Shown: one piece after another, positions 1 to 64,000 of the stretch
Layout of the letters: each line of letters opens with the position of its first letter
How positions within the stretch are numbered: the first letter of the stretch is position 1
Source of the DNA: Candidatus Aenigmatarchaeota archaeon
Lineage (GTDB): Archaea > Aenigmatarchaeota > Aenigmatarchaeia > QMZP01 > QMZT01
Direction of reading: 5' to 3'
Length of the DNA: 64,000 bases
Assembly (NCBI GenBank): GCA_026397315.1
Contig: JAPLVC010000004.1
Coordinates: 79,666 to 143,665, forward strand
The notes under the pieces: generated by a model
Database searches by the model: none
Told to the model about the DNA's origin: nothing
What the model saw: the letters and a program-made list of their open reading frames with translations, nothing else
Position numbers and translations under genes: made by a program

Positions 1-536
1 TCCGCAGAAAGCTCGCCTATGCCCCTGCCGACGATGTCCTTCACGGTCAGGTTTATTTTCTTAAGGCTGCCCTTGCTCGCGAGGATCTCGAGGTTGTTTA
101 TGTCCTCCTTGTTGAGAAGCAGTTTGAAAAGGCCTTTCAGCGTTCCGCCGCCAACGCCTGTTCCGCCGGCGTGCTTTATGACCTTGCCGCCTTCGGTGAC
201 CGCGACCATCGCCGTACCTGTTCCGATGCTCACGACGAAGCATCTTTTCTTGCCCGTCAGCACCATGCCGCCCAGCCCGATTGCCTTAATCTCCTCGACC
301 TTCCTGACAGGGATGCCCAGCAGCGAACTGTTGAGCTTGACGGCCCCGCCGCCAGTCGCGGCGACGGCCGTGATCCGGTCTATCTTCATCCTGTTCTCGG
401 TGATTATCTTGCCCAGGCAGCCAGACGCGGAAGCGACCGCGTCGCTCGCGTGTATGGCGGTGAAATTGCTGGTTTTGCCGTTTCTCAGAAGCACGCCCTG
501 CGTCGTCGAGCCGCCTATGTCTATGCCTATAATCAT
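1..536 (-). CDS. Type II (Fumble/CoaW-like) pantothenate kinase, 5' part; runs off the window edge
   Basis: Absent from the ORF track; translated by hand from ATG at 536: MIIGIDIGGSTT...AATGGGA...VEEIKAIGLGG...VVSIGTGT...GGTGVGGGTLKGL, the ASKHA/type II PanK motif order. Confidence 0.8.
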   Translation of the reverse strand, partial: MIIGIDIGGSTTQGVLLRNGKTSNFTAIHASDAVASASGCLGKIITENRMKIDRITAVAATGGGAVKLNSSLLGIPVRKVEEIKAIGLGGMVLTGKKRCFVVSIGTGTAMVAVTEGGKVIKHAGGTGVGGGTLKGLFKLLLNKEDINNLEILASKGSLKKINLTVKDIVGRGIGELSA

Positions 537-611
537 ATAGATAATTCAATGACTGGGATATAAAAACAGTTTTGAAAGCGCGGGCTCGCGCTTGATAATT
601 TTATCAATATT

Positions 612-746
612 CTACTTGCAGAAAGGGCATTGCCCCATGTTCCCAGAGCAGCTAACTGGTTTCTTCAGCTTGCCGCAGAAACTCTTCTTGCCCAGGAACC
701 ACTGGCAGGAGCTTTCTGCTCCCGGAAAGTCGTCAGCATCTACCAT
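612..746 (-). CDS. 44-aa Cys-rich small protein (possible zinc finger)
   Basis: Hand translation MVDADDFPGAESSCQWFLGKKSFCGKLKKPVSCSGNMGQCPFCK*; AT-rich TATA-like sequence upstream; hairpin AAGCGCG-GGCT-CGCGCTT downstream. Confidence 0.55.
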   Translation of the reverse strand: MVDADDFPGAESSCQWFLGKKSFCGKLKKPVSCSGNMGQCPFCK

Positions 747-918
747 GTTTAAACATTGGTATTCAATATTTAAAAGTTCACTACTCACAAGTTACTCATT
801 TATGAGTTGGTAAATGACGCCTGCCTGAGGGGGATGACCGCGTTGCTCGCGTGCATCGAAAGCTTTATATATTTAATCACTAATTAATAGTAACATAATG
901 TGTTTTGGAGGTATGCTT

Positions 919-1614
919 ATGAATGGCGAAATTCGCGAAATAGGCGGAATGAACGTTGTCATTGACCCGAGCGTAATTGATGCTGATGGAAAAATAGGCA
1001 TGTATACGACAGGCACGGCAGCAACCGGTCGTCTGATAAAAAACGTGAGAATAAGGCCGAAAAAAGTTTTCATCTCATCTCACGGCGATCTGGAAATACA
1101 AGACCAAAATCTCGGCACTAGGAAATTCAGAAAGCTTTTGAATTATTTGGGCCAAAACACGAATGGCTTTTCTGCATACGGAACGCATGATGGGGGAGAA
1201 ATGGTTTGTGAACTGCCCATGGAAGACAATAATACCGCTAAAATCAGGATATCCCTCGAGAACCTCGGAAAAAGGAGAAAGGGTCTTCCGGGCCTTTTTG
1301 GAATAAAGAGGACGTACGGCGATGTTCAGGTCTCTTCTGAGAAACCTTATTCGGCGCATATTAACAATAATCTCACAGGCAAACCGTTAGGAGAAGGCGG
1401 CGATTGGCCAGGCACGGGCAGAAGTACCACGGAAATTGATCCCGTCCTTTACATTTCCGAACATCCGGAGATAAGAAGGAGAAGGGAAACAGCACATGGC
1501 ATTGCAGATAATGGCTACAATGCTGTTGGCCAATATCTTCCCAAACCAAAGAGAAATGTGATGGGAGCCGTAACAAATTACGACATACTCTCAAATGGTT
1601 TCAGGGGCATTTAG
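919..1614 (+). CDS. Hypothetical protein (lower-GC orphan)
   Basis: Long ORF, GGAGGT 6 nt before ATG 919, TATA box near 864-873, T-rich tract after the stop. Confidence 0.7.
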   Translation: MNGEIREIGGMNVVIDPSVIDADGKIGMYTTGTAATGRLIKNVRIRPKKVFISSHGDLEIQDQNLGTRKFRKLLNYLGQNTNGFSAYGTHDGGEMVCELPMEDNNTAKIRISLENLGKRRKGLPGLFGIKRTYGDVQVSSEKPYSAHINNNLTGKPLGEGGDWPGTGRSTTEIDPVLYISEHPEIRRRRETAHGIADNGYNAVGQYLPKPKRNVMGAVTNYDILSNGFRGI

Positions 1615-1693
1615 GATTTTGCAGCCCCTCGTTTTCATTTTTCATTTCATCATTTTTATGACTCAGAAATGGCTTACGGAAATGCTAGTTAAA

Positions 1694-3289
1694 TCAGATT
1701 ATCGCGAATAAACCCAGCAGCGCCAGCACGACGCCGAGGAATCCCTCGCCTCCGATGAGTCCGGCTGCGATTAACTGGCCTTTCTCCGTCCATCCTTTCC
1801 TGTCGGCAACGTATCGCAGCACGCCGCCTGTGAATAATGGGAATGATAGTTCTATGGGCACATAAAGGCCGATGCCAAACGCTATGGGTGCGATGCCTTG
1901 TTTGAAGTAAAGCGAGGCCAGCGTAAGCAGTCCGCCCGCGATTATGCCGTATACCATGAACTCCGATATGCCGCCCGCAGCGACGATGGACGAAAGCGCG
2001 ACGGCCTGCGGCGCCGGGAGATTGACGCTACCCAGCTTATACATGTGGTCCAGCGCGACCAGCACTATGCCTATGACAATCCCTGATGAGAACACGCTTA
2101 TGATCTGCGCTTTTATCTGGTCCTTCGGATTCGTGCCTACCAGGTGGCCCGCCTTGAGATCCTGCATGAAGTCGCCCGCCATGCCTGCGGATATGCACAG
2201 TATCGCGGCCAGCACGACCGCGACTACCGGGTCGAGCTGCACGAACAAAAGGACGATTATGAGTATGGCCATCGCGAAGACTTCCATGGGGTCGATGTTT
2301 ATCTCGCCCGTTATCCTTGCGGCAATGTAGCTCACGAGGAACGCGCCGAAAATCGACACTATCGCTATCGCGACGTTAAGCCGCAGGGCGATGCTCAGCA
2401 GCACTGCAAAAGCGATGATGGCGACGAACCACCAGCGACTGCGCTTTTCCTTCTTCCACGCGCCCTTCAGCATGGGCACGAATGCAGGCAGGCCCTTGAG
2501 CAGGAAGTAGACGACGCTAGCGCCAATTATCACGCCGATGCCGAAAGGCTTCGTCACCGTCATCATCGCGGCTATTTTGTCGGCGAACATGCCTGACGCC
2601 ACGAGCGCGGGCACGAGCGCGAAATACGATACGAGCGCGCCGGCGAACCATATGGCCGTGAATTTGAGCCCGATCAAAAAGCCGCCTGAGAAAATCGCCA
2701 GGCTTATGCTCGCGCCGAAGGAGAAATATTTGGCAGCGGAAAGTTTCAGCGTGTCGAGGTTGAAGAACGAAGGAATCGCCTGGAAATAGTCGCGGACAAT
2801 CGTGAACAGCCCGGCTAGGCCGAAGAACGCGAACATTATTTTTGCCTGTTTGCCGCCTTTGTCCCCGGCTTCAAGGACTTTCGCCGTCGCCGCGCCGTCG
2901 GGATAGGGCAGTTTCAGCTTTACAATCATCTCCTCGCGCAGCGGTATGGTGAACAGCACGCCCAGAAGGCCGCCGACTATCGCGATGAACGTGACCTCTA
3001 AAATTGAGATGTCCAGGCCGAGCATCCATATGGCGGGCACGGTGAAAATTATGCCGGCCGCGAGCAGGCCGCCCGTCGATGCGGCGGTAGCAGCGACGTT
3101 GACCTCGTTCTTGTTTGTCTTGCCAAAAAGCTTTAACAAAGCGAACGACATTATGGTCGCGGTTATGATGGGCCAGTATACGCCTCCGACCTTCAGGCCA
3201 GCGTACGCCGAATACATGCACACGACAGCCGAGAGAACCACGCCGATAAGGACGGCTTTCCACGTGAATGCCGAATTCTCTTTTGCCAT
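1694..3289 (-). CDS. OPT/YSL-family oligopeptide transporter
   Basis: Many TM helices; motifs YAGLKVG, LPYPDGAATAKVL, GDFMQDLKAGHLVG, LPAPQA, FGIGLYVP, GLIGGEG. Confidence 0.9.
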   Translation of the reverse strand: MAKENSAFTWKAVLIGVVLSAVVCMYSAYAGLKVGGVYWPIITATIMSFALLKLFGKTNKNEVNVAATAASTGGLLAAGIIFTVPAIWMLGLDISILEVTFIAIVGGLLGVLFTIPLREEMIVKLKLPYPDGAATAKVLEAGDKGGKQAKIMFAFFGLAGLFTIVRDYFQAIPSFFNLDTLKLSAAKYFSFGASISLAIFSGGFLIGLKFTAIWFAGALVSYFALVPALVASGMFADKIAAMMTVTKPFGIGVIIGASVVYFLLKGLPAFVPMLKGAWKKEKRSRWWFVAIIAFAVLLSIALRLNVAIAIVSIFGAFLVSYIAARITGEINIDPMEVFAMAILIIVLLFVQLDPVVAVVLAAILCISAGMAGDFMQDLKAGHLVGTNPKDQIKAQIISVFSSGIVIGIVLVALDHMYKLGSVNLPAPQAVALSSIVAAGGISEFMVYGIIAGGLLTLASLYFKQGIAPIAFGIGLYVPIELSFPLFTGGVLRYVADRKGWTEKGQLIAAGLIGGEGFLGVVLALLGLFAII

Positions 3290-3410
3290 TAATTTTCAAA
3301 TTGCACAAGGTCGCTTATATAATGCGCTGTGACATTTACGCGATTTGTCGAATTTTCCGGGCGCAATGACAATATTTAAAACTTATTTTCAAGCTTTAAC
3401 TCGTGCAATC

Positions 3411-3770
3411 ATGTCAAAAAATTACATCGCCAAGACAGCCTTTTGCGCATGGCTTGGCCTGACAGCCCTCGCCAACACATCATGTAACAGCATGGAAAAT
3501 TTATACGATTCCCTTCTGGGAAGAACATCACAGACATTTTACAGGGATGTGAATGGCGATGGTGTGCCAGATAAGACTACGATTACAAGACAAAAAATTC
3601 TGGGAATTTTTTGGAAAAGTTATCCCGACAATCCCATTCCAAAAATCGGCGAAGAGATAAAAATCGAAACCCTGTACGGTACCAAAAACGGCAAAGGGCC
3701 TTATCTTCCGTGGGAGCAGTTCGACGAATACAAGAAAACCGGAAAGCTTCCGACCGGAACTCACGAATGA
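3411..3770 (+). CDS. Hypothetical secreted/lipoprotein with a DxNGDGxxD motif
   Basis: Hydrophobic N-terminus ending TSC; DVNGDGVPD; TATA-like ATTTAAA about 30 nt upstream. Confidence 0.6.
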   Translation: MSKNYIAKTAFCAWLGLTALANTSCNSMENLYDSLLGRTSQTFYRDVNGDGVPDKTTITRQKILGIFWKSYPDNPIPKIGEEIKIETLYGTKNGKGPYLPWEQFDEYKKTGKLPTGTHE

Positions 3771-3779
3771 AGATTGTGG

Positions 3780-4313
3780 CTATTTCTTTTCATGTTGCTT
3801 CTTCATGAAGAACTCGCACGCCGGGCATCCCAGCTCGCCCTGCTTGCAGTGCGGGCAGGCGATTTTTCCGTACACGATGGGATTTCCAGCGAACATTATT
3901 ATCAGCGGCCATATTGCAAGCCCTATGACAAACAGGCTGAAGTCAGGCCAGCTCGCGTATGTCAGATACGCGCCAGCCGCCAAAGCAATTATCGTGGGCA
4001 GCATGGTCGGGATGAAGTTTTTCGCAGTCAGCTTGTTCTCGTTGAACTTCCTCTTCTCGTCCTTCTTGAAAAAAACCTTCGCTAGTTTCCCCTTGCCGCA
4101 GACGCAGCGTTTGTCGTAGTAGTAGCAGCGCACGCATCCTCCTCTGAGCACCTGTATCTCGAGGAACGCCACGTATATGAAAAGCAGCAGCGAGAACAGC
4201 GGCAATATCATGTATGTCAGGTATAATCCGGCGGCGTATACGGAAAATGATGCGAAATAGTAAACGAGCATCATCCACACAGGATAGCTTTCAAACTTCT
4301 TGTCATTAGCCAT
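3780..4313 (-). CDS. Membrane protein with two Cys clusters
   Basis: About 4 TM segments; CVRCYYYDKRCVCG and CPHCKQGELGCPAC; start chosen at MANDKK after GAGGTG. Confidence 0.75.
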   Translation of the reverse strand: MANDKKFESYPVWMMLVYYFASFSVYAAGLYLTYMILPLFSLLLFIYVAFLEIQVLRGGCVRCYYYDKRCVCGKGKLAKVFFKKDEKRKFNENKLTAKNFIPTMLPTIIALAAGAYLTYASWPDFSLFVIGLAIWPLIIMFAGNPIVYGKIACPHCKQGELGCPACEFFMKKQHEKK

Positions 4314-4324
4314 AGCAAACCACC

Positions 4325-4594
4325 TCATTTTCTGAAGACTTTCTTCAACCACAATTTTTTGAAGAATGGAAGCGTCAGTGTCGACAGCATGAAAGCGACC
4401 GCTGGAACGATTGCGTTGAGCCAAGGATAAGGGATGGCGATGGCCTGCATGTAAAAGCCGATTGCCATGTAAGTGAATAAGACAAGAAGACCGCGTCGCG
4501 TATAACTAGTCTCCCATGCCTTGTCTGCCTCGACGCGCACATTTCTTTCCTCTATACTTATTATCCGTTCTTCGAGTTTGTCTGAATCTGCCAT
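4325..4594 (-). CDS. Small hypothetical membrane protein
   Basis: RNxRVExDKAWETSxTRR plus two TM segments; in an operon with glyA. Confidence 0.75.
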   Translation of the reverse strand: MADSDKLEERIISIEERNVRVEADKAWETSYTRRGLLVLFTYMAIGFYMQAIAIPYPWLNAIVPAVAFMLSTLTLPFFKKLWLKKVFRK

Positions 4595-4609
4595 TTACAT
4601 ATACCTCGT

Positions 4610-5848
4610 TCAGTAAACCGGGAAATGCCTGCAGAGTTCCTTTACCTCTTCCCTGACCTTCGCTAGCGCCATGTCGTCCTTGTGGTTGTTTATTGCCTTG
4701 TTGATGAGGTCTGCGACGTGCTTCATCTCGCCTTCCTTCATGCCGCGCGTCGTTATTGTCGGGGTTCCAAGACGGATGCCGCTCGGGTCGAATGGGGAGC
4801 GCGTGTCGTAAGGGACCGTGTTCTTGTTCACGGTTATGCCCGCCTTGTCGAGCGAGGTTTCCGCTTCTCCACCACTCAGGCCCTTTTGCGTCAGGTCAAT
4901 CAGTATTAGATGGTTGTCCGTGCCTCCAGATACGAGAGCGAAGCCGTGCGCCATTAGCGCGTCTGCTAGCGCCTTCGCGTTTTTGACAATTTGGTGGGCG
5001 TATTCCCTGAACTCGGGTTTCGCAGCCTCTCTGAACGCGACCGCTTTTGCCGCAATCGCGTGCTCGTGAGGACCGCCCTGCATGCCGGGGAAGACGGCCT
5101 TGTCAATATCTTTTGCGAAGCGCTCTTTGCACATAATTATAGCGCCTCGCGGGCCGCGCAGCGTCTTGTGCGTCGTCGTCGTGACGACGTCGGTGAACGG
5201 GAAAGGCGACGGGTGAACGCCTCCGACGATGAGCCCTGCGATGTGCGCGATGTCCGCCATCGATATCGCTCCGCATTCCTGCGCAATCTCGGCGAATGCT
5301 TTGAAATCGATTTTCCGAGGATAAGCCGTAGCTCCGGACAAAAGGATTTTCGGTTTTTCCTGAAGAGCAATTTTTCTCACTTCATCATAATCTATGAGAT
5401 GCGTCTTGGGGTCGACGCCGTACTGCGCGATCTTGTAGGCGCGGCCTGAAAAATTGACCTTGTGGCCGTGCGTGAGGTGGCCGCCCTGCGACAGGTTCAT
5501 GCCCATCAGCGTGTCGCCGAAATTCATCAGGGCGAAGTAGACTTCGATGTTCGCCGGCGAACCGGAATACGGCTGGACATTCACGTGCTCGCAGCCGAAC
5601 AGCTTCTTCGCGCGTTCTATCGCTATATTTTCGACAATATCGATAAACTCGTTGCCGCCGTAATAACGTCTCCCGGGATAGCCTTCGGCATACTTGTTGT
5701 TGAAGACCGAGCCCAGCGCCTGGAGGACGGCCCTGCTGGGAAAGTTCTCGGAAGGAATCAGTTCGAGACCCTCGTTTATCCTTTTCGTCTCCTGTTCGCC
5801 GAGGCCGAAAATCTCCGGGTCAGCATCCTTCAGATTGTCCTTCCACAT
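4610..5848 (-). CDS. glyA: Serine hydroxymethyltransferase (bacterial/THF type)
   Basis: [40 protein letters not shown] (PLP lysine), SGIRLGTP. Confidence 0.97.
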
Positions 5849-5879
5849 AAAATCACCATTCCCATTGCATGCGCTAGCT

Positions 5880-7403
5880 CTATCTCGACGGCCCTTCGTC
5901 CATGTCGACCTTTATGTATTTCGCCAGCATCGGATGCACGCGCTTCACTTCCTTGTAAAGCTCCCACGCCACGCGCCTGTATGAGATATGCCCTTCCTTG
6001 GACGAGCGCAACTTGATGAAATGGTAAAGCTCGCGCAGGTTCCACGTGAACAGAGTTCTCTTTCGGAATGCGAGCGGCACGACGTATTGCGCCTCGTGGG
6101 GGAAGCGCTCCGCAATCTTCTCGTAGGCCTGCTTCGCGTGCTCCATGGCAGCGCGGAACTGCTTTTCGAAGCCCGCGTCGATTATTTCCTGGGGAATGTC
6201 ATAGCCGTTCGCCGTCGTCAGCGACTGATTGGTTTGCGTGCATATCCTGTGTCGCTGGATGTCGCGGAACGCGCCGTAATCGACGAGTATGTCGAAAGTG
6301 TAGTAAGCATGCTCCAGTTCGCGCAGAGGCGAGTCATGCCTTCCCATGCGTTTCATGGACTCGTCGAATACCCGTTCCTTTTCAGCGGCGTCCATTTTCT
6401 TGACCCGCTTCAGCACGTACGCGTAAGGCTCGTGCGAATATTTGTAAATCATGGAGGCGATGATTTTGTTCTCCGCGTCCTGGTCGTATTCGACCAGCGT
6501 CACGCTTTTCTGGTCGTGCGTTTCGTCGCTTTTGCCGTGCCCGCTCACAAGCTCTTCCATGGACCTGTCGGTCTCGCGGATGTAATGGTTCGCGTCCGCG
6601 TATTTGATAAGCGTGGGAATTATTTTAAGCACTTCGGATTTCATGTCCGTGCCGATTTTGTTCATCTCGGACAGCGGATGGGACATGAGTTTAGTCAGCA
6701 TGCGCTCCAGCGTGCGCGCGTTGACAGTGATGGACATGTTGGTGAGAGTCGATGCAGGAAGGACGTAGCGCACTGCGTCGCACGCCCTTGCTTTCGTGAT
6801 GCCCTCATACTGTTTCTCGTTCATTCCCATCGGTCGCGGGAAGCGCTGTTCCATATGTTTCAGCATGTGCGGCATTATTTCCAGGTAAGTATCAAACAGC
6901 GAGCTGCACGTTTTCGAGTATAGCTCGGCGAATTCCGATTCCATGAGATTCGCCGGCTTGTAGAACTTGTCGCGGTCGAATATCTGGTAGCGGGTCGATT
7001 TCTCCGTGTAGGAAGCGAGTCTTGAATCTTCGATTGCTTTCGTCGCGAGTATCGAAACGTTCTCGGCAGCGATGCTCGCTATCGCGTGCTCAGCTACGGA
7101 CGAATGGCCGTAGCCCACGACCCACTGCTCGTGGAACTTGCGCGCCTTCTCCTTAGCCTGCGCATAGTCTATGCCTTTTTCGGAATAGACATTCACGACC
7201 TCGCCCATGTCGATGTCCTTGCTCTTTATCAGTTTCAGCAGGTTGTCGCGGAAGCTCGCCGGGCTGCGCGACACGTAAGCGAAAAGCACGGCGACGACCT
7301 CGGGCGGGAGGTTATATATTACATAGATATCCTTGTCTATGCTTGTCACATGGTTGTTCAGAATCGCCTCGTCTTCCTTTGAAAAATTTGATTTGCCTTC
7401 CAT
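5880..7403 (-). CDS. thyX: FAD-dependent thymidylate synthase, tandem two-domain form
   Basis: [16 protein letters not shown], second-domain FRDIQRHR and [13 protein letters not shown]; adjacent to glyA. Confidence 0.9.
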
Positions 7404-7531
7404 TCTGCAAAACCCCTGCCAAACCCCGATGAAAAGATTATCCGTTCAAATTTTATAAGCGTTTTCGCTAGCTGTGCCGTTACCAGTGACAAGTAAGTAA
7501 TTTAAAATTAACAAATAAGATATGACTGATT

Positions 7532-7894
7532 ATGTACGAGGCAGCCAGCAGTAGTTCGCTAGACGATATCACATTAAAGAAAGGTTTCATGCAATTTCTG
7601 AAGGACAAAATAGGCAACATTGAAGATATGGGAAACGGAAGAACATACCCTGCACCTATTTTGCAGACTGAACATTTTAAAGTCCATTACAAATGCAACG
7701 TCGAAAAAGGAGAAGTCGAAGAATGCGTCAGGCAAATACTGGACATGACGGGCGGCTGGCGGCCGGCGGATGCGGAGGAAAATGCGAGATTAGATGCGAT
7801 GACATTCTTCAGCCCGGACGGCAAAAAAAGAAAAACAGTCGAGATAGAACATTACGATGACGAAACTTACATTGCCGTCTTTGATATGCAGTAA
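7532..7894 (+). CDS. Hypothetical protein
   Basis: 120-aa ORF with upstream TTTAAAA; no recognised motif. Confidence 0.6.
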   Translation: MYEAASSSSLDDITLKKGFMQFLKDKIGNIEDMGNGRTYPAPILQTEHFKVHYKCNVEKGEVEECVRQILDMTGGWRPADAEENARLDAMTFFSPDGKKRKTVEIEHYDDETYIAVFDMQ

Positions 7895-7942
7895 GACCTG
7901 AAAATAATTTAAGCATGGATGCTTATTCTTTATCGTGGTTGC

Positions 7943-8866
7943 ATGGATTCTTACGAAGTCATAATCATCGGCCTCGGCCCAGCAGGCTGCACCGCGGGCA
8001 TTTACGCCACGCGTTTCGGACTGAAAACTCTTGTCATCGGAAAAGAGCCGGGCGGACAGGCGAACGAAGCTCACAAGATCGACAACTACCCGGGCATGCT
8101 GGGGGTGAAGGGCGCGGATATAATGAGCAAGTTCCGCGAGCATGCCAAGGCACTGGGCGTGGAGATTATTTATACCGAGGTCGTGGACATAAAGAAGAAA
8201 AGCGACGGCTTCATTGTAAAGACGGAGAGCGGAGAATACGAGGCGAAATCGGTCATAATAGCGACCGGCAAGAAGCGCAGGCAGGACATTCCCGGCGAGA
8301 ACGAGCTGCGCGGACGAGGGGTTTCTAACTGCGCCACGTGCGACGCGCCTTTCTTCAAGAACAAGGTCGTGTGTGTAATCGGCGGCAGCAACTCGGCAGT
8401 CATGTCTGCGCTCATGCTGGCCGAGCACGCCAAGAAAACATACCTTACTTACAGGAAAGGCAAGGATGACATGCGCGCCATGCCGACATGGGTGACGTCG
8501 GCGGAGACGAACCCCAAGATAGAGATGATATTCAACGCGATTCCGAAAAGGATAGAAGGCAAAGAATTTGTCCAGGCTATACTCTTCGACAAGGAAGGCA
8601 AGGAATTCAGCCTGAAAGTCGACGGAGTTTTCGTCGAGAATGGTGCTATACCGCAGACTGAGCTTGCGCTCAAGCTTGGCGTCGCAGTCGAAGAAAAGAG
8701 CGGCAAGATAAAAGTCGGGCCCGACATGGTGACGAACGTCAAAGGCGTGTTCGCAGCGGGAGACGTGACCAACGGATCGGCGGACTTCGAGCAGATAATA
8801 ATCGCCGCCGCCGAGGGAGCGAATGCAGCGAGATCGGCTTACAAATACGTCAGGAAGCGCGACTGA
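7943..8866 (+). CDS. trxB: Thioredoxin reductase
   Basis: IIIGLGPAG, GRGVSNCATCD, IGGSNSA, GVFAAGDV. Confidence 0.92.
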   Translation: MDSYEVIIIGLGPAGCTAGIYATRFGLKTLVIGKEPGGQANEAHKIDNYPGMLGVKGADIMSKFREHAKALGVEIIYTEVVDIKKKSDGFIVKTESGEYEAKSVIIATGKKRRQDIPGENELRGRGVSNCATCDAPFFKNKVVCVIGGSNSAVMSALMLAEHAKKTYLTYRKGKDDMRAMPTWVTSAETNPKIEMIFNAIPKRIEGKEFVQAILFDKEGKEFSLKVDGVFVENGAIPQTELALKLGVAVEEKSGKIKVGPDMVTNVKGVFAAGDVTNGSADFEQIIIAAAEGANAARSAYKYVRKRD

Positions 8867-8909
8867 TTCCGGAGGCCAGGAGTGAGCAAAGCGAACGACG
8901 ATGGCTCCC

Positions 8910-8942
8910 TTTTCGCTTAAGCCTTTGTGAAAAAGGCTTACA
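8910..8942. repeat. Dispersed REP-like hairpin repeat, copy 1 (possible terminator)
   Basis: TTTTCGCTTAAGCCTTTGTGAAAAAGGCTTACA resembles the reverse complement of 59242-59276. Confidence 0.55.
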
Positions 8943-9016
8943 AAACTCTAATAAATCTTAATTGTAAATAAAATACTACATTTATTTTCAAACTGAAAAA
9001 TCGGGTGGGTGGTTGT

Positions 9017-10264
9017 ATGGTGGAAAAGGTTGATCCTTTCGAGTCTGCGCAGAAGCAGCTCAAGAAGGCGATAAACGTCCTGAAGATGGGCGACGATGTT
9101 TATGAAGTTCTTAAAAATGTCGCTGAATATCTTGAGGTTTCAATTCCTGTTAGGATGGACAACGGGAAGATTCGCGTTTTCAAAGGCTACCGTGCGCATC
9201 ACAACAACATGCGCGGTCCCTACAAGGGCGGCATACGCTTTCACCCCGATGTCAACATAAGCGAGGTCAAGGCTCTCGCGTCCTGGATGACTTGGAAATG
9301 TTCCGTCGTCGGGATTCCGTACGGCGGAGCGAAGGGCGGCGTCGTGTGCAACCCGAAGGAAATGAGTGAAGGCGAACTCGAACGGCTTTCTCGCGGATAC
9401 ATACGCGCGGTCGGCGATTTCATCGGCCCGAAGAAAGACATACCAGCGCCAGACGTCTACACGACGCCCAAGATAATGGCGTGGATGATGGACGAGTTCT
9501 CGAAAAGGAAGGGTTATAACGCGCCCGGCGTGATAACGGGCAAGCCAGTGGATGCGTTCGGTTCCGAGGGACGCGACGAAGCGACGGGCTTAGGCCTCTA
9601 CGTCATCACCAGGGAGCTGCTCAAACACCTCAAGCTTGACCCGAAGAAAATGACGGCCGTGATACAGGGTTACGGAAATCTCGGCCATGTGGTCGCGGAC
9701 AGGTATGACAAGATGGGAATAAGGGTCATCGCCGCTTCGGATTCGAAAGGCGGCATATACAATCCCGATGGCCTCAGGCCGGCTGACATAATGACCCAGA
9801 AGGACAAGACCGGTAGCGTCGTGGGCCTTAGGGGCACGAAGCAGATAACCAACGATGAGTTGTTCAGCCTGAAGTGCGACATCCTCACGCCATGCGCTCT
9901 CGAGAATGTTATAACGAAAGAGAACGCGCCCAAGATACAGGCGAAGTTAATCATCGAAGGCGCGAATGGCCCGACGACGCCGGAAGCGGACGAGATTCTT
10001 TTCAAGAGGGGCGTGACGCTCGTGCCGGACATACTCGCGAATGCGGGCGGCGTGACCGTGTCGTATTTCGAATGGGTCCAGAACAACATGAACTATTACT
10101 GGCCGAAGGAAGAGGTCAACGAAAAGCTCGACAGGATAATGACCAAAGCCTTCCGCGGCGTCGCTGAGATCATGGGCAAATACAAGGTCGACATGAGAAC
10201 CGCTGCATACATGCAGTCCGTAAAGCGCGTTGCAGAGGCTATGAAACTCAGGGGCTTCGGGTAG
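9017..10264 (+). CDS. gdhA: Glutamate dehydrogenase
   Basis: GPYKGGIRFHP, GGAKGG, DIPAPDV, IEGANGP, PDILANAGGVTVSYFEWVQN. Confidence 0.96.
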   Translation: MVEKVDPFESAQKQLKKAINVLKMGDDVYEVLKNVAEYLEVSIPVRMDNGKIRVFKGYRAHHNNMRGPYKGGIRFHPDVNISEVKALASWMTWKCSVVGIPYGGAKGGVVCNPKEMSEGELERLSRGYIRAVGDFIGPKKDIPAPDVYTTPKIMAWMMDEFSKRKGYNAPGVITGKPVDAFGSEGRDEATGLGLYVITRELLKHLKLDPKKMTAVIQGYGNLGHVVADRYDKMGIRVIAASDSKGGIYNPDGLRPADIMTQKDKTGSVVGLRGTKQITNDELFSLKCDILTPCALENVITKENAPKIQAKLIIEGANGPTTPEADEILFKRGVTLVPDILANAGGVTVSYFEWVQNNMNYYWPKEEVNEKLDRIMTKAFRGVAEIMGKYKVDMRTAAYMQSVKRVAEAMKLRGFG

Positions 10265-10272
10265 GTGCTGAG

Positions 10273-10599
10273 ATGACAGCAGTAGTGGCAGAACTTAGCG
10301 ATTCGAATTTCAACGATTTCGTTGCGAAGCACAAGGTCGCGCTGGTGGATTTTTACGCCGACTGGTGCGGCCCGTGCCAGGCCATGAAACCGGTCATCGA
10401 CGAGCTAGCCGGCGAGATGAAAGGCAAAGTCTCTTTTGCGAAAGCGAACATGGACAAGGCCGGCGCTACTGCGAACAAATACGGCATCATGTCCATACCC
10501 ACGCTGCTCATATTCAAAAACGGCAAGATGATGGACAGGCTCGTCGGAGCGTTCCCGAAGGACATGATAAAGCAGAGACTCGCCAAAATGGTCGAGTGA
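10273..10599 (+). CDS. trxA: Thioredoxin
   Basis: DFYADWCGPC and IMSIPTL. Confidence 0.96.
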   Translation: MTAVVAELSDSNFNDFVAKHKVALVDFYADWCGPCQAMKPVIDELAGEMKGKVSFAKANMDKAGATANKYGIMSIPTLLIFKNGKMMDRLVGAFPKDMIKQRLAKMVE

Positions 10600-10709
10600 A
10601 AGAGTGATAACCGGCGACATCAGGAAACGGATAGCAGAAAACGTTTAAACATTACGCGGGTTACGCAACTTCTGAAAGCATAAATAGTTAAATAATAATT
10701 AAATATAAC

Positions 10710-13700
10710 ATGGGTAGGGCTACTTTCAGGGGTGGGTTGATCGTTTTTTCTGCACTTTTGTTGTCTTTCTTTTTTGTGTCCGTTTTGCCTTCGCTGGCAT
10801 ATTTCGCATTTGACGTTCCGGTCGTTGATAACCGCGACTTGGGCCTTTTCGCGAAAGGCGAACCTATGGACTTCAACATCAACATGACTTTCGACTACCC
10901 GTTCCCGCCCGCGGAGAACGCAACGCAGCTAACGGCCGAGGTCTGGAGAAACGGCGAGATGCTGCAGTCGAAGACGCTCACCTTGAGCAAGTTCCTTGAG
11001 AAATATAAAATCGCCAGCAACGGCAAATACGCGTTCCGCCCCATATATTTCAACTTCTCGGTTTTCGTCGAGGCCAAGAACGTTTCCTACTCGCCGACGA
11101 CGTTCACATACGGCGTGCGCCAGTCGAGGAGAACGCCCTACGAGAACGAGGATGACAAGAAATGGAAGGTTTCCGGCAGGATTGTGCAGGGCACACAATA
11201 TGGTTTCGACATATACAACAACTATTGTTCCGGCCCGTGGGATTTCAACGAACAAGCTTGGCCCGTATCACGCGGATATATGTGCTACAGGCAGGCGGGC
11301 GACGAGGAGTGCAGGAAAGGTGGCGTGTCGGCCATAGAGTGTAAGGCCACTTACGGCAGCACCGGCACCGCCCCCTGCGCCTTATGTTGCAGCCCCAGAT
11401 GTCAACTGTCCAACACCGATTGTGTGTGCATGAAATCCGGCTTAAACGAAGATTGTGATACGGAGAATATGCCATGCACCAAGTTCCAACAAAATCCGCA
11501 GCAACATTGGGTCACGGTACAAAGCACATGCTGCGTGGAGCAGGAAATTTTAGGTTACACATGTTCCGCGTCAATCAACGGAATTTGTTTAAAGAACAAT
11601 GAAGCGGGAAGTCACGAAGAAACTATTGAAATATCGAGGGGCACTTGGGACGAGGTTTCCGGCGAGACTTCATGGACAGCGCCGGTGCAAAAAGGAGCTG
11701 TCCTTTATTTCGAAGTCGGTGACAGCAGGAACGTGCCCAACGACCCAATCGCGTCGCCGGCAGTGCCTAACATGAAATGGTCTTCCGCGCATTCGTGGAA
11801 ATTCGAGACCTATGTGATACCCACGCAAAGCGTGAACGGCAAGGTGCTCAGGGTTTACCCGGACGACGGCATGAGATATTTCTTTTACAAGCTTGATGCA
11901 AACAACAACTGGGTGCCTGCAAGCACTCAGAACTGGTCCTGCGTTACGGGCCAGTTCGACAATACCGTCCTTGCGGACGGCAAGACTCCTACAAAAATAA
12001 ACGGCTGCCCGATTTCTCTTTATATGAATAAAAATTCGTGGTATAAGCTCGAGTTCTATCTTTACAACGACCCATGGGGCAGGAGCGAAGGCGGCGGAGA
12101 AAGCAGCGACAGCGAAAACCCGCTAGGCCTGAGAATCGAGGACTACCAGACCAAGTCAGCGTCCCTGCTTGACATCCTCGGGACCGGGAGCATCATGAGC
12201 AGCGAGCCGCCGGGAGACGACGGCGCGGTCATAGGCGGCTCCGCGACAGTATTTGCGAACGAGGGCCTCAAAGAAATAAGGGACTTCAAGATGTTCGCCA
12301 CCACGCACTCGGTCGACAGCTGCTCCAGCGGCGTCGACTGCTCGATGAGGGCAGCCTGCGGCAACTCTGATTACAACGGGGTGAAGACGAACAAGTATGG
12401 TTGGATACTCAACCACGCCATTTACCCGTTCGAGTGGAGCGACGTGGGCGGCGTTTCGACGACGAAAGCCGGCTACATAACCAGCACCGGCAAGAACGGC
12501 GGGGAAAAAATGGCCATCGACGCGCCGAGCATAACACCCGTGAACGGATACGGGAGATACAAATACACCAACATGTGGTTTGACGACAACACGAGGCATT
12601 ACATCGGTGGCATTTACAAATGCGCGAAGGAATGGCCTTCATGGGCGGCTGACTGTCCGGAAGAGAATAACAGATACAGCTACGCGAGAGGCTCTGACCA
12701 GATAAAATGCTGCTACGTCAGTTCGACCGTCACTGGCACCGACCAGAAAGTGACCATCGAATATGACACTAGATACCAATACATTATAAACTTCCTTCCC
12801 GGCGCGGGCGACAAGCTCTGCGTCGCTTCGGAATACAACGCAGGCAGCGGGGCTGCCATGCAGACGGTCTATCAGTCCAATTACACGAACGCGCTGTGCG
12901 ACACGAAGACGGGAAGCCGCTGCTGCTACTGCAGGCCCGGATGGGGCTGCAAGATGGACTGCTCCAACGAACTTAACATGACGGCTTCCAGCAAGTTCGC
13001 GCTACCGTTCCCGGCAATAGGACCTTTCTGGGAGATTAAGAACGCGCGCATAAGATTCGAAGCTACAGAGCCGCCGGTCGTCATCAACCTTACGTCGGAA
13101 GGCAACGCCCAGGACGGGTGGGACATAAAGGCGAATCTCGGCGACAGGGCGACGCTGATGCTGGACAAGAACTATACCATACCTCTCAACCTTTACAATG
13201 ATTTCGGCCTCAAGGCGCCTGATGAAATGCTGACTGGCGCGAGGGATACACTGAGGCTTTCGCTCAACACTTCCACGACGCTCAGCGGATTTTACATACC
13301 ATTCTGCAGGATGGAAAACGGCAACACCAGAATATCCTGCGACTACACGTTCCACACGGTAGACTGCACTAAGGAAGGCGTCAGGAGCAGCTATTACGAT
13401 GAAGAAACGTATCCCGCTACCAAGGGCAAGGGCGCGTGCAAAGCGGGCGTCAGGACATGCGTCAAGTTAGGCGAGAACAACCTTAGGTGGGTCTACGACA
13501 CCACGAACGACATGCCCGTCTACCCTGCGCCGGAAACGTGCAACGGCAAGGACGACGACTGCAACGGGCTGGTCGACGATGTGAAGACTTTCGACATGAT
13601 AATAAATGAAATAATAAGCGCTGGCGGCAAGAAAAACCCATACCAGGTCACGAAGTGCGCCTGTTTCATGGGAGCTGCGTCGTCTGACGAACGTTGCAAC

Positions 13701-16700
13701 AACATAGACGACGACTGCAACGGCGTCGTGGACGACAGCTCTGTTACAATGTGGTCTAACACCTGCGACAGCGCCGTCAAGCAATGTGTGAAAGAAGGCA
13801 GCCCGTACGAGTGGTGCAAGAGCCTTTACAACTCAACGCAATGCTCGCTTACACAAACGCAGATAACAGTGACGGGCAACGTTACTGTGAACACGTGCAC
13901 GGAAAAGATGCGCGCCTGCATGGACAACGCTCACGTTCTGCCGTCCGGTACACAGGTCAAATTCACATACGAAGAATGCAAACAGTTCTACAACAACTAT
14001 TCCTGTTTCTTTAATGAGAAGAAAATCGTCGCGCTGGGCGACACGTGCAGGTGCACGCTTTCTAATCCGCAGCCTGAAACGTGCAACGGCGTTGACGACG
14101 ATTGTAACAACATAATAGACGACGTGGAAAACGCCACAACATGTGGCTGCGCTTTCCTTATGAACACGTCACTTGTCGCTAACCTGAAGGCATCCGGCGA
14201 CGTTTCCTGCGACGGCATAGATTCCGACTGCAACGGCGCGATAGACGACGGGGCGAAAAATTGCGCGTGCACAGGGAGACCGGCGATAGACGTGGTTGAA
14301 ATAAAAGGCAAGGTCAAGGAGATGTGCGACGGCATAGACAACGACTGCAACGGCCTCACCGACGAGGCGTTCCCGCAGGTGGGCAAGCCGTGCGGCTACG
14401 GCCTGTGCTCGGGCGGCATATACGTCTGCGGAGTGCACGGCGACAAGGCCGTGTGCAACACCACTGTCAATCCGGACGAGACTTTCAACGGCAAGGCCAT
14501 AAAGCTCAACTACGCCGAGACGTGCGATCTCAGGGATAACGACTGCGACTATTCGATTGACGAGGACTGCTCCTGCACGCCGGAAAGCGCTGTCAAGCTG
14601 TGCGGCTACCAGAGCGGCATTTACTACAAAGATAAAACGCAGCTCACGCAGACGTGCAATCAGGCCATGACCGAGCTGAAGAAGCTCATCACGTGGGCCG
14701 AAGCGCCTGAGAACGTGAAATACAGGCGCATGCTCACGGTCAGGAACAACGAAAACGTGGCGCTGGAAAACTACCCGATAAACTTCAGCCTGAACACTTT
14801 CATGTTGAACCAGACCAAGAAGATGCGTCCGGACGGCGGCGACCTGAGAATATTGCCAGCCGACGGAGAGAAAAATCTCGACTGGAACAACTCCAATCCA
14901 TTCGTCAGGGCGCAGACGACCATATGGTTCAAGGCTAGCCTCCCGGCAAACCAGGAGAAGAAATTCTACGTTTATTACGGCAATCCCACAGCGACGTACA
15001 AACCGGTCACGCTTAGCGAAGTCACGGGACTCACTTACGGCATAGGAGTCTTCCTTTTATGCCATTTCGAAGGCACGACCGCTTGCGAGGGAAACATGGT
15101 GCCCAGATATGACAACGGCGTGACATTCCAGAGCGCACAGAGGGAGCTTCTGGGCGAAGTGGTCGATACGCAGGGAGCCTTCATAAACGGCTTCGACAAG
15201 CTCACTTACCCGACTTCCGAGAACTTCAACAAGAACCGCGGCACGGTAATGATGTGGTTCTATCCTGAAGACGTGACGGAAGATCATTACCTGTTCTATT
15301 CTACCGACCTTTCGGGCAATCCGCAGTTCGGCCTGCATTTCAACGAGAACGGCACGTTCTTCGAGGCGTACGACAAGCTCGGCAACGCCCGCAGGATAAA
15401 CGGCGGAATAGTCAATATCGGCTGGCATCACATAGCCGTCACATGGGACAACCTCAAGGGCACGAAAATATACATGGACGGAGCCCTGAGAAACAGCACA
15501 TCCGCTTCATGGGAAGCGAATGACATAGGCGTTGATGTGTACGTCGGCGGCGACGGGACGTCAAAGACGGCTTATTCGCTAATCGACGAGCTGGCGGTCT
15601 ACTCGCAGGAGCTCGACCAGGCATCCATACGCGAGAAGATGCGCTATTACAAGCCTTATGTGACGATGGGTCCTGAGGAGACTCTGAACGAAACCGTGGC
15701 TACGACCGAAACTGATGTGTATGAAAAATGCACGGTAATGCTGCAGAACATAAGCGCGGACGAGGCGAAGAAGGCGACGATACTCAGCCTCTGCGATACT
15801 GTAAGGATATGCAGCAAGACCGACTTCCCGATAAATTCCATAAGCGAATGCACGTTCGGCGTGCAGACGTGCGCTAGCGGTCAATGGGCCGCATGCACGG
15901 CAGTCCAGCCGAAGACCGAAGTGTGCAACCTTAAAGACGACGACTGCAACGGGCTGATAGACGATGTCGCGGTGCCGGAAACATGTGCATGCTCAAACGG
16001 CGGCGAGCCCGGCATCGAGTTGTGCAACGGCATTGACGACGACTGCAACGGCAAGATAGACGATGTGAGAGGCATGGACACGGCGTTCTCGACGCACTGC
16101 GGATGCTACGACCAGATCGTCAACATCACGCAGAAGAACTCGGAGAAAGAAACGCTGTGCAATGCCATAGACGACAACTGCGACGGCACTATAGACGAGG
16201 GCATAGAGAAGTGCGCGTGCGCGGGAACGTCTTTCAATTCAGCTCTCAACTCAGTGGGGCCCGCTGTCGGAGAAGAGAAGTGCGACGACGTGGACAACGA
16301 TTGCAACATGGTAATAGACGACCCGTGGATACAGGGCGGAACCTCGGCGACAAAGTTCGATTACCTTGGAGCGCCGTGCAGCCCGCTCAGCAGCAGGTGC
16401 GTGGGCGGCGTATTCGTATGCTCCAAGACTGCGACGGACATGGTGTGCAGCACGTCCTCCGGCGACGGCATAAAAGGCCAGGACCTGAGGACGAACGAGA
16501 CGTGCAACCTACTCGACGACGACTGTAACGGCAAGATTGACGACATATGGGGCGACATCTCGGGCAAGTTCTGCAGATGCTACAATGGCGTGCCGAGAGC
16601 GAACGAGACGTGCAACGGCATAGACGACGATTGTAACGGCCTGATAGACGACGGCCTCGGCAATTGCGGATGCGCATTTGACATCGAAGACAACGTCAAC

Positions 16701-18080
16701 AACATCAATCAGCTTTCCATCCTGATAAGCGCCAAGAAAGCGGGCGGCGAGACGTGCAACAACATAGACGACGACTGCAACGGAGCGGTGGACGACGGGC
16801 TCGGGAGCGAATGTTTCTGCTCGGGCGGCTTTGCAGGCAACGCGGCGACAAAGCCCGAATTCTGCAATGGTTTCGACGACGATTGCAACGGCGTCATTGA
16901 CGACGTAACTTATCCTGAAACATGCGCCTGCTACAACGGAACCGTCAAAGCAGGCAAGCAGGCGGAAATATGCGACGGCATCGATAACGATTGTAACGGG
17001 CTCGTCGACGAGGACTGGCCCATGCTCGGCAGCATGTGCGGCGTCGGCGCCTGCTCGAACGGCGTTTACGAATGCCTGCCAAGCGGAACCGGAACCGCAT
17101 GCTCGACCATGGAAGGCGGCTCGGATGACAAATCGAAAGACGAGGAATGCGGCAATAATATTGACGATAACTGCAACGCGGTCACGGACGAGAACTGCAT
17201 CTGCGACGTGGCCGGCGAGACCAGGAAGTGCAGCTCCAACGTGGGCGAATGCAGGGAAGGCGTACAGACGTGCAGCGCTGACAAGGAATGGAGCGGTTGC
17301 ATAGGCGGCGTGCTGCCTGCGATTGAAACGTGCAACGGCAAGGACGACGACTGCAGCGGAGCGATAGACGATTTATCGGGCGGCAAATGCGGCTGCTACG
17401 GAGGGGCGTCGCCCAAGACTGAGTCGTGCAACGGCATCGATGACGACTGTAACGGGGCGATAGACGATGTAAGCGGCAAGAGCTCAGTCGAAGCGACGCA
17501 GTGCGGCTGCTACGACAACGCTTACGCGAAGGGCGCTAAACCGGAGGCGTGCAACAGGATTGACGACGACTGCGACGAGATCATAGACAATGTTAAGGAC
17601 GGCACTTCAGTCGAATCCGCGAGATGCGCCTGCTACAACAACGGTTATGCAGGCGTTGAAAGCTGCAACGGCATAGACGACGACTGCGACGAGGCGACGG
17701 ATGAGGACTGGCCGAACGTTGGTCAGGACTGCGGCCAGGGCATATGCACTTCGACTTTCGTATGCTCGCCCGACGGCAAGACGCTTTCATGCAATGGCGC
17801 AATGCCACAGACGGAAGTATGCGACGGCAAGGACAACAACTGCAACGGGCTGGTCGATGAAGGATGCTTCGGCTCAGAGGTCGGCAGTTGCGAGAACATG
17901 GTGCAGGACAGCAACGAGGAAGGGATTGACTGCGGCGGCGTATGCCCGGTGGCATGCTCGGCCCAGCAGATCATAAATCCCGCATCCGGCTCGTGGATGA
18001 TAGTCTTCGCCGCGCTTGTGGTAGTCATAGTCGCGGTAGGCATAGTCCTGGTGTTCATGAAACCGGGAGCGTCGGTTTAA
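10710..18080 (+). CDS. Giant (2456 aa) membrane-anchored Cys-rich surface protein with about 21 ExCNGxDDDCNG (MopE-like) repeats, a DUF2341-like domain and a LamG-like domain
   Basis: N-terminal signal/TM; repeats counted by eye; YRRMLTV...DGGDLRI...IWFKASLPAN...YVYYGNP; WHHIAVTWD...IYMDG...IDELAVY; C-terminal EGIDCGGVC plus TM. Confidence 0.85.
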   Translation: MGRATFRGGLIVFSALLLSFFFVSVLPSLAYFAFDVPVVDNRDLGLFAKGEPMDFNINMTFDYPFPPAENATQLTAEVWRNGEMLQSKTLTLSKFLEKYKIASNGKYAFRPIYFNFSVFVEAKNVSYSPTTFTYGVRQSRRTPYENEDDKKWKVSGRIVQGTQYGFDIYNNYCSGPWDFNEQAWPVSRGYMCYRQAGDEECRKGGVSAIECKATYGSTGTAPCALCCSPRCQLSNTDCVCMKSGLNEDCDTENMPCTKFQQNPQQHWVTVQSTCCVEQEILGYTCSASINGICLKNNEAGSHEETIEISRGTWDEVSGETSWTAPVQKGAVLYFEVGDSRNVPNDPIASPAVPNMKWSSAHSWKFETYVIPTQSVNGKVLRVYPDDGMRYFFYKLDANNNWVPASTQNWSCVTGQFDNTVLADGKTPTKINGCPISLYMNKNSWYKLEFYLYNDPWGRSEGGGESSDSENPLGLRIEDYQTKSASLLDILGTGSIMSSEPPGDDGAVIGGSATVFANEGLKEIRDFKMFATTHSVDSCSSGVDCSMRAACGNSDYNGVKTNKYGWILNHAIYPFEWSDVGGVSTTKAGYITSTGKNGGEKMAIDAPSITPVNGYGRYKYTNMWFDDNTRHYIGGIYKCAKEWPSWAADCPEENNRYSYARGSDQIKCCYVSSTVTGTDQKVTIEYDTRYQYIINFLPGAGDKLCVASEYNAGSGAAMQTVYQSNYTNALCDTKTGSRCCYCRPGWGCKMDCSNELNMTASSKFALPFPAIGPFWEIKNARIRFEATEPPVVINLTSEGNAQDGWDIKANLGDRATLMLDKNYTIPLNLYNDFGLKAPDEMLTGARDTLRLSLNTSTTLSGFYIPFCRMENGNTRISCDYTFHTVDCTKEGVRSSYYDEETYPATKGKGACKAGVRTCVKLGENNLRWVYDTTNDMPVYPAPETCNGKDDDCNGLVDDVKTFDMIINEIISAGGKKNPYQVTKCACFMGAASSDERCNNIDDDCNGVVDDSSVTMWSNTCDSAVKQCVKEGSPYEWCKSLYNSTQCSLTQTQITVTGNVTVNTCTEKMRACMDNAHVLPSGTQVKFTYEECKQFYNNYSCFFNEKKIVALGDTCRCTLSNPQPETCNGVDDDCNNIIDDVENATTCGCAFLMNTSLVANLKASGDVSCDGIDSDCNGAIDDGAKNCACTGRPAIDVVEIKGKVKEMCDGIDNDCNGLTDEAFPQVGKPCGYGLCSGGIYVCGVHGDKAVCNTTVNPDETFNGKAIKLNYAETCDLRDNDCDYSIDEDCSCTPESAVKLCGYQSGIYYKDKTQLTQTCNQAMTELKKLITWAEAPENVKYRRMLTVRNNENVALENYPINFSLNTFMLNQTKKMRPDGGDLRILPADGEKNLDWNNSNPFVRAQTTIWFKASLPANQEKKFYVYYGNPTATYKPVTLSEVTGLTYGIGVFLLCHFEGTTACEGNMVPRYDNGVTFQSAQRELLGEVVDTQGAFINGFDKLTYPTSENFNKNRGTVMMWFYPEDVTEDHYLFYSTDLSGNPQFGLHFNENGTFFEAYDKLGNARRINGGIVNIGWHHIAVTWDNLKGTKIYMDGALRNSTSASWEANDIGVDVYVGGDGTSKTAYSLIDELAVYSQELDQASIREKMRYYKPYVTMGPEETLNETVATTETDVYEKCTVMLQNISADEAKKATILSLCDTVRICSKTDFPINSISECTFGVQTCASGQWAACTAVQPKTEVCNLKDDDCNGLIDDVAVPETCACSNGGEPGIELCNGIDDDCNGKIDDVRGMDTAFSTHCGCYDQIVNITQKNSEKETLCNAIDDNCDGTIDEGIEKCACAGTSFNSALNSVGPAVGEEKCDDVDNDCNMVIDDPWIQGGTSATKFDYLGAPCSPLSSRCVGGVFVCSKTATDMVCSTSSGDGIKGQDLRTNETCNLLDDDCNGKIDDIWGDISGKFCRCYNGVPRANETCNGIDDDCNGLIDDGLGNCGCAFDIEDNVNNINQLSILISAKKAGGETCNNIDDDCNGAVDDGLGSECFCSGGFAGNAATKPEFCNGFDDDCNGVIDDVTYPETCACYNGTVKAGKQAEICDGIDNDCNGLVDEDWPMLGSMCGVGACSNGVYECLPSGTGTACSTMEGGSDDKSKDEECGNNIDDNCNAVTDENCICDVAGETRKCSSNVGECREGVQTCSADKEWSGCIGGVLPAIETCNGKDDDCSGAIDDLSGGKCGCYGGASPKTESCNGIDDDCNGAIDDVSGKSSVEATQCGCYDNAYAKGAKPEACNRIDDDCDEIIDNVKDGTSVESARCACYNNGYAGVESCNGIDDDCDEATDEDWPNVGQDCGQGICTSTFVCSPDGKTLSCNGAMPQTEVCDGKDNNCNGLVDEGCFGSEVGSCENMVQDSNEEGIDCGGVCPVACSAQQIINPASGSWMIVFAALVVVIVAVGIVLVFMKPGASV

Positions 18081-18123
18081 TCGGAATTCAATACGGCAAC
18101 GAGAACAGAATGGGTGTGTTGGA

Positions 18124-18540
18124 ATGAAGGGTATCTCACCTTTGGTAGCCACTATAATGCTGATAGCCTTCGCTCTTGCGGTTTCCGGCATGCTTTTCTC
18201 GTGGGTTTACCAGTTCACCTATGCACAGAGAGAGGAATTGCAGTTATGCTCCTCGGCACAGATATCCCTGAACAATGCATACTACAACCCGCAGACGGGC
18301 AACATCAACATGGTCGTTTATAATACAGGCGGCGTGCCGCTGACAGGCTTTGCCGTGCTCATATCGACTGACAAGAGTGCTGAAACGTCGAAAGACTTCG
18401 CGACAAAGGAAGTCGCAGTGAACGACATAGGCCTTTTCCCGGTGAAATACAGCGAAGGCGTCCGCTCGATAGTCGTGCAGTCCACGCAGTGCAGGAACGC
18501 GCAGGACATGATAAGCATCTATGACGTAGAGGGATTGTGA
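18124..18540 (+). CDS. Archaeal type IV pilin-like protein
   Basis: Class III signal peptide MKG|ISPLVATIMLIAFALAV. Confidence 0.88.
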   Translation: MKGISPLVATIMLIAFALAVSGMLFSWVYQFTYAQREELQLCSSAQISLNNAYYNPQTGNINMVVYNTGGVPLTGFAVLISTDKSAETSKDFATKEVAVNDIGLFPVKYSEGVRSIVVQSTQCRNAQDMISIYDVEGL

Positions 18541-18606
18541 CTGTAAATCAATAGACTGCAATATATTATACTAAATAAAAAAATATAATATTGGAGAGTG
18601 AGGGCA

Positions 18607-19821
18607 ATGGATAAAGATAAAAACAGGGCAATGGCAGCGGTTTTTCTCGTTTTCATATCATGCGTTTTAATCACCATAAGCTTTTCATCGATCACCCAGG
18701 TATCGGCCGCGGTAAATATTGAAAAAACATGGGACTGCTCCAGCGGCTTCTCATGTGGAAGCAATACAATGGGCCTGTGCACGTCTACACTAAAGCCGTA
18801 TCTTTCCATGTTCAACAACCAGTATTCTTTCAGCCTTGCTGTCGAGAAGCCCGGCGCCTATACATGCACTGTAAAAGTGACTGCGAACCACTTCGACTTC
18901 CCAGATGGCAAGACGGACGAGCCGAACGAGGTGACGGACGTCTCGCTTAACGGCATCACGATAGGCTCGACCGTGGACAGCTGGTGCCAGCCGGGCAGCG
19001 TGCCATGCGTCAACCCGGATGTGTGCACGACTTGCCTGTCATACGGATGCACGCAAAAATACAATGGCGACTGCCCTGACGGTTGCAGATGCCCGTGCAA
19101 GACGCCGTCCGAATCCGGCAATAGCATGAATGCCCTGCAAAGCAGCAGCGGCTCCTTCGGCGGCTCCATATGTTTCAATATAAAGAATCTCAACGCTCTG
19201 ATAAATTCGGCGCACAGGGATGGCGAGGGAGCTGTTATAGCGTTCAGCAGCCCGAACAACAGGCAATATTTCGCCATAATACACGGTATTGGCGGGAGCA
19301 TACTTTTCCACAGGTTCGGATTCTGCTTTGCATGCTCATGCACGAACTGGTGCGGCGTAGGCGGCGCTGGAACAATTACCGCCAGGGAAGGAGTCACGTA
19401 TAAAATACAGAAGACAGGTCCGTACACACTGGCTTTTTCCGACGGCACAACAACCCTAACATATAATGCAGCCAATGACAATGACAACGGAGCGACCATA
19501 CAACAAAAGTTCCGGAACGGCATAGAGTTATCGCAGTATTGCGTTGGTTCGGGATGCGCGTGGAATGGCCATCCTTTCTTCCCTTTCGTGGACGGCAATG
19601 CGGCAATTGAAATAGTCGATTGCAGCATCGGTGTAATATGCGACAATGACGGCACATGCGATGTCGGCGAGAATCCCGTCAACTGCCCGAATGATTGCGG
19701 CGGAAACGACGGAGAATGCAAAAACATGGATGAAAGATGCAGCATATCGGCCGGCGATTGCTGCACCGGCTTAATCTGTATAAAGGTGGGGCCGGTCAAT
19801 CGCTGCGTGCCGGCAGATTAA
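18607..19821 (+). CDS. Secreted Cys-rich protein, paralogue A (conserved N-module, variable middle, C-terminal knottin-like motif)
   Basis: Signal peptide; N-module shared with 23369..24571; CDNDGTCDVGENPVNCPNDC; C-x6-C-x6-CC-x4-C-x8-C end; no TM anchor. Confidence 0.8.
   Translation: MDKDKNRAMAAVFLVFISCVLITISFSSITQVSAAVNIEKTWDCSSGFSCGSNTMGLCTSTLKPYLSMFNNQYSFSLAVEKPGAYTCTVKVTANHFDFPDGKTDEPNEVTDVSLNGITIGSTVDSWCQPGSVPCVNPDVCTTCLSYGCTQKYNGDCPDGCRCPCKTPSESGNSMNALQSSSGSFGGSICFNIKNLNALINSAHRDGEGAVIAFSSPNNRQYFAIIHGIGGSILFHRFGFCFACSCTNWCGVGGAGTITAREGVTYKIQKTGPYTLAFSDGTTTLTYNAANDNDNGATIQQKFRNGIELSQYCVGSGCAWNGHPFFPFVDGNAAIEIVDCSIGVICDNDGTCDVGENPVNCPNDCGGNDGECKNMDERCSISAGDCCTGLICIKVGPVNRCVPAD
18927..18988 (+). 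repeat. 62-nt direct repeat, copy 1
   Basis: Matches 23713-23774 with one mismatch. Confidence 0.95.
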
Positions 19822-19958
19822 GGATAGTGCGGCGACGGCCCCTGCGACACGGACGAAACCAGATTTAACTGCCAGTCAGACTGCGGGCAGGAACCGGCGT
19901 GACATCATTATAATTGAAATGCGTGTGAGCGCGTGATATTGATCGGAGGTGTTGGTTG

Positions 19959-22900
19959 ATGAACAAGAAAATGGTGGCTGTTTTCAGCGTGTTTTTGTTA
20001 GCGGGGGTTTTGGCGTTTTTTGTAACGAGCGTTAATTCGGAGGTATGCGAGGTATGCTCGGACGTGGAAAATACGTTCACCCTCGACGAGGTTGCGCTCG
20101 GCGCCACCAATACCATAACCCTGAAGGGCTACGAGAGCCACGGGCTCAAGTCGCTTTCAATAAGCTGCGAGCTCATTTGCGGCAGGCTGGGCGACTACTG
20201 CTGTTTCGACGTCTCCAAGAACAAGTGGAAATGCGCTTATGATTACCTCTATTGCAACCAGCCCAACGAGAACGGCAAATGTGTCGAGGACAAGATTCCG
20301 CCGTCCGTGGGCATAGTCGGTGTCCCATCGAGCGCAGTTTCGCCTCCGGGCGGCTCGTGCAGCGTTTATTCAGCAAGCGACGTGATTGCAAAGGTCGCTT
20401 GCACGGACGCTGAAACAGGCTGCGACAATTCGAACCTCCTGCTCGAGATAGATGAAGTCAAAAAAGCCTCGTGCCCGCAAAACGAGAACAGTTATTTTTC
20501 CGTATCAACGAGCGGCTACCTTGCCAACAGGCCGTATTACATCTGCGCCGCAGCGAAGGATCTTGCCGGAAACATAAACTACACCAAGACCCCAGTCCAG
20601 TTCTGCACCAGCACCGGCGAACCCATAAGGCCGTGGCTTTATGCTGAATCAGTAGGCGGCTCGATAATCAATCTCGTCTGGAGCCAGGCGGGCCTCAACT
20701 CGCCGAACTTCGACAGGTATGAACTGTATTATGAAAAGAACCCGCAGAAAGATAATTTCGACGTGAGCCCGCTTAACCTGAAAGCGACTATAAGGGAAGA
20801 AAAACTCGATAATTTTTACCAGGTGACCGGTCTCGAGAAAAACACCAAATACTGTTTCAGGGTCGTGGTCTTCGACAAGACCTCACCAAAAGCCCGCAAC
20901 ACCACATCTGACAGCCTTTGCCTGACGACCGTGGAATGCAACCCCGGCGAAAAGACGCAGTGCTTCACCAGGGACTGGACGACTTATTACGGCGACGAGG
21001 TCTACCTGCCATCAGGCAGTCCCTGCATTGCAGGCGAGGCCACGTGCGACGGCGGCTACTGGAGCGCCTGCATGAACCAGGTCGGACCGTTCGAAGAAAA
21101 GTGCAATAACATCGACGACGACTGTGACGGCATGACTGACATGGAGATTGATTATGTGGAATGGGGTTATGATTACGTGCCGCTGAAAAAACTATGCATA
21201 GGATTAGGCGAATGCGGCTACGGCTATGTGGAATGCCTGAACGGCCAGTGGCAGGGCGATGCCAAATGCAGCAGCTACTCGCTGGCTAAAACGGAGACAT
21301 GCAACGGCCTTGACGACGACTGTGACGGCGTTGTTGATGACGTGGGCGGCGGCAATTCCATCATTTCGACCCGCTGCGGCTGCTACAACATAAACAACGA
21401 CCCCACCGTGATGCCCAGCTCAGAAGTCTGCAACGGCATCGATGACGATTGTGACGGGACGATAGACAATGTCTTTGTCGGTTATTCCGCAACATCTTCC
21501 AGGTGCGCCTGCTACAACGGAGCAAAAACGCCAGGCCAGCAGCAGGAAACGTGCAATGAAATCGACGACGACTGTAACGGCGTCGTGGACGACGGCATGA
21601 CTGGCAGCGAGGGATGGCTTGTGAAGCTCGGCAGTGGATGGCCTGACTGGTCTGAATACTGCGGCACAGGGACGCCTTGCGACGGCGGCCACTGGGAATG
21701 CAACGCCGGCGGAACGGGCGTAGTGTGCTCCACCATAGGCGGCGGAGAGAATAAGGCAACGAACGAGACGTGCAACGGCATAGACGACGACTGCGACGGC
21801 AGCGTGGACGAGGGATGTGCCTGCTCGCCTCCCGGAAACTGGAGCACATGCGGCATCGACAAGGGAGAGTGCGCCCTTGGCCAGCGGCAATGCAGCAGCG
21901 AAGGCGTATGGGGCACGTGCATAGGGGACAAGAAACCAAAGACGGAAATATGCAACGGCAAGGATGACAACTGTAACGGCGTGACCGACGATGTTTATGG
22001 CGGCAATTCAGTAAATTCGACTCAATGCCGCTGCTACAACGGAGGGACGCCTTCTCAGGAATCCTGCAACGGCATAGACGACGACTGCGACGGCATCGTG
22101 GATGATGTAGTAACTGGCGGAAAGACAATCGCCGTGAATCGCTGCGGCTGCTACTTCAACGGCAGTTCTACGAGAGTCCTTCCAGGGCAAAATAAAGAAA
22201 TATGCGACGACGTGGACAACGACTGCAACGGCGTCGTGGACGACCCGTGGAGCGGGAACCTCGGCAAAGACTGCGGCTACGGCGCTTGTGCGGGCGGCAA
22301 AATCGTCTGCAAGACGACCGGTAATGACACTGTTTGTTCGACCAACAGTCCTTACGGCATAGGCAATTCCACTGATAAAAGGAGCGTGGAGACATGCAAC
22401 AGTCTCGACGACGACTGTGACGGCGTTGTTGATGACGTGGGCGGGAAACAGTCAGCCGCCGAAGCCCAGTGCGGCTGCTACGGCGGAGCGGCCAAAAAAG
22501 ACGAGTTCTGCAACAAGATAGACGACGACTGCGACGGAGGGATTGACGAAAACCTGCTGTGCGCATGCTTCGCCGGCCAGAAAAAGGCCTGCGGCTCGGC
22601 CATAGGAGAATGCGAACTGGGCGAGGCCGAATGCAGCGGCGGCGTATGGGGCACGTGCACGGGCGGCAAAAAGCCTGCGAAAGAAACGTGCAACATGAAA
22701 GACGACGACTGCGACGGCATTATAGACAATGTTAACAGCGGATATTCAGTCGAAGAGACTCAGTGCGGCTGCTACAACGGACGGAAACCAGCGGTTGAGA
22801 AGTGCGACGGCATAGACAACGACTGCAACGTCAAGACAGACGACAACATCGACTGTAGCTGTGATGAGGGCGACGAGATGCAATGCGGCTCGAACGTCGG

Positions 22901-23372
22901 CGAGTGCACGCCCGGCCTTAAGAAATGCATAAACGGCAGATGGGGCGAATGCAGCGGAGGCGTGCTGCCCAAGAAGGAAGCGTGCAACGGCATCGACGAC
23001 GACTGCAACGGCGTCATAGACGACGTGAACGGCGGCAACTCGGTCGGCTCTTCAAAATGCGCATGTTATAACAAGTTCTCCGTGCCAAACACGCAGGAAG
23101 AAGTGGCCAACGGCATAGACGACGACTGTGATGGAGCGATAGACGAGGGATATTCAAATGAACCCAGCCACTGCCAGAACGGCTTCAAGGACGGGGATGA
23201 GCAAGGCGTCGACTGCGGCGGCTCGTGCAGGAAGATGTGCGCCCAGCCGATTCCCATGAATACTTGGATACTCATATTCGCCGTCATTGCGGGCGTGATA
23301 GCGGTCTTCGGTATATTCATAAGTTCTTTCTGGAAGAAAGAGACGAAGTCGCTGTTCGAAAGAGTTAAATGA
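19959..23372 (+). CDS. Membrane-anchored Cys-rich surface protein with an FN3-like domain and about 14 MopE-like repeats
   Basis: Signal peptide; INLVWSQ...YQVTGLEKNTKYCFRV; repeats; QGVDCGGSC plus C-terminal TM. Confidence 0.85.
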   Translation: MNKKMVAVFSVFLLAGVLAFFVTSVNSEVCEVCSDVENTFTLDEVALGATNTITLKGYESHGLKSLSISCELICGRLGDYCCFDVSKNKWKCAYDYLYCNQPNENGKCVEDKIPPSVGIVGVPSSAVSPPGGSCSVYSASDVIAKVACTDAETGCDNSNLLLEIDEVKKASCPQNENSYFSVSTSGYLANRPYYICAAAKDLAGNINYTKTPVQFCTSTGEPIRPWLYAESVGGSIINLVWSQAGLNSPNFDRYELYYEKNPQKDNFDVSPLNLKATIREEKLDNFYQVTGLEKNTKYCFRVVVFDKTSPKARNTTSDSLCLTTVECNPGEKTQCFTRDWTTYYGDEVYLPSGSPCIAGEATCDGGYWSACMNQVGPFEEKCNNIDDDCDGMTDMEIDYVEWGYDYVPLKKLCIGLGECGYGYVECLNGQWQGDAKCSSYSLAKTETCNGLDDDCDGVVDDVGGGNSIISTRCGCYNINNDPTVMPSSEVCNGIDDDCDGTIDNVFVGYSATSSRCACYNGAKTPGQQQETCNEIDDDCNGVVDDGMTGSEGWLVKLGSGWPDWSEYCGTGTPCDGGHWECNAGGTGVVCSTIGGGENKATNETCNGIDDDCDGSVDEGCACSPPGNWSTCGIDKGECALGQRQCSSEGVWGTCIGDKKPKTEICNGKDDNCNGVTDDVYGGNSVNSTQCRCYNGGTPSQESCNGIDDDCDGIVDDVVTGGKTIAVNRCGCYFNGSSTRVLPGQNKEICDDVDNDCNGVVDDPWSGNLGKDCGYGACAGGKIVCKTTGNDTVCSTNSPYGIGNSTDKRSVETCNSLDDDCDGVVDDVGGKQSAAEAQCGCYGGAAKKDEFCNKIDDDCDGGIDENLLCACFAGQKKACGSAIGECELGEAECSGGVWGTCTGGKKPAKETCNMKDDDCDGIIDNVNSGYSVEETQCGCYNGRKPAVEKCDGIDNDCNVKTDDNIDCSCDEGDEMQCGSNVGECTPGLKKCINGRWGECSGGVLPKKEACNGIDDDCNGVIDDVNGGNSVGSSKCACYNKFSVPNTQEEVANGIDDDCDGAIDEGYSNEPSHCQNGFKDGDEQGVDCGGSCRKMCAQPIPMNTWILIFAVIAGVIAVFGIFISSFWKKETKSLFERVK

Positions 23373-24571
23373 TCGCACAGGCGCGCGAGGGTTTGAAAAG
23401 CATGAAAAGGGATAGAGTCTTAGCTTGGTCTTTCATTTTAATCACAGCTGCGGCTGCAGCTTTGCTCACAACCGCTTTAATGCCCGCGAATTCCAGGGCA
23501 AGCGCAACGACGACCATAGACAAGACCTTCACATGTTCTGACGGCTTCACTTCAGGCTGTTTCAAGACAGGATGCATGGCCGAGAGACAGCTCAAGATGA
23601 GCAATAACCAATACACTCTTGCTTTCACCGCGCCGAAGGCTGGTGATTACATGTGCACGATAACAGCGGTGACCAATCACTTTGATTTCCCTGAAGGGGG
23701 GTCTGAGACCAGCGAGGTGACGGACGTCTCGCTTAACGGCATCAAGATAGGCTCGACCGTGGACAGCTGGTGCCCGCCTGGCGGGACTACCAATCCTCCG
23801 ATGCCCAAATGCGACCTGAATATCGAATGCTGTGGTCCAAGGGCATCGACACTCGATTGTAACAGATATCCTGAGAGCAGTGTGAGCTGCACGGAGCCGA
23901 AGCTCCTTTGCGACGATGACCCGATGAGCTTAGCCGCTATTACTAGCAGCGGCAAGGAAATAACCATGAGCCTCGAGAACTGCAAGCCCGGTGCCGTGGC
24001 TTTCGTAAGGCAAGGCAATTTCAAACCCCGCTGCCAGAACTGGCAGTTCACCACGGGCAGTGGCATCCGCTGCCCGGTAAGCGATTCCATAACCGGCGGC
24101 AAGCTGATAGCGACTTATGACTGCAGCAAAACGCGCAATTACAACATCAATCTGGATTTCCTTGTAGTCGGTAAAAGTTATACCTTGGGTGTTTGGGCTC
24201 CGTTCACGGCAACTGGCTGGAGCAGCATCAACGTCTGCGCGACAGGCATTTCTCCTTATTATTCTGAAACAAAGACCGACACGGGCGACGGCATATGCAT
24301 GGGCGTCACGCCGCCAGTTAACTGCGGCAACGGGGTGATAGACGCAGGCGAGGAGTGCGACGGCAGCAACCTTAACGGCAAAACGTGCGCCAGCTTCGGA
24401 TATGATGCAGGCACGCTCGCCTGCAGTAGCAGTTGCAAGTTTGACAAATCAGACTGCCTCGAATGCAAGCGTCAAGACGAAATATGCAGCATAGGGGAAC
24501 ACGACTGCTGCCCTGGTCTTGTGTGCACAAAATCAGGCTCACGTAATTATTGCATGGCTGAAGTCGAATGA
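23369..24571 (+). CDS. Secreted Cys-rich protein, paralogue B
   Basis: Signal peptide; same N-module as A; CGNGVIDAGEECDGSNLNGKTCASFGY repeat; C-terminal knottin-like motif; ATGA overlap with the upstream gene. Confidence 0.8.
   Translation: MIAQAREGLKSMKRDRVLAWSFILITAAAAALLTTALMPANSRASATTTIDKTFTCSDGFTSGCFKTGCMAERQLKMSNNQYTLAFTAPKAGDYMCTITAVTNHFDFPEGGSETSEVTDVSLNGIKIGSTVDSWCPPGGTTNPPMPKCDLNIECCGPRASTLDCNRYPESSVSCTEPKLLCDDDPMSLAAITSSGKEITMSLENCKPGAVAFVRQGNFKPRCQNWQFTTGSGIRCPVSDSITGGKLIATYDCSKTRNYNINLDFLVVGKSYTLGVWAPFTATGWSSINVCATGISPYYSETKTDTGDGICMGVTPPVNCGNGVIDAGEECDGSNLNGKTCASFGYDAGTLACSSSCKFDKSDCLECKRQDEICSIGEHDCCPGLVCTKSGSRNYCMAEVE
23713..23774 (+). repeat. 62-nt direct repeat, copy 2
   Basis: Matches 18927-18988 with one mismatch. 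Confidence 0.95.
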
Positions 24572-24604
24572 TACTGTGGCAACGACGTATTACGGTTAAA
24601 TAAA

Positions 24605-25099
24605 TCAAGGCAGCCTGATATCGGAAAGCAGCGTCATATATCTGTCCAAGCGCTTTATTTCCTTTTCTAGCATTTCTATCGCCCTGAGGACGTCTTTCTT
24701 GTCCTCGCCGTGCATATCCCTTAGCTGCGATTTAGCGTTCTCGAAGTCCGCCAGCGAGCCCGATATGCCTTTCTTCACGCGCATTAGAAATATCTTCTTG
24801 AGCGACTCGAGCAGGTTGCCGTTCAGCTCGATGTAAAGCCTGCGATCCTGCGACTTCTTCACTTTCCTGACTATGCCCAGTACTTCAAGGAAGTCCATGC
24901 TCAGGGAAATCATGGATATCGAATAGCCCGTCTTACTGGCAATGTCCTGGAGCGACATGGAGCCGCCGCCTATGATGAGTGCCCCTATTATATTGCCATG
25001 TATTGGGGAGAAACCGATAGACTTCGCCAGCTCGGAGAACGTTTCCAGGATCTTCTTTTCCACGTCCTGGACGCCTTTGCCTGCATCGTGCTCTTCCAT
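24605..25099 (-). CDS. GbsR/MarR-family wHTH transcriptional regulator
   Basis: GFSPIHGNIIGAL...MSLQDIASKTGYSISMISLSMDFL...RRLY, then a helical C-terminus. Confidence 0.8.
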   Translation of the reverse strand: MEEHDAGKGVQDVEKKILETFSELAKSIGFSPIHGNIIGALIIGGGSMSLQDIASKTGYSISMISLSMDFLEVLGIVRKVKKSQDRRLYIELNGNLLESLKKIFLMRVKKGISGSLADFENAKSQLRDMHGEDKKDVLRAIEMLEKEIKRLDRYMTLLSDIRLP

Positions 25100-25155
25100 G
25101 CGCTATCAACCTGACAGGGTAAAATTTATAAACCCTTTGATTTAATTAATACTTG

Positions 25156-25188
25156 AACATTTAAAAGTTTTTAAAAGTTTAAAATGTT
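25156..25188. promoter_or_regulatory. Candidate operator between the divergent regulator and tes
   Basis: AACATTT...AAATGTT inverted ends overlapping/enclosing tandem TTAAAAGTTT x2. Confidence 0.4.
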
Positions 25189-25216
25189 AACAGAAGCTGC
25201 TATCTGATGTGATGGA

Positions 25217-26869
25217 ATGAAGAGAAAAGCCGGGAAAACCGTGACGCAGAAAAATAAAACAGAATCGCTAGCGAACGCCTCCAGCGGTTACGCAGGCGAG
25301 CTTCCACACAAAACGTCGTCAATATGCCCGGATTGCCTTAAAATTCTGCCGGCTCTCGTTTTCGAGGAGGGCGGCAAGGTCTGGATAGAGAAGACGTGTC
25401 CGAAGCACGGCAAGTTCCGCGAGATATACTGGAGCTCCGCCGAGATGTACAGGAAATCGAGGAAGTTCGCTTACGACGGGCATTCCATGGAAAACCCTAA
25501 CGTAACCAAGGAAAACCCGACCTGCCCCAAAGACTGCGGCATCTGCTCGCTCCACAAGTCGCAGACGGCGCTGGCGAATCTCGTTGTCACGAACCGCTGC
25601 GATCTCAATTGCTGGTACTGTTTCTTCTTCGCGCAGAAGGCCGGCTATGTCTATGAGCCTTCCTTAGATGACCTGAGAAAGGCCGTGAAGCTCATGACCC
25701 GGCAGAAACCCGTTCCAGGCAACGCGGTGCAGCTTACCGGAGGCAATCCCGAGCTCAGGGAGGACATACTGGACATAATAAAGATGATAAGAGACGAGGG
25801 AGTGGATCACATCCAGCTCAACATGAACGGCACGCACAAGTTCTGGAACGACCCGGAATGGACCATGAAAGTCAGGGAAGCGGGCGTGAATACAGTTTAC
25901 CTGTCGTTCGACGGCGTCACGCCCAAGAGCAACCCGAAGAACCATTACGAAATCCCGAACATGCTTCAGAACTCGAGGAAAGCCGGCATGGGCATAATAC
26001 TCGTTCCCACCATAATCAAGTCCGTCAACGACAACGAAGTCGGCGACATACTGCGCTTCGGCTTCAGGAACATGGACGTCGTGCGCGGAGTCAATTACCA
26101 GCCAGTTTCGCTGGTCGGCCGCATGCCCCGCAAGGAGCGCGATAAGTTCAGGGTAACCATTCCAGACGTCATACAAAGGATGGAAGAGCAGACGGATGGC
26201 CAGATAGTCAAGGAGGACTTCTACCCGGTCCCGACCGTGAAGGCGATAACAGATTTCGTCGAGGCGCTTACTAAAAAGCCGCAATACTCGCTTTCGACCC
26301 ACTTCGCCTGCGGCATGGCCACATACGTGTTCGAGAACGAAGGCAGAATGCTGCCCATCACACGATTCGTCGACGTCGAAGGATTACTGGAATACATCGA
26401 GGAGCAGGCCGGCGAACTGAACAAGGGACGGAGCAGATACATAATCGGCACCAAGATGCTGTTCAAGATGAATTCGTTCATCGACGGCAAACGCGCGCCG
26501 AAAGGCTTCTCGCTCGGCAACATGTTATACAACGCGCTGATGAAGCACGACTACCGTGCGCTTGGAGCGTTCCACCACAAATCGCTTTTCATCGGCATGA
26601 TGCACTTCATGGATTTGATGAACTACGACATAGAAAGGGTAAAGAGATGTTGTATTCATTATTTGACACCCGAAGCGGTGATACCTTTCTGTGCGTTTAA
26701 TGTTATACCGGAGATGTACAGAGACAAAGTTCAGAATAAATATGCTATTTCTTTTAAAGAATGGGAAAAAATGACAGGCAAAACTCTTAAAAATGATTTA
26801 TACAAAAGAGATATTGAAAAAATTAAAAATACGGACTTGTACAGGAAAACCTACGAAGGCTTCTTGTAA
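25217..26869 (+). CDS. tes: Radical SAM tetraether lipid synthase (Tes/GDGT-MAS, MJ0619-like)
   Basis: N-terminal CPDC...CPKHG, CPKDCGICSLH, VTNRCDLNCWYCF, QPVSLVGR, HFACG, C-terminal RCCIHY...IPFCAFN. Confidence 0.85.
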   Translation: MKRKAGKTVTQKNKTESLANASSGYAGELPHKTSSICPDCLKILPALVFEEGGKVWIEKTCPKHGKFREIYWSSAEMYRKSRKFAYDGHSMENPNVTKENPTCPKDCGICSLHKSQTALANLVVTNRCDLNCWYCFFFAQKAGYVYEPSLDDLRKAVKLMTRQKPVPGNAVQLTGGNPELREDILDIIKMIRDEGVDHIQLNMNGTHKFWNDPEWTMKVREAGVNTVYLSFDGVTPKSNPKNHYEIPNMLQNSRKAGMGIILVPTIIKSVNDNEVGDILRFGFRNMDVVRGVNYQPVSLVGRMPRKERDKFRVTIPDVIQRMEEQTDGQIVKEDFYPVPTVKAITDFVEALTKKPQYSLSTHFACGMATYVFENEGRMLPITRFVDVEGLLEYIEEQAGELNKGRSRYIIGTKMLFKMNSFIDGKRAPKGFSLGNMLYNALMKHDYRALGAFHHKSLFIGMMHFMDLMNYDIERVKRCCIHYLTPEAVIPFCAFNVIPEMYRDKVQNKYAISFKEWEKMTGKTLKNDLYKRDIEKIKNTDLYRKTYEGFL

Positions 26870-27753
26870 GAATTTAGAATTTCTTCTAATTTTTCTGATC
26901 TCTTGGGATGTTTGAAACCGACAAGTCTTTGAAATTTTTCTATTTCATCTCTTCCTGTAATATTTATGTAATACATATCATTCTTATTTTTTATGACAGA
27001 GTTTCTTATTTCTAACTCTTTGAGAATCTCTGAAATACCTTCTGCCATTTTTCTGCTGGACGTGGCATAGTTTACAATTCTGAGGCCTTGTCTTTTAGTG
27101 TAAGCAACAGAACCATCTCCATCGAAACAACCACGCAAAAAGCATTTCTTGATTTCTATTGACGATTTTTTTATTTTTTCAGGCACTTTCACTATATCAA
27201 ATTTTTTACCCTTTGGAATTCCTAATTCATGAAAAATAGTTGATATGGTTTTGTTTTTTACATAAACCTGCATTTCATTTTTTTGATATATGTAAAAATT
27301 CTTATGGTTAAAAATTTTCTCTATGTTTTCCATGAAAATTGATCTTAGATGTTTTTGATTGTTTACAAATTCTACCCAAGCCAAGTTTTTGTCTATATGA
27401 CCATCTGTTATTATCAATCCCATTAAATATGCCAGGTTCCCATCGATAGCAATGGGCAAACTTCTTTTAACAGGCAAACTTCCCTGCGCCGAGCCTATTC
27501 TAATGACTTTTACTTCTATCAATCGCGTGTCCATTTTAACACTCTCGTTTATTTTCAAAAGTGTTTTTACAGGTATCAAAAACTTACCGTTAAACCACCT
27601 GCTTACTGTGAATTGCCCTACTCCCAGATAACCAGCGAGCTTGTATTGGCTGCCAAAACTTACCAGTGCTTTGTTGAAAAACTCTTTTCTGAAGTTTTCT
27701 TCAAGCTCGACAGAAAGTTCGCTAATTTCATATAAATTTAAGCAGTTTTCCAT
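26851..27753 (-). mobile_element. Free-standing LAGLIDADG (intein DOD-type) homing endonuclease gene with an N-terminal HTH
   Basis: LAYLMGLIITDGHI and FLRGCFDGDGSV motifs, HTH YKLAGYLGVGQFTVSRW, markedly AT-rich, TTTATAT about 25 nt upstream of ATG 27753, no intein splicing motifs. Confidence 0.9.
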
Positions 27754-27796
27754 GATATTATATGCACTTTTAGGACATATAAACAATTTTCAACAT

Positions 27797-27856
27797 GACA
27801 TAGAAAGCATCAAGAAAAGCGAAGTCTACAAAAAGACTTACGAAGGGTTCGTTTGA
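27797..27856 (+). pseudogene. Stranded duplicate of the last 20 codons of tes
   Basis: DIESIKKSEVYKKTYEGFV* versus the tes end DIEKIKNTDLYRKTYEGFL* (26810-26869). Confidence 0.9.
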
Positions 27857-27914
27857 CCTGATTAGGCATACTGAATAAATATTATAAACCACCTCAACCA
27901 AAATTCTATTTACC

Positions 27915-28487
27915 ATGAAAATAATCACTCTCAAAGCCGCGCTCAAGGACATGAACCGCGTCAATCTCGCTAAGGCGATACGCGAGGGAGCGATTCTCGT
28001 TTATCCCACGGACACGCTCTATGGCATCGGCTGCAACGCGCTGATTAAGGCGAGCGTCGAGAAAATCGCCCGCGCGAAGGGCCGCGAGCCCGGCAAACCG
28101 TTTTCTGTCATAGCGCCGTCGAAAGAGTGGATAACCGAGAACACGCGCATAGACGAGAACAACGCGAAATTCGTCGACAGCCTCCTGCCCGGGCCTTACA
28201 CTGTCATATTGAAGGTGAAGAAAGACATACCGCTGGTAAGCGGCGACGGCAAGCTGGGCGTGCGCATACCCAAGAACGAGTTCTGCGACTTCATCCGCTC
28301 GCAGGGAGTGCCTTTCGTCACGACGTCCGTCAACCTCGCCACGACCGGTCCCATCGCTTCCATCAAGGAGATGCCGGAGTCGCTAGTAAGCGCCGTGGAC
28401 TATGCGATAGACGCGGGCGAGCTGAAAGGCGACTCTTCCAGGATTTTCGACATCAGTGGCAAGGACATGCAGATAATCCGCTGGTAA
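27915..28487 (+). CDS. tsaC: L-threonylcarbamoyladenylate synthase (YrdC/TsaC, single domain)
   Basis: YPTDTLYGIGC, KGREPGKP, LPGPYT, TTSVN. Confidence 0.9.
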   Translation: MKIITLKAALKDMNRVNLAKAIREGAILVYPTDTLYGIGCNALIKASVEKIARAKGREPGKPFSVIAPSKEWITENTRIDENNAKFVDSLLPGPYTVILKVKKDIPLVSGDGKLGVRIPKNEFCDFIRSQGVPFVTTSVNLATTGPIASIKEMPESLVSAVDYAIDAGELKGDSSRIFDISGKDMQIIRW

Positions 28488-28524
28488 CATGAACCCGGAC
28501 TTTCCCTTGAGTGAGAGATAAACC

Positions 28525-29229
28525 ATGAAAAGCGAAGGAATAATCAAAAAGCTGAAGTCGATGCACAACCCTAAGAACATAGAGGGCATGGCGCGCTTTG
28601 GCATCAGTTCTGAGAACACGCTGGGCGTTTCCATGCCAGTCATCAGGAAGATGGGCAGGGAGATAGGCAAAAACCATGAACTGGCGAACGAGCTCTGGGC
28701 TTCCGGCATCCACGAGGCGCGCATACTCGCAGGTCTTATAGCGGATCCCATGTTCCTCACCAAGAAACAGATGGACGAGTGGGCGGAAGAATTCGACTCG
28801 TGGGACGTGTGCGACCAGGTGTGCATGAACCTCTTCGACCGCACGCCGTTCGCCTACGCAAAAGCGAAGGAATGGACCGGGAGAAACGAGGAGTTTGTGA
28901 AACGCGCCGGCTTCGCCCTGATGGCTTCTCTGGCAGTCCATGACAAAAACGCCAGCGACGACGCGTTCATAACACTGCTGCCGCTAATACAACGCGAGTC
29001 AAGGGACGAGCGCAACTTCGTGAAAAAAGCGGTGAACTGGGCGCTCCGCCAGATAGGCAAACGAAATCTCGCGCTGAACAGGGAGGCCGTAAAAACCGCG
29101 AAAGAAATTGCCAAAATCGACTCCAGGGCCGCGCAGTGGATAGCGCAGGATGCGCTGCGCGAACTGACCGACAAAAAAACGCTAGCGAGGACAAAAGAAA
29201 GAGGCGCGAAAATGCGAGTAAAAAGATAA
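28525..29229 (+). CDS. AlkD-like DNA alkylation repair protein
   Basis: FDSWDVCD, EFVKRAG, DERNFVKKAVNWALRQIGKRN. Confidence 0.9.
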   Translation: MKSEGIIKKLKSMHNPKNIEGMARFGISSENTLGVSMPVIRKMGREIGKNHELANELWASGIHEARILAGLIADPMFLTKKQMDEWAEEFDSWDVCDQVCMNLFDRTPFAYAKAKEWTGRNEEFVKRAGFALMASLAVHDKNASDDAFITLLPLIQRESRDERNFVKKAVNWALRQIGKRNLALNREAVKTAKEIAKIDSRAAQWIAQDALRELTDKKTLARTKERGAKMRVKR

Positions 29230-29287
29230 TATATATTTAAATAGGTTAGACTTCTAATAATATCCAACAATTTTTGAGGGGTGTTTT

Positions 29288-29872
29288 ATGGCAAAAGGTG
29301 TCAAGGCAAGTCAATTTACCATAAAAATCGAGAACGTCGTGGCGTTCACTTCGCTCAACATTAATATTTCACTGAACAAGCTGGTCAACACCGTGGAAAA
29401 CACGGAATACGAGCCGGAGCAGTTCCCCGGCCTCGTCTACAGACCTACAAATCCGAGGTCGGCTGCTCTAATATTCTCTTCAGGCAAGATTGTCTGCACG
29501 GGCACGAAATCGATAGACATGGCCAAGGAAGCGATGAAGAAGGTCGTCGGGAAAATAAAGGAATCCGGTTTCAAGGTCCCCGACAAATACCCGATACAGG
29601 TCGAGAACATCGTCGCATCCGCGAGGATAGAGGCCAAACTGAATCTCGAGGACATCGCCTTCTCGCTTGAAAACGCGGAATACGAGCCGGAGCAGTTCCC
29701 TGGCTTGGTTTACAGAATCAGCGATCCCAGAGTCGCGTTCCTGCTCTTCAGATCCGGCAAGATAATCTGCACGGGCGCACAGAGCGAGGCAGACATCCAC
29801 GAAGCGCTGGGCAAGTTCAAGGCCAAGCTGGAAAGCATCGGCGTGAAAGTAAAGCCCATGGTGGCAGAATAA
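29288..29872 (+). CDS. tbp: TATA-box binding protein
   Basis: Two repeats of IENxVA...EYEPEQFPGLVYR...SGKIxCTG. Confidence 0.97.
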   Translation: MAKGVKASQFTIKIENVVAFTSLNINISLNKLVNTVENTEYEPEQFPGLVYRPTNPRSAALIFSSGKIVCTGTKSIDMAKEAMKKVVGKIKESGFKVPDKYPIQVENIVASARIEAKLNLEDIAFSLENAEYEPEQFPGLVYRISDPRVAFLLFRSGKIICTGAQSEADIHEALGKFKAKLESIGVKVKPMVAE

Positions 29873-29940
29873 ATAAACGGTTTTATTTTTTTCTCAATCT
29901 TATTATTTTCAGTTTTCAGAAGTGTTTCTATAAAAAATAA

Positions 29941-30086
29941 CGGGCGTGGGGGGATTCGAACCCTCGACCTCAGGCTTTCTTCGATATCACCGGAATTTCT
30001 TCCTCAAATCTTCCAAGATTCCTGCGCATCAAGATGCTCAAAATCGCATAGAAGGCCAGAGCTCTATCCAGCTGAGCTAAACGCCC
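29941..30086 (-). tRNA. tRNA-Arg(UCU) with a 72-nt intron at 37/38 (intron 29977-30048)
   Basis: GGGCGTTTAGCTCAGCTGGATAGAGC...CTTCTA^intron^AGCCTGAGGTCGAGGGTTCGAATCCC; CTTC/GAAG central helix with 3-nt bulges (BHB-like). Confidence 0.88.
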
Positions 30087-30145
30087 GTAATTGTATATTA
30101 ACACCGACTGGAATTAATAATATTTAAAGATGCGAAGGGTTGGTC

Positions 30146-33052
30146 ATGGCCGAAAATTATGATTTCCGGAAAATGGAGCACAAGTGGCAGGAGCGATGGA
30201 AGGAAGCGAAAGCTTTCGAGCCTAAAATCGATTCCGAAAAGCGCAAGTTCTTCTTCACCACGCCATACCCTTACATCTCAGGCAGCCTGCACATCGGGCA
30301 CGGGCGCGCGGTCACGGAAAGCGACATATACGTCCGCTACATGCGCATGAAGGGATACAACGTTCTCTACCCGCTCGCTTTCCATATCACGGGCACGCCT
30401 ATCCTTGGCATTTCGGCAGCGATAGAATCTGGCGATCAGGCCAAGACGGAACTCTACAAGAGCTACGTGAGAAACTACGTGAAAAGCGAGCACGAGGCTG
30501 ACAAAGTGGTGCAGTCGTTCCGCGACCCGTGGAACATAGTCAATTTTTTCATACCCAAGATGGTGGATGAATATTCGTCCCTCGGCCTGAGCATCGACTG
30601 GAGTCGCCGCTTCACTACAGGCGACCCGGATTACCAGAAGTTCATAACGTGGCAGTTCCTCAAATACAAGGAAAAGGATTTCCTGATAAAGGGCAGTTAT
30701 CCGGTGCTTTTCTGCCCGAAATGCGACAATGCCGTCGGCGAGGACGACATACAAGATGCGGACACGAATCCCGTTTCCAAGATGGAATTCACGCTTCTCA
30801 AGTTCAGTCTGGAAGACGCGCATCATCCCGGTCTTATTATGGTGGCCGCGACGCTGAGACCCGAGACGGTATTCGGCCAGACGAACCTGTGGGTCAACCC
30901 GGACGTAGAATATGATAAAATTAAAGTGGGCGAAGAGACGTGGGTGATAAGCAAGGAAGGCCGCGAAAAGCTGGAGTTCCAGAAAAAGAACATCGAGGCG
31001 ATGGGATTCATCAAGGGCCGCGACCTCATAGGCAAATTCGCTAGGGCACCCGGCATCCACAAGGACGTCATAATACTGCCATCGAAATTCGTCGACCCGA
31101 ACGTGGGCAGCGGCATCGTGACCAGCGTTCCGTCGGACGCGCCATACGACTGGATGGCGCTGAAGGACCTGCAGCAGAACAGGGAAGAAACCGATAAATA
31201 TGGTCTTAATCACGAAATAGTGGCCGCCATAAAGCCGATACCAATCATAAACATTCCCGGATGGGGAGACATGGCCGCGCTTAAAATCGCGGAGCAGCTG
31301 AATCTCGCTAGTCAACACGACCCGCGCCTTGACGGGGCGACGCAGGTCATTTACAAAGAAGGATTCCACACGGGCACGATGAACCACAACTGCGGCAAAT
31401 ACTCCGGCATGAAAGTCACGGAAGCGAAGGAGAAGGTCAAGAAAGAGCTCCTTGAGAGCGGACAAGCGGATCTGATTTACGAGACGTCGCGCGTGGCGCA
31501 TTGCCGCGACGGGACGAAAGTCGTCGTCTCGGTTCTCGAAGACCAGTGGTTCCTGGATTTCAACGCGAAAGGATGGAAAGAAAAAGCTTACAAATGCCTC
31601 AAGGCGATGGAGCTGCTCCCGGACGCGAAGCGCAAGATGTTCGAGGACACGTTCGAGTGGCTGGACAAGAGGCCCGCCGCGCGCAGGCGGGGACTGGGGA
31701 CTCAGCTGCCTTTCGACAGGAACTGGATAATAGAATCGCTTTCCGATTCGACTGTTTACATGTCTTTCTACATAATCAAGAATCTCATCAGCAAGCATCA
31801 CATAAAACCTGAGCAACTTACGCCGGAATTCTTCGACTACGTTTACCTGGACCACGGCGAGCCGGCGCATGTGAGCAAGGCGACCGGCATTAAAATCGAG
31901 GACTTGAAAGAGATGCGCGGGCATTTCGACTACTGGTATCCCAACGACCATCGCCACACATACGTGGCTCACCTTTCCAACCACCTGTCGTTCTTCATCT
32001 TCGCCCACGCGGCGCTCTTCCCGGAGAAATACTGGCCGAAGAAGATATCTTTCCATGGTTTCGTGCAGAGCGAAGGCATGAAAATGTCTAAATCGAAAGG
32101 CAATGTCATCACGCTTCTTGAAATCAAGAACAAGTATGGTGCGGACACATTCCGCGCATACATCACTACCGCGACGACGCTGGAAGGAACGTTTGACTGG
32201 AAGGCCAACGAAGCGGAGAACATGCAGAAGAACCTTTACAACATACACGAGCTGGTCTCGGAGATGATACACGAACATAAAAAAGACGCGACACATCACA
32301 GGAAGCAGCCGGGACCGGCGGGCTTCGCTTTTCTCTCGAAGTTCGAGTCCGCGCTTCTCGAAGCCGACAAGGCGCTTTCCGAAATGCGGCTGCGAGACTA
32401 CGGCAACATTGTCATCCATTCGGTTCCATCCTGGATAAAGAAACTGCAGAGGCGCGCCGACCCGCACGAAGTCAGGACGATTTTCGACATGATAACGGAC
32501 AGATATATAAGAATGCTCAATCCTGTCGTGCCCCACTTGAGCGAGGAGATGTGGGAGGCGCTAGGTAGGAAAGGCTTCGCTTCTCTGCATGAGTGGCCGG
32601 AAGCCGAGAAGAAGCTGATAAACCCCAAGCACGAAGCGTGCGAGGAGCTGGTCGACAGGGCCACTGAAGACGTGCGCAGCGTGCTGAAGCTGGTCAAGTT
32701 CCAGCCGAAGAGGGTGTTTGTCTATGTTTCAGAAAAATGGAAATACGAGCTTTTCAAAAAGCTGAAGGGAGAGATGGAGAAGACGCGCGACATCGGGGCA
32801 ATAATGAAGAGCGTCGCCAGCAAAGAGCACGGGGCGGAAATCGCGAAAATCGTGCCGTTCGTCTTAAAGGATTCGTCCAGGCTGCCGTCGCACGTACTTG
32901 AGCAGGAAGACGAGCTGGTTACGCTGACCGAAGCGAGCGAATTCCTGAAAAAGGAGTTCGGCATTCCTGTCGAAGTCCTGAACGCGGACGAGCAGAAGAC
33001 GGAACGCGCGGGCAAAGCGATGCCAGGCAAGCCCGGCATAGAAGTCGAATAA
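30146..33052 (+). CDS. leuS: Leucyl-tRNA synthetase, archaeal type
   Basis: PYISGSLHIGH, ATLRPET, GSGIVTSVPSDAPYD, ESLSDST, KMSKSKGN, AMPGKPGI. Confidence 0.96.
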   Translation: MAENYDFRKMEHKWQERWKEAKAFEPKIDSEKRKFFFTTPYPYISGSLHIGHGRAVTESDIYVRYMRMKGYNVLYPLAFHITGTPILGISAAIESGDQAKTELYKSYVRNYVKSEHEADKVVQSFRDPWNIVNFFIPKMVDEYSSLGLSIDWSRRFTTGDPDYQKFITWQFLKYKEKDFLIKGSYPVLFCPKCDNAVGEDDIQDADTNPVSKMEFTLLKFSLEDAHHPGLIMVAATLRPETVFGQTNLWVNPDVEYDKIKVGEETWVISKEGREKLEFQKKNIEAMGFIKGRDLIGKFARAPGIHKDVIILPSKFVDPNVGSGIVTSVPSDAPYDWMALKDLQQNREETDKYGLNHEIVAAIKPIPIINIPGWGDMAALKIAEQLNLASQHDPRLDGATQVIYKEGFHTGTMNHNCGKYSGMKVTEAKEKVKKELLESGQADLIYETSRVAHCRDGTKVVVSVLEDQWFLDFNAKGWKEKAYKCLKAMELLPDAKRKMFEDTFEWLDKRPAARRRGLGTQLPFDRNWIIESLSDSTVYMSFYIIKNLISKHHIKPEQLTPEFFDYVYLDHGEPAHVSKATGIKIEDLKEMRGHFDYWYPNDHRHTYVAHLSNHLSFFIFAHAALFPEKYWPKKISFHGFVQSEGMKMSKSKGNVITLLEIKNKYGADTFRAYITTATTLEGTFDWKANEAENMQKNLYNIHELVSEMIHEHKKDATHHRKQPGPAGFAFLSKFESALLEADKALSEMRLRDYGNIVIHSVPSWIKKLQRRADPHEVRTIFDMITDRYIRMLNPVVPHLSEEMWEALGRKGFASLHEWPEAEKKLINPKHEACEELVDRATEDVRSVLKLVKFQPKRVFVYVSEKWKYELFKKLKGEMEKTRDIGAIMKSVASKEHGAEIAKIVPFVLKDSSRLPSHVLEQEDELVTLTEASEFLKKEFGIPVEVLNADEQKTERAGKAMPGKPGIEVE

Positions 33053-33095
33053 ATGGTAAAGGATTTTCGGGTTTTCTAACAATATAATAGTTAAT

Positions 33096-33377
33096 TTATT
33101 TTTCCGAAAGCTCATGCGGGTCAACTTTCTTGCCTACGGCACAGTTCTTCTTGACCTCTATTATTTTTACCATGACGCGGTCGCCTTCCTGCGCGCCGGG
33201 CACGAAAACCGCGAAATTGTCGTAAGAGCCGACGCCGTCGCCTTTCTTGCTGATGTCTTTTATGTATAACCTGATTATCTGGCCTCTTTTGACGGGCGGC
33301 TTTTTCTTGGTATAAAGCGTCCTCTTCGTGTGACACCTGGATATCTGGAAACCCCTGTGGCGATAGAAAGTCGGCAT
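33096..33377 (-). CDS. Single TRAM-domain RNA-binding protein
   Basis: PPVKRG...IKDISKKGDGVG...FAVFVPGAQEGDRVMVKI. Confidence 0.88.
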   Translation of the reverse strand: MPTFYRHRGFQISRCHTKRTLYTKKKPPVKRGQIIRLYIKDISKKGDGVGSYDNFAVFVPGAQEGDRVMVKIIEVKKNCAVGKKVDPHELSEK

Positions 33378-33432
33378 GGAAAGTATTTGCCGCGGCGCTT
33401 TTAAATATCACGCGCGCGTCGAGTCTGCCGGT

Positions 33433-33798
33433 TTAGGCGACTTGCTCGTTTCTAGGAAAAGCTTTTTCGGCTGTCTTTACCATGGCGTCGTTGGTCAACA
33501 TCAAAAAAGCGCCTGCGCCAATATTTTTATAAAATTTATTAACACGGGCATATGTGAGCTTATGAGCTATTTCACTCACAGTGGTAACCGGTATGGTATT
33601 GTGCGGTGATTCCGGATTGATTATTTCTGCGATGTAATAGCCTGCATGAAGAAGCCCAGTATCATATCCCTCGGGCATGCCTTTTTGCTCGACCCACATG
33701 GTATGGCCGCGATATTCCCTGGGGATGTCATTTTCGAATGGAAAAGTAACCTGAAGTTTCATGTTATATTTTTTAAAAAAAGTTTTAAATTCTGACAT
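33433..33798 (-). CDS. Hypothetical protein
   Basis: 121-aa ORF, no motif recognised. Confidence 0.55.
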   Translation of the reverse strand: MSEFKTFFKKYNMKLQVTFPFENDIPREYRGHTMWVEQKGMPEGYDTGLLHAGYYIAEIINPESPHNTIPVTTVSEIAHKLTYARVNKFYKNIGAGAFLMLTNDAMVKTAEKAFPRNEQVA

Positions 33799-33982
33799 TA
33801 TACCAAGCGGCGAAGACGTCTCTTAAAAACCGGCATACTTGAAAGCATCGAAACCTAGAAATTTGCCGTTAAAACATGCGCGAAAAAAACGAGGCTAAAT
33901 CCACGTAAAACGGCTTTAAAAAGGTATCGGCTCTCGGGCGAAGGAAAGGCTTTTTAAGCTGTTCGTAATGATGGTTATATCT

Positions 33983-34654
33983 ATGTTGGCGTTCGAGGAC
34001 TTGGGGTCGAACAGTTGGCAGAAATACGGAGAGCTGATTCTTAAATCTGAGAACGTCTTCCCCGAAGCCGTGAGGACGCCCGGCGAGGAATATGCGGAAA
34101 CGGTCAAAGAAAACGGCTCCATAGCCAAGGTAGCGCTGCTGGATTCGCAATACGTCGGCAACATATTCGGCTACGCGCTCCTGCCGGACGAGATCGCTAG
34201 CTATGGCCTGCACGACGTGCCGCAGGACGCGAAGGTCATCTATATTTTCAGCGTGGTGGTCAACCCCGAATACCAGGGCAAGGGCTTCGGCAAGCAGCTG
34301 CTGTGGGAATTCATAAAGACGGCGAAGGACAGGGGGTACGATTACGTCGCCGGCCACTTCAGGCAGAACGGCTCGCTGCAGCTGATAAAGAAGTTCGGAG
34401 CTAAGGAAGAGGAAGTGTACCACAACTGGGAAAACATGGGCGAAGACTGCGTGGCCTGCTGCCTCAACATACACAGCATCCAGGAACCCGGAACGCCACA
34501 ACAAAAAGCGACTAAAAACGATACGCCGGCAACCGGCCTGATCCAGGTCCCGTCGCAGGAGCAGGCAATAATATCGACATCGCCTGCACCGCAACTTGCG
34601 CCGGAACTCTCGAACCAGACATTCGAGCCGCACGCGCCGGCCATGCATTTCTAG
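33983..34654 (+). CDS. GNAT-family N-acetyltransferase with a P/Q-rich tail
   Basis: YIFSVVVNPEYQGKGFGKQL acetyl-CoA motif. Confidence 0.85.
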   Translation: MLAFEDLGSNSWQKYGELILKSENVFPEAVRTPGEEYAETVKENGSIAKVALLDSQYVGNIFGYALLPDEIASYGLHDVPQDAKVIYIFSVVVNPEYQGKGFGKQLLWEFIKTAKDRGYDYVAGHFRQNGSLQLIKKFGAKEEEVYHNWENMGEDCVACCLNIHSIQEPGTPQQKATKNDTPATGLIQVPSQEQAIISTSPAPQLAPELSNQTFEPHAPAMHF

Positions 34655-34852
34655 GGCGGCACGTTTTTTTCAGCCTTTTCAATTTACAAGTTCTTAAGCG
34701 GGCAGAGCGAAATTTATTACAGGGTAAATGCGGGTGGTGCTCTGGTCGGTCCTGGGTTTTTTATCAACGAAAAGTTCAGAAAAGGCAAGGTAAAGCTCGC
34801 CAAAGGCGGGAAGCCATACATCAAAAAATTCTGCAGTATTTCCGAAATAGAC

Positions 34853-35497
34853 GTGTGGCTTGTGAACGGAGCGTATGTCCGTGCCAACATCTGCGAGGAT
34901 TTCGTCAATTTCGACCACCATTACCACCTGCGCCTTATACCGAAGAACGAATTCTGGATCGCCAAAGAGGCGAAGCACGACGAGACGCGCTTCTACATAG
35001 ACCGGATGCTAGCGGAACGCAGGATGATAGCGGCTGGCGCCAGCTATCTGAAAGCGAATGCCAGGGCAGAGCTGATAGAAAGGGCCGAGAGAGGCAAGTC
35101 CAAAATGATGAAGAGAATGGGACGCAAGAAATTCCACAGACACGATATAATAGCCAGAGTGCACAAGAAGATGCTTCACAGGCGCGCGGGCGGCCTGAAG
35201 ATATGGCTGGTGAACGGCGAGCTCGTGAGGGATTTCTTCATGACGGATTTCGCCGGCGGCGGCCACGACAAGGTATACCATTTCATTCCGGACGAGGAGG
35301 TGTGGATAGACGACGACATCTCTCCGGCAGAGCGCAAGTTCATAATACTGCACGAACTGCACGAACGCGCGCTCATGGCGAAAGGCAAGGACTACCCGCA
35401 CGGTCACTGGAAGGCGACTCAGGTTGAAGACTATTTCCGCCACCACCCCAAACACGCGGGAGCTGCGATAAAGAACGAGTTAGCAAGGCAGACGTAG
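34853..35497 (+). CDS. Hypothetical protein with an internally duplicated domain; true start probably further upstream
   Basis: Two copies of WLVNGxxVR...DF...H...IPxxExWI...ExxF; second copy ends LHELHER. Confidence 0.75.
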   Translation: MWLVNGAYVRANICEDFVNFDHHYHLRLIPKNEFWIAKEAKHDETRFYIDRMLAERRMIAAGASYLKANARAELIERAERGKSKMMKRMGRKKFHRHDIIARVHKKMLHRRAGGLKIWLVNGELVRDFFMTDFAGGGHDKVYHFIPDEEVWIDDDISPAERKFIILHELHERALMAKGKDYPHGHWKATQVEDYFRHHPKHAGAAIKNELARQT

Positions 35498-35820
35498 AGC
35501 GATTTTGTCTGCATTATTCCTGTCTTGTCATGTCTTATTATTTGAAATATAACAGCTATAATACCACATATAATATACGACCTGTTTTTCACTCAAAAGT
35601 AGTCTACCGAAAGCTTTATAAACCTCAGAACCAAGTAATTATCACTTACAAATAGTGAAAACAATTGAAACATAAGAATTTGAACGTGAAATTCAATCTT
35701 AAAGGGCTCTGAGGGTGAGTAAATGAATCCATTATACATGTTCGGGAACGAAAACGAAATCCAGAAGAGGCTCATGATTTGGCTCATGGAGGCGACGAAC
35801 TAAACCTCGGAGTGTGTCAT

Positions 35821-36003
35821 ATGGCTGAACATAAGATAATCGACCGCAAGATGATAAACATCGCCGTTAAGGTCGAGAACATGAAATTTGATGGTCGCAG
35901 CGCAGAATTCTCGAAATTCTGCGAAGGTTACAACGAGGCGCTTGACAGCATCATCGCCTTGATAAGAAAGGAGCTTCAGGAAGGGATGCAAGTGGGAATG
36001 TAG
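35821..36003 (+). CDS. Small hypothetical protein
   Basis: MAEHKIIDRK... with GGAGTG upstream. Confidence 0.55.
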   Translation: MAEHKIIDRKMINIAVKVENMKFDGRSAEFSKFCEGYNEALDSIIALIRKELQEGMQVGM

Positions 36004-36018
36004 TTGAGGATGATATTT

Positions 36019-36411
36019 ATGTCAAAATACTGCAATGTGTGCCGTAATTTCACGGTGGATTTAAACAGATACCTGACGGACCTAAGAGAAAATCCTGCGG
36101 AATATCACAACTTAACATTAGGAATGGATATTCTGACGGAGGATGCTTTAAACATGGCCGGTGACAAAATAGTCGACTGCACGAATCAATGCAACCAGTT
36201 TAATGTTTATGCAAATAAAGATCTGCTCAAAGCTCTCAGAATTGTGTTTGCATCTATTGGAGAAGGCAGGATGCAAGATGCAATAAAAAACGCAATGAGT
36301 GATATTATGGATAAAGGCCAAGGATCAGGTAAATACAAGGAAATTGTCATGGGACAAGGTATTCAGGAAGTCATTGCGAATACATTAAAAAAACGTCAAA
36401 AGGGGTGTTAA
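36019..36411 (+). CDS. Hypothetical protein with N-terminal CxxC
   Basis: MSKYCNVC...; in an operon with the downstream surface protein. Confidence 0.6.
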   Translation: MSKYCNVCRNFTVDLNRYLTDLRENPAEYHNLTLGMDILTEDALNMAGDKIVDCTNQCNQFNVYANKDLLKALRIVFASIGEGRMQDAIKNAMSDIMDKGQGSGKYKEIVMGQGIQEVIANTLKKRQKGC

Positions 36412-36414
36412 AAC

Positions 36415-38799
36415 ATGAAAAACACGATTAAGAATTTTGGGTTTAGCGTTTTGGCTTTGTTAGCTGTTGTTATGATAGTGATGCCGGGGGCTTTGGCCGT
36501 GCCAAACACGCCACCGGTTATAGATTCTATATCCATCACACCGGAAATCCCCAGCAAGTATAACGACCTGGTATGTTCTGTGAGCGTTTCGGACGCCGAA
36601 GGGAATCTGGATTATGTTCATTTCAGCTGGTATGTGAACGGCGTTCTGACGAAGGAAAACAACAAGGTATTATACGGCTCTGCCAGCACTGCTTCGGACG
36701 TTTTCAGCGGCTCCAAGGAAGCGAACGATTACGTTGTTTGCGAGGCTAAGGCATACGACTTTGAAAGCGCGTATGACCGCGAAACTCATGCTGTCCGCGT
36801 AGGAACTGTGACTACTATTTCTGTACCACAAATATCCTACGTGGATATAACCCCAAGACACCCCAACCCTCAACAAGATTTGACGTGCTCAGTCTTCGCG
36901 ACTGACGCGGATGATAATCTTGATCATGTTACGTTCGAATGGATAGTAAACGGCCGCATGATCAGGTCCGCAGCCAAATACATGGAAGGCTCTTCAGACG
37001 TTGCTAGCGACACGCTCGAAGTGAGTCGCACGCAACAGGGCGACCTGATAAGATGCAAGGCTAGCGTCGCGGACGCGAGCAGCATGGTCGCTACTGCGGA
37101 GTCAGTGACCGTCGTAATGGGAGCCAGCACGTATCCTTACACACCAACCACACCGACGACGCCCACGTATGGCAGGCCAACGGCCGTGCTTAAGATATAT
37201 GACAACACCGTCGACGTAGAAGACGTGGCACATTTCTCAGGCCACGATTCTTACGCGCCGAGCGGCCACTACGTCGACCAGTACATGTTCGATTACGGTG
37301 ACGGACAGGAGTCCGCATGGCAGCCTGATGCGAACGGTTATCATTCTTACGAAGAAGACGACACGTATTACGTGAGGCTCAAAGTCAAGGACGAAAACGG
37401 CGTTGAATCCAACTGGAGTCCCGCGTCCATAGTGTACGTGGGAACAGGCTCCGGAGGAAGCAGCAGCCACATCTCCATAGACGACATGAGCATAATCAAG
37501 GCCGCTGGAAGCGGCTACACGAGGTTCGAGTGCAACGTCGAAGTGTTCGACAAGAGCGACGACCTCGATTACGTGAGATTCAAGTGGTATCTCAACGACG
37601 ACCTCATGTCCAACGACAAGGCGACCGTGTCAGGCGGCAGCGACGAGGCGAGCGACGAGATAAGCCTGCTTACGGACGACGAGGATGTGATAAAGTGCGA
37701 AGCGATAGTATACGACCAGAAGCATAACTCGGCGACGGCGACGAGAACGACAGGCGGCTCCGCTGTAGGCGAGGGATGCAACCTGGTTGTGACGAAATTC
37801 GACTATCTCACATACATGATTCAAGGTAAAACAGCGTACGTAGACGCGGAAGTCCAGAACACCGGCTCGTCCGGCAGCATCACGATGAAGCTTTACGTGG
37901 ACGGCTCGCTTAAAGACACGTACTCCTCTCATGCCAATTACAACGCGAAAGTCTCGAAGAAATTCGAGTTCGCACTGGCGACCGGTTCGCACAAGATAAA
38001 GCTTGATGTATACATGCCGTGCGGGGCGAAGGACACGAAAACCGCGGAAATAACGGTTTTCGCGGCAGACTCGACCGGCTTCATTCCAAAGGAGAAGCAG
38101 GAAAGCGGAACCGATGGCATAACGCAGACCAGCGTCAAGATAACGCCGGCAGCGCTCGATATAGCGATAAACAAGGGCGACGTCGTGACCGTCTATATAG
38201 AGAGCCCGGCGCAGACGAAGTTCACCATAACCGTCGATGGCATTCCAGAAAACTGGGCCAGCTACCCGGCAGAAGTCGACGTGAAAGGAGCCAAAACGGC
38301 TTTCGTATACATTGTTCCCAAAACAGTCGGCAATTATAATTTCGTAGTGAAAGTAAGCGGCGCGGGCAGGAACTACGAGCAGAACATCGCCCTTTATGTC
38401 GCTCCCGAAAACGGAATGCAGAACGGTGCCAGCGGCCTTACGGGCCTGATAAGCGGCCTTGAAAGCAACTGGCTCATAGGGGCGGCGTTCATCGCTGTCC
38501 TGGCCGTGCTCGCTGTTTTGTATTTCCTGGCAGGCAAAATGGCAAAAGGCAAGAAGAAATACGAGGACCACGTTTACGGCGAGCGCAGGACTCCGTACTA
38601 TGGGCAATATTCGGCCCAGACGCAGCCCAGGATGATGAAAGGTTCGATGGGCATTCCTGTAAAAGCCGCGGTACCGCAGGTTCAGCGTGTCCAGAGAATG
38701 CCTCAGATGACGCGCGCGGATTGGCTTTCGAGAGTAATGAGCGGCAGGTACTCTGACGGTACTGGATACCCGAAGCGCGGCATAGACTTCATGAAGTAG
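36415..38799 (+). CDS. Membrane-anchored surface protein with three Ig-like repeats, a PKD domain and CARDB-like domains
   Basis: Signal peptide; repeated C-x-V-x-DxxxxLDxVxFxW; FSGHDS...FDYGDG...HSY...LKVKD; TM near the C-terminus. Confidence 0.8.
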   Translation: MKNTIKNFGFSVLALLAVVMIVMPGALAVPNTPPVIDSISITPEIPSKYNDLVCSVSVSDAEGNLDYVHFSWYVNGVLTKENNKVLYGSASTASDVFSGSKEANDYVVCEAKAYDFESAYDRETHAVRVGTVTTISVPQISYVDITPRHPNPQQDLTCSVFATDADDNLDHVTFEWIVNGRMIRSAAKYMEGSSDVASDTLEVSRTQQGDLIRCKASVADASSMVATAESVTVVMGASTYPYTPTTPTTPTYGRPTAVLKIYDNTVDVEDVAHFSGHDSYAPSGHYVDQYMFDYGDGQESAWQPDANGYHSYEEDDTYYVRLKVKDENGVESNWSPASIVYVGTGSGGSSSHISIDDMSIIKAAGSGYTRFECNVEVFDKSDDLDYVRFKWYLNDDLMSNDKATVSGGSDEASDEISLLTDDEDVIKCEAIVYDQKHNSATATRTTGGSAVGEGCNLVVTKFDYLTYMIQGKTAYVDAEVQNTGSSGSITMKLYVDGSLKDTYSSHANYNAKVSKKFEFALATGSHKIKLDVYMPCGAKDTKTAEITVFAADSTGFIPKEKQESGTDGITQTSVKITPAALDIAINKGDVVTVYIESPAQTKFTITVDGIPENWASYPAEVDVKGAKTAFVYIVPKTVGNYNFVVKVSGAGRNYEQNIALYVAPENGMQNGASGLTGLISGLESNWLIGAAFIAVLAVLAVLYFLAGKMAKGKKKYEDHVYGERRTPYYGQYSAQTQPRMMKGSMGIPVKAAVPQVQRVQRMPQMTRADWLSRVMSGRYSDGTGYPKRGIDFMK

Positions 38800-38813
38800 C
38801 GGAGGCATGTTAC

Positions 38814-39128
38814 ATGTCTTACGGCTCAAAAGTCCTAGCCAAATATTCCACCGCAGGAGGCCAGGTTCTTGGCATATGCCAGAAGGACGTCGACGACAAA
38901 TTCTACGTTTTCCTTGACGTTGAAAAATCCGGATTCCAGATGTCTGAAGTCTTCCCTCCGGAGAAGCAGATCAGCCATGCCATAAGATATCTCGAAAGCC
39001 TGAATCCATTATCCACTTTCGAGGAAGCGGAAGACCGCCTGAAAAGCGGTTTCATAGGGCTTCATAAAATCCCAGTCGACGACGGCTGGAAAATAATCGT
39101 ATACAACGGTACTAAAATGAAAGTATAA
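38814..39128 (+). CDS. Hypothetical protein
   Basis: 104-aa ORF with GGAGG upstream. Confidence 0.65.
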   Translation: MSYGSKVLAKYSTAGGQVLGICQKDVDDKFYVFLDVEKSGFQMSEVFPPEKQISHAIRYLESLNPLSTFEEAEDRLKSGFIGLHKIPVDDGWKIIVYNGTKMKV

Positions 39129-39291
39129 GCCGCAAATGCCGACAAAATTCTCGAGATGCTCTCAAAACCGCCATCCGATTAACCGATAGCGCTTTTTGGA
39201 ATCTGTTAACAATATCTGTTTTTAAAATTTCACTGTCATAGAATTTCATAAAGTGTTACATTAATTAACCAATCTCTTTGGTGGTGGTTTT

Positions 39292-41343
39292 ATGAAAACA
39301 GATAAGATTTTAGCTATATTCGTTTTGTTAAGCGTTTTCGCCGCAATCGCGCCGTTCGCGAGCGCCTATTCAAACATAGGTTTAGCGCTGGCGAAGGACA
39401 AGGTATCCGGCTGTCCCGGGTATGCGATACCCGTGGAGCTGACAGTATCGAACAATGATGTTGCGACTCACACATACGCTTTATCGCTGGAGCTGCCCGC
39501 TGGATGGACGTCACCGGACAACGGCTTCATACAGCCGGACGTCACGCTCGTTTCAGGCGAGGCGAAGAAAATAACGTTCTGGGTCAATCCATCTTACACG
39601 CCGGGCATTTACAGCGTGAAAGTTAAGGCTAAAGCAGGCATCGACGAGGCCTACAAAATGCTTGAGGTCGAAGTCTTAAGATGCCACGAAATCGCGTTAC
39701 AGACGCCTGAAACAGTGGACGTGTGTATGGATGTGGGTTTCCAGTATTCTTTCACCGTGGCCAACAACGGCAAGGAGACCGAGGAATTTGAGGTCACTGT
39801 TACTGGTTCATGGTCTATCAAAGAGCTTCACAAGGAAACGCTTTCGCTCGAAGCCGGCAAGAGCAAGAACATCGCTTTCGACGTGACCGCGCCAAAGGAA
39901 AGCGGCAAGCTCACGGTAAAGGCGGTTTCCAAGACTTCTTACGCGAAAGACGAGCGAAACACCCAGGTCAATGTTAACAAGTGCTACGACTTCGACGCGT
40001 CAATGGAACCGAAAGAATCGAACGCTTGCGTCGGTTCTTCAGCGAAATACGTGGTCGCGATAACCAACAAGGGCACGGCCGCGGACGTTTACATGATAAG
40101 TTCGCCGCAGTGGGTCTCGCCATCTCAAACTAACGTCACGATTCTTCCGGGCGAACAGAAGACCATCGAACTGAACGCCTTCCCTGAGAACAAGGGCAAG
40201 ACGAGTTTCGACGTTAAAATAACTTCAAAGGGACAGAATGCGCTTTCCAAAACGCTAAAAGCGTCGATAGAGGGTAAGATATGCAGGAGTGTTGCTGTCA
40301 TTGTTTCTCCTGCCAAGCAGGAAGTGTGCAAAGGCCTTCCGGTGGAGTACAAGGTCACGGTAAAGAACACCGGCATGGCGAAAGACACCTACACGCTCAG
40401 TTCTAATATCGGGACGTTTGAGAGCGACACCGTCGCTGTAGAGCAGGGCGAGATAAAGGAGCTCACGCTCAAGATTGAAACCAAACAATTCGTCGAGAAG
40501 GACGGAGTGAAAGACGTCGTGGTGACAGCCAAGAGCGGGGAAATAAGCGACGAGAACACGGTCCAGCTGGCGCTCAAGAACTGCTACTCGGCGGAATTCG
40601 GCGTCAGCCCGCAGAGCTCTAGCGTATGCGCGGGCGAAGAGGTCGCATACGTCATCGCGCTCAAGAACACGGGCGCGTTCGCGGACAATTACACCATAGG
40701 CATAGAGGACGGCACGCTTGGCTCCGTAAATCTAGCGCCAGGCGAACTGAAGATGTTCTCGACAACTATTAAAATAGGCTTCCCTGAAGGCAGCAACGAG
40801 ATAACGTTCACGCTCGCTTCCGAACACTCGGCAATGAAAGCGACCGCTAACATAACGGTCAAGAAAGAAAGCGAATGTTACAGCCTGCAGTTCACGAGCG
40901 AGGGACCCTCATACACTGTCGACGCGGGCAAGGGCATTGCCATCGCCGTGAAGCTGAAGAACACTGGCGAGAGAAAAGATTCGTACAAAACCGAAGTGAT
41001 AGGCCCTGGATGGATGAGTCTCAACGAAGATTCTTTCGAGCTTGCTCCGGGCGAGGAAGCTTACGCTTACATCTACGCTTCACCCGGCCTGGACGTCAAG
41101 AAAGGCGTATACAACGCGCAACTGAAGGCCACGTCGCTGGTTTCGGGCGAACATGACTTCGACTTCAGGGTCGGTGTAGGCATGGTCCCGCCCGAAGAAG
41201 CGAAGCAGCCGAACGGCATAAGCATACCCACGGGAAACATAATCAACCTGTCCAGCAACACCGGCAAGGTGATGCTGCTGGCTCTGATAGTCTTCCTGAT
41301 AATAATAATACTGGTGGTCAAGTTCGTGCTGTTCGTGAAATAG
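39292..41343 (+). CDS. Surface protein with tandem NEW3/CARDB-like Ig repeats and a C-terminal TM (S-layer-associated type)
   Basis: Six repeats of C...VxNxGxxxDxY...LxxGE; signal peptide; PTG plus TM. Confidence 0.8.
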   Translation: MKTDKILAIFVLLSVFAAIAPFASAYSNIGLALAKDKVSGCPGYAIPVELTVSNNDVATHTYALSLELPAGWTSPDNGFIQPDVTLVSGEAKKITFWVNPSYTPGIYSVKVKAKAGIDEAYKMLEVEVLRCHEIALQTPETVDVCMDVGFQYSFTVANNGKETEEFEVTVTGSWSIKELHKETLSLEAGKSKNIAFDVTAPKESGKLTVKAVSKTSYAKDERNTQVNVNKCYDFDASMEPKESNACVGSSAKYVVAITNKGTAADVYMISSPQWVSPSQTNVTILPGEQKTIELNAFPENKGKTSFDVKITSKGQNALSKTLKASIEGKICRSVAVIVSPAKQEVCKGLPVEYKVTVKNTGMAKDTYTLSSNIGTFESDTVAVEQGEIKELTLKIETKQFVEKDGVKDVVVTAKSGEISDENTVQLALKNCYSAEFGVSPQSSSVCAGEEVAYVIALKNTGAFADNYTIGIEDGTLGSVNLAPGELKMFSTTIKIGFPEGSNEITFTLASEHSAMKATANITVKKESECYSLQFTSEGPSYTVDAGKGIAIAVKLKNTGERKDSYKTEVIGPGWMSLNEDSFELAPGEEAYAYIYASPGLDVKKGVYNAQLKATSLVSGEHDFDFRVGVGMVPPEEAKQPNGISIPTGNIINLSSNTGKVMLLALIVFLIIIILVVKFVLFVK

Positions 41344-41362
41344 AGTGGAATGGAGTCCGACG

Positions 41363-42184
41363 CTAATACATCATGGCTTTTGCCATTCCATAGCACCTTA
41401 CGGCCGAAAGGCTTATCTCGGCCAGCACGCGCCACGGCGCGTTGCTCGTGGCCAAGAATTTCTTGAGCATCTTGCTGTATAACCACGCCTTGGGCTGGCG
41501 GTAGTTTTCTGCCGTGTATTTCATCACATATTCCTGCGACCTGGACAGCCGCTCCCTCGCCCAGTTCAAAACCTCTTCCATGGGCATGTAACGGCCGGTG
41601 AATTCAACGCGTCCGTCACGAATGCATTTGAGCACGCCATCGACACTATCCGCGTTCATCGTGTTGACAGAGCAACCGAGCATGGAAAGCGTATGCGCAT
41701 CCGAACCGGCGACCTTCGGAAGTGGGGAATGCCTGAACATGGAGTATGTGCACAGGTTGCCAATCTTGTCTATGTTGAGCGAGTTGAACATCTCTATTGC
41801 GTCTGCCTTGTCCGCCTGGCTTCGGATGCCCTGGCCGCGGACGTCGAAAGGATGCGCCGCTACCGCGACTCCTCCCTGCTCGCGTATCCTGTCGACCGTT
41901 TCTTCCACGCTAAGGAAATTGGCCACGGGTTCGCTTATGCCCAGGGCTATCACATGACCTGATTGTGTCTGCAGCTCGACGCCTGGAATGAAGATTATGC
42001 CCTGTTTTTTCGCTTCCCTGCGCGCCTCGGGCCACGCCTTGGTCGTGTGGTGGTCCGTTATGGCGACGCCTGACAGCCCTATCCTCTTCGCGTGGGCGAC
42101 TATTGCGGCCGGCGAAGGTATGCCCTCCCATGGTATTTTCGCACCCTTGGAATGATGCGAATGACAATGCAGCTCGAATTTCAT
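41363..42184 (-). CDS. PHP-domain metal-dependent phosphoesterase
   Basis: ELHCHS, AITDHH, PGVE, AAHPF, GSDAH. Confidence 0.9.
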   Translation of the reverse strand: MKFELHCHSHHSKGAKIPWEGIPSPAAIVAHAKRIGLSGVAITDHHTTKAWPEARREAKKQGIIFIPGVELQTQSGHVIALGISEPVANFLSVEETVDRIREQGGVAVAAHPFDVRGQGIRSQADKADAIEMFNSLNIDKIGNLCTYSMFRHSPLPKVAGSDAHTLSMLGCSVNTMNADSVDGVLKCIRDGRVEFTGRYMPMEEVLNWARERLSRSQEYVMKYTAENYRQPKAWLYSKMLKKFLATSNAPWRVLAEISLSAVRCYGMAKAMMY

Positions 42185-42277
42185 GAAAAACACCTGAAAT
42201 GCCCGTTTGTGAATATTTATTAATATCTGACAATAATTCTTATAAATCCGGCAAAACAGCCATAAGTATCTTTAAAG

Positions 42278-43000
42278 GTGACCATTATAATCACAATTCC
42301 AAGGCACATAGGCATAATACCAGACGGCAACAGGAGATTGGCCAGGCGCCTGATGCAGACGCCGTGGAAAGGCCACGCAATGGGCCTAGGCAAGATCAGA
42401 AACGTGGCCAGCTGGTGCAATGAGCTGGGCGTCAAGAACGTGACCATATATCTTCTTTCGCTTGAAAACCTGCAGAAGAGACCCAAGCGCGAGCTGAGCT
42501 ACCTGTTCGGCCTCGCGCGCGGCGAGTTAAAGGAAATCCTTGAAAACGCGAAGCACTCCGTGCATCTTAACAGGACAAGGGTCAGATTTTTCGGCAGGCT
42601 CGAAGTGTTACCAGCGGACCTTCAGCAGGGCATACGCCTGGTCGAAGAAAAGACGAGCCACTATGCTAACGGCTTCCTGAACCTCGCCATCGCTTACGGC
42701 GGCCGCCAGGAGATAACAGAGGCCGTACGAAAGCTCGCTAGGGACGCGCAGAAAGGCAGGATAAAAGTCGGCGACATAAAGGAGAGCACGCTCAGGAACT
42801 ACATGTGGACGGGCGAACTGAGCGACCCGGACATGGTAATCAGGACGGGCGGGGAAAAGCGGCTCTCGAATTTTCTCCCGTTCCAGTCGACTTACTCCGA
42901 GCTGTTTTTCATGGACAAGTTCTGGCCCGAGCTGAGCAAAGACGATATTGCTGCCGCGATAAAGGAATACGGCGAAAGGCAGCGCAGGTTCGGCAAGTGA
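42278..43000 (+). CDS. uppS: cis-polyprenyl diphosphate synthase
   Basis: HIGIIPDGNRR, SLENL, AYGGRQEI, IRTGGEKRLSNFL, RRFGK. Confidence 0.94.
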   Translation: MTIIITIPRHIGIIPDGNRRLARRLMQTPWKGHAMGLGKIRNVASWCNELGVKNVTIYLLSLENLQKRPKRELSYLFGLARGELKEILENAKHSVHLNRTRVRFFGRLEVLPADLQQGIRLVEEKTSHYANGFLNLAIAYGGRQEITEAVRKLARDAQKGRIKVGDIKESTLRNYMWTGELSDPDMVIRTGGEKRLSNFLPFQSTYSELFFMDKFWPELSKDDIAAAIKEYGERQRRFGK

Positions 43001-43057
43001 ACTTTTCTTTAAATTATTTTCTTCCCAATTGATTAACAGTGTTGCTTTGGTGGAAGG

Positions 43058-43675
43058 ATGGCATACTCTTTCAACTTCGATCTCTCGAAATTCTCCCAGA
43101 ACTTCTTCAGGGACCTTGCCAAATTCTCTGAAAGGAACAGGCTCCACAAGAAGCTCGGCAGCAGTTCGAGAAAGCTCATGGAAAAGTTCAAGGTCCACAA
43201 GCTGACGGGCCTGCCCGTGGCCGAGGCTTCAATGATCGTCGAGGACCTGATGGACACATACATACGGAATCTGACACAGAAGGAAATCTTCTCGAAAACG
43301 AAAAAACGCGCCCTGCTCATGCCGCACTGCTCCAGAAAATACATGGACCAGAGATGCAAGGCCAGGTTCAACGCGGCATTGTCTTATTACCAGTGCCGTC
43401 ACTGCTCGCCGGACTGCAGCGTAAACAGAGCGACAGCGCTGGCGCAGAAGAAGGGTTACGACATATTCATCCTGCCCGGAGGCTCGTGCGTGAGGAAGCT
43501 GCTGGCAACGCGCAAGTACGACGGAATCGTCGGAGTCGCCTGCTGCGAGGAGATAAAGCTCGCCGCGAAGCTGTTCGAGCTCAGCAAGATTCCCGCCCAG
43601 GCCGTGCCGCTCATAAAGAACGGCTGCTCTGGCACGAAGTTCAGGATGGAAACGCTCGAAGCCGTGATGGCATGA
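43058..43675 (+). CDS. DUF116-family protein
   Basis: LMPHC...C...CxxCSxxC, ILPGGS, GVAC, PLxKNGC. Confidence 0.8.
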   Translation: MAYSFNFDLSKFSQNFFRDLAKFSERNRLHKKLGSSSRKLMEKFKVHKLTGLPVAEASMIVEDLMDTYIRNLTQKEIFSKTKKRALLMPHCSRKYMDQRCKARFNAALSYYQCRHCSPDCSVNRATALAQKKGYDIFILPGGSCVRKLLATRKYDGIVGVACCEEIKLAAKLFELSKIPAQAVPLIKNGCSGTKFRMETLEAVMA

Positions 43676-43751
43676 GCGACGAAATTTGATTTTTATATCT
43701 TAGCTACAAAAATAAAACATCGTAATGGATTGAGGGTTGAGAGGTTTTCGC

Positions 43752-44471
43752 ATGATAGCAAGACAGACTGCCAAGAAAGTGCGCGTGTGGGACATTGTAA
43801 ACGGCACTTTCGTAAAGAAGGGCGGCTTCGAACCCAGTTTCGTAAAGACGCCGTCCGGCGAAGAGGTCGCTAGGGCCAGGATACTGGCGACTATCGTAGC
43901 GAAGTTCGTGGCTGAGGACGGCAACTATGCAGCTGTCACTCTAGACGACGGCAGCGACACCATACGCGCCAAGACCTTCAAGACGATAAAGCCGCTCGAC
44001 ACGGTAGAGATCGGCGACATAGTCGACATTATAGGCAAGCTGAGGGAATACAACGGGGAAAAGTATATGATGCCAGAAGTCGTCAGCAAGGTGACGGACC
44101 CGAACGTCGAGGTGATGCGCAGGCTCGAAATGGTTTACAAGCAGACGGCCGCGCGCAGGGCGAAGGAATTCGTAGAGAAAAACAAGAGCCGGAATCCCGA
44201 AGAGCTCAGAAAAGAGCTTTCTGAAAAATTCGGCATAGAGAATCCCATAATTGATGCCCTTTTAGGCGACAAAAAAGCCGAAGGCGGCGACAAAGGCTCG
44301 CTGAAGAAGCAGCTGCTCGACGTCATCAACGCTTCAAAAGACGGCATAGTCTATTCCCAGCTCATGAAAAGCGTCAAGGCCAAGGGAGCTGACATCGAGA
44401 GCGCGGTCGACGAGCTCCTTAATGACGGCATGTGCTATGAACCAAGCCCCGGCAGGATAAGAAAAATATAA
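43752..44471 (+). CDS. OB-fold ssDNA-binding protein, RPA32/Rpa2-like, with C-terminal wHTH
   Basis: RARILATIV...TLDDGSDTIR...IIGKLREY; C-terminal LLNDGMCYEPSPG. Confidence 0.8.
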   Translation: MIARQTAKKVRVWDIVNGTFVKKGGFEPSFVKTPSGEEVARARILATIVAKFVAEDGNYAAVTLDDGSDTIRAKTFKTIKPLDTVEIGDIVDIIGKLREYNGEKYMMPEVVSKVTDPNVEVMRRLEMVYKQTAARRAKEFVEKNKSRNPEELRKELSEKFGIENPIIDALLGDKKAEGGDKGSLKKQLLDVINASKDGIVYSQLMKSVKAKGADIESAVDELLNDGMCYEPSPGRIRKI

Positions 44472-44495
44472 TACATTTGTTATTCAAAAACGATT

Positions 44496-44717
44496 TCACA
44501 TCTGCAATTTCTGTATCGCGGTATCAGGTATGTCGATAACTACAGTGGAGCCAATAGCCACTTTACTTATAGCATCATGAAAAACACGATAATTATCGTC
44601 TCCTGGCCGGCTTGTAAACTCTAATGTTCTGTTGCTTGCCGGATCATAGAAATGGGCTATCAGTTCACCATATAGTCTTCCCACAGAAACCCCCGAAAGG
44701 GTAAGTTTTCTTTCCAT
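44496..44717 (-). CDS. Small hypothetical protein
   Basis: MERKLTLSGV..., preceded by a TATA-like TTTAAAA. Confidence 0.5.
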   Translation of the reverse strand: MERKLTLSGVSVGRLYGELIAHFYDPASNRTLEFTSRPGDDNYRVFHDAISKVAIGSTVVIDIPDTAIQKLQM

Positions 44718-44763
44718 GAGAATAACAATGGGAAAAGTTTTAAAAATAATGCCTGAGCCAGAG

Positions 44764-45015
44764 TCACAAAAGGCCGATGTCCAGGGGCGCGAGCCCCATC
44801 TCCTGCAGGTCCTTTTCGTTGATGGAAACCGAAATTTCATTCCCTTCCCACATCATTTTCCCGATGCTCGGCATTTCAGCAAGGTCGTATATTTTCAAAA
44901 AAGTTTCGCCATATTTGGCGATTTTGTCTTTGTATAGCGGCGCTAGCACGGTTATGAGGCGGTTCCTGTGGAAAGCAACTTTCTCAACGCGGACTTCGAC
45001 CATATCCACAATCAT
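44764..45015 (-). CDS. Small hypothetical protein
   Basis: 83-aa ORF with a TATA-like element upstream. Confidence 0.5.
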   Translation of the reverse strand: MIVDMVEVRVEKVAFHRNRLITVLAPLYKDKIAKYGETFLKIYDLAEMPSIGKMMWEGNEISVSINEKDLQEMGLAPLDIGLL

Positions 45016-45064
45016 GGAGTCCCTAGAATAAGACGGGAAGCAGTTTTAAAAAACCGGGTTGTGC

Positions 45065-45688
45065 TTATTTGGCTTTGAGCCTTGACGCGTTCCTAGCAGA
45101 ATCCACGGCTATCTTTATTCTCTGCAGCGCGGTCACGTTAGTAAGAATCGCCAGCGCGACGATTATGTAAGTCAGGTAGGAAAGCCTGAAATGGGCGAGC
45201 AGTATGCCTGCGAAAAGGATTATGAGGCGCTCGCCGCGCTCCAGCAGGCCGCCTGTGATTTCCTTGTCCGTAAGCTCCTTCTCCTTGGCCGCGGCTTTCG
45301 CGTATGTCGTCATCATCGAACCGAGCAGGAACAGGAATATCCACACGGTGATGGGAAGATAGAAGTCCGGCAGCCCCACGAATAGCAGGCCCACCAGTAT
45401 TATTGCTTCGACGTATCTGTCCATTATGGTGTCCAGATATGCGCCCAGTTTGGTGGTCTTGCCCATCACTCTCGCGACGGATCCGTCGATCAGGTCTATG
45501 AACGCGGCGACGACCAGGAAGCCGGCTGCAACAAGAAACTGCTTGTCGAGGATGAAATAAAGTGAAGCCAATGTTGGCAACACAACAAGAAGTGTCCAAT
45601 GGTTGGGAGAAAGGCCGAATTTGGAGAAAACCATGCCTATCTTTATTGACAAATCCGAAAACATCTCGCGCTTCCTGTAAAGGACCAT
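45065..45688 (-). CDS. CDP-alcohol phosphatidyltransferase (probable archaetidylinositol-phosphate synthase)
   Basis: DLIDGSVAR...GAYLDTIMDR; GLLERGER; directly downstream of ino1. Confidence 0.88.
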   Translation of the reverse strand: MVLYRKREMFSDLSIKIGMVFSKFGLSPNHWTLLVVLPTLASLYFILDKQFLVAAGFLVVAAFIDLIDGSVARVMGKTTKLGAYLDTIMDRYVEAIILVGLLFVGLPDFYLPITVWIFLFLLGSMMTTYAKAAAKEKELTDKEITGGLLERGERLIILFAGILLAHFRLSYLTYIIVALAILTNVTALQRIKIAVDSARNASRLKAK

Positions 45689-45736
45689 TTTACCAACCTG
45701 TTATAATCTTATATGAGGTTATTTTTATGCTTCCGC

Positions 45737-46840
45737 TCATCTTTCCCTTTCGCCCTTGATGAATTCCTCGACCATCTGTTTCGCGACGGAATCCGGGTAT
45801 TGCTGCGGCGGATGCTTCATGAAATACGATGATGGTGATATCAGCGCGCCGCCCACTCCGTGGTCTTTCGCCAGCTTTATGCACCTTATCGCATCGATGA
45901 CGATTCCGGCCGAATTGGGCGAATCCTCGACTGAAAGGCGAAGCTCCAGTTCGATGGGAACATCGCCGAACTTCCTGCCTTCCATGCGGATGAAGCAGAC
46001 CTTGTTGTCGTTTTGCCAGGGCACGTAGTCGCTCGGGCCGATGTGTATGTTCTCGTCCTTCATCCTAACGGGCAGCTGTGACTGGACGGCTTCCGTCTTC
46101 GAAATCTTCTTCGACTTGAGCCTTGAGCGCTCGAGCATGTTGAGAAAATCCGTATTGCCTCCGGTGTTGAGCTGGTACGTGCGCTCAAGTTTTACGCCGC
46201 GGTCTGAGAAAAGTTTTGCCAGTACCCTATGAGTGATGGTGGCGCCGACCTGCGATTTTATGTCGTCGCCTATTATCGGCAGGCGGGCGTTTTCGAACTT
46301 CCTGGCCCATTCGTTGTTGGAAGCGATGAATACGGGCATGCAGTTGACTAAGCCGCAGCCGGCTTTGATAGCCGCTTCCGCGTAGTATTTCGTCGCCTCT
46401 TCAGAACCGACGGGCATGTAATTGACCAGAACGTCCGCTTTCGTTTCTTTCAGGACCTTGGCCACGTCGACGGGCGGTTCGTCGGAGACCAAGAAAGTCC
46501 TGTCCTCCGGGTAGTCTTTCATGTGATTCGCCACGCCGTCGAGCGTCGGGCCGCGCATGACTGTCACGCCGATTTTGGGGACGTCCTTGCAGAAAGTCTT
46601 GGTGCAGTTGGGCTTCGCGAATATCGCTTCTCCAAGGTCCTTCCCGACCTTGCGCTTGTCGATGTCGAACGCCGCGACTGGCCTTATGCTGGATATGTTG
46701 TAGCCGCCGAGAATGTTGTGCATGAGCCCCGGCACGAGCTCGTCGTTGGTGCTGACGTTCTTGTAATAGAACAGTCCCTGAACCAGCGACGACGCGCAGT
46801 TGCCCACGCCCGCGATTGCAAGCCTTAATTCCTTCACCAT
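45737..46840 (-). CDS. ino1: myo-inositol-1-phosphate synthase
   Basis: [46 protein letters not shown]. Confidence 0.95.
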
Positions 46841-46880
46841 AAAACCACCACCTGCATGTTATTTTCAAAGAACATCATTA

Positions 46881-46936
46881 TTTTACAGTTATAAAATAAT
46901 TGCAACCGCATATATAAATGTTTTATACCAGTAAAA
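46881..46936. promoter_or_regulatory. Candidate PadR operator pair in the divergent ino1/padR promoter
   Basis: TTTTACAGTTATAAAA (46881-46896) and TTTTATACCAGTAAAA (46921-46936) are inverted copies (14/16) flanking a TATATAAA box. Confidence 0.5.
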
Positions 46937-46948
46937 CAACGTGTTAAC

Positions 46949-47248
46949 ATGCCGTTCGTCAAGCTGGAAAGGAACAACACTTACGACTGCCTGTGGCCAT
47001 ACATACTGAGAATCCTTAGGGAAAAGCCCATGCACGCTTACGTTCTGCGCGCAGAAGTGGAAGCCAAATTCGGCTTCAGGCCGGGCAACGTGACCGCTTA
47101 CCGCGTGCTCTACTCGCTTAAAAAAAGAGGATACGTGGAAAAGACGAAAGACGGCATGAAGCAGGTCTACAACATAACGCCGAAGGGCAAGAAGCTGCTG
47201 AAAGATGCCGCGAGATTCTACCGCGACCGGGCCAGGATGCTGCGATAA
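46949..47248 (+). CDS. PadR-family transcriptional regulator
   Basis: ILRILREKPMHAY...YRVLYSLKKRGYV...YNITPKG. Confidence 0.88.
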   Translation: MPFVKLERNNTYDCLWPYILRILREKPMHAYVLRAEVEAKFGFRPGNVTAYRVLYSLKKRGYVEKTKDGMKQVYNITPKGKKLLKDAARFYRDRARMLR

Positions 47249-47302
47249 TATTTAAATTACTCACAACAACTAAAATGTTATAGGGTGTTATAGGGTGTCT
47301 TC

Positions 47303-48184
47303 ATGGAAAAGGGAACTTTGCGTTTGAAAGTGGGTTTGGCTGAAATGCTCAAGGGCGGCGTCATCATGGACGTCGTGAGCGTCGAACAGGCGAGAATCGC
47401 CGAGAAGGCGGGCGCAGTCGCCGTCATGGTTCTGGAGCGCGTGCCCGCGGACATACGCAAGGCAGGCGGCGTTGCGCGCATGGCAGACCCTAAGCTCATA
47501 AAGGACGTAACGAAAGCAGTGTCGATACCCGTCATGGCGAAGTGCCGCATAGGCCATTTCGCGGAGGCGCAAGTTCTGGAGACGCTGGGAGTCGACTACA
47601 TTGACGAAAGCGAAGTGCTCACCCCAGCCGATGCTGAAGCTCATATCGACAAGTTCAAGTTCAAGACGCCGTTCGTCTGCGGCGCGCGCAACCTCGGCGA
47701 GGCGCTGCGCAGGATAGCAGAAGGAGCCGCTCTTATCCGCACGAAAGGCGAACCGGGAACAGGCAATATCATCGAAGCGGTTCGCCACATGAAACTCATA
47801 AATGCCGAGATAAAGAGACTTGCCAGTCTGAACCATGCCCACCTGCGTGACGAGGCGGCCGCAATGCGCGTGCCTTTCGACCTTGTCAGGATGGTCGCGG
47901 AAAAGAAGAAGCTGGTCGTGCCCAATTTCGCCGCCGGCGGAATCGCTACGCCATCCGATGCGTCGTTAATGATGCAGCTTGGGGCGGAATCGGTGTTTGT
48001 CGGCTCCGGCATATTCAAGTCTTCCGACCCCATGAGGCGGGCGAAGGCGATAGTGGATGCAGTGACTTATTTCGACAAGCCCCACGTCGTAGCGAAGGTT
48101 TCGATGGGCCTTGGCGAAGCGATGGAAGGCATCGAGATGTCCACGATGAAGAAAAGCGACTTCATGCAGGACAGAAGCCAGTAG
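47303..48184 (+). CDS. pdxS: Pyridoxal 5'-phosphate synthase, synthase subunit
   Basis: [37 protein letters not shown]. Confidence 0.97.
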
Positions 48185-48201
48185 TCGCTAGAGGACGATT
48201 T

Positions 48202-48783
48202 ATGATTATAGGAATACTTGGACTCCAGGGTGATTTCGATGCCCATAAGAAGATGGTGGAGCATCTCGGAGCCAAAACTCTTCTCGTCAAAACCAGCGAG
48301 GATCTCGACGCGGCGGACGGGCTTATCATTCCCGGTGGCGAAAGCACGACCATGACCAGGCTGCTTTTCAGGTATAATCTGGTCGGCGCCATCAAGAGAT
48401 TTCACAGGAAAGGGAAGCCGATTTTCGGCACCTGTGCCGGCATGATAGTCCTTTCCAAAAAAATCCTGAATCACCCGGAGCAGTTCAGGTTCGGCTTCAT
48501 CGACATCGCGGTCGCTAGAAACGCGTATGGCCGCCAGATAGACAGTTTCGAAGAGGATATAGCCATCCCGTCGCTGGGGAAAGAGCCGTTCCGAGCGGTA
48601 TTCATCCGCGCGCCGAAGATAGAAAGCGTGCTCAGCAAGAAAGTCGAATCGCTGGCGAAACGCGGCAAGGAGCACATCATGGCGAGACAGGGCAGCGTGC
48701 TCGTATGCTCGTTCCATCCCGAACTGACGCACGACACCAGGGTACATGAGTATTTCCTGAAGATGGCACAAAATTTCCGATAA
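48202..48783 (+). CDS. pdxT: Pyridoxal 5'-phosphate synthase, glutaminase subunit
   Basis: LQGDF, PGGEST, GTCAG, RNAYGRQ, FIRAP, FHPEL. Confidence 0.97.
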   Translation: MIIGILGLQGDFDAHKKMVEHLGAKTLLVKTSEDLDAADGLIIPGGESTTMTRLLFRYNLVGAIKRFHRKGKPIFGTCAGMIVLSKKILNHPEQFRFGFIDIAVARNAYGRQIDSFEEDIAIPSLGKEPFRAVFIRAPKIESVLSKKVESLAKRGKEHIMARQGSVLVCSFHPELTHDTRVHEYFLKMAQNFR

Positions 48784-48816
48784 TTTTAACAATTTATAAC
48801 AAAATAAGGTTTGTTT

Positions 48817-49170
48817 TTATTCAATAATTTCAATTTTTTCAACATCGATTTGTACAGGACACATTATTATGGCTGGACCTTCATGTTTCTTGCCATATAG
48901 GATAACCCTTTTACCGACATATTCATCAAGATTTTTAGCAGCATACAAGTGTCCCGTATCATTCATATCCCCAAGCAAAGAACAATTGAAAGCCCCATCA
49001 TCGCTTGTAAAACAATAACCGCATCCCCCAAGATTATAGCTTTTAGGCGGATCAACTTCGATAATTCCAACGAATTGTTTTTGTTCATTTTCAGATGTGT
49101 GCTGGTCATAAATGCATCCGCTAATCAAAACCAGACCTAAAATAAGCGATAGTGTTGTTAATTTTTTCAT
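48817..49170 (-). CDS. Hypothetical lipoprotein (AT-rich)
   Basis: MKK...LISGC lipobox-like signal. Confidence 0.7.
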   Translation of the reverse strand: MKKLTTLSLILGLVLISGCIYDQHTSENEQKQFVGIIEVDPPKSYNLGGCGYCFTSDDGAFNCSLLGDMNDTGHLYAAKNLDEYVGKRVILYGKKHEGPAIIMCPVQIDVEKIEIIE

Positions 49171-49195
49171 AGTATCATAACTCTGTATTCTTACC

Positions 49196-49795
49196 TTACA
49201 ATTTCACGTTCTTCCTACAGCTTCTTATGTAAAGCAGCGACGCTGCTATCAGTATAACGCATACCAAAAAGCCTACTATGTGAAGGTACGGCAGTTCCGA
49301 CAGGACGAAAGACGCAGCTTGCGCGTTTTCCGCTGCCCTTTCACCGGCCGTTTTGGCCGCTCCCATGAGCATGCCGCCTGACGCTTCGTCAGACGCCGTG
49401 AACATCTGCGGTGCGGCTGCAAAAGTTCCGAACGATGCCATGAAAGAGTTCCTGAACGCATCAAATGTTAGGGCAATAATACCCAGAACGGAAACTCCCA
49501 GAAGTATCCATACTTTCTTGTCCTCTGGATGAAGGACGGCCTTGCCCTTTTTCGTGAGATCATAATACTTCCACTTGTGGCCGTCGTCCATCTGGACTAT
49601 CAGCTCGACTGCGACCATGTTGTCAAGATGCTCTTTCACCGTCGAGACAGACATGTTGAACTGCCTCGCCAGCTCGCTGAGCGTCTTCCTGCGCTGGTCC
49701 AGCGACTTTAGAATGTCGACGCGCGTTCCGGACGCCAGCGTTTTGAAGACTTGCCTGTCGAGCGTTATTTTCTCGTCCTGCATGAAGTCGGCCAT
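49196..49795 (-). CDS. ArsR-like wHTH regulator with two C-terminal TM segments
   Basis: FKTLASGTRVDILKSL...TVKEHL...KWKYYDLTKKG plus hydrophobic segments. Confidence 0.82.
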   Translation of the reverse strand: MADFMQDEKITLDRQVFKTLASGTRVDILKSLDQRRKTLSELARQFNMSVSTVKEHLDNMVAVELIVQMDDGHKWKYYDLTKKGKAVLHPEDKKVWILLGVSVLGIIALTFDAFRNSFMASFGTFAAAPQMFTASDEASGGMLMGAAKTAGERAAENAQAASFVLSELPYLHIVGFLVCVILIAASLLYIRSCRKNVKL

Positions 49796-49829
49796 GTATT
49801 ATGTTTCTCTGCGATTCTTTAATAGGCTT

Positions 49830-50705
49830 TCATTTGTTTCGGCCCGGGCCGAAATTCGCATTGGAAAAAGTGCTCTCGCACATGCTGCACGGGTTTTCTT
49901 CATACTTTTCAGTGAGTTTTTTGTCGAAAACGCCCAGTTTTTTGGCAGTTTCTCCCAGGCCTTCCGTGACGAGCGTTACCATTACAGGATCGTTTAAAGC
50001 GCTCGCTATCAGATCGTCAACCGGAGTTTCGAGCGCAGAGCCGATGGATGGCGGTATTTCCCACAAGCAGAGATGAACCCTGCCATAAGGGTCTATTGTG
50101 ACGTATTTATCCCCGCTTTCGTCGGCAAACATGCCGTGAGGCATGCACGAGCTTGATTTTCGGATGGCTTTTCTCGACAGGCTTTTTGCCCTGCCGAACG
50201 GGTGTTTTTTGTTGTCGACAGGTACTCCATAAACGTCAAAACCGCGCCAGCCCTCGTCATACAATCTGACGGCAATGTCTGAAATCGGTTTATTGTTGCC
50301 TAAAAGGTTTCCGTATTCTATGCCCCTTTCCCGGTGATAGATGTCATCGCTGGTTACCATTATTTTATTTACGCCAATATTCGCGAGGTTTTTGACTTCA
50401 TCGTAAGCTTGCTTTTCGTTTTTTATCCAATATCCGCTTGTCTGAATGTGAATTTTGGGGTCCGTGTGAAAAAATCCGTCCTTTCTAAGTTCCGCCAAAT
50501 GTTCCAGAGCATGCATCAAGCTGCCTTTCCTGTAAAAAGGTTCGCCGCCGGTCAGCATTATGATCGTCGTTGCCGGTGAAAGATTTTCTATGACGGATTC
50601 CATTTCCCGGTTTTCCATCGTCTTGCCGGCCGGCCTAGAGTCGTATGCGCAATGCCTGCAAAGCACGGGACACGCGTTCGTGAACCTTAAGTCTACTTTA
50701 TACAT
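49830..50705 (-). CDS. Radical SAM protein with a partial SPASM/twitch-like C-terminus
   Basis: CPVLCRHC, LTGGEPF, IDPYGRVHLC, CSMC. Confidence 0.85.
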   Translation of the reverse strand: MYKVDLRFTNACPVLCRHCAYDSRPAGKTMENREMESVIENLSPATTIIMLTGGEPFYRKGSLMHALEHLAELRKDGFFHTDPKIHIQTSGYWIKNEKQAYDEVKNLANIGVNKIMVTSDDIYHRERGIEYGNLLGNNKPISDIAVRLYDEGWRGFDVYGVPVDNKKHPFGRAKSLSRKAIRKSSSCMPHGMFADESGDKYVTIDPYGRVHLCLWEIPPSIGSALETPVDDLIASALNDPVMVTLVTEGLGETAKKLGVFDKKLTEKYEENPCSMCESTFSNANFGPGRNK

Positions 50706-50810
50706 AAGAGAACGTTATTTTCAATATATAAAAGTTTTTACTATTTACAGATGGTTACATTATTCCAGAAAGAGGTTTTTATTTCAATGAAACAAAAATT
50801 ACTTGTTCTT

Positions 50811-51284
50811 ATGAAGATAGATTACAGGAAGCTCTTTATTGCGATAATCGTATGCCTTATAGCCGGTTTCGTGGGTTCGATAGCGACTTTTCCCAAAATC
50901 CCGACGTGGTATTCGACGCTAGCGAAACCGTGGTTCGCGCCGCCCAACTGGCTGTTCGGACCCGCGTGGACGACGCTTTACGTGCTCATGGGCATCGCGC
51001 TTTATCTCGTATGGAAGAAAGGCCTCAAGACGCAGAACGAGAAATATGCCGTCTACCTGTTCGGCTTCCAGCTAGGCCTGAACGCGCTCTGGTCGTTCCT
51101 ATTCTTCGGCCTCGAATCGCCGTTCTTCGGTCTCATAGGCATAGTGGCCATGTGGTTCGCGATAGTGGCGACCATTTGGGAGTTTTACATGGTCGAAAAG
51201 AGAGCGGCTTATCTGCTCGTGCCGTATCTGGCCTGGGTGAGCTTTGCGTCAACCCTTAACTACGCGATATGGATGCTGAACTGA
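50811..51284 (+). CDS. tspO: TspO/MBR-family tryptophan-rich sensory protein
   Basis: WYSTLAKPWFAPPNWLFGPAWTTLY, LNALWSFLFF, LLVPYLAWVSFA. Confidence 0.93.
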   Translation: MKIDYRKLFIAIIVCLIAGFVGSIATFPKIPTWYSTLAKPWFAPPNWLFGPAWTTLYVLMGIALYLVWKKGLKTQNEKYAVYLFGFQLGLNALWSFLFFGLESPFFGLIGIVAMWFAIVATIWEFYMVEKRAAYLLVPYLAWVSFASTLNYAIWMLN

Positions 51285-51347
51285 GCTTCTCAGAATGCCG
51301 CTGTAAGCGCGGAACGGGTTTTTTAAGCCGAAAAATATCATTTAATC

Positions 51348-51881
51348 ATGAAACGCGCGAAAGTCACCCGTCGCAAGCGCGGGACCAGACACACGCCAAA
51401 GCGCGAGCATCTGCCTCCGAAAATAGAAAAGGCGCTGAGTTGCAAAAGCCGGGATAAGAGGAGCAAGAAGGAATTCGCGCTTTTGCTGTCCATAATCGCG
51501 CTAGTTCTTGTTTTCATGACTTTCTCAAAATACATGATAAAAACAGACCTCGAAACAATGATAGCGAGCCAGGATTCCGCATGCTTCTCGGATCAGCAGC
51601 TTGGCTCGTCTGCGGTTTGGGAACAGGGCAACATAGCCATGATGACCGCTTTCGAGACGCCGGACCCGTGCTATCGCGTGAGTTCTGTAAGCGCGACGCA
51701 GCAGGGTAACAGAGTGAGCATGAAATTGAAAGTGGAGTCCGGCGGCATCTGTGTCCAATGCTTCGGCTACAGGAGCGTCAAGTATTGGATAATGGCACCT
51801 GAGCAGGGCAGCGACCTTGATTTGTATGTCGACATAGAAGGCTCGACGCAGCATTACGTGTGGCTTCCTATTCAGAAATGA
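51348..51881 (+). CDS. Hypothetical single-pass membrane protein
   Basis: Basic N-terminus, TM, extracellular TPDPCY...CVQC domain. Confidence 0.7.
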   Translation: MKRAKVTRRKRGTRHTPKREHLPPKIEKALSCKSRDKRSKKEFALLLSIIALVLVFMTFSKYMIKTDLETMIASQDSACFSDQQLGSSAVWEQGNIAMMTAFETPDPCYRVSSVSATQQGNRVSMKLKVESGGICVQCFGYRSVKYWIMAPEQGSDLDLYVDIEGSTQHYVWLPIQK

Positions 51882-51908
51882 TTCAGGCATTATTGTTACG
51901 CTTAAAAT

Positions 51909-52907
51909 CTACGCACCGAGGATTAAATACTCGAACTGGCCGGTTATGGCGCGCAGGGATTTCGCCCGGCTTTCAAGGAAGGATGCGTATGCTTTTTTGT
52001 TATAGAAACACACCTCATTCTGCTCCAGTATTGCTACAACTTCGTCGGCCTCGTAAGGTTTCTGGTCGAGGAGGGTTCCCTGGTCCTTGAAGAAATTGTA
52101 AAGCATCTTGAGCTCAGGTTGCGTGTAAAATATGACGGCTTTCTTGTCCTGCACGCCAAGCAGTTCTGTAAGACTTCCGCCCTCGGTGCTGCGGAACCTC
52201 AGCTTCTCCGCAACCTTGGACAGGGCGGCGAAATCGATGGTGTATTCCGCGTGGCCGAAGACGCCTATGCGCTGAGGCGTCGAAGACGCATGCTCGCACA
52301 CGAACATTTTTCCTCCGTCCGCTAGCGAAGCGCGCGCCTTCTCGAGGAATTTGACCGCGCCGTAGTTGAAATTGGCCGGTTTTACGAAGGAAAGGCCGTA
52401 GAACTTCGCCAGTGAAAGCGCGTCGAAATACGTCTCAGCGTCGCCTTCGCGTATCTTCGGCCTGTAAAAAGCCATGTTGACGACGGTCGGGAAATCCGCC
52501 AGCACCTCGTTGCAGATGATGAAATCAAATTTCTCGCTCAGTTTCTCTTTGAGAAAGTCGCCGGTTATGAAGGAGAAGCATCCGCCCCTGAACCGCTTCT
52601 TCAAGCTGCCGACGGCGTCGTATGAAATGTCGGCAAACGTGTAGTGGAAATCCTTTTGTTCAAGCGCGTTTATTATTTCCTGCGCCACGTCCCCCAGGCC
52701 CGGCCCGACTTCAAGAATGCGCGGGTTTCCGGAAAAAGCCGGTATGCCAAGCTTGCTGGCGACGACCTGGCCGTATGGCACGCCTGTTTTGGTGAACCTG
52801 CCGGACCTGAAAAGATGCGAAACCGTGAGCTCGTTGTCCATGAGTTCGCTAGCGCTGCTTACGCACTTATAGTAGTTTTCAGTGTGATTGACGTAAACTT
52901 CGGCCAT
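51909..52907 (-). CDS. Class I SAM-dependent methyltransferase (MidA/NDUFAF7-like features)
   Basis: ILEVGPGLG motif I; IICNEVLADFP. Confidence 0.8.
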   Translation of the reverse strand: MAEVYVNHTENYYKCVSSASELMDNELTVSHLFRSGRFTKTGVPYGQVVASKLGIPAFSGNPRILEVGPGLGDVAQEIINALEQKDFHYTFADISYDAVGSLKKRFRGGCFSFITGDFLKEKLSEKFDFIICNEVLADFPTVVNMAFYRPKIREGDAETYFDALSLAKFYGLSFVKPANFNYGAVKFLEKARASLADGGKMFVCEHASSTPQRIGVFGHAEYTIDFAALSKVAEKLRFRSTEGGSLTELLGVQDKKAVIFYTQPELKMLYNFFKDQGTLLDQKPYEADEVVAILEQNEVCFYNKKAYASFLESRAKSLRAITGQFEYLILGA

Positions 52908-52945
52908 AAGTATTTATCATAGTCCGTATAAAACTATAAATAAGT

Positions 52946-53503
52946 ATGGCCGGCCAACCGAAGACCGAAGTGAAAAAGGCATCCAAAGAGGCCATCGAAT
53001 TGGAAAGACGTTCTGATGAATTTACCATAAAACTTTCCATCGTTGTCGGCAAAAAACCGGCAGCGGTCAAATGCGGCTTCTCGCTTGTTGATGCCTTTCT
53101 TAACGGCATAAATTATTTCTTCGTCGGTCTCAAGGTCCCGAAGAACAACGCGAAAGACCCGATAATAGTGAAAAACATGGGCTTCGCTTTCGGCGAGGCG
53201 ATACGCAGATTATGGGACAAGCGCAGGGGCAAGGTAAACGGCATATCCATACACTCGGAAGGCGAGGCTATGTGCATGTTCGCCATAAACGCGAAACGCC
53301 AGCCCGGGGAGGCGAACGTCCAGCTGATGGGCGCGCCTGAGAGAGGCCTGAACCCAGACACTCTTTTCTTCTTCTTCGAAGGCTTCGCTGAAGGCATGCA
53401 GGCCCAGGTCAACGTGACCGTTAACCTGACGAGAGAAAAAAGCCAGATAAAACTCATATCCCAGACACTTGGCGACTCGCTGAAGCAGATACTCAGGATA
53501 TGA
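52946..53503 (+). CDS. Degenerate imidazoleglycerol-phosphate dehydratase (HisB)-like protein lacking metal ligands
   Basis: Collinear pattern with IGPD (ERRSDEFTI, GFSLVDAFL, MGFAFGEAI, EAMCMFAI, FFEGFA) but no HH...E motifs. Confidence 0.55.
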   Translation: MAGQPKTEVKKASKEAIELERRSDEFTIKLSIVVGKKPAAVKCGFSLVDAFLNGINYFFVGLKVPKNNAKDPIIVKNMGFAFGEAIRRLWDKRRGKVNGISIHSEGEAMCMFAINAKRQPGEANVQLMGAPERGLNPDTLFFFFEGFAEGMQAQVNVTVNLTREKSQIKLISQTLGDSLKQILRI

Positions 53504-53544
53504 ACGCGCGCGAATCAGCGACTTCTTGGTAAAATATATGAAAA

Positions 53545-54171
53545 TCAGTCTAAAATTCTTGTATGTTTCTTAAGGAAACCGACCAATTGCCCTTCTGTTT
53601 GCACTCCCATTTCATTGAATATTTTTTGAGCTTCTCTTTCTGTCAATTTTCCTTTTTCTAATGCATGCTGGGTTGAATAAAGTTTTTTGAGTTTATCAAA
53701 AGTATCTACACGGTCCCTACTTGCCCATCCAGCAGCAAGTTGACGGGCCGTGAGTGGCTGATAATATGGCTCACTTCTTCTCTCTTCTTCTTTCGGATAA
53801 CCTTCTAAGAATGATATGCCCTCAACCGGAATACCATATTTTTTTCTAAAAACATTTTCTATTCTTCTTTTAAAAAATTTACTTTTAATGGGCTTTATTG
53901 CCACTAAAAATGTGTTATAATCCATACTAACAGAACCTGCAATAAATTCCTGTTCTCCTTTAACAACTCCTTCCACAACCGGACTTCCATATATTGCTTT
54001 ATTTTCTTTATCCTTTCCTTTATACGGTAAATGATAAACAATCATATCTCCAAAGAGTTGATACAGCCGTCTGACTACTGCATATTTTTTAGGTGATATA
54101 GGAACGTCATTCTCACGCATGTATGGTCTGTTGTCTAGCTCACATATTACAAGCTTTTTACAGTTAAACAT
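53545..54171 (-). CDS. Hypothetical protein (AT-rich orphan)
   Basis: 208-aa ORF, GGAG upstream, composition differs from neighbours. Confidence 0.7.
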   Translation of the reverse strand: MFNCKKLVICELDNRPYMRENDVPISPKKYAVVRRLYQLFGDMIVYHLPYKGKDKENKAIYGSPVVEGVVKGEQEFIAGSVSMDYNTFLVAIKPIKSKFFKRRIENVFRKKYGIPVEGISFLEGYPKEEERRSEPYYQPLTARQLAAGWASRDRVDTFDKLKKLYSTQHALEKGKLTEREAQKIFNEMGVQTEGQLVGFLKKHTRILD

Positions 54172-54265
54172 AAACTATCTCCTATTACTATTCTTAAGTA
54201 AAAACTTTATAAATAAATGATGTGCCAAGAGATAGATTTATAAACATTTGCACAGTTTCTGTGTG

Positions 54266-54469
54266 TTAATATTTAGAAAAACAAAACATGAAATTTTTTA
54301 CCGACCTGTCGTAAGTCTTTTCCGCGTCTTTCGAAAACAAACATCCTGGCAGTTCGCCGGATTCGCGGTGATGCTTTATGCACTCGCAGCACATGCCCTT
54401 CCGTGAGCATCCCGGATAAGAACAGGTGCAATGCTTAAGGTTCTCCTTGCGGTTCGCGCATTCCTTCAT
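54266..54469 (-). CDS. Small Cys-rich protein (DUF6485-like)
   Basis: [22 protein letters not shown]...LPGC...EKTYDRS. Confidence 0.8.
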
Positions 54470-54473
54470 GGCT

Positions 54474-54932
54474 TCACTTCTTTCTCGCTTTCTTGTTTCT
54501 AGCTTTCACGGTTTTCTTCGTCTTAACTGTCTTTTTGACAGGTGTGTTCAGTGCGAGCTTCCTGTCGATTTCCTTCAGGAAAGCTTCGTCGGGGAAGCGA
54601 ATGTCGAGGTTCCTGTGGCCGCGCAGGCTCTTGTATTTGTCGTGCTCCAGCGTCAAGAAATAGTCCCTTTTCGATTTCATGTGGTTAATCATAAGTACGA
54701 TGTCGCCGTGCTCGGTGAGGTTAAGGTCGCTCTGTTTCCTGCCGTAGACCATGTGCCTGAGGCGGTCGTATATCTTTTCCTCGACGCTGTTGAGCTTCCC
54801 CAGGTCGCGGTTCAGGTTCTGGGCGTGATAGAGCGTCAGTTTGCCCTCGTCGTTGAGTTTCTTCAATTTATCGATGACCGGATGCCTGTCGTAGATTATC
54901 ATGGCCGAATGATCAAGCGTTATCTTAACCAT
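54474..54932 (-). CDS. Hypothetical protein, possibly PIN-like, with a Lys-rich tail
   Basis: ITLDHS...DIVLM...DYFLTLE pattern; GGTGAG upstream. Confidence 0.6.
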
Positions 54933-54991
54933 ACTCTCACCTTCCGCATTGGACTTCAATATTATATGGAAACAAGTTTTTTAATCGTTGA

Positions 54992-55162
54992 CTAGTTGTT
55001 TTTCCTGTAATGTTTCGCCTTTATGCGCATCGCGTCTTCCGCGCTGGTTCGCACGAAGGCTTCGCTTTCCCTGCTGCGCCGCTTGAGAAAATGATATCCC
55101 ACCAGCGTGGCTGCTCCTAACCAGCAGGCCGACCCGACCGAAACAAGCAGCAATTCCGTCAT
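54992..55162 (-). CDS. Small membrane protein
   Basis: Single TM followed by a basic tail. Confidence 0.5.
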   Translation of the reverse strand: MTELLLVSVGSACWLGAATLVGYHFLKRRSRESEAFVRTSAEDAMRIKAKHYRKNN

Positions 55163-55215
55163 ATTCATTCCTTTTGGCTCCGGAAACATTTAAATCTTGA
55201 GCTCATCTTTTTAAG

Positions 55216-55707
55216 ATGCACGCAAAAACGCGCGAAACGTTTTTGGCCGCTTTTGTTCTGGTTCTTGTCATATTGCTCAGCGGCTGCATCTCCGGTCAAC
55301 TTGCAGGTAACAACGTGAATTCTGCGAAAGCCGGGGAAACCAAGGTCGTCACCAAAGTGATAGACGGCGACACCATAGTCGTCCAGGGCGGCGATCACGT
55401 GCGGCTGCTCGGTATCGATTCGGATGAGAAAGGCTATCCGTGCTACACTCCGGCCAAAAAGAGAATGGAAGAGCTCGTCCTCGGCAAGGAAGTTTACCTT
55501 GAGCCGGACGCTGAAGACAAGGACCAGTATGACCGGCTGTTGCGATACGTATTCCTGGACGGCAGGAACATAAACATAATCATGGTCGAAGAGGGCTTCG
55601 CCGTCGCCCGCTTTTACCCGGAAAACACGAAATACAAGGATGAAATAACCGCAGCCGAGACGGAAGCGATTGATAACGCTGTCGGATGCAAGTGGATCAG
55701 CGACTGA
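55216..55707 (+). CDS. Thermonuclease (SNase)-family lipoprotein
   Basis: LLSGC; VIDGDTI, VRLLGID, DQYDRLLRYV, MVEEGFA. Confidence 0.92.
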   Translation: MHAKTRETFLAAFVLVLVILLSGCISGQLAGNNVNSAKAGETKVVTKVIDGDTIVVQGGDHVRLLGIDSDEKGYPCYTPAKKRMEELVLGKEVYLEPDAEDKDQYDRLLRYVFLDGRNINIIMVEEGFAVARFYPENTKYKDEITAAETEAIDNAVGCKWISD

Positions 55708-55749
55708 CTCACTTTTCTAACTTTTAAGTTTCCTGCGCCAAATATAACC

Positions 55750-55953
55750 ATGGTAACTCTGGGTAACATGACCATCGTAATACTGGTAGTGGCGGGCGCC
55801 ATAGTGTTATGTGGTGGCATAGCTGGCGGCTACATAGCCTCACTTAACGCGCCGGAGCAGTTCCCAGCATACATGTTTGTCGCATTCGTTGGGATAATAC
55901 TGGCGCTGGCAGGCATAGCGATGGGCATGGGCAAGTCCGAAAGCGGCAAGTAG
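55750..55953 (+). CDS. Small two-TM protein
   Basis: Two hydrophobic helices. Confidence 0.6.
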   Translation: MVTLGNMTIVILVVAGAIVLCGGIAGGYIASLNAPEQFPAYMFVAFVGIILALAGIAMGMGKSESGK

Positions 55954-56098
55954 GACGCTTTCTACAAGCGCTTCCCAAACCGTCTTTTTCCTTAAGCATT
56001 TTCCCAAGCTTTTTATTCCTAAAAATCGATATACAGCGACTCATTTCACCCCTCACTTCGCCCTCTTCCCACCTCTCACCACGGGGTCAAATTCAAAA

Positions 56099-56120
56099 TA
56101 ACCCTCACTTTTGGCAAAAA
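56099..56120 (+). repeat. Left copy of a 22-bp inverted repeat
   Basis: TAACCCTCACTTTTGGCAAAAA versus the reverse complement of 57566-57587 (20/22). Confidence 0.8.
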
Positions 56121-56248
56121 AATTATTTACCATAAAATATATAATTTAGTATATATTTATAATAATATATATTTTTAAGAATAGTATAAAAAGAATATTT
56201 TATAAAATATATAAAAAAGTATAGATAAATAAAGTTCCATTTTCCAGG

Positions 56249-56281
56249 CGTTTAAACATATGTTTAAACGTGCGTTTAAAC
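56249..56281. repeat. Perfect 22-bp palindrome plus a third GTTTAAAC
   Basis: CGTTTAAACATATGTTTAAACG (56249-56270) then GTTTAAAC (56274-56281). Confidence 0.8.
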
Positions 56282-56302
56282 GTGCTAAAAACAGAGGCGA
56301 TG

Positions 56303-56845
56303 CTATTCGGTTTTACGAGAACTGAATGCCTTTTCTATGAGCTCTTTTTTCTTGTCCATCCCCAGATGGACGTAGACTGTTGTAGTTTCTATGTTCGAGT
56401 GCCCCAGTGTCTCCTGTATCACGTTAAGAGGCGTTCCCTGGTTCTGCAAAAATGTCGCGTAGGAGTGGCGCAGAGTGTGTGGATGAACTTCCTCCGGCTT
56501 TCGGATCCCCGCCTTAACGGCATATTCCTTTACAATGCGTCTTATGTGGCGGTCTGAAACGTAAAATAGCCTCCCTGTTTGTTGGTTTCCTATGTAACTT
56601 TTTAGTTCGGAAGCGAACTCTGTTGGAATGTGAACATACCTATCTTTCGAGCCCTTTCCTTGGACGACTTTCACGTTTCCGTTTATCAGGTCTATGTCCT
56701 CAATGCGCAGGTTCTGAGCTTCGGAATTTCTAAGACCAAGAAAAAACATAGTCTTTAGCAGAAGATTGTTCCTGGCGTCAGTGGCGACTTTGAACATCGC
56801 TTCGACTTCCGGAACTGACAGGAATCTTGGCAGCTTTTTGACCAT
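56303..56845 (-). CDS. Xer-like tyrosine recombinase, catalytic domain only (180 aa)
   Basis: LPRFLS, GLRNSE, GKGSKDR, HPHTLRHSYAT, LGHSNIETTTVY; complete R-K-H-R-H-Y set. Confidence 0.92.
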   Translation of the reverse strand: MVKKLPRFLSVPEVEAMFKVATDARNNLLLKTMFFLGLRNSEAQNLRIEDIDLINGNVKVVQGKGSKDRYVHIPTEFASELKSYIGNQQTGRLFYVSDRHIRRIVKEYAVKAGIRKPEEVHPHTLRHSYATFLQNQGTPLNVIQETLGHSNIETTTVYVHLGMDKKKELIEKAFSSRKTE

Positions 56846-56908
56846 TTTTTCGCCTGTTTAATGATTGTCCGAGCCTCAATATAAAGTTAATAGCATGACG
56901 TATGTCGA

Positions 56909-56936
56909 TTGTCCGGAAAGATGTATTTCCGGACAT
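56909..56936. other. dif-like 28-bp recombinase site (11-6-11)
   Basis: TTGTCCGGAAA-GATGTA-TTTCCGGACAT, about 65 nt upstream of the recombinase start. Confidence 0.65.
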
Positions 56937-57046
56937 GACGGGTCTGAAGCTAAACGTGTTTTTCCATGGTGGTTTCGGCCAGATAGGCCACCCTGCCGGG
57001 CAAAAAGATGTTCGAGAATATGGACTCAGGCTCAAACGGGCTTTTT

Positions 57047-57394
57047 CTAGACTTTCTTTTCCTTCTTTACCGCCGGTTTCGCCTGCTTCCTGCACTTCTC
57101 TTCAACCTGGATCAGCTTCTTCCTGACGGCCTCCATGTTGTGCGCTATGTCCCAGCCGTCGTCGGTCAGCTTCACTCCCTTTATGCGGCCCTTCTTGTCG
57201 AAAAGGACCAGGCCCATTTCATGTAGCGTGTCCAGGATCTTTATCGTATGGGAATACGTGCAGTTCGCTTCCTTGGACAGAATCGTCGCGTAAACCGGCC
57301 CTTTCGCCGTCTTCATGGCAAGCAGTATCTTGGCGGGTTTGTCTCTCAAGAATAGGTCTTCCAATACCGGTTTTGCAACGGAATCGTCTGCCAT
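57047..57394 (-). CDS. MarR-like winged-helix DNA-binding protein
   Basis: LFLRDKPAKIL...LSKEANCTYSHTIKIL...KKGRIKGVKLTDDG. Confidence 0.85.
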   Translation of the reverse strand: MADDSVAKPVLEDLFLRDKPAKILLAMKTAKGPVYATILSKEANCTYSHTIKILDTLHEMGLVLFDKKGRIKGVKLTDDGWDIAHNMEAVRKKLIQVEEKCRKQAKPAVKKEKKV

Positions 57395-57565
57395 GCTATA
57401 TTCTATAACTAATGGAAATATAAATGTTATGTATGTATTAAAATAGCTATTTCTTTTTAAGTTTTTTACATAATATACTTTTTATTATAAATATTAAAAT
57501 AATTATTTTATAAAATATTCTTTAAAAAATATATACCAAAGAATATACTTTGTTGATTTTCCCAG

Positions 57566-57587
57566 TTTTTGCAAAAAGTGAGAGTTA
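57566..57587 (-). repeat. Right copy of the 22-bp inverted repeat
   Basis: TTTTTGCAAAAAGTGAGAGTTA. Confidence 0.8.
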
Positions 57588-57743
57588 AAAGTGAAAGTGA
57601 GCCCTCGACGTGAGGGCGAGGTCGGGAAGCGCCTAGGCGAAAAAACGGCATACAGCGAGCCTGATTTTTAAAAAATGTGAGAGAAATCATGGGAAAAACG
57701 CGCGAAAAAACATCTTTTTAAGTTTTGAAGCCAATAGGTGGAA

Positions 57744-59246
57744 ATGAGCGAATACGGGACGGTCGTATCGACGCCTGACAGCCCATGCACAAGAAAGTTC
57801 TCCTTTGTAATAAAGAAAGACGCCATCGTGAGGAAAGGCCAGTTTGTTGAGGTCGCTATCGAGGGCGGCAGGCTTATCGGACGTGTAGCTGACGTGTTCA
57901 AGACCAACCGCTATTTCGAGCGGCCGGAGTCCGTAGAGCGCTACGAAAATTCGAGACCCATGGAAGACATCTTTCCCGTGGGCAACTGGGAATATCTCGT
58001 CGCCGAAGTCGCTCCGCTTGGAGTGTACGGGAGCGAAGGGCGCTTTGAAGAAGTGAGTTTTCCCCCGTCTCCGGGAGCGAAAGTGAACGAGCCAGAGCGT
58101 TTCGTTCTCTTAAAGTTTCTCGGCTTCGACGAGAAGGGCCTGGAAATAGGCGAGCTGCCGTTCCACGATGTAAAAGTGAGGCTCAATCTTACCCGCATGC
58201 TGCAGAAGCATCTAGCGATTCTTGCCATATCTGGCGCGGGCAAATCTTATCTTGTTTCAGTCATTCTCGAAGAGCTGTTGCGCAGGAAGAAAGAGGAAGG
58301 GCAGCTGGCGACTGTGATAATAGATACGCATGGCGAATACGTTTCGCTGGCGGACGACCCCAATTACACGGACAAGGTGAACGTCATTCGCGGCGACGAG
58401 ATAAAAATCGGCCTCTCGAACCTGTCAGCTCAGCAGATTTCGGAGTTCATGCCTAATCTTTCCCACGTCCAAGCCAGGGAGTTCAGTCGCCTGCTGAGAA
58501 GCATGAAAAGCGGCAAAAAGCATTTCGGCATCGAAGAGTTGATGAAAACGATAGAGGAAGACGAGAAAACGAAAGCCGTCACAAAAGAAGTGCTGAACTC
58601 GGTGCTGGTCGAGCTCACGGAAACCGGCCTTTTCGACGCGACGGACAAGCCAAGCGTCAGGGAACTGGCTCAGCAGGGGAAAGTGAGCATAATCGATCTT
58701 TCTTCGTTTGTAAGCTCAACTCAGAAGCAGATGATAGTTTCGCATGTTGCCAGGAACCTTTTCAATCTCAGGCGCGAGGAGTCGATTCCTCCGTTCCTGC
58801 TAGTTCTCGAGGAGGCGCACCAGTTCGTGCCTGAAGGCGCGAAAGCCGAGAGGGCGATGTCTCGCGGCATTATACAAACCATCGCCCGCGAGGGACGCAA
58901 GTTCCACGCTTCACTCTGCCTGATTTCCCAGAGGCCAGTGCAGCTTTCAACCACCGTTCTCTCTCAATGCAACACACATATAATACTGCGCGTGACGAAT
59001 CCTTACGACCTCGACCACATAGGCGAGTCGTCCGAGGGCATAACGCGCGACGTGCTGAACCAGATATCGGGCCTGCGCGTCGGAACGGGGCTCATAGTCG
59101 GCGAAGCGGTCAACTACCCGATTTTCGTGCGTGTGCGAAAGCGAATCTCGAAAGAGTCGTCGAAGGGAATGCCTCTCGAGGAAGCCGCCAGGGAATTCGC
59201 CAACCGCGTAAAACAAAAGAAAGAGGATGCCAAAAGTTTCATGTAA
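57744..59246 (+). CDS. herA: HerA-family (FtsK/HerA) ATPase/helicase with an N-terminal HAS barrel
   Basis: HLAILAISGAGKS, IIDTHGEY, LEEAHQF, IAREGRKF, SQRP, SQCNT. Confidence 0.9.
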   Translation: MSEYGTVVSTPDSPCTRKFSFVIKKDAIVRKGQFVEVAIEGGRLIGRVADVFKTNRYFERPESVERYENSRPMEDIFPVGNWEYLVAEVAPLGVYGSEGRFEEVSFPPSPGAKVNEPERFVLLKFLGFDEKGLEIGELPFHDVKVRLNLTRMLQKHLAILAISGAGKSYLVSVILEELLRRKKEEGQLATVIIDTHGEYVSLADDPNYTDKVNVIRGDEIKIGLSNLSAQQISEFMPNLSHVQAREFSRLLRSMKSGKKHFGIEELMKTIEEDEKTKAVTKEVLNSVLVELTETGLFDATDKPSVRELAQQGKVSIIDLSSFVSSTQKQMIVSHVARNLFNLRREESIPPFLLVLEEAHQFVPEGAKAERAMSRGIIQTIAREGRKFHASLCLISQRPVQLSTTVLSQCNTHIILRVTNPYDLDHIGESSEGITRDVLNQISGLRVGTGLIVGEAVNYPIFVRVRKRISKESSKGMPLEEAAREFANRVKQKKEDAKSFM

Positions 59247-59276
59247 AGCCTTTTAGGAAAAGGCTTTAGCGAAAAA
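59242..59276. repeat. Dispersed REP-like hairpin repeat, copy 2 (between convergent genes)
   Basis: TAAAGCCTTTT-AGG-AAAAGGCTTTA-GCGAAAAA. Confidence 0.6.
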
Positions 59277-59280
59277 CGGG

Positions 59281-61521
59281 TTAGAATATCTCTTTCTGCG
59301 TCTTCTTCATCATTTCATCGATGTCGCTCTTCATATATCCCTTTCCGAGAAGCATCTTGGTTATCTCTTCAGAGCTGTAGCCGCGGTACATGTAGCCCTT
59401 GATCATCTTCTCCATCTCGAACTCGTTGAAGCTGACGTCCTGCTTCCTCTTTTTGTACGTTTCGGAAACCAGGTAGAAGAAGACGAGTATCGCTACGATA
59501 CTGCCGAAAAGTATGAAAGACGTGTAGTCGCTTCCTCCTTTCCCGCACTCCATCGCTTCCGCAGGCTTCCTGTCGCGCGAGCCGCAGAGATTGATGTCGT
59601 TGCACTCGCGGGTGCGTATGTCCAGCTCGTTGCATTCCGACCAGCCCGAGCAGGCCCACATCGCCTCGCAGGCGCCCGGCGGCTTCGGTCCGGATGCGGC
59701 CGCGCATTTGCCGCAGTCTTCAGGGCAGGCGTTGCACGACTCGTAAATCGAACAGAGCTTGTCGCCGCAGTAACCGGAGAACGAGAGATAAGATAGAAGA
59801 GAATACGTGGTGAAATGCGGGACGGAAAACGTGAGAGTGCGGTTCTCGAAAGCCAGTATCTTGCAGTCGTCGCAGTAATCGCCGTCCCTGGCTATTATCG
59901 GGTTATCCATAGAAACGTTGTAAAACGTCAGGACTGCCGATCTGTTGAGACCGGGAGCGATGGCAGTCTTTATGGTGACGTTGTTTTCGCCGACGTCTAT
60001 GAACTTGTCCAAGTTGACGCCGGCGAGATTTATCTCGTTACTGCGGAATTCTATCATGACTTTGCCAGATACGACCAACACGATTTTGGTGGCATTGGTG
60101 ATGTCAACGACGGAAAGGTCAGTCGTCTGATTGTTCTCGAACTCCGTGTATTTCGGCGGCTGGCAGCCGTATTCGTTTACCTGCACCATGAGTTCCGTGC
60201 CAGGGCACCTGTCTTGAGCGTCTTCGACACCGTCGTTATCGCTGTCCTTTGCCGCGGCCTCGTTGACAATAATGTCCACGGTTTTTTCCTTCTGCAGGAA
60301 GCCGTCGCTTACGGTGAGCGTTGCCGCGAAGCCGCCAGGATTTTTGTAAACGTGCTCGACGGTCGCGTTCGTGCCTGAATACGTTTCACCATCGCCGAAG
60401 TCCCAAGAGTAAATGAGCGTGCCGCCGTCCGGGTCGCTGCTGCCGGCGGCGCTGAATGATATGGATATGCCGGCATAAAACTGCCAGCCCGCTATCGGAT
60501 AACCTATCACAGCGACCGGAGGCCTGTTGATGTCGCCTATAGTTACGGTTATGTTCCTGCTTATGTTGTAGTGACCGTCGGAGACCGTGAATCTTATCGG
60601 GTAATTGCCGCCCTGGTTGAAGGCCGGAATCCAGGAGAACTTACCGCTGGTCTTATCGAAAGTCGCTCCGTAAGGCAGCCCTTGCACATAATACCATATA
60701 GGGTTGCTGTCCGGGTCGCTCGCCCTGACGTAGAACTCGATGAGCACGTTTTCATACGAAGAAAGGTCGGGTATCGGCATTATTTCTGGAGGGCGGTTTG
60801 CTTCGCCGACTGTTATCCTTATCATCTCCTGCGCGACAAGACGCGGGTATCCCTGGTCCATGACGGAGAAAGTCGTCCAGTAGTTGCCCGTCTGGTTGAA
60901 GTTCGGCGTCCAGATAAACACGTCTGTCGACATGTTGAATCTAGCGCCGGGCGGCAGGCCTGAAACAAAAAACGCGATGAAATCGCCGTCAGGGTCGCTT
61001 GCTTCGACTCTGAATTCCAGCGTCTTGTTATCGTCTATTTCCTTGTTGCCTATAGGGGATATGACCGGCGCATTGTTGGTGTAGCATTTGTCGTCGGAAG
61101 CGCACTGGCCCGATTCGCAGCCGCATAAGGAGCACTTATCAATCAGTTTCCCTTCATGACAAAAGAGCGGCTTTTGCGACGAGCATGCTCCATAAGCCGT
61201 GCTGTCGTTACACCTGTAAATTATTTCATGGCAATAGCCGGTCGTGCGGTTGCACTCGTAGCCGGCTGCACAGCCGCACAGCGAACAGTTCGCCATCAGC
61301 GCGCCGCCCGAGCAGAAAAACGGCTTGTTGACAGAGCAACTGTCATATAATGTGCCTTCGTTGCATGAGAGTGTATTTGTGATTGTGTTTTGCGTCGAGT
61401 TGCATTTCGGGTCGTTCGGGACGCATGAGTCCTGAATATTCTGGACGTCGACAGAAATAGCGGCTAACGGCAGAAATATGAGCGTGAACAGAAGCGCAAC
61501 CGCAAGCCATCGGACTCTCAT
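59281..61521 (-). CDS. Surface protein with Cys-rich repeats, two cadherin/He_PIG-like Ig domains, a PKD domain and a C-terminal TM
   Basis: NxAPxI...ASDPDGD...LPxGAxF...FxWxPxFNQ x2; SSDPDG...WDFGDG; CGDKLC; WxCSxWSxC. Confidence 0.85.
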   Translation of the reverse strand: MRVRWLAVALLFTLIFLPLAAISVDVQNIQDSCVPNDPKCNSTQNTITNTLSCNEGTLYDSCSVNKPFFCSGGALMANCSLCGCAAGYECNRTTGYCHEIIYRCNDSTAYGACSSQKPLFCHEGKLIDKCSLCGCESGQCASDDKCYTNNAPVISPIGNKEIDDNKTLEFRVEASDPDGDFIAFFVSGLPPGARFNMSTDVFIWTPNFNQTGNYWTTFSVMDQGYPRLVAQEMIRITVGEANRPPEIMPIPDLSSYENVLIEFYVRASDPDSNPIWYYVQGLPYGATFDKTSGKFSWIPAFNQGGNYPIRFTVSDGHYNISRNITVTIGDINRPPVAVIGYPIAGWQFYAGISISFSAAGSSDPDGGTLIYSWDFGDGETYSGTNATVEHVYKNPGGFAATLTVSDGFLQKEKTVDIIVNEAAAKDSDNDGVEDAQDRCPGTELMVQVNEYGCQPPKYTEFENNQTTDLSVVDITNATKIVLVVSGKVMIEFRSNEINLAGVNLDKFIDVGENNVTIKTAIAPGLNRSAVLTFYNVSMDNPIIARDGDYCDDCKILAFENRTLTFSVPHFTTYSLLSYLSFSGYCGDKLCSIYESCNACPEDCGKCAAASGPKPPGACEAMWACSGWSECNELDIRTRECNDINLCGSRDRKPAEAMECGKGGSDYTSFILFGSIVAILVFFYLVSETYKKRKQDVSFNEFEMEKMIKGYMYRGYSSEEITKMLLGKGYMKSDIDEMMKKTQKEIF

Positions 61522-61565
61522 AGTAATATCTTGTTTTATCTAATTAAAGAAATTGGCCGGCTAAA

Positions 61566-62567
61566 TCAACAAGCAGAACCGAAGCCGAAGTCTCTTCCAA
61601 TCGCGACTAGGTCGAAAATATCAACCTCGCCGTTTTTGTTTATGTCTGCCCTAACATCGAAGCCGCTTTTCAGGCCGAAGTTGGCTCCTACAAGCGCAAG
61701 GTCAATCACGTCGACGCACCTGTTGCCGTCCGCGTCTCCGGAACAAAGCGGGTCCGCGCCGTCGCAGCTTTCATCCACGCTGTTATCGCAAATCTCCGTT
61801 TGCGGCGAAGGACAGCCGCCCCACGCGCCGCCTGCGCAAGTCTCCGAACCCGTGGCGCAGATGCCCTGATGGTTCTGTGAACATAGTCTTGAAAGGCCTT
61901 CATCAACACTGCCATCACAGTCGTTGTCGATATTGTCGCACACCTCTGCCTGGACGCCACCAGCAATGCACCCTCCCCATTTTTTGTCAGAGCCGCATGT
62001 TTGGGTTCCTGAGCAACCGTTCAGCACGCATGCTTTAGAATCAGGCGGAAGGCACGCATAAATCATGGCGCTTCCGTTACGAAAAGAATTGTCGAGCGGC
62101 TGGCTGTTTATGTCAGATATTTTCACGTTCGAAAGGTTCATGTAGCCTTTACCGGGAAATGAAGCGATTGACTTTAGCCTGAACGTGATGTTAGCGAGCA
62201 CACCGTTTCCGTTGACGCTGCCCGTTCCTAACCTCGAGCACGCAAAATTGTTTATCACTCCGGATGTGGTCGTGTTCGGCGCTAAGCAGAAAGTCGCATT
62301 ATGGTTGTTGTTGTTCAAAAACGTGCCTTCCGACATGCTCATGAATTCCAAGACTGTTGAGTTGTAATTCAGGTTGAACTGGAAGCCGTAGACGTTGTTT
62401 ACTCCGCTGATGCTTACGTTCACGGTGAACTGAGACCTGCTGTAAATGCTGTAATTCGCAGATGCAGGCGATATGCTCACAAGAGCGGAGGCATGGCTCG
62501 CCGAACAGAGAAAACAAACGGCCGAAAAAACAGCGCAGAAAACTAGCGGAAAATTTTTACTTTTCAT
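61566..62567 (-). CDS. Secreted cohesin + MopE-like repeats + dockerin protein
   Basis: Start at MKSKNF; FTVNVSISGVNNVYGFQFNLNYN...GVLANITF (cohesin-like); DADGNRCVDVIDL / DINKNGEVDIFDL (dockerin duplication). Confidence 0.82.
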   Translation of the reverse strand: MKSKNFPLVFCAVFSAVCFLCSASHASALVSISPASANYSIYSRSQFTVNVSISGVNNVYGFQFNLNYNSTVLEFMSMSEGTFLNNNNHNATFCLAPNTTTSGVINNFACSRLGTGSVNGNGVLANITFRLKSIASFPGKGYMNLSNVKISDINSQPLDNSFRNGSAMIYACLPPDSKACVLNGCSGTQTCGSDKKWGGCIAGGVQAEVCDNIDNDCDGSVDEGLSRLCSQNHQGICATGSETCAGGAWGGCPSPQTEICDNSVDESCDGADPLCSGDADGNRCVDVIDLALVGANFGLKSGFDVRADINKNGEVDIFDLVAIGRDFGFGSAC

Positions 62568-63391
62568 GAAACATTGACCTCGCCGTTTGAAACGGTCGCC
62601 TGGATCTCCGCTGCCTTGGAGTTCGCCAGTTTCAGGCCGGAAATTTTTATCTGGCTCCTGCCGGAAGCGATGGCCTTGAAGGTTATTTTCTCCAGAACTC
62701 CGCTGCCCTGGACTGCCGTCCTGCCCAGCCTTGTGCATGCTATGTTCTCGACGATGCCGCTGGAAGTTTTGTAATCAACGCAGAAAGTGTTGTCCTGGCC
62801 GTTGTTGTTTAGGAAAGCGCCATGCTCGACATTCTGGAACTGCAGAATCGCCGGGTCGTATTCCACATCGAACTGGAAGCCGAAAAAGTCGGATGCCCCG
62901 GAAACCATGAATTCGAGAGTGAAAGTTTCGCCATTGGCCGCCGACAAGGAAGCGGGGCTCACGCTCACTGTAACAGGCCCGGATGGTATGTCTGGCACAA
63001 CTGGGGTTTCCTTGCAGTCCTGCGGGCATGCTGCAATGCTTTCTCCTGAATCGCATATGCCGTTGCCGCAGAAGCCTGTAGGCAAATGCTCGATGGGCGT
63101 CTGCATGACAACCAAAACATAATAAGCCGTGACGCACAGTACGGCGATTGCTATGGCCGCGCCGGCCATGTAAATCTTCTTATGCGACTTCCCGCCAGCG
63201 CTGTTTTCTTTCGCAGGTTTTACATCCTGCTTCTTGGCGTTCTCCTTTCCGCCTTTTTGAAATTCAGCAATGGCTTCATCGACTTCATTTTCGGTCCATC
63301 CTTTATTCACAAGCGATGCCTTAACCTGTTCCAAATCCTTGCCGGATTTTAAAGCAGAATCAACATAAGATGCGAGGCGCTCGTCAACCAT
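62564..63391 (-). CDS. Membrane-anchored cohesin-domain protein
   Basis: Cytoplasmic N-domain (LVNKGWTENEVDEA), TM, CGNGICDSGE, cohesin-like FGFQFDVEYDP...GVLEKITFKA. Confidence 0.82.
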   Translation of the reverse strand: MVDERLASYVDSALKSGKDLEQVKASLVNKGWTENEVDEAIAEFQKGGKENAKKQDVKPAKENSAGGKSHKKIYMAGAAIAIAVLCVTAYYVLVVMQTPIEHLPTGFCGNGICDSGESIAACPQDCKETPVVPDIPSGPVTVSVSPASLSAANGETFTLEFMVSGASDFFGFQFDVEYDPAILQFQNVEHGAFLNNNGQDNTFCVDYKTSSGIVENIACTRLGRTAVQGSGVLEKITFKAIASGRSQIKISGLKLANSKAAEIQATVSNGEVNVS

Positions 63392-63432
63392 AATAAAGAT
63401 TAGACTCTACCGAAATAAATACTAAGTGAACC

Positions 63433-64000
63433 TCAGGTGAACCTGCTAGCCACGAAAGTCATGTCGAATATGTCTATCTCTCCGTTGTTGTCGGTATCAG
63501 CCCGCAAGTCGAAGCCGCTATTTTTGCCAAAGTTCGTGGAAACAATAATCAAATCAGCCATATCGAATATATTGTCGTCATTCAGGTTCGCTGCAGAACC
63601 ACCAAATGACATCTGCTGCACTATCTCCTCAGGCGAAAGCGCCGTCTTCCATATTCGCACATGATCTATGGTGCCATTGAACCAGTTGGTGGGTGACGTT
63701 CCCCTGTTTAAACCGCCGATGTTTATGTGATGATTATAGCTGGCTACGCCATCTACGTTGCCTGTCCATCCTTTGTCATTGATGCTGCCGCTTGTGCTCG
63801 TGAATGTGGTCGTCTGTTCGATGCCGTCAAGATAAATTTTATTCCTGTCAATGCCGTTGGAAACGAAAGCTACAAAATGCCAGTTGCCGTCGTTCACGGT
63901 CGTGGTGCCGTTTACGTAATTCCAGTTGCCTCCGGCGCCTGCAAAGTTCCACCCCATATCAAGAACGTTGTTTCTTATGCGCCAGACGTAATTGCTCGAC
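63433..64000 (-). CDS. LamG-like + C-terminal dockerin protein, 3' part; starts beyond the window
   Basis: DGNWHFVA...IYLDG...FNGTIDHVRIWKTALS; NLNDDNIFDMADL / DTDNNGEIDIFDM; frame open to the window edge. Confidence 0.82.
   Translation of the reverse strand, partial: SSNYVWRIRNNVLDMGWNFAGAGGNWNYVNGTTTVNDGNWHFVAFVSNGIDRNKIYLDGIEQTTTFTSTSGSINDKGWTGNVDGVASYNHHINIGGLNRGTSPTNWFNGTIDHVRIWKTALSPEEIVQQMSFGGSAANLNDDNIFDMADLIIVSTNFGKNSGFDLRADTDNNGEIDIFDMTFVASRFT

Follow-up and report, generated by a model that had tools for sequence, protein, structure and literature searches.

Donor-strand complementation is known in chaperone-usher pili, archaeal threads (PMC9715654), and archaeal cannulae (PMC12518558). 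In these systems, an incomplete beta-sandwich is completed outside the cell by the N-terminal strand of another secreted polypeptide; one strand is donated, and subunits that carry their own donor piece form head-to-tail polymers. In cohesin-dockerin systems, such as the cellulosome, a small constant module on varied secreted proteins attaches to an anchored scaffoldin, and the two partners, cohesin and dockerin, each fold independently as a complete domain. Polymorphic toxins combine a constant module with a sharp, nucleotide-conserved junction, variable C-terminal cassettes, and tandem extra copies. The carbohydrate-binding module families CBM6, CBM35, and CBM36 are, to our knowledge, not encoded in two genes. 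Lectin-like extracellular proteins of DPANN archaea have been proposed from structure prediction only (bioRxiv 10.1101/2023.10.27.564410). In the literature on DPANN Cys-rich surface proteins and on gene fission with strand complementation, which was covered for part of the journals, we found no description of a system like the one reported here.

We analyzed a 64,000-nt stretch of a Candidatus Aenigmatarchaeota genome (hereafter, the window), which encodes two secreted proteins (heads A and B) and an anchored protein (the stalk). The heads start with a common module (N-module), and the stalk starts with a short segment (C-half) that corresponds to the remainder of the same putative domain. 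The features of the locus are as follows.

10273–10599, forward strand: thioredoxin gene directly upstream of the cluster, also present in the related loci L003 and L004.
10710–18080, forward strand: giant surface protein, 2456 aa, anchored, with PF11617 repeats, LamG_3, and DUF2341.
18124–18540, forward strand: pilin-like protein, 138 aa, with an archaeal type IV pilin-like N-terminus.
18607–19821, forward strand: head A (ORF 18598–19821; the ATG at 18607 is the database protein start, giving 404 aa), in which the signal peptide and N-module are followed by a Cys-rich linker, a lectin-like beta-sandwich, and, at the C-terminus, a cysteine-knot-like module; there is no membrane anchor.
18712–18996, forward strand: N-module of A, with 5 cysteines, corresponding to the first ~2/3 of the putative split jelly-roll.
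18927–18988, forward strand: 62-nt block in A, identical at 61/62 positions to 23713–23774 in B.
19138–19629, forward strand: predicted concanavalin-A-like/LamG/galectin-like beta-sandwich, the head domain of A (residues 144–307 of the AF2 model).
19822–19923, forward strand: remnant of a further Cys module, in frame after the two stops that end A; the L004 orthologue has this module intact.
19959–23372, forward strand: stalk (start 19956 or 19959), 1138 aa, lying between A and B and consisting of a signal peptide, the C-half, a small Cys-rich region, an fn3-like domain, 14 Cys/Asp-rich PF11617 repeats, and an anchor.
20034–20183, forward strand: C-half, ~50 residues, the last ~1/3 of the putative split jelly-roll.
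23369–24571, forward strand: head B (start 23369, overlapping the stalk stop, or 23402), consisting of the N-module (23510–23782), a Cys-rich head unlike that of A, and the same C-terminal knot-like motif as in A.

As in donor-strand systems, an incomplete beta-sandwich is proposed here to be completed by N-terminal strands of another secreted polypeptide, with assembly outside the cell on a cell-surface structure. The proposed arrangement differs in that ~50 residues, corresponding to three to four strands and a third of the domain, would be donated, and in that an anchored stalk would complement unrelated heads in a terminal 1:1 complex. Unlike donor-strand subunits, the heads lack a donor piece and do not have the makeup of head-to-tail filaments; no chaperone or usher was seen; and the origin by fission is visible, the domain being contiguous in relatives. 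As in cohesin-dockerin systems, a small constant module on varied secreted proteins would attach to an anchored stalk, and the PL11 lyase-like and lectin-like folds of heads in relatives recall the cargo of a cellulosome. The partners at this locus are, however, fragments of one fold, neither is related to cohesin or dockerin in sequence or fold, and each stalk would offer one docking site.

The ORFs, the BLASTP comparison, and the predicted topology bore out what a preliminary description had stated about the sequences of A, B, and the stalk. A and B each had a single hydrophobic segment at the N-terminus and none at the C-terminus, in agreement with the claim that these paralogues are secreted without an anchor. 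They matched each other with an E value of 6e-32, the strong part covering residues ~39–133 of A and 48–138 of B, and the common N-module comprised ~95 residues. The database gene call for B begins at the second Met (23402) and gives 389 aa. The two proteins had been described as unrelated behind the N-module; their heads do differ, but the divergence is not complete because the C-terminal cysteine-knot-like motif is common to both. In the AF2 model of A, the sandwich had block pLDDT values of mostly 63–92, with one block at 50. Its best match in VIA-align had a Z of 8.4 (rmsd 3.1, 127 residues aligned), values near 8 being in the range common for this tool, and LG, galectin, and related lectin-like sandwiches made up most of the 50 matches listed. 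For the head of B, the ESM Atlas yielded no usable match by features and structure matches only at TM ≤ 0.34.

The stalk opens directly behind its signal peptide with the stretch quoted in the preliminary description, and its C-terminal membrane segment spans residues 1097–1128. The PF11617 score of the stalk was 162 bits in 14 stretches against a cut-off of 27, which identifies MopE-type Cys/Asp-rich repeats, and that of the giant neighbor was 194 bits. The C-half was single-copy, a search of the organism's own genome returning 1 match (E 1.3e-24), and its alignment contained three invariant cysteines (a Cys-x-x-Cys and a final Cys) and a conserved Ser-His.

The gene order of giant surface protein, pilin-like protein, head, stalk, and 0 to 3 further heads was kept in three other assemblies and probably also in another genus, across a contig break. 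The gene for the giant surface protein is the first large gene of this conserved cluster. The pilin-like gene was located directly 5′ of head A in all related loci, and its product matched NCBIfam UpsA (8.8e-8, below the cut-off) and TIGR02537 (4.4e-4). The genes 3′ of the heads were further heads or a MarR-like regulator gene on the opposite strand.

The relation between the N-module and the C-half became apparent from homologues in which the C-half directly follows the N-module as one contiguous domain, a kind of homologue that the preliminary description had proposed to look for. Ten such proteins were found in other metagenomes, one named record being from Pacearchaeota. Several of them consist of a signal peptide, the domain, Cys-rich repeats, and a C-terminal anchor, which is the plan of the stalk. 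A profile of 141 positions built from the contiguous domains only was searched against the 610 six-frame ORFs of the window. It matched only A, B, and the stalk, with E values of 5e-17, 2e-20, and 3e-10, respectively, and the next-best ORF had an E value of 1.1, which places the likeness well above chance. The matches covered profile positions 2–100 in A, 3–90 in B, and 92–139 in the stalk. No C-half was detected in A or B even at E ≤ 10, and the same profile found no N-module in the stalk. Thus, the tiling of the profile and the contiguous homologues show, at the level of sequence, that the N-module and the C-half are homologous to parts of one domain, and uphold the earlier claim that two halves of one domain lie in different genes. 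In the N-module tree, a single branch with support of 97/90 parted all contiguous from all split forms, as expected from one fission event.

The contiguous domain of one homologue (P0042, residues 44–186) was modeled by AF2 from a 55-row alignment as an all-beta structure with a pLDDT of 93.4 and a pTM of 0.87. In this model, the C-half supplies strands 98–139, the last long strands of the jelly-roll. The model matched CBM36, CBM35, CBM6, and the carbohydrate-binding domain of BcsB with Z of 10.2–10.9 and rmsd of 2.8–3.9 over 105–120 aligned residues spanning positions 4–139. Among these, CBM36 7ay3 gave a Z of 10.8 (rmsd 2.8, 110 aligned, model 5–139); CBM35 2w46 and CBM6 8j3x both gave a Z of 10.2, and Foldseek matched the model to CBM36 with an E value of 3e-5. 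These matches assign the predicted contiguous domain, using both halves, to the CBM6/35/36-like jelly-rolls at the level of fold rather than family, since Z values of ~8–11 are common among sandwiches. Unlike these CBM families, the domain has eight conserved cysteines. Pfam and NCBIfam searches at E ≤ 0.1 gave no match for A, B, or the first 340 residues of the stalk, and hence none to a curated profile of a CBM family.

Compared with the complete relatives, the sandwich of A and B lacks strands. When whole A was modeled by AF2, neither the N-module nor the Cys-rich linker was predicted confidently; the pLDDT of the N-module was 27–54, a value that is not a clean control because the alignment was shallow (11 rows). 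With unrelated partners, in the controls of the complex prediction, the pLDDT of the N-module was 34–37. The low pLDDT of the module alone, together with the contribution of the C-half strands to the contiguous jelly-roll model, agrees with the earlier view that the N-module does not look complete by itself.

The complex of the A N-module and the stalk C-half was predicted with a score of 0.49, compared with 0.00 for the best of 3 controls. Of 80 solved complexes, 58 reached the mark set for this score, as did 2 of 110 mismatched pairs; with scores of 0.60 or under, the mark was reached by only 7 of the 80 and by both of the passing mismatches. The runs agreed in at least 76% of contacts with a partner pLDDT of at least 62, and both chains were modeled worse with unrelated partners (33–37 vs 55–68). 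A complex of the two pieces, as anticipated in the preliminary description, was thus predicted, but at a score that lends it weak support; to that extent, the models suggest that the mature N-terminus of the stalk may supply the strands missing from A. The cysteine counts are consistent with such a complex. With 5 cysteines in the N-module and 3 in the C-half, the two pieces together match the contiguous domain, which usually has 8. The cysteine total was odd in 26/31 mature heads, including 9/10 from complete loci, and even in 6/7 contiguous whole proteins.

We consider it fairly probable that a jelly-roll was split by gene fission and that the heads are retained on the stalk by rebuilding the domain in trans. 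A CBM-like beta-jelly-roll would normally be the N-terminal tip of anchored Cys-rich surface proteins in small, uncultured DPANN-type archaea. In this Aenigmatarchaeota lineage, fission of the gene would have divided it: the first ~95 residues (the N-module) would have come to lead secreted anchorless proteins with differing heads, and the last ~50 residues (the C-half) would have remained at the N-terminus of the stalk. A secreted head would then be held on the cell by multi-strand complementation with the C-half, and at least one disulfide across the halves would probably fix the rebuilt jelly-roll. In such an arrangement, the heads would dock physically on the stalk, A and B could be interchangeable or compete for it, and a single stalk type could display alternative adhesin or enzyme heads. 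The docking interpretation put forward in the preliminary description is, on the whole, largely supported, and none of the three outcomes listed there as refuting it was observed.

The main alternative, which we regard as unlikely, is that fission occurred and no reassembly takes place. The N-module would be completed in cis by the Cys-rich linker of the same protein or fold as a smaller sandwich, and the C-half would be a relic cap held by its three cysteines and the neighboring Cys-rich knot, so that the neighborhood would reflect history only. The modest score of the complex is compatible with this explanation, and the cut is not clean: A retains profile positions 91–100 behind the N-module, including the Cys-x-x-Cys. 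The cysteine totals of four orthologous stalks, which bear on a lock, were 97, 98, 97, and 98, the extra Cys being a single substitution at residue ~354; because these totals alternate, there is no consistent unpaired stalk Cys, and stalk cysteine parity was dropped as a test for a free Cys. Among the 371 genomes of the phylum, the N-module was found in 12 and the C-half in 8; five genomes, 83–93% complete and in 30–140 contigs, had N-modules and no detected C-half. On the other hand, all invariant residues of the whole domain are preserved in the two pieces, each of which has an odd number of cysteines. Within the N-terminus of the stalk, conservation is highest in the C-half, and A and B yielded no strands that could stand in for the missing ones. 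Without docking, the anchorless heads would escape, no other means of holding them being evident.

Independent in-frame fusions of the stalk to a B-like head, found in three protein clusters and in two genomes, also point to a joint function. In one frame, these proteins contain the stalk, its anchor, a second hydrophobic segment, the N-module, and the head, and they are the only proteins within the split system with both halves. The geometry of a head at the distal tip is uncertain because the N-module of the fusions adjoins the membrane and the C-half lies ~1000 residues away at the far end. Outside the genomes with an N-module, the only C-half among the 371 genomes was one weak match in a 44-aa frame. 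The ratio of N-modules to C-halves was 2:1 in the genome studied here and 6:2, 4:1, 3:1, 2:1, 3:2, and 1:1 elsewhere, N-modules being at least as numerous as C-halves in each genome holding a C-half. In genome G300, a frame with N-modules and a distant C-half spans assembly gaps; within its 950-aa piece between the gaps, which is the only reliable part, the N-module is followed by ~410 residues and then the C-half.

The variety of the heads suggests another explanation, which we judge to be quite improbable: the proteins would be polymorphic secreted effectors, in which the N-module, as the constant part, would serve chiefly for export or targeting, the block at the junction would be a recombination handle for C-terminal cassettes, and any contact with the stalk would be secondary. 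As at the constant/variable junctions of polymorphic toxins, the 62-nt block sits exactly where the constant module gives way to the variable head; it encodes the last two strands of the N-module, and orthologues of A are only 73–82% identical in this block. The near-identity of these strands in A and B also counts in favor of docking. The constant N-terminus is combined with at least three unrelated head types and with enzyme modules; the heads of relatives include lectin-like, FG-GAP propeller, PL11 lyase-like, metallophosphoesterase, and Hint modules, and in L003 the orthologue of A carries two Pretoxin-HINT/Hint domains at its C-terminal end. Each locus has 1 to 4 heads, and L005 retains a 95-aa remnant. 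Unlike polymorphic toxins, however, all copies have a signal peptide and a start of their own, no toxin family was identified on A or B with Pfam and NCBIfam, and no immunity-like small genes follow the heads. Moreover, the homology of the N-module is to a portion of a structural jelly-roll and not to a known trafficking domain. This explanation leaves the C-half on the stalk unaccounted for and is itself compatible with docking.

Returning to docking of the heads on the stalk, a broader version of this reading is that the split jelly-roll is a general disulfide-locked docking device of a family of Aenigmatarchaeota: lectins, propellers, polysaccharide lyases, phosphoesterases, and whatever else is secreted with an N-module at its start would be mounted on the stalk, and heads would be swapped by recombination at the junction block. 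We put this forward as a possibility, and tentatively. The C-half of the stalk showed no evident co-variation with the positions that vary in the N-module block; L005 has the C-half of the window and a different block. Finally, although the stalk and a head share one frame in some relatives, we rejected as hardly conceivable the explanation that the split is an artefact of assembly or annotation, that is, a frameshifted or broken single gene, because the same split with an intact signal peptide on each piece recurs in four independent assemblies whose stalks are 55–92% identical, and the head-stalk order is unlike that of a simply broken gene, ~270 head residues separating the halves.

Attachment to hosts and action on them by DPANN archaea are largely unexplained, and this locus offers a mechanism that is concrete and testable, in which split-domain complementation would hold anchorless binding or enzyme modules on a stalk, with a head repertoire that varies by genome. 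It is also a clear example from nature of one small beta-sandwich divided between two genes. Relatives in which the domain is contiguous, fused, or permuted can be compared with it, which makes it useful for studies of domain fission. If the disulfide lock is real, the halves could serve as a two-part protein-coupling tool. A general docking device of this kind, if it exists, would add a new principle to surface display in archaea, would be likely to help determine how DPANN symbionts recognize their hosts, and might provide a natural protein-ligation pair.

A jelly-roll domain is very probably split between genes of the window: its first piece, the N-module, forms the first approximately 95 residues of the secreted paralogs A and B, and its second piece, the C-half, comprises approximately 50 residues at the mature N-terminus of the stalk, the protein encoded between them. 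The host genome is about 1.05 Mb in size and 91% complete, the window lies on its contig 4, and the closest homologs named in NCBI records belong to Aenigmatarchaeota archaea of the DPANN lineage. The plus strand carries seven genes from 10273 to 24571. The features of the cluster are as follows.

10273-10599, plus strand: thioredoxin without signal peptide, preceding the Cys-rich surface-protein cluster here and in two relatives
plus strand: giant anchored protein (2456 aa) with PF11617 repeats, LamG_3, and DUF2341
18124-18540, plus strand: pilin-like protein (138 aa) with an archaeal pilin-like N-terminus resembling a class III signal peptide
18607-19821, plus strand: head A, one N-terminal hydrophobic segment, no anchor
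19959-23372, plus strand: stalk (1138 aa) with signal peptide, fn3-like domain, 14 PF11617 repeats, and C-terminal membrane segment
23369 (or 23402)-24571, plus strand: head B, one N-terminal hydrophobic segment, no anchor
minus strand, after head B: MarR-like gene

The preliminary description had regarded A and B as secreted without an anchor and the stalk as anchored, and both assignments agree with the hydrophobic segments found. Further downstream, a LAGLIDADG gene on the minus strand (26851-27786) extends into the 3′ end of a radical-SAM gene (25217-26869), and a short ORF (27641-27856) duplicates the final residues of the latter; the region 26635-27856 looks like a homing element that carried in its own copy of the radical-SAM gene end.

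A and B were similar to each other with an E value of 6e-32, most strongly in the N-module. They had been described as sharing this module and diverging fully behind it; the shared module was confirmed, but similarity resumes in a C-terminal cysteine-knot-like motif. An N-module profile (alignment A2) scored against 1.84 billion representative proteins matched 58 clusters, in which three kinds of relatives were found: proteins with a stretch resembling the mature N-terminus of the stalk directly behind the N-module, proteins with the N-module and no C-half, and long proteins with the stalk in frame with the N-module protein. By a C-half profile made from seven stalk N-termini only, ten proteins were found to have the C-half immediately after the N-module; these are the contiguous homologs for which a search had been suggested. 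The C-half was not detected in A and B even at E ≤ 10. The cleanest test ran in the reverse direction: a 141-position profile made from the ten contiguous domains only was compared with all 610 ORFs of the six-frame translation of the window and matched B (positions 3–90, 2e-20), A (positions 2–100, 5e-17), and the stalk (positions 92–139, 3e-10), and no fourth ORF, the next best E value being 1.1. The genome itself contains two N-modules and exactly one C-half. These results show that both pieces are homologous to one domain, as proposed in the preliminary description: a profile built solely from contiguous homologs recognized all three ORFs.

The contiguous domain of the homolog P0042 (143 residues; alignment A5, 55 rows) was predicted to form a single all-beta domain with a mean pLDDT of 93.4 and a pTM of 0.87, in which the strands between residues 98 and 139 come from the C-half. 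Residues 4–139 of this model aligned with CBM36, CBM35, CBM6, the BcsB carbohydrate-binding domain, and TNF-like jelly-rolls (Z of 10–11, 105–120 aligned residues), and Foldseek was in agreement with the CBM-like matches. The suggested CBM-like jelly-roll was thus recovered at the level of the fold, but not at that of the sequence family, since the sequence was not assigned to any CBM family. By itself, the N-module gave a poor model: it had a pLDDT of 27–54 within the model of whole A, for which the alignment was shallow; in the complex-prediction job and its controls, it had a pLDDT of 34–37 when paired with unrelated proteins and 55–63 when paired with the C-half.

Several contiguous proteins, including one with a Pacearchaeota annotation, have a signal peptide in front of the whole jelly-roll, followed by Cys-rich repeats with the Asp-rich motif of the stalk among them and by a C-terminal membrane segment. 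By this architecture, the stalk is a typical anchored surface protein of this class that lacks the initial two thirds of its tip domain. In an unrooted maximum-likelihood tree of N-modules, a 97/90 branch separated all contiguous from all split forms, which fits a single fission event. A frame between two assembly gaps in a related genome (L027; G300:C1 147580-151650) contains, in this order, a B-like head that has a hydrophobic segment of its own, a second signal-like segment, the N-module, approximately 410 residues with a PKD-like domain, and the C-half, and may represent an intermediate in which the variable part was inserted inside the jelly-roll.

Among 371 genomes of the phylum, the N-module was present in 12 and the C-half in 8. 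Only one weak match, in a 44-aa frame, showed the C-half without the N-module, and N-modules were at least as numerous as C-halves in every genome with a detected C-half; the five genomes with N-modules only are all fragmented assemblies, in which the stalk could be missed. The gene order of giant protein, pilin-like protein, head, stalk, and further heads was also found in three other assemblies: downstream of the stalk, one has three heads, another two, and the third a single degraded head. The pilin-like protein is highly conserved, and its gene directly precedes that of head A in every case. A contig break in another genus of the family seems to interrupt a head gene that continues into the gene immediately preceding the stalk. 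The closest relative (L005, 11073-11360) retains of head B only a 95-aa protein, in which a signal peptide and the first N-module residues are joined to a small Cys-rich terminal part. Gain and loss of heads are rapid, with 1 to 4 per locus. In three protein clusters, and in two genomes of the same genus, one continuous frame encodes the stalk with its anchor, followed by a short basic loop, a second hydrophobic segment, the N-module, and a head, a fusion of both proposed partners. The N-module of these fusions is located outside the membrane, close to it, and the C-half approximately 1000 residues away; the geometry would involve either cleavage of the second hydrophobic segment, as of a signal peptide, or looping back of the stalk.

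Five cysteines are conserved in the N-module and three in the C-half, with eight as the usual number in the contiguous domain; if all are oxidized, at least one disulfide must therefore cross between the halves. The number of cysteines in mature heads ranged from 12 to 63 and was odd for 26 of 31 heads, among them 9 of the 10 encoded in complete loci; it was even for six of the seven contiguous whole proteins, the rows being related to one another in both sets. The parity argument is not clean for the stalk, because the totals of four stalk orthologs were 97, 98, 97, and 98, the even values resulting from one extra cysteine at residue ~354. Speculatively, the thioredoxin is tied to the oxidation state of the extremely Cys-rich surface proteins of the cluster.

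Complex prediction for the N-module of A (alignment A7) and the C-half of the stalk (alignment A6) gave a score of 0.49, compared with 0.00 for the best of three controls, with a contact agreement of at least 76% and a partner pLDDT of at least 62. Of 80 solved complexes, 58 reached the mark for this score, as did 2 of 110 mismatched pairs; only 7 of the 80 solved complexes, but both passing mismatches, reached it with a score of 0.60 or lower. The suggested complex was thus predicted, but at the level of weak support, and we take the model as consistent with docking rather than as proof. We consider it somewhat probable that the halves reassemble as proposed: the stalk would capture secreted heads by rebuilding the jelly-roll, the pair would be locked by at least one disulfide, and different heads would use one stalk type in common. 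By mechanism, the proposed system is closest to donor-strand complementation, as in chaperone-usher pili, archaeal threads, and cannulae (PMC9715654; PMC12518558), and by function to cohesin-dockerin display. Unlike these, it would supply a third of a domain rather than one strand and would form a terminal, heterotypic pair instead of polymerising, and its fission origin is documented by contiguous relatives. A literature search found no description of the proposed head-stalk system.

The segments 18927-18988 of A and 23713-23774 of B were identical at 61 of 62 nt. This junction block covers the final two strands of the N-module; elsewhere, the module is far less alike between A and B. A orthologs in other genomes were only 73–82% identical in the block, and the paralogs within each of two related loci (L003 and L004) had genome-specific versions in common. 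The pattern points to homogenization within a genome by gene conversion or recombination at the junction of constant and variable parts; the identity by itself is no evidence for docking.

Behind the N-module, the middle of A (model residues 144–307; block pLDDT mostly 63–92) resembled LamG, galectin, and concanavalin-A-like sandwiches, which made up most of the matches listed (best Z of 8.4), suggesting a binding head. After the two stop codons of A (TAA, one codon, TAG), the frame continues as a Cys module (19822-19923), which the L004 ortholog retains intact as a C-terminal extension; A was shortened recently. The head of B, which showed no recognizable family, has a conserved counterpart in a genome from a different family within the same order. 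In an A ortholog (P0007; L003, 10001-11908), two tandem Pretoxin-HINT/Hint domains replace the C-terminal knot-like module, with nothing after them. Other relatives carry FG-GAP repeats, a PL11 rhamnogalacturonan-lyase-like domain (E value of 7.6e-28; L032, 3510-5432, genome G335 of another genus), or, in the fused head P0030, a calcineurin-like phosphoesterase. Because relatives carry such varied modules behind the same N-module, it behaves like a constant adaptor for varied cargo, and the enzymatic cargo of the heads may act on host envelopes.

Follow-up and report, generated by a model that had tools for sequence, protein, structure and literature searches.

We identified, in a 64,000-nucleotide stretch of a Candidatus Aenigmatarchaeota contig (hereafter the window), what is very probably a splicing-independent homing element at the tetraether lipid synthase gene, tes, working in the manner of the WHO elements of yeasts and the mORFs of fungal mitochondria. 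The mobile unit is proposed to comprise a replacement tes 3′-end and an antisense HTH-LAGLIDADG endonuclease gene with its own promoter (Table 1). Comparison with related genomes revealed a chimeric gene, a native stub, a sharp left junction, spread across hosts, an intact nuclease gene and alleles in which the nuclease has been lost; cleavage and resistance are inferred, and no expression data are available.

Table 1. Features of the occupied tes locus, in window positions
Feature	Position	Strand	Remark
tes, tetraether lipid synthase	25217-26869	+	NF045702 701.6 bits (cut-off 450); 550 aa, uninterrupted
tes 5′ part, host-derived, codons 1-466	25217-26614	+	GC3 ~0.75
Left homology or co-conversion zone, FHHKSLFIGMMHFMD, includes M462	26570-26614	+	Conserved
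Left junction and inferred nuclease target	26600-26640	+	From empty-allele comparison; cut position inferred
Cassette-borne tes 3′-end, codons 467-550 and stop	26615-26869	+	GC3 0.30 versus 0.85 in empty allele
Free-standing endonuclease gene, 300 aa	26851-27753	-	Two LAGLIDADG motifs, N-terminal HTH-like region
Putative nuclease promoter	27761-27783	-	TATA-like TTTATATG at 27783-27776 and AAGTGCATA motif; sequence only
Stub of displaced native tes end, 19 codons and TGA	27797-27856	+	Start of inferred right homology arm
sua5/tsaC	27915-28487	+	Directly follows tes in empty alleles

The source genome (G000; 1.05 Mb, 91% complete) was found to hold no tes other than the window copy. Its product meets the class features of Tes, i.e. 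a radical SAM core, an N-terminal zinc ribbon or rubredoxin and the conserved Met and Tyr, and aligns to the M. jannaschii GDGT-MAS structure (7TOL) with an offset of 20. By this alignment M462 is the counterpart of the [4Fe-4S] ligand Met439 of M. jannaschii Tes and Y482 that of Tyr459, two residues completely conserved across 1,000 Tes homologues (PMC9433317); the left junction falls between them, and both are kept in the chimeric allele. Activity of the chimeric Tes in making tetraether or macrocyclic lipids is inferred from the intact frame and the few amino-acid changes. A failed attempt to delete tes in Sulfolobus suggests essentiality there (PMC8941075). A MarR/GbsR-like regulator gene lies divergently from tes at 24605-25216, a position conserved across the order. 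In two other assemblies (L024 of G006, and L032) the tes frame is broken by a frameshift, and in G055 (L089/L095) tes has a large in-frame insert near codon 147 within an open frame of 1065 aa, which is probably an intein; tes would then have been invaded by two different strategies.

The third-position composition of tes changes abruptly at codon ~472 (26630), GC3 being 0.74 before and 0.33 after, and the log-likelihood gain of this change point (23.0) exceeded the maximum of 300 permutations (9.0). The GC3 drop past codon 472 was found in every occupied allele (0.45, 0.45, 0.39 and 0.20) and was no more than 0.13 in all 49 nuclease-free tes alleles. Thus the codon switch that a sequence-only reading of the window had placed near 26640 is a real step, but the sequence first departs from the empty alleles at 26615 (codon 467), the switch lying ~7 codons upstream of that placement; nor does the gene stay AT-rich right up to its stop, as had been stated, with a GC3 of 0.73 in codons 541-550.

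Empty alleles do exist among close relatives and end in the sequence of the stub, so that the proposed comparison of empty and occupied alleles could be made. The 90% cluster of the window Tes has ten members, six with the consensus Tyr at 468, of which four end in the stub's peptide; four of the six Tyr468 alleles were examined as DNA (L276, L277, L278 and L280). In L276-L278 the sua5 gene directly follows tes, and the L280 contig ends just past the stop. Compared with L278 and L280, the window tes has 91-93% nucleotide identity over codons 40-450, is identical over codons 452-466, and falls to 69% over codons 468-531. No difference was found in the left homology zone among G000, the second occupied genome G003, L275, L279, L278 and L280, and the first base differing from L278 and L280 opens codon 467, where GAT CTT TAC AAT TAC of the empty allele is replaced by GAT TTG ATG AAC TAC (Y468M). 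The codons of D466-L467-Y468-N469 (MHFMD-LYNYD) are therefore the likely junction and target, cleavage being inferred, rather than the RCCIHY codons assumed in the sequence-only reading, since the changes begin 10 codons before these. Conservation of the DNA would not by itself pick out the target, with codons 457-464 ranking third among 24-nt windows, and the consensus empty-site pattern was absent, at two mismatches, from the 91% complete G000 genome.

The replacement tail differs from the empty allele at 12 of 84 amino acids, has 69% nucleotide identity with it and carries alterations in 66% of synonymous codons, with synonymous changes mostly from G/C to A/T (36 versus 4). Only 24 of 71 codons are identical, versus 23.2 ± 3.5 expected from independent AT-rich choice. 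The term ‘recoded’ is therefore not to be taken as a sign of design; the divergence has the look of saturation, reached under AT-rich codon usage that tail and nuclease gene have in common (GC3 0.30). An AT-rich C-terminus has been installed as had been supposed, but designed recoding beyond saturation is unsupported. The longest run identical between tail and empty allele is 11 nt, versus 36-77 nt upstream, which should, by inference, discourage crossover before the nuclease is copied. A target-site duplication was also considered for the 11-nt match GACATAGAAAG at 26627 and 27797, and was ruled out because the empty L280 natively has GACATAGAAAG at codon 532 and another sequence at codons 471-474.

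Downstream of the nuclease gene, the second copy of the tes end noted earlier was indeed present, as 19 codons and a stop. This stub has 54 of 60 nt identical to the end of the empty L278 and L280, and only 40 of 60 identical to the expressed tail of its own gene; in G003 the stub matches the L280 end at 58 of 60 nt, and across both genomes the match to the own tail is only 40-42 of 60. The stubs being closer to the ends of empty alleles than to their own tails, it is the stubs that are native and the expressed tails that came in. The more host-like codons attributed to the stub are weak as evidence from composition (11 of 19 G/C-ending versus 0.53 in the matching tail), but its native origin is borne out by the empty alleles. 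The stubs of G000 and G003 differ mostly at silent sites, the stop codon included, as expected if each was once a working gene end.

The antisense LAGLIDADG gene overlaps the tes stop, as had been read from the window, the overlap being 19 nt, and it encodes two LAGLIDADG domains; its TATA-like box rests on sequence alone. A Pfam search matched LAGLIDADG_3 (PF14528) over two stretches with 72 bits, the HTH match being weak, and the acidic residues of the two motifs, D117 and D213, are invariant in five homologues; with both helices, the acidic residues and the fold matches in place, the protein meets the description of a two-motif, monomeric LAGLIDADG enzyme. Its structural model (pLDDT 92) is best matched by archaeal intein and intron LAGLIDADGs, and neither a splicing (Hint) domain nor a zinc finger nor CxxC repeats were detected by domain search, alignment and the model. 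The likely start is the ATG at 27753, giving 300 aa as in the homologues, whose lengths disfavour the TTG at 27786. Between G000 and G003 the gene has 17 synonymous and 9 non-synonymous codon changes, and it appears to be undamaged and to evolve under purifying selection. The AAGTGCATA motif that immediately precedes the start codon (27769-27761, minus strand) is kept in all five nuclease lineages examined and could be an operator for the HTH domain or an initiation element; expression from the TATA-like box is inferred, with no RNA data set listed as a carrier. A sigma-70 promoter scan was set aside as not applicable to archaea.

One close copy of the nuclease gene occurs in the G000 genome, a 97% identical protein is annotated from Candidatus Aenigmatarchaeota, and close relatives were found in 4 of 371 genomes of the phylum. 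Six of the seven loci of this close clade have the nuclease gene tail-to-tail with tes, followed by three different downstream genes. The nuclease gene has the distribution required of a homing gene, being patchily present at a fixed locus and showing lateral spread together with co-conversion. Only distant matches, and no close relative in viral contigs, were returned by an IMG/VR search, which leaves the absence of a viral carrier unproven.

The close relatives together appear to give a full series of alleles, i.e. empty, occupied, nuclease-deleted and nuclease-less recombinant. L275, a third host that is 6-9% distant from G000 and G003, has the same tail and retains the stub, whereas a deletion joining 26886 to 27788 has removed 901 nt of its nuclease gene; among the three occupied or formerly occupied alleles the tail differs by 0-1 nt. 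L279 has cassette sequence in codons 467-521, host-type sequence from codon 522 to the stop, and no nuclease gene. This would fit repair resolved inside tes, with the reservation that a contig of 2.9x coverage could be chimeric; a simple loop-out between tail and stub is unlikely because the host-type codons start at 522 and the stub begins at 532. L276 and L277 have the consensus site, but their tails from codon ~511 differ from that of L278 and are more AT-rich, perhaps relics of an earlier round by inference.

Evidence for lateral spread came from G003, a GTDB species separate from G000 and ~10% distant in the tes 5′ part and sua5. The two genomes have no differences over 26570-26859, differ by ~3% across the nuclease gene, and differ at many positions again from 27811. 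Separate trees of the two parts of tes, as the sequence-only reading had proposed, were discordant, and the occupied alleles of close relatives cluster only in the tail. In G018, a member of another genus with a 52% identical nuclease, protein identity to the empty sister G014 is 88% in the 5′ part but falls to 60% in the tail, which is closer to family f5 (77-81%) and has the extra residue of that family as an indel marker. The G018 5′ part was placed as sister to G014 (bootstrap 100) and its tail with f5 (92); the AU test rejected G018 with G014 for the tail (p = 0.004) and G018 with f5 for the 5′ part (p = 6e-5), the tested groups having been named after the trees had been seen. The G018 stub is short and runs into DNA matching that downstream of the G014 tes. 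As the G000 tail protein is closest to its own genus and the G018 tail is of f5 type, different nuclease lineages carry tails of different origin.

The pattern is less complete elsewhere. In G074, from another family, tes and FEN1, adjacent in empty relatives, are separated by the nuclease gene. The GC3 drop of 0.20 is present, but a stub and a clear protein-level discordance are lacking, and we counted these two absences against the homing reading. A further partial occupied case, L097, has a nuclease breaking off at residue ~146 into unrelated DNA, and is either a truncated element or a chimeric contig. A 45% identical nuclease gene in L033 is head-to-head with FEN1 as in G074 with no tes on its other side, which was likewise counted against homing and is possibly a rearrangement or an orphaned element. 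Every occupied lineage departs from the L-Y-N-Y consensus at codons 467-470; also counted against the homing reading, KFNYD and LMNYD variants occur in nuclease-free alleles without a composition shift, so that resistance cannot be concluded from the residue change by itself, and these variants may be natural resistant alleles. KF or LM at 467-468 was considered as a sign of occupancy and rejected, because L281 and L282 have these residues but no nuclease gene.

From these alleles the following course is proposed. A donor would meet an empty allele, whose conserved MHF(M/Q)D-L-Y-N-Y-D codons the nuclease is inferred to cut; repair would then copy donor DNA starting in the conserved tes stretch that immediately precedes codon 467, the outcome of which is seen in the alleles. 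The donor tail being too diverged for easy crossover, the right end would usually find no partner before the stub, or beyond it the spacer or sua5, so that the nuclease gene would be copied too, an inferred but supported step. The right arm had been assigned to the recipient's last ~60 nt; it probably begins with the stub but continues through the spacer into sua5, and the occupied G074 lacks a stub altogether. As observed in the alleles, the recipient ends up with a full-length chimeric tes, the nuclease gene, and its own last 19 codons as the stub; that the gene stays intact but chimeric, as predicted, is seen from the uninterrupted frame and the tail discordant with the 5′ part. Changed codons 467-469 are inferred to make the new allele resistant, cleavage itself being placed at codons 466-470. 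The nuclease gene may later be deleted, as in L275, or repair may be resolved inside tes to leave a converted allele without it, as in L279, both of which are seen as alleles. That the stub and the DNA beyond it act as right arm, and that the nuclease is expressed, are likewise inferences.

The same alleles may be read without homing. An AT-rich tes end could have entered once and spread by ordinary recombination or selection on Tes, with the nuclease a hitchhiker or cutting elsewhere. The same tail in the nuclease-free L275 and L279, the occurrence of a nuclease gene without tes and of motif variants without a nuclease, and the absence of cleavage evidence all agree with such passive replacement, which we consider unlikely for several reasons. 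The arrangement is found again, with other tails, stubs and downstream genes, in two genera and a further family; the left junction is sharp within a highly conserved stretch in both mappable lineages; and selection on the nuclease is purifying. Were the tail a local adaptation, a foreign f5-type tail in G018 would also be unexpected.

Drift in place has even less to recommend it, and we hold it very improbable. By this account a local duplication accompanied insertion of the nuclease gene close to the tes stop, and the tail turned AT-rich through antisense transcription or mutation bias without any horizontal spread; the grouping of the G000 tail protein with its own genus and the bias of the synonymous changes would suit it. 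It is already contradicted by a near-identical tail across hosts whose flanks differ by 6-11%, besides a boundary sharp to one codon, a native end matched by the stub and not by the expressed tail, and a G018 tail that comes, indel marker included, from another family. All data being metagenomic and the GC change abrupt, a chimera of AT-rich and GC-rich genomes made in assembly or binning was also considered, an assembly chimera having been named earlier as a refutation. It is ruled out for practical purposes, for the same junctions recur in independent assemblies (G003/L031 and L275), the probable source run gives one 23.7 kb contig of even depth, and pieces of the cassette appear in runs of two other studies. 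Homing with replacement of the gene end thus remains the preferred reading.

The closest precedent, which the sequence-only reading had not named, is the yeast WHO elements at FBA1 of Torulaspora and Lachancea (PMC7282813; bioRxiv 10.64898/2026.08.13.744650), a type called a rare third category, ‘considerably more rare’ than introns and inteins (bioRxiv 10.64898/2026.08.13.744650). As at tes, a stand-alone LAGLIDADG gene lies downstream of a conserved gene, a variant 3′-end is supplied, the old end is displaced as a fragment serving as second homology region, and the 5′ and 3′ trees of the host gene are discordant (PMC7282813). WHO proteins, related to HO/VDE, however have an intein-like region and a C-terminal Cys-X-X-Cys zinc finger, neither of which was detected here, and WHO elements leave fragments of ~400 bp, form tandem clusters and act on FBA1 in meiotic diploids, whereas the tes element has an antisense HTH-LAGLIDADG gene overlapping the stop, a stub that is either 42-60 nt long or lacking, and a single copy on an archaeal chromosome, and moves across species and families, with cleavage inferred. 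Fungal mitochondrial mORFs (Allomyces atp6; Glomus atp6, atp9, cox2 and nad3) have an inserted C-terminus, an endonuclease ORF and the native C-terminus in that order, as here, and their native stubs are 91-98% identical to relatives versus 64-81% for the inserted ends (PMC3630166), the values at tes being 90% and 69%. They are organellar, on the same strand, co-transcribed and sometimes in frame, unlike the antisense tes nuclease gene with its own putative promoter on an archaeal chromosome. The tes element belongs to neither group despite working like both.

The nuclease itself has its best structural matches among archaeal intein and intron enzymes (TliVMA intein, PI-PfuI, I-Tsp061I and I-DmoI), and its nearest sequence relatives include intein-bearing proteins; tes hosts inteins elsewhere (NF045703). 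It differs from these enzymes in standing alone on the opposite strand without a Hint domain, RNA families having been outside the search. The phage endonucleases SegF and MobE resemble the element in lacking an intron or intein, in a target within a neighbouring conserved gene, in resistance by sequence difference and in co-conversion, and differ in being GIY-YIG or HNH enzymes of phages that sit between genes without duplicating a gene end. Such ‘intronless homing’ of T4-like phages is a related free-standing system (PMC2988022, PMC2790892). Free-standing LAGLIDADG genes are also reported from Haloferax glycosylation islands, with no target given (PMC5867893). Our literature search, outside which most subscription papers lay, found no report of the tes element or of gene-end replacement in archaea.

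We give slightly better than even chances to the broader proposal that gene-end-replacing homing arose independently in archaea from intein-type HTH-LAGLIDADGs, is a common and active lifestyle in DPANN archaea, drives the exchange of core-gene ends and may drive an arms race in Tes. If true, core-gene ends (tes 3′, with thrS, alaS and metK 5′ as candidates) would be exchanged across species and families, with a possible arms race in active-site codons of Tes. On the homing reading, the tes locus by itself extends a rare homing strategy to archaeal chromosomes with an unusually complete natural allele series. The sequences are also evidence of DNA exchange among uncultured DPANN cells, between species as well as between families. 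Trees of tes in this phylum can be chimeric past codon ~467, a point of consequence for studies of how GDGT lipids evolved. The nuclease is a testable new LAGLIDADG enzyme whose inferred target is narrowed to ~30 bp.

Other free-standing LAGLIDADG genes were observed in the phylum. In L041 (G010) and L042 (G317), one lies directly upstream of thrS, whose GC3 is 0.08-0.43 over the first ~125 codons and mostly 0.7-0.8 thereafter, a candidate mirror-image replacement of the 5′-end in two families; no stub was found within 500 nt. In L046 (G336), a short copy of the first ~12 codons of the downstream gene, presumably an alanyl-tRNA synthetase gene, lies upstream of the nuclease gene with a weak score of 43. 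At C6:158945-161002 of G000 itself, a LAGLIDADG-like gene ends at the start of a gene that we take to be metK-like. The latter is frameshifted near codon 15, and its GC3 is lower over the first ~80 codons; either an assembly error or a related event could underlie this. An AT-rich ORF of 581 aa in the same genome (C3:152914-154659, minus strand) has a LAGLIDADG-like region and a C-terminal domain with a HIGH-like motif that resembles a cytidylyltransferase. LAGLIDADG genes that are free-standing and AT-rich, with core genes or non-coding stretches as neighbours, were seen in many Aenigmatarchaeota genomes, for example at L045, L049, L057 (topoisomerase-like), L048, L051, L058, L043, L053 and L065, and a LAGLIDADG match at E ≤ 1e-12, inteins included, was found in 127 of the 371 genomes.
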